Notes under the pieces: generated by a model
Told to the model about the DNA's origin: nothing
The model's database searches: none
Seen by the model: the letters and a program-made list of their open reading frames with translations, nothing else
In this document: positions 1 through 35,241 of the stretch, piece after piece
How positions within the stretch are numbered: position 1 is the first letter of the stretch
Layout: the number at the start of each line of letters is the position of its first letter
Made by a program: the position numbers and the translations under genes
Assembly (NCBI GenBank): GCA_040005675.1
Contig: JBDTYN010000090.1
Coordinates: 1 to 35,241, forward strand
Direction: 5' to 3'
Source: Chthoniobacterales bacterium
GTDB taxonomy: Bacteria > Verrucomicrobiota > Verrucomicrobiia > Chthoniobacterales > UBA10450
Length of the DNA: 35,241 bases

Positions 1-2
1 CA

Positions 3-293
3 TCGTGGCGAACTTGGACGGGTCTGACCTACAAAATGTCGCAGGCTTCGTGGAACCCGGAGAACCTCGGGCAAAGCACGATTCAGATTCTGCGCGATCC
101 CGGCTGGTTACTAAAATGGATTGGCTCGTTGCTCGTCGTCACGGGCATTTTCATGCTCTTCTACCTGCGAGGTTTCCGCCGGCCGGGCAAGAGCGCTCCA
201 TCCACGAAGCTTCAGTCGCGGAAGTCGGAGAGAAATACCGACGTTGCCAGTGGCGCGGTCGCTGAATTAATAGAGGCAGGCGTGGAGAAATGA
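3..293 (+). CDS. 3' fragment of a membrane protein gene, ResB/Ccs1-like cytochrome c biogenesis protein (5' end outside the window)
   Basis: Frame 3 is open from the window edge (SWRTWTGLTYKMSQASW...). The tail ILRDPGWLLKWIGSLLVVTGIFMLFYLR resembles the conserved RDPG motif plus last TM helix of ResB/Ccs1. Stop TGA 291-293 overlaps the next ATG (ATGA). Confidence 0.4.
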   Translation, partial: SWRTWTGLTYKMSQASWNPENLGQSTIQILRDPGWLLKWIGSLLVVTGIFMLFYLRGFRRPGKSAPSTKLQSRKSERNTDVASGAVAELIEAGVEK

Positions 294-919
294 GGGCGCG
301 GTTGTTGTGTGGCGTTGCTCTGCTCACGGGATGTGCAAGCGGGAGCCACACGCCATGGACGGAACAGGCCGTGCAATCCCACAAGTGGGGTTACTATAGC
401 GGCCCGATTGACACACGTTGGGAATCTGACGGTCGCACGATGGTTTTGCTGAGCGAGATGCGTTACAGCGATCCCAAGGGGCAGGTGTGGGTCGCTCCGG
501 CCGGTGCAAAGGTCGATGGTGCTTCGATTCCCCGGGCGTTCTGGTCTTTCATGGGCGGGCCGTTTGAAGGCCGGTATCGCGCCGCGTCGGTTCTGCATGA
601 TGTTGCCTACGACGATAAATCGCGGCCGTGGCAGGAGTGCGACCGCATGTTTTACAACGCGATGCGCTGCAGCGGGGTGAGCGCCGCCGAGGCAAAGACA
701 ATGTACTACGCCCTTTATCGATTCGGGCGGCATTGGAAATTCGCCGCCAGAAAAGCCGAGCCCGTCGCTGTTCTTTCCTCGGAAATCGACGAAGGCAATG
801 CACGACGGGCGACAGCCGTCGATCCCGAAGAGGTGAGCGCAATCCAGCAATGGATTCGGGAGAATGACCCCAGTCTAAGCCAGATCGAATCGCGGGCCGA
901 GGCGGTGCCGCCGCACTAG
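290..919 (+). CDS. DUF1353 domain lipoprotein
   Basis: N-terminus MRARLLCGVALLTGC has a lipobox (LTGC). The core VDGASIPRAFWSFMGGPFEGRYRAASVLHDVAY matches the DUF1353 signature (DGASIP...HD.Y) as I recall it. Confidence 0.7.
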   Translation: MRARLLCGVALLTGCASGSHTPWTEQAVQSHKWGYYSGPIDTRWESDGRTMVLLSEMRYSDPKGQVWVAPAGAKVDGASIPRAFWSFMGGPFEGRYRAASVLHDVAYDDKSRPWQECDRMFYNAMRCSGVSAAEAKTMYYALYRFGRHWKFAARKAEPVAVLSSEIDEGNARRATAVDPEEVSAIQQWIRENDPSLSQIESRAEAVPPH

Positions 920-943
920 CGACTTCCGAACCGGCTGAAAGAG

Positions 944-2668
944 TCAATGCTCTGCGACCCTGCCCGGTCCCCAAAGCGCGCGGCCCGGTTTTGCGCCAGT
1001 ATGTTCTCCATCTTTAATGACCTGCACGCCATTCACAAACACGTGCTTCATGCCGACGGCATATTGATGCGGCTTCTCAAAGGTCGCGCGGTCCCCGATC
1101 GTCGCCGGATCGAACACGACGACGTCGGCAAACATCCCTTCCTTCAGGAATCCGCGGCGATCGAGTTGGAGATTGGTCGCGGGCAAACCGCTTAGTTTCC
1201 GCACCGCGTCAGCGAGCGAAATTATTTTGTCCTCGCGTACGTATTTTCCGAGCACCCTGGCAAAATTGCCGTAGGCGCGCGGGTGTGGATTTGATTTCAG
1301 GAAGACTCCTTCGGGAGCTTGCGAAGCTTCATCAGAGCCGAATGAGACCCATGGCTTCGCGATCTCTTTCTTCAAATTTTCTTCGGACATGGAGAAGTAA
1401 ATCGTATCGATGCGCGATTCGTCTTCCGCGATCAGGTCCATGATTGTTTCGACCGGATCTTTACCGCGCATCTTCGCGACCGCGGCGAGAGTTTTGCCCG
1501 TGAGCGGCTTCAGTTTTTCCGACTTGAATCCGCAAAGGAGAATTCGATCCGGGGAACCGGCCTGGAGATAGGAGTTTTCCCATTCGTCGCTCGGCGTGCG
1601 GACGGCCGCGGCGATTTTCTCGCGCGTGGCGGGATCGCGCAACCGCTTGAACAGCGCCGGATAACCGCCGTCGGCCGTCCAAGGCGGCAGACAAGCATCA
1701 AGTCCGGTGCCGGACGCGGGGTAGGTGTACATGTCGGCTGTGATTTTGGCGCCTTCCTTCTGGGCCGCTTCCACGCGCGCCAGGAGTCGATCCAGCTTGG
1801 GCCAGTTCGACGCACCGGCCGCTTTGATATGATAGATCTCGGCCGGAATTCCGGCTTCGCGGCCGATCCGAATCAGTTCCTCAACGCCCGCCTGCAACTG
1901 ATTTCCCTCGCTTCGCATGTGCGAGATGTATTTGCCGCGGTATTTAGCAGCGACTTTGCACAACTCGATCAGCTCCTCGGTCTTCGCGAAGAACGCCGGC
2001 GGGTATATGAGCGACGAACCGATGCCAAGGGCGCCTTCTTCCATCGCGCGCCGGACGAGTTCTCGCATCTGGTCGAGCTGTGGCGGCGTCGGCGGCTTAT
2101 CTTCCAGGCCTATCGCGTACTCGCGGATGGTCGTCGCGCCGAGGAACGAAGCGACGTTCGGCGTGACGCCCCGTTGCTCGAGGTAACGCAGATATTCCGC
2201 AAGCGTGTTCCAACAGATCTCGTAGTGGATATCCTTCTGCTCCGCCAGTTGCCGCTGCTTCATGTTCTCGTTGAGCGGGCCCATCGATGACCCTTCCCCC
2301 ATGATCTCGGTCGTGACGCCCTGGCGGATTTCGCTTTGCGAACGGCCATCCTCGATGAGCGATTCGTTCGACCAGGAAAGCATGTTGATGAATCCGGGCG
2401 CGACCGCGAGTCCCGTCGCATCAATGATCAGCGTTGCCTTCGCGCTCGAAAGATCGCCCACTGTGACGATGCGGTCGCCTCGCAGCCCCACATCGGCCTT
2501 CGCCGGCGCCCCACCCGTGCCGTCATAGAGCATTCCGCCCCTGATGATGACTGTCATCCCGTCGGCTCCTGGCGCCCGATTCTCCGCTGCGCCGAAACTT
2601 GCTCCCGGGCGCAGGACAAACAGGAATAGAAAGCAAACACCGGCGACGGTCCTCACAATGCAGCGCAT
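944..2668 (-). CDS. N-acyl-D-amino-acid deacylase (D-aminoacylase) family amidohydrolase, secreted
   Basis: Start set at the internal ATG 2668 (MRCIVRTVAGVCFLFLFVLRPGASFGA, a signal peptide), because the longer ORF would overlap the upstream Gre gene. Family motifs seen: GGMLYDGTG...VGLRGDRIVTVGDL, SHMRSEG, YHIKAAG, FGSDEAS, DVVVFDPATIGDRATFEKPHQYAVG. Confidence 0.85.
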   Translation of the reverse strand: MRCIVRTVAGVCFLFLFVLRPGASFGAAENRAPGADGMTVIIRGGMLYDGTGGAPAKADVGLRGDRIVTVGDLSSAKATLIIDATGLAVAPGFINMLSWSNESLIEDGRSQSEIRQGVTTEIMGEGSSMGPLNENMKQRQLAEQKDIHYEICWNTLAEYLRYLEQRGVTPNVASFLGATTIREYAIGLEDKPPTPPQLDQMRELVRRAMEEGALGIGSSLIYPPAFFAKTEELIELCKVAAKYRGKYISHMRSEGNQLQAGVEELIRIGREAGIPAEIYHIKAAGASNWPKLDRLLARVEAAQKEGAKITADMYTYPASGTGLDACLPPWTADGGYPALFKRLRDPATREKIAAAVRTPSDEWENSYLQAGSPDRILLCGFKSEKLKPLTGKTLAAVAKMRGKDPVETIMDLIAEDESRIDTIYFSMSEENLKKEIAKPWVSFGSDEASQAPEGVFLKSNPHPRAYGNFARVLGKYVREDKIISLADAVRKLSGLPATNLQLDRRGFLKEGMFADVVVFDPATIGDRATFEKPHQYAVGMKHVFVNGVQVIKDGEHTGAKPGRALWGPGRVAEH

Positions 2669-2708
2669 GGCGGATTCTGACCGCCCGGCGCGCGAGGGTC
2701 GAGAGTTG

Positions 2709-3218
2709 TTATCCGTCGTAGTCGATCTCGACAATCTCGAGTTGCGCCTCGCCGGAAGGGAGCTTGAAGCGCACACGTTCGCCGCGGCGCGCGTTGAGCA
2801 GCGCTTTCGCAATTGGCGATTGCCAGCTCACCCAGCCGCGATCAGCGTCTGCTTCATCCACTCCGACGATGCGGTAATTGGATTGCTCGTCGCCTTCGCG
2901 TACCGTCACCGTCGCGCCGAAACGCACAGTCTGTCGGTCTGCATCAGGCGGGACGACGATCTCCGCCGATTGTAAACTTGCCTCGAGATGAGCGATGCGA
3001 ACATCGATCGCTGCGAGTTGCGGTTTTGCCTCTCCAGCAACCGACCCAGCGAGTTGCGGACGTTCCACTTCGACGAGGTGCGTCAGCTCATCGCGTAGTC
3101 GTTGCGCGCCCGCTTGCGTGAGGTAATTCCGCGCGCCAATCGGAAGGGCAGCGGCGCGCTCGATGGGAAGGGACAAGTCCGGCGCGTCATCCGACTCGCG
3201 CGTAAAAGCTTTACTCAT
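2709..3218 (-). CDS. GreA/GreB-family transcription factor homolog (short coiled-coil variant)
   Basis: The C-terminal domain VRFGATVTVREGDEQSNYRIVGVDEADADRGWVSWQSPIAKALLNARRGERVRF is closely GreA/GreB-like. The N-terminus is MSKAFTRESDD... followed by a short helical region. Confidence 0.8.
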   Translation of the reverse strand: MSKAFTRESDDAPDLSLPIERAAALPIGARNYLTQAGAQRLRDELTHLVEVERPQLAGSVAGEAKPQLAAIDVRIAHLEASLQSAEIVVPPDADRQTVRFGATVTVREGDEQSNYRIVGVDEADADRGWVSWQSPIAKALLNARRGERVRFKLPSGEAQLEIVEIDYDG

Positions 3219-3300
3219 TCGGAAAGGCCAAATCAGCCGGCAGCCGGCGGCGCAACTGTGGCAGGTATAATAGCACCGCCTGACCGCCTGCCGACGCAGT

Positions 3301-4311
3301 TCATTGTTTCAAATAAAGCGTCTTTGTTCCGAAATCGATGATGCCGTGATGGCGCCGCAGCAACTCGGAGCCGAGCAAGCCCGCCACCGGCGGCGAGCCA
3401 TCGAGCAGACCGCCGTGAATGAGCCCTTCGAGATCGATCACCCCCACTTCTTTGCCACGCAAATCCACCGAGCCGACTGAGAGCAGGCGAATCGTGGCGA
3501 GCTGCACGCCGCGCTGCTTTAAATTCACGCCCGCCGAGCTGAATGGCGTGTTGCGCAACGGGATTTTCATTCCGCGCACAAATCGCTTATGCAGCAGGGT
3601 GGTGAAGGCACCCGTATCGATCATCCACTTGGCACGCTTGCCGTTGACAGAGCCATCGACGTAAAGGTTGTAACCGGTGCTGACATGGATCGGCATGCGG
3701 CTGAAGCCGCGAAGGTCCACCCCCGGCGCGCGACCGGCCAGCCTCGGGTCCAACTTCAGAATCAACATCTGGGTCTGGCAATCGAGGACAGCTTCTGTTG
3801 GGAAGAGAATGTCCGCGCCGAGAATTCCGTCGATCTCCTGCTCGTTCAGAAGTTTCCTCGCCTTGCTTGAGCCCCCGAGATCAAGCGCGACCATCGGTTC
3901 GTCGATCAGGTGCAAGCTGCCCAGCTGGAGCGTGTGGGCGATGCCGACACTGTTGAAGGCGCCGTTGATTCGAAGCCGTGCCGGCAGCTTCGAATTGCCA
4001 GCTATCGGCGTGAGGCCGAAGTAATCGCGTCGGTCGAGCGCAATCGCACTGATGGGCGCGCCGGTATCGACGCCAAGTACCGCAGGCTTGCCGTTGATGA
4101 AAGCGCGGACGAGCAGGTGATTCTGTGGCGAACGATCGAGCGGCAACGCCTCGAACTGCGCGCTCTCGGTCTGCGCCGGTTGCGGCGAACGGTATGAGGG
4201 AGGAGCCGGGTAGGATCGGCGCGCGGCCGAAACGGGCGAAATAAGGAGCAGCCCCGCGAAAAACGCGATGCAGCATCTTATTCCCCTGTTCCCCCTGGTT
4301 CGGCTGATCAC
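3301..4311 (-). CDS. Secreted tandem retropepsin-like aspartic protease (two DTGA domains)
   Basis: There are two copies of the retropepsin signature: VDTGAPIS (Asp codon 4066-4068) with GILGADIL, and IDTGAFTT (Asp codon 3616-3618) with GLLGSELL. I chose GTG 4311 because it gives a proper signal peptide (M-ISRTRGNRGIRCCIAFFAGLLLISPVSA) and leaves 88 bp for divergent promoters. ATG 4392 is the alternative, only 7 nt from livK. Confidence 0.75.
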   Translation of the reverse strand: MISRTRGNRGIRCCIAFFAGLLLISPVSAARRSYPAPPSYRSPQPAQTESAQFEALPLDRSPQNHLLVRAFINGKPAVLGVDTGAPISAIALDRRDYFGLTPIAGNSKLPARLRINGAFNSVGIAHTLQLGSLHLIDEPMVALDLGGSSKARKLLNEQEIDGILGADILFPTEAVLDCQTQMLILKLDPRLAGRAPGVDLRGFSRMPIHVSTGYNLYVDGSVNGKRAKWMIDTGAFTTLLHKRFVRGMKIPLRNTPFSSAGVNLKQRGVQLATIRLLSVGSVDLRGKEVGVIDLEGLIHGGLLDGSPPVAGLLGSELLRRHHGIIDFGTKTLYLKQ

Positions 4312-4399
4312 GCGCCCCGAGGATAGCACGGGTCTCTCACGGGCGAAAACGCTTGATTCACCAGCGTGCAGCAAGTATTCGGGGCAGGGCATTTTACTT

Positions 4400-5578
4400 A
4401 TGAATAACGGCAAAAAATCGGTGGTTAGGCGTGTTTCCATTTTTATCGTCGCCGGTCTCGCCGCGATGTGCCTTCTCGGCCTTTCGAGCTGCGAGAAAGG
4501 CGGAGACGGATCCGCCGCTAGCGATGTCATTAAGTTGGGCGAGTACGCGTGTCTGACGGGTCAGACGGCGAGTTTCGGCACGGCTTCCCATAATGGCGCT
4601 ACGCTCGTGATCGACGAAGTGAATGCTGCCGGTGGGGTGCTCGGCAAAAAGATCAAACTGATTACGGAGGATGACCAATCCAAACCCGGCGAAGCGGCAA
4701 CCGCGGTCCGCAAATTGATTTCACGCGACCACGTCTCGGCCCTGATCGGTGAGATCGCTTCCTCACGGTCGCTCGAAGCGGGACCGATCGCGCAGCAGAA
4801 TAAAATTCCCATGGTTTCGCCGGGTTCGACGAATCCCAACGTCACGCGAATCGGCGATTACGTCTTCCGCGTCTGCTTCATCGACCCATTTCAGGGAACC
4901 GTGATGGCAAAGTTCGCCCTCAATTCGCTGCACAAGACCCACGTCGCCGTGTTAACCGACGTGCGACAGGATTACAGCGTCGGTCTTGCGCAGTTCTTCA
5001 AGGATTACTTCACGAAGAACGGGGGTACGATCGTCGGCGAACAAAGCTACAGCTCGGGCGATCAGGATTTTAAGGCCCAGTTGACGGCGCTGAAAGGAAC
5101 CAACCCGGAAGCGGTTTTCCTCCCAGGTTACTACAATGAGGTAGGACTGATCGCACGGCAGGCGCGGGAACTTGGAATCACTGTGCCTTTCCTGGGCGGC
5201 GATGGCTGGGATTCACCGACGTTGACGCAAATCGGCGGCGCGGCAATCGAGGGTAATTTCTTTGCGAACCATTTCTCGACCGAAGACCAGTCGCCGGTCA
5301 TTCAGGATTTCATTCGCAAATACAAAACACGGTTCAACAAAGAACCTGACGGAATGGCGGCGCTCGGGTTCGACGCAGCCAAAGTGCTGCTCGACGCGAT
5401 CACGCGCGCAGGCAGCGTCGAGAACACGAAGATCCGCGACGCGCTTGCCGCCACAAAGGATTTCCAAGGCGTAACCGGCCGGATCACGATCGACGAAAAT
5501 CGGAACGCGAACAAATCGGCGGTGGTTCTCACGATCAAGGACAAGGGATTCCATTACGTCGAAACAATTGCGCCGTAG
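4400..5578 (+). CDS. livK: Branched-chain amino acid ABC transporter substrate-binding lipoprotein (LivK/LivJ family)
   Basis: Internal ATG 4400 gives MNNGKKSVVRRVSIFIVAGLAAMCLLGLSSC, a lipoprotein signal. The body (IKLGEYACLTGQTASFG, DDQSKPGEA, VSALIGEIASS) is typical of Leu/Ile/Val-binding periplasmic proteins. It is followed by livHMGF. Confidence 0.9.
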   Translation: MNNGKKSVVRRVSIFIVAGLAAMCLLGLSSCEKGGDGSAASDVIKLGEYACLTGQTASFGTASHNGATLVIDEVNAAGGVLGKKIKLITEDDQSKPGEAATAVRKLISRDHVSALIGEIASSRSLEAGPIAQQNKIPMVSPGSTNPNVTRIGDYVFRVCFIDPFQGTVMAKFALNSLHKTHVAVLTDVRQDYSVGLAQFFKDYFTKNGGTIVGEQSYSSGDQDFKAQLTALKGTNPEAVFLPGYYNEVGLIARQARELGITVPFLGGDGWDSPTLTQIGGAAIEGNFFANHFSTEDQSPVIQDFIRKYKTRFNKEPDGMAALGFDAAKVLLDAITRAGSVENTKIRDALAATKDFQGVTGRITIDENRNANKSAVVLTIKDKGFHYVETIAP

Positions 5579-5630
5579 GGACAAGAACCCTGCGGTTTTC
5601 GATTCTTAGGCGTGCTGCGCCCTCGCCGCT

Positions 5631-5712
5631 GTCATGTCGAGCGAAGCCGAGACATCCTGCTGCGTTACCTTGAGGTTATATCTAGGGATTCCTCGACCTC
5701 GCTCGGAATGAC
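5631..5712. repeat. Intergenic hairpin repeat, copy 1 (REPIN/MITE-like inverted-arm element)
   Basis: Left arm is gtcatgtcgagcgaagccgagacatcc (5631-5657). Right arm is gggattcctcgacctcgctcggaatgac (5685-5712). The arms are mutual reverse complements and homologous to the copies at 8493-8584 and 26634-26714. It lies between livK and livH. Confidence 0.85.
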
Positions 5713-5746
5713 ACAGATGCAGCGCTTACCCCGCGATAGCTAACGC

Positions 5747-6670
5747 GTGAACCAGTTTATCCAACAGCTGATCAACGGTCTCTCGCTGGGATCGATTTAC
5801 GCGTTAATCGCGCTCGGTTATACGATGGTCTATGGCGTTCTGCGCTTCATTAATTTCGCACATGGCGATGTCTTCATGGTTGGCGCTTACACCGGCTACT
5901 ACGCGGCACGCTGGATAAACGGCCGGTTCAACACCGAGCCCTCCATCCCCTTTGCGATTCTGGTCCTGACTATTTCAATGGTCGTCTGCGCGATTGTCGG
6001 AATCGTGATCGAACGGCTCGCCTACGCGCCACTTCGCAATCGAGCCCGCCTCACCGTTCTCATCACAGCCATCGGCGTTTCTCTCTTCCTGGAGTACGGA
6101 GGCCAGCAATTCTTCGGCGCCGGGCCGGAAAACTTCCCTCAGCTCATGCCCAACTACGCCGTGCTGAACACGCCGGCCTTCACCATCATGAGCAATCAAC
6201 TGATCGTGCTCGGAGTGACTGTGGCCCTTCTGATTGGCCTCACCTTCGTCGTTCTGAAAACAAAAATTGGCACAGCGATGCGCGCGCTTTCATTTAATCC
6301 GACGGCCGCCTCGCTCATGGGGATCAACAATAGCGTCGTGATCTCGTTCACCTTCGGCCTCGGCTCCGCGCTGGCCGCGGCCGCGGGAATCTTATGGGCC
6401 GTGAACTATCCTTCGATCAATCCGTTAATGGGCCTGCTGCCGGGCGTAAAAGCCTTCGTCGCAGCCGTGCTCGGTGGCATTGGAAATATCCCGGGCGCCG
6501 CCCTCGGCGGCCTCATCCTCGGAGTGACCGAAACACTGGTCGTCGGCTACAGCGATAAACTGCACATCCCGCCGAGCTATCGAGACGCCGTCGCGTTTGT
6601 CGTTCTGATCGTAATCCTCCTGTTTAAACCCTCAGGTCTGCTCGGTAAAACTGGCTCCGAAAAAGTGTGA
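5747..6670 (+). CDS. livH: Branched-chain amino acid ABC transporter permease LivH
   Basis: GTG start. The N-terminus MNQFIQQLINGLSLGSIYALIALGYTMVYGVLRFINFAHGD is the canonical LivH signature. The protein is polytopic. Confidence 0.95.
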   Translation: MNQFIQQLINGLSLGSIYALIALGYTMVYGVLRFINFAHGDVFMVGAYTGYYAARWINGRFNTEPSIPFAILVLTISMVVCAIVGIVIERLAYAPLRNRARLTVLITAIGVSLFLEYGGQQFFGAGPENFPQLMPNYAVLNTPAFTIMSNQLIVLGVTVALLIGLTFVVLKTKIGTAMRALSFNPTAASLMGINNSVVISFTFGLGSALAAAAGILWAVNYPSINPLMGLLPGVKAFVAAVLGGIGNIPGAALGGLILGVTETLVVGYSDKLHIPPSYRDAVAFVVLIVILLFKPSGLLGKTGSEKV

Positions 6671-7713
6671 AGGGTTCGGCTTCGAAGCTTTATCTGGCGA
6701 TCGCCGCGGCGGTCAGCTTCGCGATTTCCTATTGGGTCCCGATGGATCAATACGTCCGCGAGATTGTTCTCACGATCGGGATCAACATCATTCTCGCCGT
6801 CAGCTTAAACCTGGTGAACGGATACGCCGGCCAGTTTTCCTTAGGCCACGCCGGGTTCATGGCAATCGGCGCCTACTTTTCGGCCGCGGTCACTACGTTT
6901 TGGGCGCCTAAGTGGTTTGGAGCGTCGACCGACATCACCTCGGGCTTTACCGCGCCGCTCGTCTTCCTGTTCGCATTGCTGTCTGGCGCCCTCCTCGCGG
7001 CGGTCGCAGGTTTGATCATCGGAATCCCTTCTCTCCGGCTTCGGGGTGACTATCTTGCCATCGCTACTCTCGGTTTCGGAGAGATCATCCGCGTCGTCAT
7101 CCAAAACACTGACGCGATCGGCGGCTCGCGCGGCTTCACCGTGATGTCGGGCTACACGAATTTCTTTTGGACCTATCTTTTCGCCGCACTCACGATCTAC
7201 GTCGTGGCCAACCTCGTGCACTCCGCCTACGGACGCGGTTTTTTAGCTGTGCGAGACGATGAAGTCGCGGCCGAAGCAGTCGGGGTGAATACGACGAAAT
7301 ACAAAGTCATTGCGTTCGTGCTCGCCGCGTTCTTCGCGGGAATCGCCGGCGGTCTCTACGCACACTTCAAACAGTACCTGCATCCAGACGGCTTCAGTTT
7401 CCTCAAATCCATCGAGGTCGTGGTGATGGTCATCCTCGGAGGGATGGGGAGCACGGCGGGCGTGATTGCGGCCGCGGTGTTTCTCTCGCTTCTGCCGGAG
7501 GTGCTCCGGTTTATTCCACAGTTCTACGAACGCTCGTTTGGGATTCCGCTCCCGCATCTGATCGACGAATTGTTGAAAAATCGGATGCTGATTTATTCGG
7601 TTCTGCTCATCGCGCTGATGCTCACGCGCCCTCAGGGAATTTTCGGCGGGCTGAAACGACCCGCATTTTTATCCGGCAAGAAAACTCGCGCTGCCCATGT
7701 CATCCCTTCTTGA
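6667..7713 (+). CDS. livM: Branched-chain amino acid ABC transporter permease LivM
   Basis: The GTG start overlaps the livH stop (GTGA). The motif NLVNGYAGQFSLGHAGFMAIGAY is typical of LivM. The protein is polytopic. Confidence 0.93.
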   Translation: MKGSASKLYLAIAAAVSFAISYWVPMDQYVREIVLTIGINIILAVSLNLVNGYAGQFSLGHAGFMAIGAYFSAAVTTFWAPKWFGASTDITSGFTAPLVFLFALLSGALLAAVAGLIIGIPSLRLRGDYLAIATLGFGEIIRVVIQNTDAIGGSRGFTVMSGYTNFFWTYLFAALTIYVVANLVHSAYGRGFLAVRDDEVAAEAVGVNTTKYKVIAFVLAAFFAGIAGGLYAHFKQYLHPDGFSFLKSIEVVVMVILGGMGSTAGVIAAAVFLSLLPEVLRFIPQFYERSFGIPLPHLIDELLKNRMLIYSVLLIALMLTRPQGIFGGLKRPAFLSGKKTRAAHVIPS

Positions 7714-8473
7714 GCTGCGCGACTGCACAATGCAGTTCGGCGGCCTGACCGCGCTCTCGAACTTGTCGCTCCAGATCGGTCCTCACGACCTCGTCGGGCT
7801 GATTGGTCCCAATGGCGCCGGGAAAACAACCGTCTTCAACATCATCACCGGAATCTACGAACCAACATCCGGCGCGATCGATCTTGGCGGCCAATCCATC
7901 ATCGGCCGAAAAGCGTCTGCGATCGCGGCGCGGGGCATTGCGCGCACGTTTCAAAACATCCGGCTTTTCGCTTCACTCTCGGTCTACGATAACGTCCGTG
8001 CGGCTTTCACGATGCGGCTGAAGCACGGCATCGCACACGCTCTCTGGCGCGGCCGGCCATTTCAGAAAGAAGAGGCGGAGATCAGTGACCAGGTCGTGGA
8101 GATTCTGCGCATTTTCCATCTGGAGGACTCTCGAGAGACCCCCTGCAAAAGTCTTTCCTATGGCGATCAGCGACGACTCGAAATCGTGCGGGCTCTCGCG
8201 ACCCGTCCCCAGCTGCTCCTCCTCGACGAGCCGGCGGCCGGCATGAACCCGCGCGAAAAAGAACAATTGATGGAGTTGATCCAATTCGTGAAGGAGAAAT
8301 TTCAGATCGCGGTCCTGCTGGTCGAACATGACATGAAGGTGGTGATGGGAATCTGCGCACGCGTCGCCGTGCTCGATTACGGGATCAAGATCGCGGAAGG
8401 AACTCCGGCGGAGGTGCAGAGGAACCCGAAGGTGATCGAAGCCTACTTGGGCCAGGAAGCTGTGACGCAATGA
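7697..8473 (+). CDS. livG: Branched-chain amino acid ABC transporter ATP-binding protein LivG
   Basis: Walker A is GPNGAGKTT, the signature is LSYGDQRRLEI, and Walker B is LLLLDEPAAG. The C-terminal PKVIEAYLG tail is typical of LivG. The gene overlaps livM by 17 nt. Confidence 0.95.
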   Translation: MSSLLELRDCTMQFGGLTALSNLSLQIGPHDLVGLIGPNGAGKTTVFNIITGIYEPTSGAIDLGGQSIIGRKASAIAARGIARTFQNIRLFASLSVYDNVRAAFTMRLKHGIAHALWRGRPFQKEEAEISDQVVEILRIFHLEDSRETPCKSLSYGDQRRLEIVRALATRPQLLLLDEPAAGMNPREKEQLMELIQFVKEKFQIAVLLVEHDMKVVMGICARVAVLDYGIKIAEGTPAEVQRNPKVIEAYLGQEAVTQ

Positions 8474-8492
8474 ACGCGATCGATTACCCGCG

Positions 8493-8584
8493 GTCATCCC
8501 GAGCGCAGCGCAGCGGAGTCGAGAAGCCCCGCAGATCACGCTTCACATACTGCGACGGGATTCCTCGGCTTCGCTCGGAACGAC
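8493..8584. repeat. Intergenic hairpin repeat, copy 2
   Basis: The left arm gtcatcccgagcgcagcgcagcggagtcgagaagcccc carries a small internal gcagc duplication. The right arm gggattcctcggcttcgctcggaacgac (8557-8584) ends 3 nt before the livF ATG. The 30-nt right-arm block tgcgacgggattcctcggcttcgctcggaa is identical to copy 3, and after one C/T difference both continue gacat. Confidence 0.85.
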
Positions 8585-8587
8585 ATC

Positions 8588-9298
8588 ATGCTTGAGCTGA
8601 AAGACCTGGCCGTTTCTTACGGCTCCATCACCGCACTGCACGATGTCTCCTTGCGTGTCGGGCAGGGCGATATCGTCACATTGATTGGCGCGAACGGAGC
8701 GGGAAAATCAACGACGTTGCGCGCGATTTCCGGATTGCTTAAGACGCAGAGGGGCAGCATCCGCTACGAAGATCAGGAGATTGCGAACGAAGCGCCCCAT
8801 AAGATTGTCGCGCGCGGGATTTCGCATGTGCCGGAAGGCCGCATGGTCTTCGCGAACCTGACGGTGCACGAGAATCTGCTGATGGGCGCTTACCTGCGCA
8901 AGGATCGGTCAAAACTCGCTGCAGATTTCGATTTTATCTTCGAAATCTTTCCGCGCCTCAAGGAACGGTCGCGGCAGGTGGCGGGCACTTTATCGGGTGG
9001 CGAACAGCAGATGCTGGCCATCGGGCGCGCTTTGATGAGCAAACCGCGTTGCCTGATGCTGGACGAGCCGTCGCTCGGGATCGCGCCGATCCTGGTGAAG
9101 ACGATTTTTCAAAAAATCGTGGAGATCAACAGGTCGTTAGGCATCACAATTTTGCTCGTGGAACAGAATGCCAATCTTGCGCTCGAAGTCTCGAACTATG
9201 GGTACGTTCTCGAAACCGGTCACATTATCTTGCACGATCAATCGCTCGCTTTGCGCGCCAACGAACGGGTGAAAAGCGCGTATCTCGGCGGAAACTAA
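8588..9298 (+). CDS. livF: Branched-chain amino acid ABC transporter ATP-binding protein LivF
   Basis: Walker A is GANGAGKST, the signature is LSGGEQQMLAIGRAL, and Walker B is LMLDEPSLG. The length of about 236 aa and the position after livG fit LivF. Confidence 0.95.
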   Translation: MLELKDLAVSYGSITALHDVSLRVGQGDIVTLIGANGAGKSTTLRAISGLLKTQRGSIRYEDQEIANEAPHKIVARGISHVPEGRMVFANLTVHENLLMGAYLRKDRSKLAADFDFIFEIFPRLKERSRQVAGTLSGGEQQMLAIGRALMSKPRCLMLDEPSLGIAPILVKTIFQKIVEINRSLGITILLVEQNANLALEVSNYGYVLETGHIILHDQSLALRANERVKSAYLGGN

Positions 9299-10080
9299 GC
9301 GCTGCGGCTACTGCCACTGAAATTCTCGCCGGAGCTGCCATCTCCGAACTGGAGTAATTGCCGAAGCTTTTCCTGCGGCCAAGTCCCGTTCTCGCTTTCT
9401 GCTGCGGTTTCCGGCGATGGGGAGCCCTGTTCGGATTTGGCGTGAAACAGCCCGAGCACCTCCGCCTCTTCCATCGTTAGTGTCCGCACGGGAGACGTGA
9501 CCGTCTTTCTCTGTACCCGCCCGATCAGGTCTGAAAGCGAGGCGCTATCGAAATTTGCAGCGCGAAAGAAATCGATCATGCGTTGGAAGCGCAAATGAAA
9601 CGGGATCAACGCGATTTCGAACGGGCCCTCTTCGGAGAGTTGATCGGGAGGGGTGGCAATCGCGGCCGAGCGCGCGACTGCGTTCCACGTTCCAGTGGGG
9701 TCGTTGTAGCCGAGTTCGACTGTATAATGCTGTCCGCCATTTGGAACGGGCAGATAGGATTCGCCCGCGAATGGCTCGACTACGACGCCGCTTTGTTCCG
9801 CGCCGCCTTCGTCGAAGATGCGCAGATGCGCCTTCTGGTCGGGCGGTGGAGCATCGCCGAATACGGAGCGCCAATCGATATCCCAAAATGCAAAGAGGGT
9901 CTTCGCATCGCGCGCCACCACAAAGAGCACCGACTCGCCGTAGGAGCGAGGAAGGTGGCCGAGATTGTCGATGTTCGCCGATCCCCCTGAGATCGAGCCG
10001 GCTTGTTGTTCACCCTGTTCCGGAATGAGCGGAGTGTTCGAAACCGCGAAAGTTCGTCCGGGCGTCAGTGGTTCGCTCAT
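9295..10080 (-). CDS. DUF4912 domain-containing protein
   Basis: LGHLPRSYGESVLFVVARDAKTLFAFWDIDW matches the DUF4912 N-terminal signature (LP.sYG...l.rDP..lfayWd) as I recall it. Start set at ATG 10080 (MSEPLTPG...), because the longer ORF would run across the divergent kinase gene. The stop overlaps the livF stop. Confidence 0.65.
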   Translation of the reverse strand: MSEPLTPGRTFAVSNTPLIPEQGEQQAGSISGGSANIDNLGHLPRSYGESVLFVVARDAKTLFAFWDIDWRSVFGDAPPPDQKAHLRIFDEGGAEQSGVVVEPFAGESYLPVPNGGQHYTVELGYNDPTGTWNAVARSAAIATPPDQLSEEGPFEIALIPFHLRFQRMIDFFRAANFDSASLSDLIGRVQRKTVTSPVRTLTMEEAEVLGLFHAKSEQGSPSPETAAESENGTWPQEKLRQLLQFGDGSSGENFSGSSRSA

Positions 10081-10254
10081 ACTGCAAACGTCAGCGGCGA
10101 CGTTACACAACCAGCGGCCTAACGCGACCGGAAACGTGGCACCGCGAGGGCCGGTAAACGAAAGAAATTGTTGTGACCGCGCGGCCAACCCGCGCCTCGC
10201 TTTCGCGGACGAATTTGCCTCTGCGCGCGCAACGGCGAAGCTCATGACGCTTCT

Positions 10255-11151
10255 GTGAAACGTTGTCTTATCGCAAATCCCATTGCCGGATCCGCCACGG
10301 CGCCCGACGATCTGCGCGAAAAATTTCAGCGCCTCGAGCCAGTGGACATCCGTGTCACGCATGCGCCGGGCGAGGCGGAGAAATTTGCGCGCGAGGCGGT
10401 CGCCGATGGTTGCGACATGCTCGTGGTGGCCGGAGGTGATGGCACCTTGAACGAGGTCGTGAACGGTATCGCTCCTCACGCGGCCGAGGTACTACTGGCA
10501 CTCGCACCGAGCGGCACCGGCAATGATTTTGCCCGTGCGCTCAATCTCCCTGACGCTCTTGACGACTGTCTCGATCTTATTCTGTCAGAAAAGATTCGCG
10601 CGGTGGATCTAGTCCGCGTGCAGAGCGATCGCCTCCGCTATTTTGTTAATGTTTCGGCCGGGGGTTTTAGCGGTCTCGTGAATGAAAAATTAACCGCGGA
10701 AATGAAGCAGACGTGGGGGCCACTTGCGTATCTGCGGTGTGCCGCCGCAGCGCTGCCCGAATTGCGCGCCTATCGAACCGAAATCACACTCGACAATGCC
10801 ACTCCCATCGCGGCTAACCTATACAACGTCGTTGTTGCCAATGGTCGCTACGTTGCGGGCGGAATCCCAATCGCGCCGGATGCGGAGCCCGACGACGGAC
10901 TCCTCGATGTCGTGTTAATTCCGGAGAATTCGGGGAGCGATCTCGCCCTGCTTGCGGCGCAGGTTGTGATTGGCACACATCTCACCAGCGCGGCGATTAT
11001 CTTTCGCCGCGCTGCCAGGGTAACGGTGCAGTCTACTCCTGGAATGTGGTTCAATGTCGATGGAGAAATCGTCGGCAACGAGCCGGCGGTGTTTGAGATA
11101 GTCCCCCGCGCGATTCAATTCGTCGCGCCTGCGAAATCAGACAAATCGTGA
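10255..11151 (+). CDS. Diacylglycerol kinase-family lipid kinase (YegS/BmrU type), paralog 1
   Basis: GTG start. The DAGK catalytic-domain motifs VVAGGDGTLNEVVNG and PSGTGNDFARAL are present, along with a C-terminal accessory domain (NVDGEIVG). Confidence 0.85.
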   Translation: MKRCLIANPIAGSATAPDDLREKFQRLEPVDIRVTHAPGEAEKFAREAVADGCDMLVVAGGDGTLNEVVNGIAPHAAEVLLALAPSGTGNDFARALNLPDALDDCLDLILSEKIRAVDLVRVQSDRLRYFVNVSAGGFSGLVNEKLTAEMKQTWGPLAYLRCAAAALPELRAYRTEITLDNATPIAANLYNVVVANGRYVAGGIPIAPDAEPDDGLLDVVLIPENSGSDLALLAAQVVIGTHLTSAAIIFRRAARVTVQSTPGMWFNVDGEIVGNEPAVFEIVPRAIQFVAPAKSDKS

Positions 11152-11624
11152 GCGACAAGATCCAGACTGTCGAGGCGCTCGCGGAAACCGCGGTGAGATT
11201 GCGCAGGGAGGGGCGAAAACTGGTCGCCACCAATGGCTGCTTCGATCTGCTGCACGTGGGTCACGTGCGTTACCTGCGGGCCGCGCGCGATCTCGGCGAT
11301 TGCCTTGCCGTGGGCCTGAATGGAGATAAATCGGTACGACAGCTGAAAGGCGCAGGGCGCCCGCTCAATCGCGCGGACGATCGGGCTGAGGTTCTGGCCG
11401 CACTCGAAGCCGTTGATTACGTCGCTGTTTTTCCAGAGCTCCGCGCATCCCAGTTCCTCCGCACGGTGCGGCCGGCAATCTATGTGAAGGGCGGTGATTA
11501 CACGCCTGAAACGCTTGATAGGGACGAGAAAGAAGCGCTTGCCGCGATCGGCGCAGAAATTGTCATCATCCCTTTCGCGCACGGCTACTCGACTTCCGGC
11601 CTCATCGACTCAGCGAGAAGCTAG
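11148..11624 (+). CDS. hldC: D-glycero-beta-D-manno-heptose 1-phosphate adenylyltransferase (stand-alone RfaE domain II)
   Basis: The GTG start overlaps the kinase stop (GTGA). TNGCFDLLHVGHVRYLRAARDLGDCLAVGLNGDKSVRQLKGAGRPLN...VLAALEAVDYV...VKGGDY is the cytidylyltransferase-fold RfaE-II/HldC signature. Confidence 0.85.
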   Translation: MSDKIQTVEALAETAVRLRREGRKLVATNGCFDLLHVGHVRYLRAARDLGDCLAVGLNGDKSVRQLKGAGRPLNRADDRAEVLAALEAVDYVAVFPELRASQFLRTVRPAIYVKGGDYTPETLDRDEKEALAAIGAEIVIIPFAHGYSTSGLIDSARS

Positions 11625-11629
11625 TCCCC

Positions 11630-12217
11630 GTGCACCCGCTGCGAATCGGAATTCTCGGATCGGGGAAAGGGAGTAACGGTCGCGCTATTTTGGAGGCGAT
11701 AAGCGCGGGCCAATTGCGGGCAGAAGCGCGTCTCATCGTCTCCGACGTGGCCAGTGCCGGCATCCTCGAGCTAGGTCGCGAGTTTAATGTCCCGAGCATC
11801 CATCTGCCACCGGGAAAATTTAGAACCAGGCTCGATCCGGAACAGGAAGAGCGATTGGTGAAAATGCTGCTCGATTCGCAAGTTGAACTCGTGGTGCTCG
11901 CCGGATTTATGCGCGTGCTGAAGGAGCCGCTACTAAAGGCGTTTCCGCGCCGCATTATTAACATCCATCCCTCTCTCCTACCGAAGTATCCGGGCGTCGA
12001 ATCCTGGCGTCAGGCGCTCGCCGCCGGCGAGACCGTCACCGGCTGCACGGTGCATTACGTCGACCCGGGAATCGACACCGGCGAGATCATCGCACAATGT
12101 GAGGTGCCTATTCTGCCTGATGACACGCCCCAGAGCTTGCACGCCAGAATCCAGATTGCAGAGCACGCCCTCTACCCCCGGGTGCTAAGCGACCTCGCCG
12201 AAGCTCTGGGCCATTAA
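11630..12217 (+). CDS. purN: Phosphoribosylglycinamide formyltransferase
   Basis: GTG start. Motifs seen: RIGILGSGKGSN, VVLAGFMRVL, INIHPSLLPKYPG, GCTVHYVDPGIDTGEII. Confidence 0.92.
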   Translation: MHPLRIGILGSGKGSNGRAILEAISAGQLRAEARLIVSDVASAGILELGREFNVPSIHLPPGKFRTRLDPEQEERLVKMLLDSQVELVVLAGFMRVLKEPLLKAFPRRIINIHPSLLPKYPGVESWRQALAAGETVTGCTVHYVDPGIDTGEIIAQCEVPILPDDTPQSLHARIQIAEHALYPRVLSDLAEALGH

Positions 12218-13215
12218 ATGCGTTCGGCTTTCGGATCGCGGTCGAGCAATTCCTGCAATGCCTGCGCCGGCGCCTTGCCTTCGTAGAGAACGGCGTAAAC
12301 CTGGTCGATAATCGGCGTCTCAACCCCGACATTTCGCGCGCATTCATAAGCGCCCTGCGCGGTAGGGATGCCTTCGGCGATCGTGTGCGTGCTGGCCACG
12401 ATCTGCTCGAGCGTTTCGCCGCGTCCCAGCTTTTCGCCGACGCGGCGATTGCGGCTGTGTTGGCTAAAACAGGTGGCTATTAAATCGCCCGCACCGCTTA
12501 ATCCGTAGAACGTTCGCGGATTCCCGCCCATCGCCGTGCCGAGACGCAGCAGCTCGGCGAGCGATCGGGTCACGAGTGCGGATTTAGAGTTGTCCCCAAG
12601 ACCGAAGCCGTCACTCACGCCCGCCGGAATCGCAAAGACATTTTTCAAGGCGCCGCCTAGCTCAATCCCCGTGATTTCATCACTTGTGTAAACCCGGAAA
12701 CGCGCGCTGCCAAGATGCTGTTGCAACGCTTCCGCGCATTGCGGTTCACGGCAGCCAATGACGGTCGCCGTCGGCAGATCACGCGACGCTTCGATTGCGA
12801 GGTTCGGACCGGAAAGCACGGCGACAGTGTGGGAGGGAAATGTTTCCGCCAGGATTTCGCTCATTCGTTTGCCGGTGTGGTGTTCGATGCCCTTGGTGCA
12901 GCTCAGCAGAACTGCGTTTCGGTTGGCAAGAACGGCTCGAAATTGCTGGGCAATGTCGCGTAGCGCCTGGGAGGGAGTGACGAACACCACCAGGTCGGCC
13001 TCTGCGCAATCCGCGAGGCTGTGGGTCACGCACACAGACGACGGCAATGTCACGCCCGGCAGGTACTCGTGGTTCTCGCGACTGCGGCTGAGATCCGCGG
13101 TCCGTTCCGGATTATGGCCCCACAGAATGATCTCGTGGCCCGCTTTCGCCCAAAGGATGGCGAGCGCCGTACCCCAACCACCCGCACCCAGGACCGCTGT
13201 ACGCCGCAGGTTCAT
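12214..13215 (-). CDS. gpsA: NAD(P)H-dependent glycerol-3-phosphate dehydrogenase
   Basis: AVLGAGGWGTALA forms the Rossmann motif. GIELGGALKNVFAI and SRNRRVGEKLGRGE are also present. It lies downstream of plsY with a 4-nt overlap. Confidence 0.95.
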   Translation of the reverse strand: MNLRRTAVLGAGGWGTALAILWAKAGHEIILWGHNPERTADLSRSRENHEYLPGVTLPSSVCVTHSLADCAEADLVVFVTPSQALRDIAQQFRAVLANRNAVLLSCTKGIEHHTGKRMSEILAETFPSHTVAVLSGPNLAIEASRDLPTATVIGCREPQCAEALQQHLGSARFRVYTSDEITGIELGGALKNVFAIPAGVSDGFGLGDNSKSALVTRSLAELLRLGTAMGGNPRTFYGLSGAGDLIATCFSQHSRNRRVGEKLGRGETLEQIVASTHTIAEGIPTAQGAYECARNVGVETPIIDQVYAVLYEGKAPAQALQELLDRDPKAERI

Positions 13216-13841
13216 TTACGGCTGAAACGTTGTTCGGTTCCAGCGCGAAGACGAGCAAAATTCGAGCGGTGCCGCCAAACAACAAGGACTGCCAGGGCGA
13301 GCGTGACGTAAAAGAGAAACATTCCTTGCATTGCCCCGGCGAAGAGCAGCCCCGCAACTGTGAGCGGAAGCGCAATCGCTGCGGCGATGGATGCGACCGA
13401 GACGTAGCGCGATGTCTCGAACACGACGATCCAGACAATGAGGACGACAAATGCCGCGACAGGAGTTAATCCGAAAATCGCACCCGCGGAAGTCGCAACA
13501 CCCTTCCCTCCCTTAAACCGAAGCCAGATGGGAAACGCATGTCCCACGATGCAGGCGACGGCCGCAGTTGTGGCAAAATAGATGGCTTTTTCGCGACTCT
13601 CAGGGAGCCGGCTGGCGAGGAAATATGCAATCCGGACGGCAGCAAACCCCTTGAAAGCGTCCAGAAAAAAAACCGAGTATCCGTATCCTTTACCGAGGAG
13701 CCGAAGGATGTTCGTCGCCCCAATGTTGCCGCTTCCAACCGCGCGAACATCGATCCCTGCAACGCGCCCGGCAAGATAACCGCTCGGAAACGAGCCGATT
13801 AGATAGCCGACCAAGAGCGAGAATCCCGTAACGAACCACAC
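13212..13841 (-). CDS. plsY: Glycerol-3-phosphate acyltransferase PlsY
   Basis: GTG start. Motifs seen: YLIGSFPSGYL, GSGNIGATN, KGGKGVAT, and HRSNFARLRAGTE near the C-terminus. Confidence 0.93.
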   Translation of the reverse strand: MWFVTGFSLLVGYLIGSFPSGYLAGRVAGIDVRAVGSGNIGATNILRLLGKGYGYSVFFLDAFKGFAAVRIAYFLASRLPESREKAIYFATTAAVACIVGHAFPIWLRFKGGKGVATSAGAIFGLTPVAAFVVLIVWIVVFETSRYVSVASIAAAIALPLTVAGLLFAGAMQGMFLFYVTLALAVLVVWRHRSNFARLRAGTEQRFSRK

Positions 13842-13864
13842 GTGTTATACCGACGCCGTGAGCT

Positions 13865-15697
13865 TTAACTGTTGAGCCATATGCGGATAATGGAGACGTC
13901 TGTCGGGGTTATACCACTGATTCGTGACGCCTGACCTAACGACGCGGGCCGCAGAGCCGACAGCCTTTGGCGCGTTTCGTGCCTTAAACCGTTAATTGCT
14001 GCATAATCGAGGTCAGGCGGGATTTCTCTGGCGTCACTCCTCGCAGCCTGGCGGTTTTGTTGATCCTGGCGGCGCAAATATCCTTCATACTTCAGCTCAG
14101 TCTCTACCAGCTCCCAAAGTTCCGGCGTTGCCTTAGCACGGATTTCGGCCGGGAGTCGCTCAACCCGAAACTCGGGTTGTTTTAACACATGAGCCAAGCC
14201 TCTCCCCTCGTAACGCGCCTCTGAGACGAACGCCTTGAGATCCTGCAGCGCGGTAGTCTTGATGGAAAATTCCCTCCACCGGCGGTTGTCGACGAGGCCG
14301 ATATCCCGACCACGCGGCGTCAATCGCTGGTCTGCATTATCGTGGCGCAGTGCAAGGCGGTTTTCGGCGCGGCTGGTAAACATCCTATAAGGTTCGTCAG
14401 TCCCCTTCGTAACAAGATCATCTATCAATACCCCGATGTATGAGGTCTCCCTTGGGGGGACGAAGCTTTTCTTCCCGTCCGCTTTTAACGCTGCATTAGT
14501 TCCAGATATAAGTCCTTGAGCAGCAGCCTCTTCATATCCAGATGTGCCATTTACCTGACCGGCAAGAAAAAGTCCACCAACGCGCTTGGTTTCGAGTGTG
14601 GAGTTCAGCTGGGTAGGAGGAAAATAGTCATATTCGACGGCATAACCTGGACGCATAATTTCAGCCCGTTGGAGCCCGGGTATGGACTGGAGAAACGCTG
14701 ACTGCACGGAATACGGCAAACTCGTTGAAAGCCCGTTTATGTAGAACTCTTCTGTAAAGCGACCTTCAGGTTCGAGAAACAGCTGGTGCGACGCTTTATC
14801 GGCGAACTTTACGACTTTGTCCTCGATTGAAGGGCAATATCGCGGACCCAAGGCGGAGATTCGGCCGGAATACAGCGGCGAAAGGTGGAGATTTTCGCGT
14901 ATAATTGCGTGGGTTTGCGCCGTGGTATGAGTAATCCAGCAGGGCAATTGTTCCACGTGGAACGATGGGGCATTAAAAATACCGTCCCCGGCCGTTGCCA
15001 CCGGCATGAAACTAAAGCGAGGAGGCGGTTCGTCACCGTATTGAATTTCGCACTCTTCAAAATCAATCGAGCGCCGGTTGATGCGACATGGCGTGCCCGT
15101 TTTGAATCGACCAACTTCCAATCCCAGTTCCCGAAGGGAGTCACTTAAGCTGGAAGAGGTATCTGCCATTCGTCCGCCGGGCTTTGATATTTTGCCGACA
15201 TGCAAAAGGCCGCGAAGAAAAGTTCCCGAGGTGATCACCACACTTCGCGCGGATATGTTAATTCCCAAGTCAGTTTCAACGCCGATGACGTCGCCGTTGC
15301 GATCAGTAAGTATATGCGAAACGGTCGCCTGTTTAAGCTCAATCCCAGAGGTCCTCTCTAATTCGGCCTTCTGACGAAACTGATACGCTTTCTTATCGCA
15401 TTGGATTCGCGGGGCTCTCACGCTCGGACCCTTCGATCGATTAAGGAGACGGAATTGAATTCCCGTACAATCGGCGTTGAGGCCCATTGCCCCACCCAAC
15501 GCGTCAATCTCTCGAACAAGGTGGCCCTTACCCAACCCGCCAATTGCCGGGTTACACGACATCTGGCCGACTGTGTCTAGGTTTTGCGTGATCAAGACTG
15601 TCGCCGCCCCCAGTCGCGCTGCTGCGAGAGCGGCTTCAATCCCAGCGTGCCCACTGCCGACAACCGCCACGTCGTACCGCGCGAAGAACTCAAACAT
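13865..15697 (-). CDS. mnmG: tRNA uridine 5-carboxymethylaminomethyl modification enzyme MnmG (GidA)
   Basis: [23 protein letters not shown] is the FAD motif. [24 protein letters not shown], the length of about 610 aa, and the C-terminal GITPTDVS helix region all fit MnmG. Confidence 0.97.
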
Positions 15698-15785
15698 GTT
15701 CCATGTGAAACAAGCGAGACCGGCACGCTGTGCCTACGCGTGAAGGTTTAGTCAGCCGGGGCACAGTCCTTATGCGCGAAATATT

Positions 15786-16544
15786 CTAAGCTGCAACCTC
15801 TTCACCCGGAATAACTTCGGAATTAGCGTTATTCAACACAGCCTCGGCTTCCACCCTCTGCAACAGCCGCAGGGCTATGCTCCCCAGAAACATAAGGATT
15901 GCTATTGCGCTAAATAACCCGCCTCCCCAGATAGCAAACTCAACCAGCCGGGGATGCGTCTTCCCCCTCATCAAATTGAGACCCAACTGACCCAGCGTTC
16001 CGAGATAGGCATAAAGAAAAAGCCCGGGAGCCTGACCAATCGCCACCCATAGCATACAGGTGCGAAATCGAATGCTCGTCAGACCATAGAGATAATTGAG
16101 CAGACTCGTCGGAAACAGCGGGTGCAGTTGGCTTAGTAGAATGATTTTCCAGCCCTCCCGCTCAACCGCGGGCTCGAGCGCATTCATCGTGGGATTGCGC
16201 AGCAGGGCGCGCAGCAGGCCACGGCGGCCAATCCAGCGACTGATGTAGAACGAGATCGCAGCTCCCCCCACGTTTCCCAGGAGCACGATGAGAAAACCCC
16301 ACCAAAGGCCGAAGAAAAATCCGCCGCCAATGCTTAAAACTCCCCCCGGTAACAACAACACGTTGCAGCAAGCGTAAAGAAGTGGATAACAGATCGCACT
16401 CCAGGCGCCGAGATGCATCACCCGCTGCTGCACCGCGGACAGAAGTTCGCCGATAGGGAAAAAACGTGACAGCGCGAATAGTGCGATACTGACCAGAACG
16501 AGTCCGGTGATTTGACCCAAAATCGCGCGTCGAATTTTTACCAT
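15786..16544 (-). CDS. TVP38/TMEM64 (DedA/SNARE-associated) family membrane protein
   Basis: The protein is polytopic. The motifs LLPGGVLSIGGGFFFG and SQLHPLFPTSLLNYLYGLT are typical of the TVP38/TMEM64 family. Confidence 0.75.
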   Translation of the reverse strand: MVKIRRAILGQITGLVLVSIALFALSRFFPIGELLSAVQQRVMHLGAWSAICYPLLYACCNVLLLPGGVLSIGGGFFFGLWWGFLIVLLGNVGGAAISFYISRWIGRRGLLRALLRNPTMNALEPAVEREGWKIILLSQLHPLFPTSLLNYLYGLTSIRFRTCMLWVAIGQAPGLFLYAYLGTLGQLGLNLMRGKTHPRLVEFAIWGGGLFSAIAILMFLGSIALRLLQRVEAEAVLNNANSEVIPGEEVAA

Positions 16545-16562
16545 CGCGAAACAGTCGCCACT

Positions 16563-18383
16563 TCAGACGCTGCGCGCAAATGCGGCCAGCTCAACCGTTG
16601 TTTCGTATTGGAGAAACGGAGTGATCAGATAGACGCCGGGAAAATGAGCGAGCGCCTCCTCTACGATCCGCCTTGCGAGTTTAGCACCGCAGGCGCGTCC
16701 CTCCGCGCCGTCCCGGCCAGCCATCTCTGCGCGCACAGCCTCTGGCACGACAATGCCTGGAACCTCATTGTGCAAAAACTCTGCCTGGCGACCGCTCAGC
16801 AGTGGCCAGATTCCAGTGAAGATCGGAATACCGAGATAAGCTGTCCGACGGTGCATCTCCTCGATCAGTCGGATTTCAAAGACGGGCTGCGTCATGGCGA
16901 ACTGCGCACCAGCGGCGACCTTCCGTTCTAACCGGTTCAGCTGTGAATCAAGATTTCTCGCATTCGGATTAAACGTGCAGCCGGTCACAAATGCCGTCGC
17001 GTGCTTGATTGATTTTCCGGCGTGGGTGAAACCTTCGTTGAGGCGCTTGATAATTCCGATGAGTTCCACCGAGTTCACATCATAAACCGAGGCGGCGCCC
17101 GGATGATCGCCGACCCGTGCCGGATCGCCGGTCAAGGGGAGGACGTGCCGCATTCCGAGCGCGGCCATCCCGAGTAACTCGCTCTGCAGACCGAGCACGT
17201 TGCGGTCGCGGCAACTGAGATGCAGCAAAGGCGTGATGCCAAACCGCTCCTTCAACATCGCGCCGACAGCTAAGTTGCTGACGCGCAAAATCGCGAGCGA
17301 GTTATCCGCCAGCGTAATTGCATCGCAGCCTGCGGAGATCAGAGCACGGGCGCCGTCGAAATATTTTTCCAGTGCGAGCGTTTTCGGCGGATCCAGTTCG
17401 CAGATAACCACGCGTTTGCCCGCAGCGACGCGATCGAGAAGGCTCTCCTCCTCGATCGCCGCCGTTTTTAGCGCGGCCGCTGGCGCCGGCTCGACCATAC
17501 GAACTTGTTTGCTTCGAACTGGCTGAAGCCCACCTATGGCCGCCGCGATCGCCGCGATGTGTTTCGGGTTGGTTCCGCAACATCCGCCAATCAAACGGGC
17601 GCCCTGAGCCACCATCTCGCGGGCAGATTTGGCAAAATACTCAGGAGCAGTATGATAAATAAAACGGCCCTCGTGATATTTCGGATAGCCGGCGTTGGGA
17701 TACGCCGCGAGCAGGTGTTCGGCTGGGATGCGCTCAAGCAACTGCACCATGCCATGCGGCCCGTTCATGCAATTCGCCCCGACGATTTGTGCTCCCAACT
17801 CGCGAGCCCGCGCGAATGCGTCCACCAGCGGCATCCCGCAAGCAAGGCGTCCTTCTGGTGCGCAAGCGAACGAAGAGACGGTCAGCGCGTTCGTCACCTC
17901 CCTTTTCACTTGCAGCGCAATCGCCATCTCGTCGAAGTCCATGAAAGTCTCTAAGAAAAGGAGATCGACGCCGCCGTCGAGTAGCCCTGCGATTTGCTCC
18001 CGAAAGCAGGCGGCTCGGTCGATTCCTCGCGCTGCGGCGTCGTCCGCGGTGATTCCGAGCGGCCCAATGCTTCCCCCTATGCATACGTCCGCGCCCTTGG
18101 CCGCTTTTCGCGCGAGCTGCGCGGATGCAAAGTTGATTTCCGCAACGCGCTGTTCAAACCCAAAGCGCTCGAGACGCACGGCATTTGCCCCAAACGTGTT
18201 TGTCTCAATGACGCGCGCGCCCGCGCCGATATATTCCTCGTGAATTTTCTGGATCTGATCCGGTTCGCTGACGCTTAACTCCTCAAAGCACCGTTCGAGA
18301 GGAACCCCGCGGTCGAGCAATAACGTACCCATGGCTCCATCGCCGCAAACCAATCGCGTCTCTAATTCCTCCAGCAGGTCCAT
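16563..18383 (-). CDS. Bifunctional homocysteine S-methyltransferase / 5,10-methylenetetrahydrofolate reductase (YitJ-type)
   Basis: The N-terminal Hcy-binding domain is GDGAMGTLL...GANCMNGP...GGCCGT. The C-terminal MTHFR domain is VICELDPPK...ITLADN...HLSCRD...LPLTGDP. Total length is 606 aa. Confidence 0.88.
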   Translation of the reverse strand: MDLLEELETRLVCGDGAMGTLLLDRGVPLERCFEELSVSEPDQIQKIHEEYIGAGARVIETNTFGANAVRLERFGFEQRVAEINFASAQLARKAAKGADVCIGGSIGPLGITADDAAARGIDRAACFREQIAGLLDGGVDLLFLETFMDFDEMAIALQVKREVTNALTVSSFACAPEGRLACGMPLVDAFARARELGAQIVGANCMNGPHGMVQLLERIPAEHLLAAYPNAGYPKYHEGRFIYHTAPEYFAKSAREMVAQGARLIGGCCGTNPKHIAAIAAAIGGLQPVRSKQVRMVEPAPAAALKTAAIEEESLLDRVAAGKRVVICELDPPKTLALEKYFDGARALISAGCDAITLADNSLAILRVSNLAVGAMLKERFGITPLLHLSCRDRNVLGLQSELLGMAALGMRHVLPLTGDPARVGDHPGAASVYDVNSVELIGIIKRLNEGFTHAGKSIKHATAFVTGCTFNPNARNLDSQLNRLERKVAAGAQFAMTQPVFEIRLIEEMHRRTAYLGIPIFTGIWPLLSGRQAEFLHNEVPGIVVPEAVRAEMAGRDGAEGRACGAKLARRIVEEALAHFPGVYLITPFLQYETTVELAAFARSV

Positions 18384-18456
18384 CGTTCGCTCCGATTAAT
18401 TATCGCGACCGCAAAGGACGCTCCGCGCTGCAGATTCCAGGAGAAGGCAGCGAGCG

Positions 18457-19290
18457 TCAGGGCAGGATGGCGAACACCCGCGCAGGAAATCCGGAACCGC
18501 CTTTTGGTTTTGGGAAGCTGACCACCACGATGGCCCCGGCTTCGGGTAATTGGTCAAGGTTTGTCAGGAGCTCAATTTGGTAGTGATTCGTGCCCAGAAG
18601 ATAGGTCTCGAGCGTGTAATCCTCTTTGCTCGTAGCAAAACCCGGATCGGTGTCCGTGGTTTCGTGGCCGGAAGCGGTGATTTTGCGCTCCTCGTAGAGA
18701 AATTTCAAGGCCGGCAAGCTCCAGCCTGGATAGTGTGATACGCCTTGTGCGTCTTTGTTCTCCATTTTCGCTGCCTCTGGCCAACGCCTCGACCAATCAG
18801 TGCGGAGCGCGACAAACGCGCCTGCCGGAATCCGTCCGTGGTCGGTTTCCCATTTTCCCAGTCGCTCGACAGTCAAAGTGTAATCGGCATTTTTCGCGAC
18901 TTCTTCATGCACATCGATTACGACCATTGGTAAAATCATTTCCTTTAGGTCCAGCTGGTCCACGGTGCGAAGGCCTCGGTGGAAATGTGCCGGGGGATCA
19001 ACGTGTGTGCCCCACTGGCCAACGTGGCTGTAGACCTCTGTAAAAAAGCCCGTCCCCATCGTGTCCGGACGCTTGTCGTACCAGTAAATTGTCTTTCGCG
19101 TCTCTTCCGGAAATCCGGGCCACCGCGGAATGCCAGGCGCAAAAGCGTGTGTCAAATCAACGAATTTCTTGCCGCGGAGCGTCTCTAGCACCGAAGCAAG
19201 TGACTTCTCCTCGGCAGCTCGAAGGACGGGCGTCGTAGCCAGCATGACGATAGAGACGGCAAACCAGGAGCCATGATTCCGCGCGTTCAT
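18457..19290 (-). CDS. Cyclase-family protein (kynurenine formamidase-like), with signal peptide
   Basis: The signal-like N-terminus is MNARNHGSWFAVSIVMLATTPVLRAAEE. The cyclase motif is HVGQWGTHVDPPAHF (H..GTH.D.P.H). Confidence 0.8.
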   Translation of the reverse strand: MNARNHGSWFAVSIVMLATTPVLRAAEEKSLASVLETLRGKKFVDLTHAFAPGIPRWPGFPEETRKTIYWYDKRPDTMGTGFFTEVYSHVGQWGTHVDPPAHFHRGLRTVDQLDLKEMILPMVVIDVHEEVAKNADYTLTVERLGKWETDHGRIPAGAFVALRTDWSRRWPEAAKMENKDAQGVSHYPGWSLPALKFLYEERKITASGHETTDTDPGFATSKEDYTLETYLLGTNHYQIELLTNLDQLPEAGAIVVVSFPKPKGGSGFPARVFAILP

Positions 19291-19665
19291 TCTTCGTTGT
19301 TAACTGATTGCTCAGTACGAAGCCAACAAGTTCGAATAATGGGGCACGAATTTCCGTCTGCACCAGCCCCTGCTCCGCTGCCTGGTCGAAACGGTGTTGT
19401 TATCGACAGGTTTCGCGTTGCCCCTTTTACGAATGAAGACTCTGCCGAAGAACCGAGTTATTCAATCCCTTAAGGTTAAGGATTGCTTATCGCTTAGATA
19501 AAGATTCAAAGAAACACTGTGAACATCTCTGCTTCCCAACGCATAAATTCGCCTGGACCGCAGGGAACGGAGAGGAATGACACGCTGCTAAAACCGCTTC
19601 CCCAATCGGCGACGCTCTTCACGAGGACGCGCACAACCGAAGCTCCCCCTCCCGCGCGCGGGGAG

Positions 19666-20310
19666 ATGGGGGACAGCCTGTTCGAGCGGTTTGCCTGGCT
19701 CTATATTTTCTGCCGCGAAAAGCTTTTCCGCGATGACACCGACCGCATGATCAGCGCTTTGTGGCAGAACGGGGCACCCCCGAAAAATACAGAACTGATC
19801 GAGCTCGGTTGCGGACCGGGTTTTTATTCCTGCGAGTTCGCGCGGCGCTTCCCCACCATCAAAGTCGTTGGCATCGATCAATCGGATCAACAGCTGAGTT
19901 GCGCGCGCCGGCGAGCACAAACGCTCGGCTTGGTGAACTGCCAATTCGAGAAGATGAATATTCTCGAACAATCCCGTCCGGATGAACGCGTCGATATTGT
20001 AATAGCTTCTCGCCTTTTTACCGTCTTGTTGGACCGGAACCGAGCACTCTCGGAGATATACAGGGTTCTTCGCCGGGGCGGGCGGTGTCTCATTGCCGAA
20101 CCGCGGCATGCCTTCCGGGCTTCAATTCCTCTCCTCGCGATGTGGTTTCTGGCTGGAATGACGCGGTGCAAACACGGATATCGTGAACCAAGAAAAGCGA
20201 GCGTTCTCGTCCAGGACGAATTTGCAGCGTTGTTCACCAGGGACCCGTGGAGAACGTGCCGAGTCTGGCTTGACGGCCGGTATCAGTACGCTCTTTGCGA
20301 GAAGGGTTGA
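19666..20310 (+). CDS. Class I SAM-dependent methyltransferase
   Basis: ELGCGPGFYSCEFARRFPTIKVVGIDQS is SAM-binding motif I, followed by DIVIASRLF and LRRGGRCLI. I chose ATG 19666 (MGDSLFERFAWLY...). The upstream GTG 19519 would add 49 low-complexity residues and remains possible. Confidence 0.75.
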   Translation: MGDSLFERFAWLYIFCREKLFRDDTDRMISALWQNGAPPKNTELIELGCGPGFYSCEFARRFPTIKVVGIDQSDQQLSCARRRAQTLGLVNCQFEKMNILEQSRPDERVDIVIASRLFTVLLDRNRALSEIYRVLRRGGRCLIAEPRHAFRASIPLLAMWFLAGMTRCKHGYREPRKASVLVQDEFAALFTRDPWRTCRVWLDGRYQYALCEKG

Positions 20311-20344
20311 GGAACGCGGCGTTCAAATTCACACCGCACGGCGC

Positions 20345-21124
20345 ATGAAGTCCGTTCATCGGGTGCTTGACCCGCAAGCGCCGCCGCCGATTCCGCGCGG
20401 GCTATGCGCGCTCGCCGTGATGACGAAAGCGCCCCGCGCGGGCAAGGTGAAAACGAGGTTGTCTCCGCCACTTACTCCGCAGGAAGCGGCGGCGTTAAAT
20501 ATCTGCTTTTTGCGCGACACCAGCGCTGCGATCTCTGCCGCAGCCACCGCCGGTGGGGCCAGAGGCATCGGCGTTTACACTCCCGTCGGCGAGGAAGCTG
20601 CCTATAGCGGAATATTGCCACCCGATTTCGACCTTATTCTGCAACGCGGGGAAGCGTTCGGTGAACGATTGATATCCGCAACCGAGGATTTATTGCAGGT
20701 GGGCTTCCACTCTGTTTGCCTGATCGATTCCGATAGCCCCACCGTTCCGCAGCACGCGTACGCCGCAGCGGTGACATTCCTGGCGGAAGGAGATGAGCGG
20801 GTCGTGCTCGGCCCGTCAAACGACGGCGGGTATTATCTCATCGGCATGAGCCGGCTGAACCGAAAACTCTTTGAAAATATCGAATGGAGCACCGAACGCG
20901 TCGCCGAACAGACACTGGCTCAGGCCAAGCAACTCGGGCTGGAAGTGAAGTTGTTGCCCACTTGGTATGACGTCGATGATCGCACGACCTTGCGCCGGCT
21001 TTGCGCCGAGCTGGTCGGATCAACGGCGCCGCCCTCGCGTGGATTTGAAGCCACCCACACACGCGCTTTTCTAACCGACGTGATCACGCGGGAAGGACGC
21101 GAGAGGATTTGGCCTAACGAATAG
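20345..21124 (+). CDS. DUF2064 (CofC-like nucleotidyltransferase-fold) protein, TIGR04282-type transferase candidate
   Basis: I used the internal ATG 20345, since the longer ORF overlaps the methyltransferase. LAVMTKAPRAGKVKTRLSPPLTPQEAAAL is the hallmark DUF2064 N-terminus. LIDSDSP and GPSNDGGYYLIGM are also present. Confidence 0.8.
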   Translation: MKSVHRVLDPQAPPPIPRGLCALAVMTKAPRAGKVKTRLSPPLTPQEAAALNICFLRDTSAAISAAATAGGARGIGVYTPVGEEAAYSGILPPDFDLILQRGEAFGERLISATEDLLQVGFHSVCLIDSDSPTVPQHAYAAAVTFLAEGDERVVLGPSNDGGYYLIGMSRLNRKLFENIEWSTERVAEQTLAQAKQLGLEVKLLPTWYDVDDRTTLRRLCAELVGSTAPPSRGFEATHTRAFLTDVITREGRERIWPNE

Positions 21125-21132
21125 CGCACACC

Positions 21133-22278
21133 ATGAACATGAATTTCAACTTCAAGCACGGTAAACGCGCACTTGTCACCGGCGCGGCCGGGTTAATCGG
21201 CTCGCACCTCGCGGATCTGCTCGCTGGGCAAGGTTGGACGGTGCGGATTCTCGATAACCTCGAGCCGCAAACGCATCGCAACGGAAGGCCGCCCTGGATT
21301 AACGACGCCGCTGAATTCGTGGAAGGCGATTTGCGCGATCGTGCAGTGATGACAGCCGCCCTCGCCGATATCGACGTGGTCTTTCACCAGGCCGCCTATG
21401 GCGGCTACATGCCGGAGATCGCGAAATACGTGCACGTTAACTCGTTTGGCACGGCGCAACTGCTCGAGATCATTCGCGAACAGCATCTTCCGATCAAAAA
21501 AATAGTCGTTGCCTCGTCGCAGGCGGTTTATAGCGAAGGTGCGGCCGAATGTCCCGAGCACGATCTCGTATTTCCGCCCGTCCGCCCCGTCGAACAATTG
21601 CGGCGCGGTGATTGGAACGTTCATTGCCCGATTTGCGGCAAGGTGACGAAAACCGTTCCGACTCCGGAGAACGCGCCGGTCGGCGGAGAAACAGTTTACG
21701 GACTGACGAAAGTCGACCAGGAAAAACTGGTGCTTCTTTGGGGCAAGCAGATCGGCATTCCCACCGTTGCGCTGCGTTACTCCTGCACCTATGGACCTCG
21801 CCAGTCGATCTTCAATCCCTACACCGGTGTGATTGCGATTTTCTGCACTCGTTTGCTGAACGATTTACCGCCGGTGCTTTACGAAGATGGCGAGCAAACG
21901 CGCGATTTTTCCTTCGTCGAAGATATCGCACGCGCCAACTTGCTCGCCGCCGAATCCGACGCGCTCGATGGGCTTCCGGTGAACGTCGGAAGCGAACGTG
22001 GCGTGCCCATCCGCGAGGTCGCCGACCAAATATCGGATGCGCTCAACATTCGCATCGCGCCTGAGATCAATGGCGACTTCCGCCCCGGCGAGATGCGCCA
22101 CCTCACAAGTGGCACCGCACGCATCCGAGCTGCGGGATACGAGCCGAAGGTTGATCTGGCGACGGGCATCGGGCGATATCTCGATTGGATCCGCGCACAA
22201 GCTGACGTGCGCGATTACTTCAGCGAAGCGGCCGATATTTTGCGCAGCAAAGGCATCGTCCACCGCGTGACGAAATAG
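21133..22278 (+). CDS. NAD-dependent epimerase/dehydratase (extended SDR) with a Cys/His-rich insertion
   Basis: Contains ALVTGAAGLIGSHL (GxxGxxG), ASSQAVY and YGLTK (the YxxxK catalytic motif). A roughly 30-aa insert, CPEH...HCPICGK, lies between the Ser and Tyr motifs. Confidence 0.85.
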   Translation: MNMNFNFKHGKRALVTGAAGLIGSHLADLLAGQGWTVRILDNLEPQTHRNGRPPWINDAAEFVEGDLRDRAVMTAALADIDVVFHQAAYGGYMPEIAKYVHVNSFGTAQLLEIIREQHLPIKKIVVASSQAVYSEGAAECPEHDLVFPPVRPVEQLRRGDWNVHCPICGKVTKTVPTPENAPVGGETVYGLTKVDQEKLVLLWGKQIGIPTVALRYSCTYGPRQSIFNPYTGVIAIFCTRLLNDLPPVLYEDGEQTRDFSFVEDIARANLLAAESDALDGLPVNVGSERGVPIREVADQISDALNIRIAPEINGDFRPGEMRHLTSGTARIRAAGYEPKVDLATGIGRYLDWIRAQADVRDYFSEAADILRSKGIVHRVTK

Positions 22279-22335
22279 CCGCCGCGTCGCGCTTGCAACT
22301 TCGCCAGTCACAAGCGAGACGCTTGGGCTACGCCG

Positions 22336-23025
22336 ATGTACTCCGTTTCCGTCATTATTCCCGCGCTCGATGAGGAGGAGCCGATCGCGGATGTCGTCCG
22401 CGGATGTCTTGCCACGGGGTTACCGGCAGAGGTGATCGTGGTCGACAATGGCAGCACGGATCGCACAGCGGAACGCGCCCGCGAAGCCGGGGCGCGCGTT
22501 GTGCCAGCGCCCCGCGGTTACGGCCGCGCCTGCGCTGCGGGTATCGCCAGTTTGTCGCCGGAATGCGAGGTTGTCGTCTTTCTCGACGGGGATGGGAGTG
22601 ATTGCCCCGAGCTGATGGATCAACTTATTCGCCCACTCAAGGATGGGATCTACGATTTCGTGATCGGCTCACGCACCCGAGGCGTGCGCGAGCCGGGCAG
22701 CATGAACGCGCAGCAAGTCTTTGCCGGTCACCTCGCCGGCTGGCTCATGCGGCCGCTCTACGGCGTGAAATATACGGATATGTGTCCGTTCCGTGCCATC
22801 CGGCGGTCCGCCCTCGACCAGCTTGGGATGAAGGAGCAGACTTACGGGTGGAATCTCGAGATGCAGATGCGCGCGGCACGTGCCGGTCTCCGCATTCTCG
22901 AAGTCCCGGTAAGCCATCGGTGTCGCACCGGCGGTGAATCAAAAGTCTCCGGCACATTGCGCGGGACATTCGTGGCCGGAACGCGGATTTTCGCGACACT
23001 CCTGCGTGTTGCAGCCGAAGGCTGA
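22336..23025 (+). CDS. Glycosyltransferase family 2 (soluble, MftF/DPM-synthase-like)
   Basis: Motifs seen: VSVIIPALDEEEPI, VIVVDNGSTDRTAE, GYGRACAAG, and the DxD-like FLDGDGSD. The protein is about 229 aa with no TM helices. Confidence 0.85.
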   Translation: MYSVSVIIPALDEEEPIADVVRGCLATGLPAEVIVVDNGSTDRTAERAREAGARVVPAPRGYGRACAAGIASLSPECEVVVFLDGDGSDCPELMDQLIRPLKDGIYDFVIGSRTRGVREPGSMNAQQVFAGHLAGWLMRPLYGVKYTDMCPFRAIRRSALDQLGMKEQTYGWNLEMQMRAARAGLRILEVPVSHRCRTGGESKVSGTLRGTFVAGTRIFATLLRVAAEG

Positions 23026-23207
23026 TGGCCGTTCGCGCAATGCCGACGACTTAGCTTGACGCCCAGCGGCATTTGTTTCATCGATGGCGAGACTTGCGGG
23101 GGAAACGATCTGCGGCGTCTCACAGTGTCGCAAGGGCAGTCAGTGCGGCGACTTCGTAAAGCAGGTTCGGGCAGTTCGTCATAAGCCTTCGATTACCTGA
23201 GCAACAG

Positions 23208-24800
23208 ATGAACGAGCGCGGCCAGATTCGAACAATAATTACGCCTTCGAGTCGCTTGAAGTTCGCCTCCGCTGGTCTGATCGCGGGGACGCTGGCCGGC
23301 CTGGCCATGACGGTAGTCATGTTGCTTCTCGCATGGTTGTTCGGCGTCGCGACGCCTCTCGCGATTTTCGGCGACCGTCTCTCAATCTTTATCCCAGCGG
23401 ACACTTTCCTGGCCTTGATGGGAGGAGTCGGGGGCTACAACCACATGAAGCAACTTGGCATCGGCTCGGTGATTATCGACCAGGTGTTCATCGGGGCGTT
23501 GGGAGGAATGATTTACGGGCTGCTTTGTCGCACGCGATCGCACTTTAGTACCGCGACCACGGCCGCGATCTTCGTGGCGCTTCCGCTCACCGCGACGGCT
23601 ATCGTGCTCTGGCCAGTGCTTGGGACGAGTTACCTCGGAGTTCCGATCGATGCGGCCAAGCTCATTACGCTCGTGGGTCTCACCCTCGCATTCGTGGTTT
23701 TTGAGCGAATGCTTGTCCTCGGCTTTGCCTGGACCACGCAAAAAGGGACTGGGCCCGACGAGCCTGAATTCACGCCTCACATCGCGCGCCGGGCGCTAAT
23801 CTTTGGAGGCTTTGGCCTTCTCGTCACAGGAGGGACTGGAGCTGCCCTCCTCCGCAAACTCTATGACGTCGCCACCTTCAGTTATGACGGCACACAGTAC
23901 AAAGGTCGCCTCGTGCAGCCGATCACGCCCAACGACCAGTTTTATTGTGTGACAAAGAACGTGGTTGATCCGCGCGTCGACGTTTCCCTCTGGCACCTTG
24001 AGGTTTCGGGCCTGGTTCAAAATCAGCGCACCTACCGGCTACGCGATCTGCAGGGCATGCCGCCGGTTGATCAGGAAACAACATTGATGTGCATCAGCAA
24101 CGGGCTGGATGCCGGATTAATGAGCAATGCGATGTGGCGCGGCGTCTCCATGGTAACGTTGCTCGAAGTGGCCGCTCCGCTCCCCGGAGCGAAGAAAGTG
24201 CGGCTGCACGGACTGGACAATTACACCGACACTTTCCCATTTGAAAAAGCGATGGATCCGACAACGCTGATCGCCTACGAAATGAACGGGGAGCCGCTGT
24301 CTGACAGGCACGGCTATCCCGCGCGCGCCATCGTTCCAGGTTATTTCGGCGAGAAACACGTGAAGTGGATTACCCGCATTGAAGTGATCGATGGAAGCGC
24401 GCAAGGCTTCTACGAAAAGCAAGGGTGGGGTCCGGACTTCGTCGTGCCGACCCGCTCGCGTTTCGATCAACCGGAGAACGAAGCACGTGTGGCGCTCGCG
24501 ACGGCTGCAGGCGGTATCGCTGTGAAGGGGGTCGCATTCGGTGGCGATCGCGGGATCTCAAGAGTGGAAGTCAGTTCCGACGAGGGCGAGAGCTGGGACG
24601 AAGCAACCTTGGACTATCCGGGAACTCGTCTCACCTGGGCGCTCTGGAGCTTCGCCTGGCGGCCCGATCAAACCGATGACTACACACTCGTTGTGCGCGC
24701 TACGGACGGAGAAGGCGCGGTGCAGGAACTGGAGGAAGATCGGCCGTTCAAGTCGGGCACGACCGGGTTTCACAGGATTGTCGTGCACGTGACTGCGTAA
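23208..24800 (+). CDS. Membrane-anchored molybdopterin-dependent oxidoreductase (sulfite oxidase family)
   Basis: The first ~215 aa or so are polytopic and hydrophobic, with an internal RR motif (HIARRALIFGGFGLL). An SO-family catalytic domain follows (ITPNDQFYCVTKN, TLMCISNG with the Mo-ligand Cys, HGYPARAIVPGYFGEKHVKWI), then a dimerisation/Ig-like domain. Confidence 0.85.
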   Translation: MNERGQIRTIITPSSRLKFASAGLIAGTLAGLAMTVVMLLLAWLFGVATPLAIFGDRLSIFIPADTFLALMGGVGGYNHMKQLGIGSVIIDQVFIGALGGMIYGLLCRTRSHFSTATTAAIFVALPLTATAIVLWPVLGTSYLGVPIDAAKLITLVGLTLAFVVFERMLVLGFAWTTQKGTGPDEPEFTPHIARRALIFGGFGLLVTGGTGAALLRKLYDVATFSYDGTQYKGRLVQPITPNDQFYCVTKNVVDPRVDVSLWHLEVSGLVQNQRTYRLRDLQGMPPVDQETTLMCISNGLDAGLMSNAMWRGVSMVTLLEVAAPLPGAKKVRLHGLDNYTDTFPFEKAMDPTTLIAYEMNGEPLSDRHGYPARAIVPGYFGEKHVKWITRIEVIDGSAQGFYEKQGWGPDFVVPTRSRFDQPENEARVALATAAGGIAVKGVAFGGDRGISRVEVSSDEGESWDEATLDYPGTRLTWALWSFAWRPDQTDDYTLVVRATDGEGAVQELEEDRPFKSGTTGFHRIVVHVTA

Positions 24801-24813
24801 GGCACAGTCAGGT

Positions 24814-25608
24814 TCAAATCTGGCAGCGTGAACACCAGGCTGTCGTCCTTCCTCCGATTGCGGCGCGTTGCAATCGTGTGTTGTGCTTCGGACAAACGCC
24901 GCCCGGTTTCCAGCGCTGGTGAATCAGCCACGACCTTGGCGGCTCGCCCCAATCATCGCCGATGATCGAGAGCGCCGCTGCGGAGACGAACCGCGTCACA
25001 CGCCGCAGCGATCGCTGCTGAATGGCCTTCAACGCTCCCGCCGCTGTCGACGGTGCAATCCCGGCACGCCACAGAATTTCATCTGCCATCCAGTTGCCTA
25101 TCCCGGGGAAACCATTTTGCAGGAGGAGCACCGCTTTTATTGGAGCACGACGATGCCGCTTCAGGAACTCGCCGATAAAGGCGGCACTGAAATCCGGCGA
25201 GTTGATTTCCGGAGTCGAGTTTGGCCACCAGTCCGGTAGCGCCCGGCCTTGAGAAAACTTCACGCGTCCGAAGAGGCGAGGATCACGAAACACGAGCGCT
25301 TTTTTCGCTTGCTGCAGCACGAGGTGATCGTGCTTCGCGGGCCGGAATCCCGCGCGTTCCACCCGCAGGGTGCCGCTCATACCGAGATGGATGCCAAGCC
25401 GGCTCGTCCCGGAAAATTCAAACAGCATTTGTTTCCCGAAAGCGCGGGAGCGAAGCAGCGTCGCCCCAGTCAGCAACCGGATGATTTCCGGGGGACGACT
25501 CCCGCGGAAAACGCGTTTTCTGGAGTGTAACTGCACGCCGACCACCCGTCGGCCGATCCCGCAGTCCCATTGCCGGCGATAATATTCGACTTCAGCGAGC
25601 TCCGGCAC
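24814..25608 (-). CDS. mutM: Formamidopyrimidine-DNA glycosylase (Fpg/Nei family)
   Basis: The GTG start gives MPELAEVE (catalytic N-terminal Pro after Met removal). An H2TH region (LLLQNGFPGIGNWMADEILW) and a C-terminal zinc finger (CPKH...CSRC) are present. Confidence 0.88.
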   Translation of the reverse strand: MPELAEVEYYRRQWDCGIGRRVVGVQLHSRKRVFRGSRPPEIIRLLTGATLLRSRAFGKQMLFEFSGTSRLGIHLGMSGTLRVERAGFRPAKHDHLVLQQAKKALVFRDPRLFGRVKFSQGRALPDWWPNSTPEINSPDFSAAFIGEFLKRHRRAPIKAVLLLQNGFPGIGNWMADEILWRAGIAPSTAAGALKAIQQRSLRRVTRFVSAAALSIIGDDWGEPPRSWLIHQRWKPGGVCPKHNTRLQRAAIGGRTTAWCSRCQI

Positions 25609-25700
25609 ACCGAGAATTTAGTCCAGTCTCTCGCGGGACAAAGCGCCATTGAAGCGGCCCCATTCCTTTGCGTCTCTGCCGTTCATGCTACTCTCTTCCG

Positions 25701-26624
25701 ATGGAAAAACTGATCATCGTGGGCAGCGGTTGCGCGGGATTGACCGCGGCCATTTATGCCGCGCGCGCCAACCTCAATCCCCTCGTGCTCGAAGGGCGGC
25801 AGCCTGGCGGACAACTTTCCACCACGACGCTCGTCGAGAATTTTCCCGGCTTCCCGGAAGGAATCGACGGACCGCAATTGATCATGAACATGCACGCGCA
25901 GGCGGAGAAATTCGGCGCCCGCTTCGCCTACTCTGAAGTCACTGGCTTCGAGCCTGCAAATGGTCATGTACGCCTCCTGGCGGACGACGAATGGTTGGAG
26001 AGCCAGGCTCTCATCATCGCCAGTGGAGCCTCAGCCCGCTGGCTTGGCCTCGAGAATGAAGAGAAGCTCATCGGCCACGGCCTCACCTCTTGCGCGACCT
26101 GTGACGGCGCGTTTTATCGCAACGTGCCAGTCTGCGTGATCGGCGGTGGCGATTCAGCCGCTGAAGAAGCGATTTTCCTCACGCGCTTTGCCTCCAGGGT
26201 TTACCTCATCCATCGACGCGACAAATTGCGCGCGTCGAAAATCATGGCCGATCGCGTGCTCGCACACCTAAAGATCGAGCCAATTTGGAACACCGTCGTT
26301 ACGGGCTATGTGACGGACGAGAAGGGCGAGATGCAGTCGGTGCAGCTGAGGAACGTTGAAACGCATGAGGAGCGTGAGCTCGAAATCGCATGCGTCTTTG
26401 TCGCGATTGGACACGACCCAAATACGAGGTCATTCGCTGGCAACCTCGAAACCGACCCTGATGGTTACCTGCTTGTCAAGCATCTCGCGGAAAGTAAGCA
26501 TCCCGGCGTATTTATCGCCGGCGATGTAGCTGACCGAGTCTACAAACAAGCCATCACTTCCGCCGGGTCCGGCTGCGCGGCTGCGATGGAGGCGGAGAAG
26601 TATTTGAGCACGCTCGACAAGTAG
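25701..26624 (+). CDS. trxB: Thioredoxin-disulfide reductase
   Basis: The internal ATG 25701 gives MEKLIIVGSGCAGLTAAIYAAR (FAD motif). The redox centre is CATCDG and the NADPH motif is VIGGGDSAAEEA. The C-terminal GVFIAGDV is also present. Confidence 0.95.
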   Translation: MEKLIIVGSGCAGLTAAIYAARANLNPLVLEGRQPGGQLSTTTLVENFPGFPEGIDGPQLIMNMHAQAEKFGARFAYSEVTGFEPANGHVRLLADDEWLESQALIIASGASARWLGLENEEKLIGHGLTSCATCDGAFYRNVPVCVIGGGDSAAEEAIFLTRFASRVYLIHRRDKLRASKIMADRVLAHLKIEPIWNTVVTGYVTDEKGEMQSVQLRNVETHEERELEIACVFVAIGHDPNTRSFAGNLETDPDGYLLVKHLAESKHPGVFIAGDVADRVYKQAITSAGSGCAAAMEAEKYLSTLDK

Positions 26625-26633
26625 AATTGCGAG

Positions 26634-26714
26634 GTCATCCCGAGCGAAGTCGAGGGATCCCGAGGTGTAACGAATAGTTGTGCGACGGGATTCCTCGGCT
26701 TCGCTCGGAATGAC
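26634..26714. repeat. Intergenic hairpin repeat, copy 3 (best preserved)
   Basis: The left arm gtcatcccgagcgaagtcgagggatccc pairs with the right arm gggattcctcggcttcgctcggaatgac over 28 positions, with 1 mismatch and 2 G-T pairs. The loop is 25 nt. It lies between trxB and the GT4 gene. Confidence 0.9.
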
Positions 26715-26746
26715 ATGCCTCCACGTGACCGCCGAGTGAGAAGAGC

Positions 26747-27928
26747 TTGAAGATTTGCGATCTGACGCAGTTTTACTCGCCCGTCAGCGGCGGGGTAAAA
26801 CGTTACGTCCACGAGAAGATTGCCTACATCGCGGAACATCGGGCCGAAGACGAGCATGTGCTCATCATCCCCGGGGCGAAAACCGAGTGTGCCGATTTCG
26901 GGCGATCTCGGACCTATTCGATCGCTTCGCCGTTGCTTTCGCGAACCTCACGGTATCGCGCCTTGCTGAACCTTCGCGCCGTCGAGGAAATCCTTGAGCG
27001 CGAGCAGCCGGATATCATCGAGTCCGGCGATCCGTATCAGATGGCGTGGAAAGCGATCGCGTGCGGCGCCGCGCTTCGCATCCCCGCCGTCGGGTTCTAT
27101 CATTCCCATTTTCCGGAAGCGTATCTGCGCAGCGCGGCAAAATTCCTTGGCCTCAGCGCGACGGAAACGGTCATGGGTCTGGCCCGGCGCTATGTGCACA
27201 AACTTTACAACTCCTTCGCCGCCACATTCGTGCCATCTGCACAGCTAGCTGAGCTTTTGCGAGAGTGGGGAGTCGCTAACACCCACGTAGTACCTCTGGG
27301 CGTGAACGAGAAGGTTTTTTCCTCAAGCCCCGATGATGCTGCGGAGACGCGCGCATCGCTCAGCATACCGCCCGATCGTTGTGTTCTCCTCTATGTGGGG
27401 AGACTGGCGAAAGAAAAAAACACGCTAACGTTGTTCCGCGCTTTTGATCTGCTCACGCAGCGTTCCGCCGAGAGATTTCATCTGCTTGTGGTCGGCGATG
27501 GCTCACAACGCGACGCGCTCCGCCAGCTGGAAGCGAAAACTGGGGATGTCACCTGGATGAAGTACTGCCCCGATTCCGCCGAACTCGCGAAATTTTATCG
27601 CGCCGCCAATCTTTTCGTTCATCCCGGTGTACAGGAAACGTTTGGCCTTGTCGCGTTGGAGAGTCAGGCCTGCGGCACACCGGTTGTTGGTATCGCCGGG
27701 ACCTACATGGATCGGATAATCCTGCACCGACAGGAAGCGTGGGCGAGGGAGAATTCGCCTCGCGCGCTGGCGGTGGCGATCGAGAAGATGGCGGCGGGCG
27801 ACGTGGCCGAGCTCGGCGTAAGAGCTGCTCAATCAGCGAATCAATCCCACTCCTGGCGGCGCGTGTTTGACCGGCTCTTTTGCATTTATCAAAACGTCTG
27901 CGCAGAGTACAAGAACACCCGAGCATGA
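26747..27928 (+). CDS. Glycosyltransferase family 4 (GT-B, Glycos_transf_1)
   Basis: TTG start. The N-terminus is MKICDLTQFYSPVSGGVKRYV. The C-terminal domain contains LLYVGRLAKEKN...FVHPGVQETFGLVALESQACGTPVV (the E-x7-E region). Confidence 0.85.
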   Translation: MKICDLTQFYSPVSGGVKRYVHEKIAYIAEHRAEDEHVLIIPGAKTECADFGRSRTYSIASPLLSRTSRYRALLNLRAVEEILEREQPDIIESGDPYQMAWKAIACGAALRIPAVGFYHSHFPEAYLRSAAKFLGLSATETVMGLARRYVHKLYNSFAATFVPSAQLAELLREWGVANTHVVPLGVNEKVFSSSPDDAAETRASLSIPPDRCVLLYVGRLAKEKNTLTLFRAFDLLTQRSAERFHLLVVGDGSQRDALRQLEAKTGDVTWMKYCPDSAELAKFYRAANLFVHPGVQETFGLVALESQACGTPVVGIAGTYMDRIILHRQEAWARENSPRALAVAIEKMAAGDVAELGVRAAQSANQSHSWRRVFDRLFCIYQNVCAEYKNTRA

Positions 27929-28614
27929 AACGCGACCAGTCACTGACCATCCGGGGTTATCAGCCAGCTGACCGGACCGCAGTGCGGCGGTTGTGCTGCC
28001 AGACGGGCTTTCTGGGCGAGCCCATCAATCCCGTTTATGAGGATTGCGAACTCTTCGCAGACTTTTTGACCTCTTATTACACAGATCGCGAGCCCGAGTC
28101 ATCTTTCGTTCTCGAGATCGACGGCGAATTGCGGGGATACCTGCTGGGCTCGCGCAAACCGCTCCGCAACCAGCTTTACTCCTTCGCGCAAAACATCTCC
28201 CTCTTCCTGCGCGTCCTCGTTCGCTATCGTAGATATAACCCGCGTTCGCGCCGCTTTGTCCGGTGGATGGTTAGCCATGGCTGGCGGGAAGTCCCGGCCG
28301 CCCCACGCCGGACGCCACATTTCCATATCAACCTGCTTCCCGAGGCGCGGAAAATTGCAACGACCCGCGCGCTAATGAGCGCCTATCTGAGTTACCTCTA
28401 TCGGTCCGGCGAAAAACGCGTTTATGGTCAGATCGTCACCTTCGAAAGCCGGCGGGGGGAAAAGATGTTCGAGCGCTATGGATTCAAGGTGCTCAATCGC
28501 GCCGAGATTACCAAATACAAGGCGTTCTATCCCGAGTCGGTCTATCTGAGCACCGTGATTAAGAATCTGGAGACGGCCGAGCCGCTTTCGGCTTATGCGC
28601 CATTACGTTCCTAG
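27925..28614 (+). CDS. GNAT-family N-acetyltransferase (putative)
   Basis: ATG 27925 overlaps the GT4 stop (ATGA). LTIRGYQPADRTAVRRL, FVLEIDGELRGYLLG, HFHINLLPEAR and MFERYGFKV follow a GNAT-like beta-strand and helix pattern. Confidence 0.6.
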   Translation: MKRDQSLTIRGYQPADRTAVRRLCCQTGFLGEPINPVYEDCELFADFLTSYYTDREPESSFVLEIDGELRGYLLGSRKPLRNQLYSFAQNISLFLRVLVRYRRYNPRSRRFVRWMVSHGWREVPAAPRRTPHFHINLLPEARKIATTRALMSAYLSYLYRSGEKRVYGQIVTFESRRGEKMFERYGFKVLNRAEITKYKAFYPESVYLSTVIKNLETAEPLSAYAPLRS

Positions 28615-28670
28615 TGCCTTGTCTCGCACGCGCGGAAGTATAAGTCCGAGAAAGTCAGGAGGCGTGAAGA

Positions 28671-29600
28671 GTGCGGGCCGCCTTCTATCGTCCTCCCACG
28701 GTTCTATCCCGGCCGCGGCGAGAGCGCTCTGAAAACGTGAATGATACCGTCGTAATTTTGAATCCTGCTGCGCGAAGCGAGCGGGCTGACCGACAGCGCG
28801 CGCAAATCGAGAATCTCGCGCATAGCGCGGTACTTTGCGCCACGTCACATCGGGGCGAAGCGGAGAAACTCGCCCGGAAGGCGACTGAGGACGGTTACAG
28901 ACGCATCATCGCGGCCGGTGGAGATGGGACGATCAACGAAGTGGTAAACGGCATCGCCGGCGCCGACGTCACCCTGGGGCTGCTTCCGCTCGGGACGATG
29001 AACGTGTTCGCTTCCGAGCTAGGGCTGCCGACCAACGATCTCGGACGTTGCTGGGACATCATTCAGACTGGCAGGACACGGTTGATGGATTTGCCGAGCG
29101 CCAACGGCAAGCATTTCATTCAGCTGGCCGGGGTGGGCCTCGACGCGCAGGTCGTGAAAGAAACGAGCCGGAACTTCAAACGAAGCTTTGGTCCGCTCAG
29201 CTACGTGATATCGGCGGCGCAGATCGCGGCGCGCACCCCGCCGCGGCTCCGGATCGAATCCGAGAACGCGGTCACGGAAGAAGGATCGTTCGTGCTAGTC
29301 GGCAATGGACGGCTCTACGGAGGCCCTTTCCCGTTCTTTAAAAAGGCGCTGCTTGATGACGGCTTGCTCGATGTCCTCGTCTTCAAGCGACTGAACTATC
29401 TCGAAATGATCCGTTATCTGCAGGACGTGATTTTCAGCTCCGAAATCACCTCTCCGGAAGTGGAATACTTCCAGACCAAGGCGCTGCGCGTCAGCAGTGA
29501 GGCGGAGGTGCCAGTGGAAGTAGATGGCGAGCTGATGGGGACGTGCCCGATCGAATTCAGTGTGCGCGGTCGCGCTCTCCGCGTCTTATCGCCGGACTGA
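28671..29600 (+). CDS. Diacylglycerol kinase-family lipid kinase (YegS/BmrU type), paralog 2
   Basis: GTG 28671 sits 8 nt downstream of AGGAGG (28657-28662). Motifs seen: IIAAGGDGTINEVVNG, LPLGTMNVFASELG, EVDGELMG. GTG 28737 is an alternative start. Confidence 0.85.
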   Translation: MRAAFYRPPTVLSRPRRERSENVNDTVVILNPAARSERADRQRAQIENLAHSAVLCATSHRGEAEKLARKATEDGYRRIIAAGGDGTINEVVNGIAGADVTLGLLPLGTMNVFASELGLPTNDLGRCWDIIQTGRTRLMDLPSANGKHFIQLAGVGLDAQVVKETSRNFKRSFGPLSYVISAAQIAARTPPRLRIESENAVTEEGSFVLVGNGRLYGGPFPFFKKALLDDGLLDVLVFKRLNYLEMIRYLQDVIFSSEITSPEVEYFQTKALRVSSEAEVPVEVDGELMGTCPIEFSVRGRALRVLSPD

Positions 29601-29740
29601 AATCGGTGCCTCTCTCTTTGGCTAAATAGCGGCACCAGAGCCACAAAAGTCCGATTGCAGGGCTCCTTGCCAGAGGTGTTTTTCGCGCACAATTGGATTT
29701 CTGAATCGACAAAGAAATCGCGTTGCGATACTCTCGCCAG

Positions 29741-30580
29741 ATGCGCCTCTCGCGCCGAAAACCGTCGCTCTTCACGCGGCGATGGACCGAACGGCAGCGC
29801 TTTGCTCTTCTCACCTTGATCGGGGTGAATGTCGCGATCTTCATCGCGCAGCTTTTCCTGGAAGCTCACCAGCCCGGCGTCGTCCGGGAGTATCTTGGTG
29901 TGAGCGATCACGGCCTGCGCAGCGCCTACGGCTGGCAGTTTGTAACCGCGATCTTTCTGAACGATGGCCCATGGCATTTGCTCGGCAACATGATCCTGCT
30001 TTATCTGCTCGGTCGGGATCTGGAAACGATCGTTGGTGAGGTACACTTCGCCTGTCTCTATCTTGCGGGCGCGATCGCCGGCGAGCTAGGTCACCTCTTT
30101 CTCATGCCGGCGAATTCCGTGCTTTACGCCGCTTCCGGAGGCGTTGCCGCCGTTGTGGTTGCCTATGCGACCATCCTTCCCGAACTCGAATTAACATCGT
30201 TCAGGTTCTTCCTTCTGCCGATCCGGTTGAAAGCGAAGCACCTTGGCTACGGCGCGCTCGTGCTCTCGATCCTTCTCGTCTTCTTCGACCGATCTCGTAC
30301 GGTCGTCCACAGCGCTTACCTCGGCGGTTGTACCGCGGGCTGGCTTTATGCCCATTTGCTGGGTTTCGGTCGCCCATCGTTTGTGCAGCGCGCGCTGCGT
30401 CAGCGTCACGCGCACTTGGAACGCTTCCGGCAGATGACGGCTGCTGAGTTCATCGCGGAAGAAGTCGATCCGCTGCTCGACAAAATTTCGCGCGAAGGTA
30501 TGCAGAGCCTGACGTGGCAGGAACGGCGAACGCTCGCCCGAGCCCGCGAAAAAATGGTGGGGAACGCGCAGACGCAGTAG
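29741..30580 (+). CDS. Rhomboid-family intramembrane serine protease with a C-terminal cytoplasmic extension
   Basis: I prefer ATG 29741; the ORF track begins at TTG 29723. WHLLGNMILLYLLG, the catalytic AASGGV (GxSG) and HSAYLGGCTAG are present. A roughly 70-aa soluble tail follows. Confidence 0.8.
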   Translation: MRLSRRKPSLFTRRWTERQRFALLTLIGVNVAIFIAQLFLEAHQPGVVREYLGVSDHGLRSAYGWQFVTAIFLNDGPWHLLGNMILLYLLGRDLETIVGEVHFACLYLAGAIAGELGHLFLMPANSVLYAASGGVAAVVVAYATILPELELTSFRFFLLPIRLKAKHLGYGALVLSILLVFFDRSRTVVHSAYLGGCTAGWLYAHLLGFGRPSFVQRALRQRHAHLERFRQMTAAEFIAEEVDPLLDKISREGMQSLTWQERRTLARAREKMVGNAQTQ

Positions 30581-30605
30581 CCGCGTGCCGCCAAGTCGTT
30601 CGTTA

Positions 30606-30642
30606 GGCGCAGACACGCCCCCTGCGCCGCGCTGTTCTTTTC
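30606..30642 (+). terminator. Candidate intrinsic terminator downstream of the rhomboid gene
   Basis: The stem ggcgcag (30606-30612) pairs with ctgcgcc (30622-30628) around a 9-nt loop. It is followed by gcgctgttcttttc, a T-rich tract that is interrupted and set 7 nt from the stem. Confidence 0.25.
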
Positions 30643-33375
30643 ATGGACGCTGATCACGCCTGGATGCAGCAAACATCCTCGCGCGCGCTTTCTCCGCTCC
30701 GGGTCGCGCGAACGCTGCAGCGCATGGCAGGAGCCTGGCCCATTGCCGCTCCGCCGCTCCGCACCATTGTCGATGAATTTCCCCTTGGCCCGAGGGCCCT
30801 GCTTCACCTGATCTCCGTTTCGAGTATCTGTGCGACCCGATTGGTGCAGAATCCCGAAATTCTCCTCTGGCTGCGGAACCCGGAAGTTTGCGCCCTGCGG
30901 CGCGGGCCCGGCCGGATGCTGAATGAGCTGCGCGTCTTCGCGGCCGACGCGGTGGCGGCGGAAAACTTCCGCGCGCTCCGGCTTTGGAAAGGCCGCGAAA
31001 TGTTGCGGATTGCCTTGCGTGAAGTCGCCGACGTCGCTCCCCTCGAAGAAACAACAGCGGAGCTCTCGCAACTCGCCGAGATCTGTCTCGCTGAGGTCTG
31101 GAAAAACTGGGACGCAGAACTGCGCCTCCGCCGCGGCTCGCCTGCGACCGAATTTGCAGTTCTTGGCCTTGGAAAACTTGGTGGCCGGGAACTCAACCAC
31201 AGCTCGGATATCGATGTCGTCTTCATCTATGGCGAAGAAGGGCAGCTCTCCGCCAACGTCACCCACCACGAATGGTTCAACCGGCTAGGCGCGAAAATAG
31301 TCGAGACTTTCGCGAGCGGCGATTCCGCTGGAGCGCTCTTTCGGATCGATTTGCGACTCCGACCGGAAGGTAGCGCCGGTCCGCTGGCGCGTTCGCTCGA
31401 GAGCATGGAAAATTATTATGCCGGCTTTGGCGAAACGTGGGAACGGCTCGCGCTGACGAAGGCCCGCGGAGTTTGTGGCAGCCGCGAGCTCGCCTACGAA
31501 TTTGTACGGCAGCACCAGCCATTTGTTTATCCGCGCAGCCCAACGCCCGATTTGTTGGACGAGATCGCCGCGATTAAGAGACGAATCGAGCGCGACATCG
31601 TCGGGCCGGGCGATTTGGAACGCGACGTGAAGCTCGGTACTGGTGGCATTCGGGAAATCGAGTTCGTGGTTCAGGCGTTGCAAATCATTCACGGTGCGCG
31701 TCACGCATTTCTGCAGGATACAAGCACGCTCAAAGTCCTTTCCGCTCTCGCTCAGCTGGACCTTCTTCCGCGCGCGGAAGCAGTGGCGCTTGATGCCGCC
31801 TACCATTTTCTTCGCCGCGTCGAGCATCGTCTACAGATCGAGGCGGAACAGCAGACGCATACGTTGCCTGCAGATGCGGAGGCACTCGAACGTCTGGCCC
31901 GAAGTCTCTCTTTTCCCGGGACAGCCGAATTTTTGGAGATACTGCGAAAGCATATGCGGCATGTCCGTTCGGTTTTTGCACGGGTGGTCTCCGGCACCAG
32001 TGACGCTGCCGGTTCGACAGCGGATATTTCAATTTTTCGCGACGAAAAAAGTGCGACGAAAGCCCTTGCTGACCTGGCCGAAGGGCCGGCCAGCTTTCAT
32101 GTTTCGGCCCGAACGCGCCAGGTTTCGCGCAAACTGAGGCCGTTGCTGCTGCAATGGCTCGCGCAGATGGCAGATCCCGATGCCACGCTCAACCAATTCG
32201 TGCGCTTTGTGCGGGGTTACGGTATGCGCAGTTTGCTCTTCGAATTGCTGGTCGTAAACCCGCGGCTGCTGGAATTGCTGGTGAAAACCTTCGACGCCAG
32301 CCGCGTCGCCGGAGACCTTCTGATCCGGCAGCCTCAGTTGCTCGAAGAGATCACTCGCGGCGAGGCGCTCGATCAACCTCTCTCCACCGCGGACCACCTC
32401 CGGCGCCTGAAAGCTCGGAACTTGCGGCCGGGCGATCTCGATGCGGTGCGGTCCTACCGGCAAAATCGCCTGCTTCGCATCCTGCTCCGCGACATCCTCG
32501 AGCTTGCTCCTGCTGAGACGATATTCACCGAGCTGTCCGCGCTCGCGGAAGCCTGCCTGATTTTTGTGGGCCGATCGCTCGGCACCGAAAACGAACTCAC
32601 CGTTATTGCCCTGGGAAAGTTCGGCGGCTCGGAAATCAGTTACGGAGCGGATCTCGATGTGCTCTTCATTGGTGAAAACGTTCGGGCCGCGCAGAAGCTG
32701 ATGAGCGCGATGGCCCAGCCCACGGCGGAAGGAGCCTTGGCGACGCTCGACCCACGTCTCCGCCCCGACGGCGAAAAAGGACCGGTTGTCGCACCGATTG
32801 AAAGTTATTCAGCATATTACGATGGGCGGGCCCAGCTGTGGGAGGTACAGGCGCTCACGCGGGCGCGTGCGATTGCGGGTCCGCTCGGTCCTCAGTTTAT
32901 GGAGCTCGTGCAACGAGTGTGGTGTGGCGCCGGGAAACGACCTGACCTCTTTGATCAGGTCGGCGCCATGGCGGGACGCGTGCGGCGGGAACGAAGTTCC
33001 GGGTCTGATTTCCTCGATTTCAAAACCGGCACCGGCGGCATGATCGAGGCAGAGTTCCTCGTCCAAGCGCTGCAAATGCAGGCAAACATTTACAATCCGA
33101 GGATGACAGGCGCGCTTGCGCAGCTCACACGAGCCGGCCTTCTCGCCGCTTCAGCGGCACAGGAGATAGAACGAAGCTATGCCTTTCTGCGTCGATGCGA
33201 ATCAGTGCTCAGGCGCGCAAATCACAAGAGCGGCTCCGTCCTCCCAGCGGAACCCGATGAACAGCGCAAACTCGCGATTCGCCTTGGACTCGACAGCGCC
33301 GACGCTCTGGCGTCACGAGCAATCGAATCCCGCGACGCCATCCATCGCGTCTTCACCCAATATTTCTCGGTCTGA
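30643..33375 (+). CDS. glnE: Bifunctional glutamine synthetase adenylyltransferase / adenylyl-removing enzyme
   Basis: The protein is 910 aa with two nucleotidyltransferase modules (GKLGGRELNHSSDIDVVFIY and LGKFGGSEISYGADLDVLFI). Each is followed by RIDLRLRPEG / LDPRLRPDGEKG and a GlnE helical domain. Confidence 0.93.
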   Translation: MDADHAWMQQTSSRALSPLRVARTLQRMAGAWPIAAPPLRTIVDEFPLGPRALLHLISVSSICATRLVQNPEILLWLRNPEVCALRRGPGRMLNELRVFAADAVAAENFRALRLWKGREMLRIALREVADVAPLEETTAELSQLAEICLAEVWKNWDAELRLRRGSPATEFAVLGLGKLGGRELNHSSDIDVVFIYGEEGQLSANVTHHEWFNRLGAKIVETFASGDSAGALFRIDLRLRPEGSAGPLARSLESMENYYAGFGETWERLALTKARGVCGSRELAYEFVRQHQPFVYPRSPTPDLLDEIAAIKRRIERDIVGPGDLERDVKLGTGGIREIEFVVQALQIIHGARHAFLQDTSTLKVLSALAQLDLLPRAEAVALDAAYHFLRRVEHRLQIEAEQQTHTLPADAEALERLARSLSFPGTAEFLEILRKHMRHVRSVFARVVSGTSDAAGSTADISIFRDEKSATKALADLAEGPASFHVSARTRQVSRKLRPLLLQWLAQMADPDATLNQFVRFVRGYGMRSLLFELLVVNPRLLELLVKTFDASRVAGDLLIRQPQLLEEITRGEALDQPLSTADHLRRLKARNLRPGDLDAVRSYRQNRLLRILLRDILELAPAETIFTELSALAEACLIFVGRSLGTENELTVIALGKFGGSEISYGADLDVLFIGENVRAAQKLMSAMAQPTAEGALATLDPRLRPDGEKGPVVAPIESYSAYYDGRAQLWEVQALTRARAIAGPLGPQFMELVQRVWCGAGKRPDLFDQVGAMAGRVRRERSSGSDFLDFKTGTGGMIEAEFLVQALQMQANIYNPRMTGALAQLTRAGLLAASAAQEIERSYAFLRRCESVLRRANHKSGSVLPAEPDEQRKLAIRLGLDSADALASRAIESRDAIHRVFTQYFSV

Positions 33376-33378
33376 GCC

Positions 33379-33951
33379 TTAGTGGCCCGTGAGCAGAATC
33401 CAGATTTGCCGCAGAACGAACATGCTCACGAATAAACCGGCCGCGACGATCAGGACTAACAGCACGAGCACGCCGACGACGAAGAACCAGTCGCTCGCTC
33501 GCGCCGGGCGAGACGACGCTGTGTAATCCTGGAGCAGCTGATAGTTCCGCGCGTTCGATTTAAACCAGAAGGAAAACGCGTCCCCGACCACGGGGATGAT
33601 TCCCACAAATTCGTTGATCAGGATGTTGGCCGACATGCGCGCGAGCAGAATTTTTGGCAGTCCACGGCGTGCCGCCTGAATCAACGCATAGGCTGAAACA
33701 AACGCGGAACTCGTGTCGCCGAGGCCGGGCAAAAGCCCAAGCAAAGGATCGAGGCCGAAGCGGAATCTCGTACCAGGAATACGGACAAGGTCGTCCATAA
33801 AAAGTGCGAGAAACTTGAAGAGCGGCTCGAGCTGAGCGCGCTTTTGCTTTTCTTCGGGCGGCAGGACTTCCCACTCCGCTTCCTGGAGCGGCGGGCGGCG
33901 ACGATCGTGAGCGGATTCGAAAGAACCGCGGGGAGTTTGGTGGAGCGGCAC
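33379..33951 (-). CDS. DUF4112 domain-containing membrane protein
   Basis: LVRIPGTRFRFGLDPLLGLLPGLGDTSSAFVSAYAL...IPVVGDAFSFWFKSNARNYQLL matches the DUF4112 signature as I recall it. A C-terminal TM helix is present. Confidence 0.75.
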   Translation of the reverse strand: MPLHQTPRGSFESAHDRRRPPLQEAEWEVLPPEEKQKRAQLEPLFKFLALFMDDLVRIPGTRFRFGLDPLLGLLPGLGDTSSAFVSAYALIQAARRGLPKILLARMSANILINEFVGIIPVVGDAFSFWFKSNARNYQLLQDYTASSRPARASDWFFVVGVLVLLVLIVAAGLFVSMFVLRQIWILLTGH

Positions 33952-33985
33952 TGTGCGCCTGGCAGTCGAAGACCGCCGTTACGAT

Positions 33986-35241
33986 TTAACCCGGAATTTC
34001 TTTCAGCATCTGGGCGTTCGTCGGGAATTTTTTCACGAACATCAGAAGCCGTTCGATCGCCTCACCCGGTTTGTGACCTGCCAGGCCCCGCCGGATCATA
34101 TTAATTTTTTCCAGCTCCCAGGGTTGCAGGAGCAGTTCCTCCCGGCGCGTGCCGGAGAGGAAAATATCAACTGCTGGATAAGTGCGCTGATCACTGATTT
34201 TCCGGTCCAGCACTAGCTCCATGTTGCCGGTGCCTTTGAATTCCTGAAAAATCAGTTCGTCCATCCGGCTGCCGGTGTCGATCAAGGCGGTCGCGACGAT
34301 TGTCAGTGAGCCGGCTTCTTCAGTATTTCGCGCGGCGGCAAAAAGCTTCCGCGGGATTTCCATGGCGCGGGCGTCGATACCGCCGCTCATGGTGCGCCCG
34401 CCACCACCGGTCGCATTATTGAAAGCGCGCGCTGTGCGCGTGATTGAATCGAGAAGAATGAATACATCCTTCCCGGCTTCGACGAGGCGTTTAGCCCGTT
34501 CGATTGCCAGCTGCGCAATGCGCGTGTGACTCTTGATGTCGCTATCGTTCGAACTGGCCATGATTTCCGCTTTTGGGCACGAGCGGCGAAAATCGGTTAC
34601 TTCCTCCGGCCGTTCATCGACGAGGAGAATGATGAGTTTCATTTCCGGGTGGTTCTTCACCACCGCATCCGCGATGTGGTGCAACAGCGTCGTCTTTCCC
34701 GTGCGTGGCGGCGCGACGATCAGACCCCGCTGCCCCATGCCCAGCGGCGTCATCAGATCCATGATCCGCGTGGTGTAACGATCCGGAACGGTTTCCAGCG
34801 TGATCCGGCGATTCGGATTAATCGTGGTGAGTTCTTCAAAAGGACGCAGCCCCTGATATTTTGGTGGCTCGTCGTCATTGATCTTCAACAGCCGCATCAA
34901 CTGCGGACCGCGATTGCCGCGGCGCGTCTCGCCCTGGATCCACATGCCGTCGCGGAGCGCAAAACGGCGTACGATCTCCGGCGTGACAAAGATATCCTGA
35001 GGGGTCTGCACGAAATTGCGCTTGGCATCGCGGAGAAAGCCGAAGCCTTTGCCCGAAATTTCGATGACGCCTTCACCCGGTTCCAGCTCAACCATCTGTT
35101 CGCCATTGGGGGGGGCGTCGTAACCGCGATCGTTCGGGCCGCTGCCGGTGCGGGTCGTCTCGCCGGCGTTACCCGGGCCTGAGCTCGCGTCGCTGCTATG
35201 ATTTCCTTCAGACTGTGTCTGCCCCTGCGGTCCAACACCCG
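33986..35241 (-). CDS. rho: Transcription termination factor Rho (5' end outside the window)
   Basis: Contains the CSD-like RNA-binding domain GVIEISGKGFGFLRD, Walker A PPRTGKTTLL, LLVDERPEEV, and the C-terminal GTGNMELVLDR. The reading frame stays open upstream of Met 35095 to the window edge (...GPNDRGYDAPPNGEQ-MVELEPG), so the N-terminus is truncated by the window. Confidence 0.93.
   Translation of the reverse strand, partial: GVGPQGQTQSEGNHSSDASSGPGNAGETTRTGSGPNDRGYDAPPNGEQMVELEPGEGVIEISGKGFGFLRDAKRNFVQTPQDIFVTPEIVRRFALRDGMWIQGETRRGNRGPQLMRLLKINDDEPPKYQGLRPFEELTTINPNRRITLETVPDRYTTRIMDLMTPLGMGQRGLIVAPPRTGKTTLLHHIADAVVKNHPEMKLIILLVDERPEEVTDFRRSCPKAEIMASSNDSDIKSHTRIAQLAIERAKRLVEAGKDVFILLDSITRTARAFNNATGGGGRTMSGGIDARAMEIPRKLFAAARNTEEAGSLTIVATALIDTGSRMDELIFQEFKGTGNMELVLDRKISDQRTYPAVDIFLSGTRREELLLQPWELEKINMIRRGLAGHKPGEAIERLLMFVKKFPTNAQMLKEIPG

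Follow-up and report, generated by a model that had tools for sequence, protein, structure and literature searches.

Three inverted doublets in a Chthoniobacterales contig: probable tags-outward REP dimers of the CGTC-tagged kind

REP and REPIN sequences are among the most abundant non-coding repeats of bacteria. The locus studied here raises the question of what kind of element stands, as an inverted doublet, at two gene junctions of an amino-acid ABC transporter operon and at a third junction elsewhere. The window, which is the whole stretch of DNA analyzed, is a 35-kb contig (35,241 bp) from a Chthoniobacterales bacterium of the Verrucomicrobiota. A preliminary description had proposed that the doublets are non-autonomous dispersed repeats resembling REPIN/BIME doublets or MITEs.

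Three doublets between same-strand genes

The window contained exactly three inverted doublets, corresponding to six arms, and every one was located between same-strand genes. Pfam assignments placed them at the junctions of a livK-like SBP gene and livH, of livG and livF, and of trxB and a GT4 gene, as had been reported; the earlier coordinates agreed with ours within 1-2 nt. The previously given arm consensus, searched with up to three mismatches, recovered four arms in the window, compared with 0.00 expected from 100 shuffles, and a covariance model of the arm (R1) revealed all six arms and no further match in the whole 35 kb. No credible coding sequence in the window underlay any of the three doublets, no target-site duplication was present at them, and no transposase gene was found in the 35 kb by Pfam and further searches; the earlier statements on these points were upheld. 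All three doublets had the HH arrangement, with the tags pointing outward.

Copy 1 consisted of a left arm on the plus strand (5630..5657; 40.4 bits and E 1.3e-7 with model R1), a spacer (5658..5685) and a right arm on the minus strand (5686..5713; 44.1 bits and a match to the arm pattern with one mismatch). The left arm displayed a TGTC tag, the compensated stem variant ATGTC/GACAT, a GA-GCGAAGC(C)-GA core and a CC tail, and the same stem variant was also present in loci L031, L076, L097 and L127. The spacer of about 28 nt was of the Verrucomicrobiota lineage type, as evident from its alignment with 12 other Verrucomicrobiota dimers, and was nearest in sequence to the spacer of L076. The right arm had a TGTC tag, the stem ATTCC/GGAAT and the loop GAG in place of GAA. 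Upstream of copy 1 and outside the repeat, a consensus scan identified a terminator-like hairpin followed by a T-rich run (5572..5606, plus strand), which overlapped the livK stop codon (5576-5578).

For the left arm of copy 2 (8492..8529, plus strand), the model score fell to 14.0 bits, and the alignment included an insertion of 11 nt as well as stem positions that did not pair. It carried a GGTC tag, its loop was about 11 nt longer through (AGCGN) pentamers, and its 3' stem read GAAGC and not GGGAT; similar loop expansions were found in L004, L034, L104, L109 and L120. The spacer (8530..8557) was followed by a right arm on the minus strand (8558..8585; 41.9 bits) with a TGTC tag and the stem GTTCC/GGAAT, in which the first pair was G.T. 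Two nucleotides (8586-8587, 'TC') separated this arm from the livF ATG at 8588. Contrary to the earlier view, copy 1 is not the most diverged copy: its left-arm stem variant is fully compensated and recurs in other genomes, and it is copy 2 whose left arm has really degenerated.

Copy 3 comprised a left arm on the plus strand that matched the pattern exactly (26633..26660; 45.0 bits; GGTC tag, stem ATCCC/GGGAT), a spacer (26661..26687) whose ends, CCCG...CGGG, lengthened the long hairpin between the arms, and a right arm on the minus strand (26688..26715; 46.7 bits). The right arm had a TGTC tag and the stem ATTCC/GGAAT and thus formed a heterodimer with the left arm. No T-run followed any of the three doublets, as would be expected of an intrinsic (Rho-independent) terminator with its GC-rich hairpin and succeeding U/T run, and the terminator scan reported none at these sites; the sole terminator-like site in the vicinity was the one upstream of copy 1 (5572-5596).

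The arm as a hairpin module

The repeated unit was found to be a 28-nt arm that is a hairpin module of its own. In order, the arm contained an unpaired YGTC tag, a 5-bp stem beginning with A-T and T-A, tandem G·A/A·G, a GCGNAGC core, in which a 2-bp GC clamp closes a GNA triloop, and an unpaired C-Y tail. The preliminary description had not mentioned that the arm is a hairpin in itself. Among 200 arms, the GTC of the tag was invariant and YGTC was present in 89.5%, with T (68%), C (21.5%), G (8%) or A (2.5%) at position -1; in the window, four arms had TGTC and two had GGTC. The tail was an invariant C followed by Y (T 69%, C 28%) and read CC(C/T) in the window. Stem pair 1 was A-T in 92 and pair 2 was T-A in 98 of 102 arms, and the stem spanned nine positions, two of which were never Watson-Crick, with a 1-nt bulge at times. 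The apex was GCGAAGC or GCGCAGC, and also GCGGAGC and GCGTAGC, and the AGCGN pentamer expansion of the loop recurred among arms.

The pairing was assessed by covariation in 102 distinct arms from at least 120 other genomes. Paired cells amounted to 96.6%, a value that 0 of 500 shuffles reached, compared with 88.0% in the shuffles, and changes on both sides occurred in six of the seven pairs (80 double-changed cells), counts that the shared ancestry of subfamilies can inflate. Pairing was almost purely Watson-Crick, as only 3 of 714 cells were wobbles, and shifted pairing registers were only 19-52% paired. In 140 of the 141 arms that fit the exact scan pattern, the Y/R positions co-varied. A sequence-agnostic structural descriptor returned 249 matches with 12 different stems, compared with none in five shuffles. 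The inner stem showed the compensatory variants GC/GC, AC/GT, CC/GG, GCC/GGC and GGCC/GGCC, with GA...GA invariant throughout. When single arms were folded with the ViennaRNA DNA parameters, z was about 0 relative to shuffles, which is uninformative because these parameters omit sheared G.A pairs and the mini-hairpin bonus; the arm structure therefore rests on covariation.

The strong covariation supports the arm hairpin over the long hairpin between the two arms of a dimer. Pairing within arms was 96.8%, compared with 88.1% complementarity between arms; 15 of 37 dimers were heterodimers, and self-pairing was kept in 44 of 54 cases where the arms differed. RNAalifold of the long hairpin left the variable positions unpaired.

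The apex of the arm is identical to the d(GCGNAGC) mini-hairpin DNA of Hirao and co-workers, in which two G-C pairs and a sheared G.A close a one-base turn (PMC13037366). This mini-hairpin is extraordinarily stable: d(GCGAAGC) has a Tm of 76.5 C, whereas the related octamer GCGAAAGC melts at 39 C in its RNA form (PMC13037366). Priming sites of phages and plasmids are where the motif was described, and it serves as a tool in biotechnology, but it is not known to form the core of any dispersed repeat in genomes. Single arms showed no bias in orientation relative to the upstream gene (15 versus 19; n = 34, with crude gene calls). The few wobbles, the mini-hairpin core and the unbiased orientation point indirectly to a structure that acts at the DNA level rather than the RNA level.

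The same features bear on whether the arms could be double-stranded sites for a conserved host protein (nucleoid, gyrase or IHF-type) or for a dimeric regulator that reads palindromes. BIMEs of E. coli bind gyrase and IHF, and the near-invariance of GTC, GA, GCG.AGC and GA across at least 14 phyla suggests a conserved recognizer. However, 12 stem sequences were tolerated provided that they were Watson-Crick complementary, which is the signature of a folded strand; a dimer that reads the bases of a duplex would not leave it. The arm is also asymmetric, with the tag at one end and the tail at the other, and its sites are dispensable in close relatives, so that we consider duplex recognition of this kind improbable. 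A host protein that binds the hairpin form would be compatible with a REP identity of the arms.

Dimers, occupied and empty sites, and spread

Among the arm pairs, 52 were HH (tags outward), five were TT (tags inward) and seven were tandem, and about half of the arms were singletons. Dimer spacers ranged from 11 to 141 nt, with 30-38 nt being the commonest. In Verrucomicrobiota dimers, the spacers were about 29-32 nt, with conserved CCCG...CGGG ends and a weakly similar middle; the loops had been called unrelated, which does not hold for this lineage. The edges of the elements were sharp, with information at positions -1 and -2 only. No direct repeat of at least 2 nt was present at the junctions in 50 of 53 dimers, and no target-site motif was found apart from Y at position -1.

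These boundaries are relevant to the other suggestion of the preliminary description, a classical MITE, which would be a deletion derivative of an IS whose TIRs of approximately 28 bp would serve, in duplex form, as binding sites for a DDE transposase supplied in trans. The overall appearance would be suitable, as the elements are intergenic, about 80-95 bp long, and have inverted arms with sharp GTCAT...ATGAC ends and a short variable interior. In contrast, a target-site duplication was missing in nearly all dimers, no IS or transposase with these ends was found in the window or in at least 120 loci, about half of the arms stood alone, and the compensatory covariation inside each arm has no role in a double-stranded TIR. 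No parent IS turned up in 72,556 plasmids or 50,697 phages either, where the full dimer had no match at the sensitivity of BLAST. The MITE interpretation is unsupported because of the missing duplications, the missing parent IS and the covariation within arms, and it appears extremely improbable; the REPIN-like part of the earlier proposal was borne out by the tags-outward dimers, by arms in other genomes (at least 120 stretches) and by the empty sites described below.

Upon comparison with syntenic relatives, two of the three window sites were found to be empty. The livG/livF site was empty in L121, where the genes are 5 nt apart, and the trxB/GT4 site was empty in L128, where they are 14 nt apart, whereas L127 had other arm subtypes at the latter site. 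In the closest relative, no more than a degraded remnant was left at the copy 1 site, and a different palindromic element occupied the livG/livF junction in L122. No arms were detected in the available stretches of relatives L121, L122, L124, L125 (15-21 kb each) and L126 (7.6 kb). The nearest relatives share about 70-87% protein identity, and an empty site therefore fits either an insertion in the lineage of the window or a precise deletion in the relative. The preliminary description had reasoned that the same sequence at orthologous loci would argue for a locus-specific element; the comparison gave the opposite result and agrees with its proposal of a non-autonomous dispersed repeat.

Outside the window, the arm was present in at least 120 stretches of other genomes, belonging to at least 14 phyla, with eight cultured isolates among the matches listed. 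The hosts included Verrucomicrobiota, Acidobacteriota, Chloroflexota, Gemmatimonadota, Planctomycetota, Firmicutes, Nitrospirota, Patescibacteria and others. In the loci listed (at least 120), the neighbors of the arm were ordinary housekeeping genes. The 35-kb window contained three dimers, and the loci, 924 kb in all, contained about 55 elements in addition to the 121 that had been seeded. Flanking genes showed no clear orientation bias, being 61% tandem, 22% convergent and 17% divergent, compared with a background of 56%, 21% and 23% (crude ORF calls). The pattern scan of viral contigs gave no matches, and a BLAST search with the short consensus arm (E <= 10) gave only marginal ones, namely arm-like sequences in two unverified gut phage contigs and a tag-less match in a Natrinema plasmid. 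Taken together, the presence and absence of the arm at orthologous sites and its dispersal suggest that it has transposed. No Rfam family matched at gathering thresholds, and permissive searches returned only generic miRNA-hairpin matches well short of the threshold, the best of which reached 39 bits against 99.

The position of the doublets raises the alternative that they act in cis on the mRNA, as barriers to 3'-exonucleases, as sites for RNase III or RNase E, or as modulators of translational coupling, and were selected because they adjust how strongly livK is expressed relative to livHMGF, and livG relative to livF. All three are flanked by genes of the same direction, with which they would be co-transcribed. 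Folded as RNA, as the preliminary description had proposed, the long hairpin of copy 3 was well beyond its shuffles (z = -9.2) and that of copy 1 moderately so (z = -2.9), whereas copy 2 was no better than its shuffles (z = -1.35). Copy 1 occupies an SBP/permease junction of an ABC importer operon, the classic position of the E. coli and Salmonella REP-BIME elements at malE-malF and hisJ-hisQ, which are said to stabilize upstream mRNA (work attributed to Higgins in 1982 and Newbury in 1987). Its location downstream of the terminator-like hairpin would, by analogy, permit such stabilization, although the sequence and tag of those elements are unrelated to the present arm. The different palindromic element at the livG/livF junction of L122 would also be in line with a function at this site. 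Against this, the arm adjoins unrelated housekeeping genes in at least 14 phyla, and its sites are empty in close relatives in which the operon is intact. In addition, it is the small arm hairpin that is conserved and not the long one, G-U wobbles are scarce, single arms have no orientation bias, and both a U-tract and a matching Rfam family are absent. Selection as an mRNA element is thus an unlikely origin of the doublets.

Relation to known REP systems and the mobilizing enzyme

REPIN-RAYT systems, with the GTAG-tagged REPs of Pseudomonas and Enterobacteria, were reportedly described by Nunvar in 2010, Bertels and Rainey in 2011 and Ton-Hoang in 2012. Like the present elements, REPINs consist of two inverted REP hairpins that form a longer hairpin, each REP being a short, imperfectly palindromic sequence whose foot bears an unpaired tag, and they are dispersed, intergenic and non-autonomous and lack target duplications (a further source is PMC6006769). 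In contrast, their tag is GT[AG]G, while that of the present arm is YGTC, and GTAG REP families are usually lineage-specific, whereas the present arm is nearly identical across phyla. The subterminal hairpins of IS200/IS605 elements, which are recognized by TnpA (Y1 HUH), would offer a further parallel in a folded single-stranded hairpin with adjacent unpaired bases and in the lack of target duplication. However, no TnpA or TnpB gene was found beside or between the present arms, which form symmetric dimers and not distinct left and right ends.

Higher similarity was found to the CGTC-tagged REP superfamily (Di Nocera, De Gregorio and Rocco 2013, BMC Genomics 14:522, PMC3733652). According to the text of that paper, the superfamily includes Neisseria dRS3 (CGTC-1) and Rickettsia RPE-6/RPE-4 and consists of orphan REPs with no known transposase. 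As described there, these REPs have an unpaired terminal tag CGTC, often TGTC (variant CCTC), complementary A and T at stem positions 1 and 2, and a short unpaired C-rich tail, about CCA, comparable to YGTC, the first two stem pairs and C-Y in the present arm. HH dimers likewise dominate, TT dimers are rare and HT negligible, spacers of 20-100 bp are conserved within lineages, and both homo- and heterodimers occur; the hosts belong to several phyla, with unusually high similarity between hosts and no dedicated transposase nearby. Canonical CGTC-1 arms also share some loci with the present arms. We therefore consider it probable that the three doublets are tags-outward ("HH") REP dimers, REPIN-like and non-autonomous, of the CGTC-tagged kind, each pairing two copies of a small repeat of the selfish type.

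The arms were nevertheless not identical to those of the described families. CGTC-1 to CGTC-4 are reported in the paper's text to have a continuous stem of 8-9 bp and a loop of 4-5 nt, whereas the present arm has a 5-bp stem, invariant tandem G.A/A.G, a 2-bp clamp and a GNA triloop (GCGNAGC), with AGCGN expansions. The peptide signatures given there are VIPAKAGI, VIPGLDPGI and VIPWLDHGI for CGTC-1, -3 and -4 and RHSELVSGS for CGTC-2; the present arm would read VIPSEARN, which is absent from the peptides of the supplement (PMC3733652). Judged by the text and the supplement peptides, the GCGNAGC core differs from, and falls outside, the four CGTC families. The same text reports five phyla, compared with at least 14 here, and the hosts listed above, from Verrucomicrobiota to Patescibacteria, are new relative to it. 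Neither the arm sequence nor its six translated peptide signatures had a match in the literature. Although the REP kind is known, the present arm family and its breadth appear to be undescribed.

By analogy with the RAYT and IS200-type HUH enzymes that act on GTAG REPs, arm DNA in single-stranded form would fold into the small hairpin, and a trans-acting enzyme may recognize this hairpin, at replication forks for instance, and copy or move the arm. To our knowledge, no mobilizing enzyme of the CGTC-tagged class has become known since its description in 2013. We searched for an arm-flanked partner gene in at least 120 loci by all-against-all ORF clustering, a proximity filter and Pfam, and no recurrent neighbor was found. 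As candidates for a REPtron, the proximity clusters contained only response regulators, SerA, isocitrate/isopropylmalate dehydrogenase, an aminotransferase, SpoU and DAHP synthase. A search for a RAYT or IS200-like transposase had been suggested in the preliminary description, and no cognate RAYT (TnpA-REP, Y1 HUH) was detected between these arms in the window or in at least 120 loci. A Y1_Tnp-like gene in the relative L128 was rejected as a partner because it is bracketed by a different repeat. The REP types in the TnpA-Y1 literature have GT[AG]G or CnGA feet, and neither fits the present arm; moreover, CGTC REPs abound in Alphaproteobacteria, most of which have no TnpA-Y1 gene (PMC6006769).

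Tentatively, and with considerable doubt, we propose that the arm may be a pan-bacterial single-stranded DNA module whose invariant parts (YGTC tag, tandem sheared G.A and GNA mini-hairpin) have been fixed across at least 14 phyla through recognition by one widespread enzyme that is neither a RAYT nor an IS200 TnpA. This enzyme could be a new class of trans-acting mobilizer or a core replication or repair factor (for example a primase-type or SSB-excluding activity). If so, the "orphan" CGTC-type REPs would have in it the partner they have lacked, and phylogenetic profiling with the covariance model could find it.

Where a REP dimer lies between co-transcribed genes, it would form a hairpin of approximately 80 nt in the mRNA, which may secondarily affect decay or translational coupling at livK/livH and livG/livF. 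Judging from the REPs at malE-malF and hisJ-hisQ, the mRNA of the liv operon may plausibly be influenced in this way, as a by-product. Such a role cannot be why the arm family exists, because its neighbors in at least 14 phyla are unrelated genes and because single arms favor neither orientation.

These results widen the CGTC-tagged class from five phyla to at least 14, adding dominant soil phyla, gut Firmicutes and bacteria of the candidate phyla radiation, and the core of the arm coincides with the most stable DNA mini-hairpin known. The covariance model and the structural descriptor provide a handle for genome censuses and for identifying the partner enzyme by co-occurrence, and the definition of the arm helps to avoid spurious "hypothetical protein" calls from such repeats. 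For the Chthoniobacterales bacterium itself, the elements represent recent insertion or deletion events within an amino-acid ABC transporter operon, which may alter the stoichiometry of its subunits.

Arms of the three repeat dimers

Inspection of the sequence revealed the three hairpin dimers where the preliminary description had placed them (copies 1, 2 and 3), and the arm consensus that it proposed, with up to three mismatches, matched four arms against 0.00 expected in 100 dinucleotide-preserving shuffles. The family was also recovered independently by repeat detection (entries D2, D7, D9, I1, I3, I5 and I9). A covariance model trained on arms from other genomes and run over the 35,241-base window, a complete contig of a Chthoniobacterales bacterium (Verrucomicrobiota), revealed exactly six arms and nothing else of note: 5630-5657 (plus strand, 40.4 bits) and 5686-5713 (minus strand, 44.1 bits) in copy 1, 8492-8529 (plus strand, 14.0 bits) and 8558-8585 (minus strand, 41.9 bits) in copy 2, and 26633-26660 (plus strand, 45.0 bits) and 26688-26715 (minus strand, 46.7 bits) in copy 3. 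Pfam upheld the neighboring genes (livK-type, livH, livG, livF, thioredoxin reductase and GT4 glycosyltransferase) and additionally placed livM in the liv operon; the livK-type binding protein was about 393 aa by homology. The closest protein relatives of the window genes were 80-87% identical. No transposase, integrase or HUH enzyme was present among the window genes, and the remaining genes were all housekeeping genes. Another direct repeat, D6 (10368-10411 versus 28853-28896), was rejected as a repeat element and reflects paralogy, because it falls inside two paralogous DAGK_cat/YegS_C lipid-kinase genes (10255-11151 and 28671-29600).

Every arm was itself a small palindrome. From the outer end it reads Y-GTC, A-T-Y-C-C, G-A, G-C, G-N-A, G-(Y)-C, G-A, G-G-R-A-T and C-Y, which corresponds to an unpaired tag, a 5-bp stem, tandem G.A/A.G, a 2-bp clamp on a three-base turn and an unpaired tail. 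The apex was GCGAAGC or GCGCAGC, with GCGGAGC and GCGTAGC being rarer. Copy 1 had been considered the most diverged, but its left arm carries ATGTC...GACAT for ATCCC...GGGAT, which amounts to two compensated pairs; the variant keeps its own stem, loses complementarity to the partner arm (ATTCC...GGAAT) and was also found in L031, L076 and L097, loci of other genomes, and in the relative L127. The truly degenerate arm is the left arm of copy 2, which has an 11-nt AGCGN pentamer expansion in the loop (8505-8520) and a decayed 3' stem. Such expansions recurred in other carrier loci (L004, L034, L104, L109 and L120), with sites at L034:6261, L104:2427, L109:3153, and L088:4350 and 7273. The expanded pattern, GAGCG-CAGCG-CAGCG-GAG..., extends a basic arm that already has two AGCGN units, and suggests tandem growth by slippage within the arm apex.

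Structural constraint on arms and dimers

The Y and R positions, which were left free in the scan pattern, co-varied in 140 of 141 seed arms; T went with A and C with G, a T-G combination was never seen, and this was so whatever the other variable sites carried. Outside the seeds, compensated outer stems (ATCCT/AGGAT, ATTCT/AGAAT, ACCCT/AGGGT, ATGCC/GGCAT, ATCTC/GAGAT and ATTTC/GAAAT) and inner stems (GC/GC to AC/GT, CC/GG, GCC/GGC and GGCC/GGCC) were found, and both GA dinucleotides were invariant, also in arms unconstrained by the scan pattern. Among 102 distinct arms, 96.6% of cells were paired versus 88.0% in column shuffles, a value reached by none of 500 shuffles; six of the seven base pairs varied on both sides, which three of 500 shuffles equaled; double-changed cells outnumbered one-sided ones by 80 to 3; and shifted pairing registers dropped to 19-52%. 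A structural descriptor with fixed GTC, GA, GA and C and a perfect 5-bp stem of free sequence retrieved 249 arms with 12 different stems, against 0 in five shuffles.

Heterodimers made up 15 of the 37 cleanly parsed dimers, in which Watson-Crick pairing was 96.8% within arms and complementarity between arms was 88.1%; where partner arms differed, self-pairing was kept in 44 of 54 cases. In the long hairpin that RNAalifold gave for 13 Verrucomicrobiota dimers, it was exactly the variable positions that stayed unpaired. From the higher pairing within arms and the RNAalifold result, constraint acts on the arm as its unit, not on the long inter-arm hairpin.

The element is a structure-defined, asymmetric hairpin module with a dimer architecture, sharp ends and no duplication. 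Arm pairs were mostly tags-outward (52, versus 5 tags-inward and 7 tandem), and about half of the arms were single at the detection threshold used, some of them next to a decayed partner, of which window copy 2 is an example. Outside the tag, information was present at position -1 (pyrimidine in 89%) and weakly at -2, and nowhere else; 50 of 53 dimers had no direct repeat at their junctions, in agreement with the earlier reading of no target-site duplication. The Verrucomicrobiota dimer is about 84 nt, with a spacer of 29-32 nt bounded by CCCG...CGGG, and Hymenobacter and Acidobacteriota dimers each have their own conserved spacers. The whole dimer is nonetheless a unit at the lineage level, and the earlier view that loops are unrelated was only partly right. 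Two Acidobacteriota dimers with homologous flanking genes (L021:6543-6629 and L022:4996-5082) apparently occupy the same site, and their arms differ in concert (ATTCT/AGAAT in both versus ATCCC/GGGAT in both), which may mean that a hot spot received two separate insertions or that both arms of a dimer changed in concert.

Dispersal and site polymorphism

The pattern GTCATYCCGAGCGMAG-N0-2-CGAGGRATC was scanned in one genome per GTDB species, as a sample and not a census, and the arm was found in at least 120 stretches of other genomes. By record titles, the matches listed comprised Acidobacteriota (30), Verrucomicrobiota (19), Chloroflexota (18), Proteobacteria (13), Bacteroidota (11, six from Hymenobacter isolates), Gemmatimonadota (8), Firmicutes (7), Planctomycetota (5), Nitrospirota, Bdellovibrionota and Patescibacteria (two each), and Armatimonadota, Dormibacterota and Desulfobacterota (one each). 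Because eight of the carriers are cultured isolates, the spread is not a binning artefact. About 55 elements beyond the 121 seeded ones in 924 kb from the listed loci suggest carriers with high copy numbers. Two unverified human-gut phage contigs held arm-like sequences, CGTCATTCCGAGCGTAGCGAgGGAATCT in L129 (MT835522.1:14369-14696; 32.9 bits) and a compensated ATTGC/GCAAT variant in L130 (MT835548.1:21268-21597; 17 bits), and a Natrinema plasmid (L131) had a match without the tag; these are possibly rare carriage on mobile DNA, or chance.

Five relatives, in each of which 7.6-21 kb was searched, contained no arm. The livG|livF gap, 114 nt in the window with copy 2, was empty in relative L121, whose livG stop and livF start are 5 nt apart, and the trxB|GT4 gap, 122 nt with copy 3, was 14 nt in L128. 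At the latter site, L127 carried a dimer of other subtypes (left ATGTC/GACAT, right loop-expanded ATTCT/AGAAT) and L126 unrelated sequence. At livG|livF, the Chthoniobacterales relative L122 (8103-8308) had an unrelated palindromic insert of about 150-200 nt with arms AGTGTAAGTGAAAGTTAATGTGTAGGTG ... CACTTACACTTTAACTTTCACTTACACT. Hairpin elements seem to have landed repeatedly at this junction. At livK|livH, 168 nt in the window with copy 1, L121 had TGTCATGCTGAGCG-tctct-CGCTCGAC...AATGAG, plausibly though not provenly a centrally deleted remnant. Insertion and precise loss are indistinguishable at these sites because the relatives are so distant; by either route, the two empty sites speak against regulatory DNA fixed by vertical descent, the alternative raised in the preliminary description, and the elements are not of that kind. 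The main interpretation offered there, dispersed REPIN/BIME-like doublets, was right. The family is dispersed, polymorphic at its sites and without a cis-encoded enzyme in the window or the 120 listed loci.

Small 23S_rRNA_IVP-type genes appear to use the same intergenic slots: in L122 (4974-5336), one such gene, of the four-helix-bundle kind, separates livK from livH as an insert, and an apparent fragment of a similar gene lies in the trxB|GT4 gap of L126 (5781-5949). In the relatives L123, L124 and L125 (11269-14378), the livK-type gene keeps its upstream synteny, but two genes for APC-family amino-acid permeases take the place of livHMGF behind it; the downstream membrane component is swapped.

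Relation to CGTC-tagged REPs and recognition

The survey of Di Nocera, De Gregorio and Rocco 2013 (PMC3733652) sorts REPs into GTAG- and CGTC-tagged superfamilies. The latter have a terminal unpaired CGTC, often TGTC, stems almost always beginning with complementary A and T, short unpaired tails, predominant HH dimers (tags outside), spacers of 20-100 bp that are conserved in HH dimers, and no dedicated transposase; they occur in five phyla and are more alike between hosts than GTAG REPs. The present family shares all of these, namely the tag, stem-start, tail, HH-dimer, spacer and no-transposase features, the multi-phylum occurrence and the high similarity between hosts, and by its defining outer features it belongs with CGTC-tagged REPs, a known kind of element. 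Its body differs from the four published families, whose stems run unbroken over 8-9 bp and whose loops are 4-5 nt long, and the back-translated peptides of the supplement (VIPAKAGI, SFPRKRES, CHSRESGNP, VIPGLDPGI and VIPWLDHGI; RHSELVSGS for CGTC-2) give cores unlike GAGCGNAGCGAG. As far as the survey's text and supplement describe them, the family lies outside all four and is a distinct core variant with a host range much wider than described. None of the papers in the library searched had the arm sequence or its translated signatures. Intermediate cores exist, e.g., GA-GCTTGTC-GA, and canonical CGTC-1-type arms (GTCATTCCCGCGAAAGCGGGAATC; the Neisseria dRS3/VIPAKAGI type) lay at L013:7252-7275, L081:564-587, 1441-1464 and 6362-6385, and L098:4161-4184 and 5981-6004; they co-occurred with the family in some loci, L098 among them. 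Their hosts are Terriglobia, Dehalococcoidia and Nitrospirae MAGs, from phyla outside the CGTC list in the survey.

When all ORFs of the 120 listed loci were clustered, no gene family recurred beside arms, and the few clusters close to arms were ordinary metabolic and regulatory genes. A Y1_Tnp-like (IS200/RAYT-like) gene of 153 aa lies beside trxB in L128 (8428-8889, minus strand; Pfam 25.3 bits, cut-off 23). It was rejected as a partner: because the palindromic repeat that flanks it in two copies is a different one (GGTGGATCGAGCAGTCCCTTGCTCGATG...; GGTGGATCG...CGATCCACC), the unit (8340-9003) is REPtron-like and of another REP family; it comes from the same order as the window. A TnpA-Y1 survey described REP feet of GT[AG]G or CnGA only, and noted that TnpA-Y1 genes are largely missing from Alphaproteobacteria, which are the main carriers of CGTC REPs (PMC6006769).

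The arm apex is the GCGNAGC mini-hairpin motif of Hirao and colleagues, with two G-C pairs and a sheared G.A; the melting temperature is 76.5 C for d(GCGAAGC) and 39 C for the related octamer GCGAAAGC as RNA (PMC13037366). G.T/G.U pairs were nearly absent (3 of 714 cells), and single arms had no orientation bias relative to the upstream gene (15 versus 19, p = 0.61, with crude gene calls and small n). Standard parameters for DNA folding, in which such motifs are not modeled, picked out nothing special in single arms. The DNA-optimal apex, few wobbles and lack of orientation bias favor a structure read in single-stranded DNA. HUH enzymes act on GTAG REPs and IS200/IS605 ends; by analogy, the folded single strand and tag would be recognized by a putative trans-acting enzyme.

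As RNA, the long hairpins were more stable than shuffles in copy 3 (-62.9 kcal/mol; z = -9.2) and copy 1 (z = -2.9), not significantly in copy 2. By analogy with known REPs, a dimer inside an operon may form an RNA hairpin of about 80 nt that blocks exonuclease or uncouples translation. In E. coli, the malE-malF and hisJ-hisQ REPs classically lie at the binding-protein|permease junction, and copy 1 likewise lies at such a junction, downstream of a terminator-like hairpin. This hairpin (5572-5606; nine pairs, six G-C, with a T-rich run) overlaps the livK stop and is a possible attenuator between the binding-protein and permease genes. Only 2 nt separate the end of copy 2 from the livF start codon; in the relative, the genes at this junction are tightly coupled. 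These results sharpen a testable question, namely what recognizes and spreads orphan REPs.

Follow-up and report, generated by a model that had tools for sequence, protein, structure and literature searches.

A conserved operon of a soil Verrucomicrobium that may build a lipid-linked sugar for envelope glycosylation

We analyzed a 35,241-nt stretch of DNA (the window) from a soil Verrucomicrobium, in which genes for a SAM methyltransferase, a DUF2064 protein, an extended SDR, and a GT2 glycosyltransferase lie next to one another (Table 1). The original prediction had described four co-oriented genes here, and their coordinates hold, all on the + strand and with gaps of exactly 34, 8, and 57 nt. 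The cluster probably extends beyond those four to a fifth gene, encoding a molybdenum (Mo) oxidoreductase. Housekeeping genes adjoin the cassette (Pfam scans), and we saw no promoter or terminator pattern at it that would delimit an operon. Pfam scans of the larger ORFs and phmmer searches with partner queries (all window ORFs of at least 70 aa, E ≤ 0.01) found no radical SAM, phosphoesterase, nucleoside phosphorylase, or GT-C gene in the window; the ArsS-type radical SAM and phosphoesterase partners had rightly been called absent.

Table 1. Genes and features of the cassette in the window
Feature	Position	Strand	Details
SAM methyltransferase ORF	19519..20310	+	GTG start at 19519
DUF2064 gene	20345..21124	+	ATG, nested in longer ORF 20183-21124; 259 aa
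Extended SDR gene	21133..22278	+	381 aa
Cys/His insertion of SDR	21550..21636	+	C140-P-x-H143 ... C165-P-x-C168; putative Zn knuckle or lid
GT2 gene	22336..23025	+	229 aa, no TM helix
Sulfite-oxidase-family molybdoenzyme gene	23208..24800	+	530 aa; probable fifth cassette gene

The first gene encodes a class I SAM methyltransferase (PF13847, 82 bits; PF13649, 72 bits) that reaches no NCBIfam equivalog cutoff (ArsM-like, 57 vs. 510; BioC, 54 vs. 185). The first ~49-50 residues of its ORF are unconserved, and conservation among 10 orthologs starts at DSLFERFAWLY; the true start is probably the ATG at 19666, giving a protein of 214 aa.

The DUF2064 protein matches PF09837 at 90.5 bits and TIGR04282 at 168.8 bits (cutoff 134), as its earlier assignment to the CofC-like TIGR04282 family had anticipated, and the hallmark motif cited for it lies within the stretch ...VMTKAPRAGKVKTRLSPPL.... 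PDB entry 3CGX matches at 1.6e-16, and the family profile reaches FbiD (6BWG, 3.4e-7) and a 3-phosphoglycerate guanylyltransferase (7P97, 1e-5); the 7P97 alignment spans the full length and brings the KTRL, D-x-P, and D-V-D motifs into register. After 3CGX the profile finds only FbiD and CofC, followed by KdsB at E ~0.3. Near-invariant residues are K28, G33, K36-T37-R38-L39, D58, D130, D160-G161-G162-Y163, and D209-V210-D211. Since the CofC/FbiD guanylyltransferases of F420 biosynthesis are the nearest characterized relatives, aligning at the K-x-x-K-[ST]-R-L loop, D-x-P, and the C-terminal D-x-D, the protein is probably a CofC/FbiD-like nucleotidyltransferase. Unlike CofC and FbiD, it scores 26.6 on TIGR03552 against a cutoff of 105; it also differs from F420 biosynthesis in its glycosylation context and in a window without CofD, CofE, or FO synthase genes. 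We found no experimental studies on this DUF2064 clade in the literature. At two Verrucomicrobial loci (L007 and L015) DUF2064 is kept alone, so it can work without the other cassette genes nearby.

The third protein is an extended SDR epimerase/dehydratase (PF01370, 148 bits) whose closest matches in the PDB are 4-epimerases of UDP-GlcNAc, UDP-GlcA, and UDP-Glc (6DNT, 6WJB, 4ZRM, 6ZL6, and MoeE5). It carries the motifs TGAAGLIGS, SSQAVY, and Y189-x3-K193; no T-D-E dehydratase motif was seen, and in NCBIfam it falls below every equivalog cutoff. JGI pipelines annotate it as "dTDP-L-rhamnose 4-epimerase". The insertion separates the catalytic Ser strand from the YxxxK helix and has no counterpart in PDB epimerases (query residues 138-175 are unmatched in 6WJB). 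Its C, H, C, and C occur without exception in the 16 orthologs from Verrucomicrobiota, Acidobacteriota, and locus L019, and likewise in 26 database homologs. The enzyme resembles a GalE-type NDP-sugar epimerase with an extra segment, which may bind zinc as a knuckle or act as a lid. The AlphaFold model is of low confidence (pLDDT 55). Identity to the Acidobacterial ortholog is 76%, compared with 56% for DUF2064.

The GT2 (PF00535, 74.7 bits) had been taken for an MftF-like member of TIGR04283; this is ruled out, the HMM giving 48.7 vs. 182 bits over the N-terminal 93 positions only. The AglJ model (TIGR04182) scores 119.5 bits over the whole domain, dolichyl-P hexose transferase 63.9, and PpgS 57.3; no DPMS, AglJ, or PpgS equivalog cutoff is reached. 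The protein aligns to residues 2-212 of Pyrococcus furiosus DPMS (PfDPMS), with E12 conserved as E13, the DAD motif as D84-G-D86, R117 as R113, and the A-loop residues R202/E206/K208 as R197/E201/K203. The aligned region is that kept in the PfDPMS delta230-352 variant, which remains membrane-targeted and fully active. With PfDPMS, human DPM1, and mycobacterial Ppm1 the GT2 has in common a catalytic core, a DXD motif, the R-x-x-x-E-S-K A-loop, and two amphipathic helices, and a TM-less DPMS form is active. The AF2 model (pLDDT 80) puts helices 125-142 and 208-227 at the positions of the DPMS interface helices, and no TM segment is predicted. We infer that the protein, which looks like a TM-less DPM1/AglJ-type enzyme, is a polyprenyl-phosphate sugar synthase; its donor sugar, unlike that of DPMS, is probably not mannose. 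Two observations count against such a lipid-linked reading. The Dol-P phosphate ligands of PfDPMS (R131, S135, and K178) are unconserved in the pairwise alignment, and a fold search puts the soluble glucosyl-3-phosphoglycerate synthase (GpgS; TM-scores 0.73-0.77) as high as ArnC, GtrB, and DPMS (0.66-0.74). By sequence, GpgS matches only the nucleotide-binding N-terminal half (residues 3-143).

The molybdoenzyme (PF00174, 146.8 bits; PF03404, 45 bits) reaches none of the SorA, SoxC, or MsrP equivalog cutoffs. SorA (2CA3) matches it at 8.5e-31 with the Mo-ligand Cys aligned and a gap at the SorA "SR" after C-S-G-N. TM segments are predicted at 36-54, 84-102, 120-138, 143-161, and 197-215; about five to six TM helices precede the Mo domain and a dimerization domain. 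The gene is present at nine Verrucomicrobial loci, mostly 21-182 nt after GT2 (over 1 kb in L006), and in L019 it lies 5′ of DUF2064 instead. In Alphaproteobacteria, 15 out of 31 loci have an MsrP-like relative next to DUF2064, either with cytochrome b or without it; such relatives also flank it in Kitasatospora and Streptomyces.

That the genes form a functional unit, as originally proposed, is upheld by their synteny in related Chthoniobacterales contigs. Of 14 Verrucomicrobial loci, 9-12 keep the gene order. One of them is L003, where the same methyltransferase-DUF2064-SDR-GT2 order stands beside an unrelated upstream flank and an only partly shared downstream one. Methyltransferase orthologs lie immediately 5′ of DUF2064 at 9 of the 14 and at two Acidobacteriaceae loci, and the cassette genes travel together in Acidobacteriota (L012 and L069) and in L019. 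The cluster had been called an orphan; its family spans Verrucomicrobiota, Acidobacteriota, Alpha-, Gamma-, and Deltaproteobacteria, Actinomycetota, Chloroflexota, and Methylomirabilota. It is a real, widely conserved operon.

Across ~90 loci in many phyla, this DUF2064 clade is accompanied by GT2 and a GT87-like GT-C, with MsrP-like Mo enzymes often among the companions. A partner slot in these loci holds an SDR only (15), a radical SAM enzyme only (34), or both (none), so the cluster is, as predicted, a variant of better-known DUF2064 neighborhoods in which the SDR takes the place of a radical SAM/SPASM enzyme. The latter belongs to no named family; it matches "tungsten cofactor oxidoreductase maturase" and MoaA-like models best, yet stays far under the thresholds set for them (best match 143 vs. 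a cutoff of 380). The GT-C lies between or beside DUF2064 and GT2 in 40 out of 83 loci. On two Methylobacterium plasmids, where PGAP calls it "glycosyltransferase 87 family protein", 4-nt gene overlaps indicate one translationally coupled operon. Single-ORF fusions join GT87 to GT2 (Blastocatellia, L069) and GT87 to radical SAM (L021), and a single protein combines DUF2064 with GT87 (P0244). Because these companions include a GT87-like GT-C, sometimes fused to GT2, a lipid-linked sugar for envelope glycosylation is favored over the soluble methylated small molecule first proposed. Against it counts that no GT-C, flippase, or nucleoside phosphorylase occurs within ~8 kb in the 14 Verrucomicrobial loci.

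Dolichyl- and polyprenyl-phosphate mannose synthases provide the donor for GT-C enzymes, PimE of GT87 among them, and the pairing of GT2 with a GT87-like GT-C in cassette relatives resembles this arrangement. A close parallel in logic is the pathway by which Mycobacterium tuberculosis caps lipoarabinomannan (LAM) with methylthio-D-xylose (MTX): MtxS (Rv0539) produces a lipid-linked MTX donor and MtxT (Rv0541c) puts the sugar on LAM. The likeness lies in a small GT2 that loads a rare pentose onto polyprenyl phosphate and a GT-C that moves it to an envelope glycan. The five genes of the MTX pathway are reportedly pnp, galE3 (an SDR), Rv0539, Rv0540, and Rv0541c, and MTA is said to pass via the MTAP Rv0535 to MTR-1-P, then to a nucleotide sugar, C-3 epimerization, and decaprenyl-P-MTX. 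Three actinomycete clusters resembling it contain an SDR, a DPM-like GT2, DUF2064, and a class I methyltransferase, with a GT87-like protein in two and a Mo oxidoreductase in two; that of Kitasatospora includes a bona fide MTAP (445 bits vs. a cutoff of 306). These clusters and the window have the DUF2064, SDR, and GT2 families in common, at only 30-40% protein identity. The window differs from the MTX pathway in having no MTAP or GT-C, in adding a methyltransferase and a TM-anchored Mo enzyme, and in the conserved Cys/His insertion of its SDR. The actinomycete DUF2064 proteins (30% identity, 46-66 bits) are more distant than ArsS-linked ones (35-39%), so orthology with an MTX-type enzyme is tentative at most. 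A further point against a lipid-linked, MTX-type reading is that the methyltransferase and its actinomycete counterpart are not orthologs; the latter lies immediately 3′ of DUF2064 in Kitasatospora and Nonomuraea and has a Streptomyces homolog ~1.5 kb off on the opposite strand.

Three-component systems of periplasmic glycosylation, made up of a polyprenyl-P-sugar synthase, a flippase, and a GT-C (for example GtrA/B/V, ArnC/ArnT, and the Citrobacter youngae PPPRS/MATE/GT136 system), likewise build a lipid-linked monosaccharide in the cytoplasm for external transfer by a GT-C. Structures of ArnC and GtrB are among the matches of the GT2 model, and the C. youngae system has an auxiliary SDR epimerase; a GalE-like SDR epimerase sets pentofuranose identity in a polyprenyl-P-pentofuranose/GT-C system (PMC11127046). 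The window differs in a synthase without TM helices, in lacking flippase and GT-C genes, and in adding a CofC-like nucleotidyltransferase, a methyltransferase, and a Mo enzyme. With the TIGR04282/TIGR04283/ArsS (TIGR04167) set it shares the pairing of DUF2064 with a small GT-A-fold transferase, but it has no ArsS and its GT2 fails TIGR04283; the genuine TIGR04283 and ArsS partners adjoin a separate, more distant DUF2064 clade (L079 and L070). NCBI names for this set are "rSAM/selenodomain-associated transferases 1 and 2" or "arsenosugar biosynthesis". On Burkholderia glumae plasmids, the classic TIGR04282/TIGR04283 pair stands in an operon with MTAP and without ArsS.

In a soluble small-molecule pathway, DUF2064 would activate a phospho-acid or sugar phosphate, the GT2 would act like GpgS on a soluble phosphorylated acceptor, and the SDR and methyltransferase would carry out the tailoring to a methylated glycoside such as a compatible solute or cofactor-like molecule. 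The nearest characterized DUF2064 relatives do use 2-phospholactate, PEP, or 3-phosphoglycerate, and a fold search with the GT2 model ranks GpgS structures first (TM-scores up to 0.77); the missing TM helix, a window without GT-C or flippase, and the unconserved S135 and R131 ligands point the same way. We nevertheless consider both the soluble acceptor and the tailored glycoside unlikely: The GpgS sequence match ends at residue 143, whereas DPMS and AglJ cover the full domain including the A-loop; a DPMS core without TM helices is fully active on Dol-P; and the orthologous GT2 adjoins, and is once fused to, a GT-C membrane glycosyltransferase, a class that takes lipid-phosphate-linked donors.

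The remaining alternatives are far less probable than a soluble product. Arsenosugar or organoarsenical biosynthesis with an ArsM-like methyltransferase, suggested by the NCBI name of TIGR04282, would fit the DUF2064 score above that cutoff, the ArsM-type models that are the methyltransferase's best NCBIfam matches, and Chloroflexus, where a more distant DUF2064 adjoins ArsS (409 bits); a Mo oxygen-atom-transfer enzyme might in principle handle As=O groups. The idea is very doubtful, given that ArsS is found neither in the window nor at any locus of its DUF2064 clade, the methyltransferase scores 57 against an ArsM cutoff of 510, the GT2 is below the TIGR04283 cutoff, the clade's radical SAM partners are SPASM enzymes without a named family, and the "arsenosugar" name is based on gene neighborhood only; our literature search turned up no experiments on TIGR04282 or TIGR04283. 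Marginally less credible still is molybdoenzyme maturation or cofactor modification, with DUF2064 acting MobA/MocA-like on molybdopterin and the relatives' radical SAM/SPASM enzyme a metalloenzyme maturase. Mo enzymes are the commonest extra neighbor across phyla, the SPASM enzymes match maturase and MoaA-like models best, and DUF2064 shares the MobA/CofC fold class; yet those matches are far under cutoffs, at many loci no Mo enzyme accompanies the cassette, sulfite-oxidase-family enzymes carry plain Mo-molybdopterin, and the GT2, GT87-like GT-C, SDR epimerase, and relatives' nucleoside phosphorylases would be left without a role. Chance proximity of unrelated genes, with which housekeeping neighbors and the lack of an operon-delimiting pattern would agree, is effectively refuted by the order kept in L003 despite its upstream flank, co-occurrence of the same families in at least five phyla, translational coupling in Methylobacterium, and gene fusions.

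With slightly better than even confidence, we favor a variant of the MTX pathway running from sugar-1-phosphate through NDP-sugar and epimerized NDP-sugar to polyprenyl-phosphate sugar and periplasmic glycan decoration. The analysis shows which families the proteins belong to, which catalytic motifs they conserve, and how the genes are kept together or fused; all substrates, the lipid acceptor, and the methyltransferase and Mo enzyme roles are what we infer. DUF2064 would activate an unusual sugar-1-phosphate with NTP, possibly a 5-substituted 5-deoxy-pentose-1-phosphate freed from a nucleoside by a phosphorylase encoded elsewhere. The putative Zn-knuckle SDR would epimerize the NDP-sugar via a keto intermediate, and the GT2 would move the sugar onto polyprenyl phosphate at the membrane surface. 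After a flip, a GT87-like GT-C, in-cluster in other phyla but absent from this window, would attach it to a glycan. The methyltransferase would contribute a methyl group, and the product would be a substrate of the Mo enzyme, whose most plausible reaction is oxygen-atom transfer at a sugar heteroatom.

The original observation of a cluster thus stands, and its interpretation is partly supported: The system is not wholly undescribed, because the MTX pathway with MtxS and MtxT is a partly characterized analog. Most likely, the cassette is neither an arsenic-sugar nor an orphan small-molecule pathway. We think it somewhat probable that 19666-24800 is one cassette, which would make a lipid-linked donor of an unusual sugar for an envelope glycan at the outer face of the cytoplasmic membrane.

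The ORF calls bear out the arrangement read earlier from the sequence alone: four genes on the plus strand, encoding a class I SAM methyltransferase, a DUF2064 protein, an extended SDR, and a GT2, are separated by 34, 8, and 57 nt. The methyltransferase probably begins at the ATG at 19666, because conservation among its orthologues begins only at DSLFERFAWLY. The window is chromosomal DNA with a G+C content of 54-63%, and the nearest relatives of its proteins come from Chthoniobacterales (Verrucomicrobiota) in soil metagenomes. The genes around the cassette are housekeeping genes: upstream are gpsA, plsY, mnmG, a DedA/VTT protein, a homocysteine-methyltransferase/MTHFR fusion, and a cyclase; downstream are Fpg, TrxB, and a GT4. 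Rfam and tRNA scans found no RNA genes in the window, and a promoter/terminator scan of it performed no better than on shuffled sequence.

Positions of the cassette genes and of other features in the window and in compared DUF2064 loci
Locus	Feature	Position	Strand	Assignment
Window	Class I SAM methyltransferase	ORF 19519-20310	+	Pfam, NCBIfam
Window	DUF2064/TIGR04282 protein	20345-21124, within ORF 20183-21124	+	Pfam, NCBIfam
Window	Extended SDR	21133-22278	+	Pfam, NCBIfam
Window	GT2	22336-23025	+	Pfam, NCBIfam
Window	Sulfite-oxidase-family molybdoenzyme (Mo enzyme)	23208-24800		PF00174, PF03404
Window	Homocysteine S-methyltransferase/MTHFR fusion (606 aa)	16563-18383	-	PF02574, PF02219
Window	YegS/DAGK-type lipid kinase	10255-11151		PF00781, PF19279
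Window	YegS/DAGK-type lipid kinase	28671-29600		PF00781, PF19279
L004	CBS-MgtE protein	9917-10933		TIGR00400 (below cutoff)
L007	DUF2064 alone	1555-2334		
L015	DUF2064 alone	7986-8774		
L016	Family f9 membrane protein	5753-6739		
L021	GT87-like + radical SAM/SPASM, single ORF (846 aa)	8638-11178		
L069	GT87-like GT-C + small GT2, single ORF (730 aa)	2055-4247		
L085	Methylobacterium plasmid operon	7002-14044		PGAP
L089	Methylobacterium plasmid operon	5046-12049		PGAP
L090	Burkholderia glumae plasmid p79s4p operon	4290-7733		

The upstream fusion is separated from the cassette by a single cyclase gene, and several Chthoniobacterales loci have a homologue of it beside theirs. The fusion may be tied to SAM or methionine-cycle supply, though plain synteny may explain the proximity. 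The two lipid kinase genes in the window are paralogous.

A genome scan with the DUF2064 profile yielded 80 loci spread over many phyla; ORFs were called in all of them and searched with the window proteins and with neighbor proteins. The cluster, originally predicted to be an orphan, is not one: the same gene set recurs in relatives, and its gene families recur across phyla. The order methyltransferase-DUF2064-SDR-GT2 is kept in close relatives on long contigs (e.g., L001, 674 kb; L003, 1.3 Mb), the latter with an upstream flank unrelated to that of the window. Among 14 Verrucomicrobial loci, the SDR occurs in 12, the GT2 in 10, and the methyltransferase in nine. A long sulfite-oxidase-family Mo enzyme follows the GT2 in nine, mostly 21-182 nt behind it. 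L019, which comes from an unclassified bacterium, has the order long Mo enzyme-DUF2064-GT87-SDR-GT2, so the Mo enzyme has evidently relocated together with the cluster, to the opposite side of it. From both arrangements we conclude that this enzyme probably belongs to the cassette as its fifth gene. Two loci from Chthoniobacterales/Verrucomicrobiae (L007 and L015) carry DUF2064 without methyltransferase, SDR, GT2, or Mo enzyme, at the same chromosomal position between a MetH-like gene and Fpg/TrxB. The Verrucomicrobial loci all lack a GT-C, flippase, or phosphorylase gene in the vicinity of the cassette. A CBS-MgtE gene, which the window, L003, and L014 lack, lies between SDR and GT2 in nine of the 14 loci (L004, L001, L005, L006, L008-L011, and L013). 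Its product is truncated (∼338 aa; TIGR00400, 148.7 vs. 232.75 bits) and might be a candidate transporter or flippase of the pathway, or unrelated.

The DUF2064 protein passes both of the HMM cutoffs for the families to which it had been ascribed (TIGR04282, 168.8 bits vs. 134; PF09837, 90.5 vs. 25.8), its translation contains the expected hallmark TKAPRAGKVKTRL, and it misses the cutoff of the CofC/FbiD model TIGR03552 (26.6 vs. 105). The family is large, with >16,000 cluster representatives at E ≤ 0.001, and we found no experimental work in the literature on DUF2064, "selenodomain-associated transferase," or TIGR04282/TIGR04283. Against the PDB, the family profile matches 3CGX, the structure of an uncharacterised protein, then FbiD (3.4e-7) and the 3-phosphoglycerate guanylyltransferase CofC (1e-5); the match after these is KdsB, at E of about 0.3. 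The homology to CofC and FbiD is remote, yet significant at the profile level. The nearly invariant residues are K28, K36-T37-R38-L39, D130-S-P132, and D209-V-D211. In the alignment with FbiD and CofC, the K..KTRL loop and the D-x-P and D-V-D motifs coincide, and the presumed roles of the loop and acidic residues follow the structures of these two enzymes. Since the profile matches and the aligned motifs agree, the protein seems better described as a nucleotidyltransferase than by the NCBI term "glycosyltransferase."

The SDR has the expected nucleotide-binding and catalytic motifs of its family (GxxGxxG as TGAAGLIGS; S128/S129 in SSQAVY; Y189-x3-K193) and lacks the T-D-E dehydratase motif. 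Its top PDB matches are UDP-sugar 4-epimerases, and it falls below the cutoffs of the named equivalogs GalE (98 vs. 262), LegB (112 vs. 475), and RmlB (84.5 vs. 365). An insertion of ∼36 residues with an invariant C-P-x-H...C-P-x-C pattern is read as a putative Zn knuckle; an AlphaFold2 model built from 26 close homologues (pLDDT 55) is too poor for the geometry of the knuckle. Across phyla the SDR is much better conserved than its neighbors: the window and Acidobacteriota proteins are 76% identical for the SDR, 71% for the GT2, and 56% for DUF2064, and ALRYSCTYGPRQSIFNPYTGVIAIFCTRLL is among the SDR stretches that are invariant. A UDP-sulfoquinovose synthase beside a sulfite-oxidase-like enzyme was considered and dropped in view of the 4-epimerase matches; no SQD1 or Agl3 structure is among the 60 PDB matches listed. 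Nor do the SDR and GT2 form a hopanoid HpnA/HpnB pair (61.5 vs. 368 and 23 vs. 379, respectively).

The assignment of the GT2 to the MftF-like family TIGR04283 failed: the protein scores 48.7 bits against a cutoff of 182, over profile positions 1-93 only, and a true member, that of L079, scores 249. Instead, it matches AglJ, DPMS, PpgS, and ArnC-type enzymes across the whole domain, below the cutoffs of the polyprenyl-phosphate equivalogs (AglJ, 119.5/325; DPhHxTase, 63.9/375; PpgS, 57.3/370; ArnC, 35.6/529). The protein, 229 aa long, corresponds in alignment to residues 2-212 of the Pyrococcus furiosus DPMS, a form of which lacking the transmembrane domain (delta230-352) is membrane targeted and fully active. 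The donor-locking residues are kept (E13, D84-G-D86, R113, and R197/E201/K203, corresponding to PfDPMS E12, D89-A-D91, R117, and R202/E206/K208). In place of the acceptor phosphate ligands R131, S135, and K178 it has A125, F129, and N173, in a pairwise alignment that is uncertain in this loop and helix. An AlphaFold2 model has helices at 125-142 and 208-227, where the DPMS interface helices are expected, and the C-terminal helix is predicted to be moderately amphipathic and basic. Since the Dol-P ligands are not conserved and a fold search did not separate soluble GpgS-type from polyprenyl-phosphate-type enzymes, a lipid acceptor is suggested mainly by the association and fusion of such GT2s with GT-C enzymes.

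The Mo enzyme begins with approximately five to six TM helices, behind which come a Mo domain like that of SorA and a dimerisation domain (PF00174, 146.8; PF03404, 45), and its Mo-ligand Cys aligns with that of SorA. The last TM helix, with the sequence HIARRALIFGG..., looks as if it had once been a TAT signal. The enzyme misses the equivalog cutoffs of the sulfite dehydrogenases SorA (143/600), SoxC (133/420), and SorT (94/570) and of MsrP (47/207), and has a gap opposite the "SR" that follows the Cys motif of SorA. If the Arg of this motif binds sulfite, as we presume, sulfite would be an unlikely substrate. The methyltransferase is by sequence a generic class I SAM type.

Outside Verrucomicrobiota, DUF2064 proteins of the same clade are followed by a ∼480-aa GT87-like GT-C, a radical SAM/SPASM enzyme, and a small GT2 (e.g., L036, L016) that is 60-71% identical to the GT2 of the window. 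GT87-like genes occur in 40 of 83 related loci; the GT87 assignment relies on Pfam scores of 28.7-35.7 bits against a cutoff of 25 and on PGAP naming, and a search of the protein against PDB sequences gave nothing at E ≤ 1. The SDR alone is present in 15 loci, the radical SAM enzyme alone in 34, and both together in none. Hybrids such as L012 (DUF2064-GT87-SDR-GT2) show that the SDR and the radical SAM/SPASM enzyme fill the same slot. Single proteins join the GT87-like GT-C to the small GT2 (L069), to radical SAM/SPASM (L021), and to DUF2064 (protein P0244, 739 aa). GT-C enzymes take lipid-phosphate-linked sugars as donors, and these are the products of small DPM1-, GtrB-, and ArnC-type GT2s. 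Near 13 of the DUF2064-GT87-rSAM-GT2 clusters is a membrane protein of ∼215-330 aa with six predicted TM helices and no Pfam or NCBIfam match (f9; L016 and 12 other loci), a candidate flippase.

In Alphaproteobacteria, a DeoD-like phosphorylase gene is often upstream of DUF2064, and 15 of 31 loci have, beside DUF2064, an MsrP-like Mo enzyme that carries a TAT signal and usually comes with a cytochrome b. The long N-terminal extension of one of these Mo enzymes (L036) was discarded as an ORF-calling artefact, the protein starting at the TAT-type signal. On plasmids of two cultured Methylobacterium strains (L085 and L089), the genes form one translationally coupled operon with 4-nt overlaps, annotated by PGAP as cytochrome b-molybdopterin oxidoreductase-hypothetical-DUF2064-GT87-radical SAM-GT2-PLP aminotransferase. 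The M. radiotolerans operon has an additional patatin-like phospholipase gene.

The four enzyme types of the window also recur in Actinomycetes. A Kitasatospora cluster encodes an SDR, a DPM-like GT2, DUF2064, a class I methyltransferase, cytochrome b, two Mo oxidoreductases, a GT87-like protein, and a bona fide methylthioadenosine phosphorylase (MTAP; 445 bits vs. 306); Nonomuraea has GT2-SDR on one strand and GT87-DUF2064-methyltransferase on the other; and Streptomyces has an SDR-DUF2064 pair with a methyltransferase and a Mo enzyme nearby and a DPM-like GT2 match just upstream, within the same called ORF. These proteins are only 30-40% identical to those of the window, and the methyltransferases are not orthologous, having the SAM motif alone in common.

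One known system that bears on the function of the cassette is implied by the automatic label "arsenosugar biosynthesis glycosyltransferase," which appears to be wrong for a large DUF2064 clade. In a neighbor-joining tree, the window protein falls inside a clade of GT87/rSAM/GT2-linked clusters; outside it are the DUF2064 proteins of L070, which adjoins ArsS (409 bits), and of L079, which adjoins the true TIGR04283 GT2. ArsS (TIGR04167) was found only beside the distant L070 protein, and neither in the 35-kb window nor in the loci of the clade to which its DUF2064 belongs. Radical SAM and phosphoesterase partners are altogether missing from the window, as predicted, and nucleoside phosphorylase and GT-C genes were likewise not found anywhere in it. 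The cassette thus differs from the "arsenosugar" system in ArsS, in the TIGR04283 partner, and in ArsM, the best ArsM-type models giving its methyltransferase 52-57 bits against cutoffs of 263-510. Published soil metagenomics already takes the TIGR04282 name as an arsenic or stress marker, a reading that appears unfounded for the clade described here, and a published genome comparison took TIGR04282 as "fbiD." Even the classic TIGR04283/TIGR04282 pair can stand beside an MTAP: on a Burkholderia glumae plasmid (L090), the pair stands in the order hypothetical-S-methyl-5′-thioadenosine phosphorylase-TIGR04283 GT2-TIGR04282-FAD-dependent oxidoreductase, a stretch matched by 48 Burkholderia plasmid records, with no ArsS in the 12.6 kb examined around it. 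This suggests that an MTAP-type phosphorylase feeds the pair and, together with the alphaproteobacterial DeoD-like gene, that DUF2064 enzymes act on pentose-1-phosphates from nucleoside phosphorolysis.

The nearest specific analogue is the methylthio-D-xylose (MTX) pathway of Mycobacterium tuberculosis, in which MtxS (Rv0539) makes a lipid-linked methylthio-xylose donor and MtxT (Rv0541c) moves the sugar onto LAM caps. The route is said to begin with methylthioadenosine via the MTAP Rv0535 and to include a nucleotide sugar and then a C-3 epimerisation; the cluster reportedly also holds galE3 and Rv0540, which we believe to be a DUF2064 protein. The window differs in lacking an MtxT-like GT-C and an MTAP. 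The latter, present in the Kitasatospora cluster, is also missing from the Verrucomicrobial loci and could be encoded elsewhere in the genome. A published three-component glycosylation logic includes an auxiliary GalE-like SDR that decides pentofuranose (PMC11127046). We place the cassette as a new variant of polyprenyl-phosphate-sugar/MTX-type envelope glycosylation systems. The system, originally predicted to be undescribed, is thus not wholly so.

We lean, by a small measure, toward a general scheme in which DUF2064 would turn an unusual sugar-1-phosphate into an NDP-sugar, the SDR would epimerise it, and the GT2 would pass it to polyprenyl phosphate; the lipid-linked sugar would be flipped across the membrane and handed by a GT-C to an envelope glycan, with the methyltransferase and the Mo enzyme tailoring or maintaining the sugar. 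The families, their motifs, the synteny, and the fusions are observed, and all substrates are inferred. A more specific reading is, in our estimation, rather doubtful: the DUF2064 family would be nucleotidyltransferases for 5-substituted 5-deoxy-ribose-1-phosphates, released by MTAP- or DeoD-type phosphorylases from 5′-substituted adenosines (MTA, the ArsS product, possibly others). The product of the cassette would then be a thioether pentose similar to methylthio-xylose, linked to a lipid and bearing an extra methyl group, for display on the Verrucomicrobial envelope, and the Mo enzyme would reduce the sulfoxide of this sugar. The thioether pentose and the reduction of its sulfoxide are proposed because of the MsrP-like partner enzymes, the MTAP links, and published proposals that MTX has antioxidant properties and serves methionine sulfoxide reductase A (MsrA) as a substrate. 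Consistent with it, DUF2064 adjoins ArsS, MTAP (in Kitasatospora and B. glumae), and a DeoD-like phosphorylase (in Alphaproteobacteria), and its association with a Mo enzyme is seen in four lineages, the partner being MsrP-like in Alphaproteobacteria and Actinomycetes.

The role proposed here would give DUF2064/TIGR04282 a testable biochemical function, and culturable carriers with plasmid-borne operons (Methylobacterium aquaticum and M. radiotolerans) open the hypothesis to direct testing. It also suggests possible new enzyme roles, for a Zn-knuckle SDR interchangeable with a radical SAM/SPASM enzyme and for sulfite-oxidase/MsrP-type Mo enzymes dedicated to a glycan. A pathway so far confined to the M. 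tuberculosis envelope would reach Verrucomicrobiota, Acidobacteriota, and Alphaproteobacteria, all abundant in soil. If the thioether pentose is real, the glycan would act as a sacrificial antioxidant, repaired by a dedicated enzyme, and would be widespread among soil bacteria.
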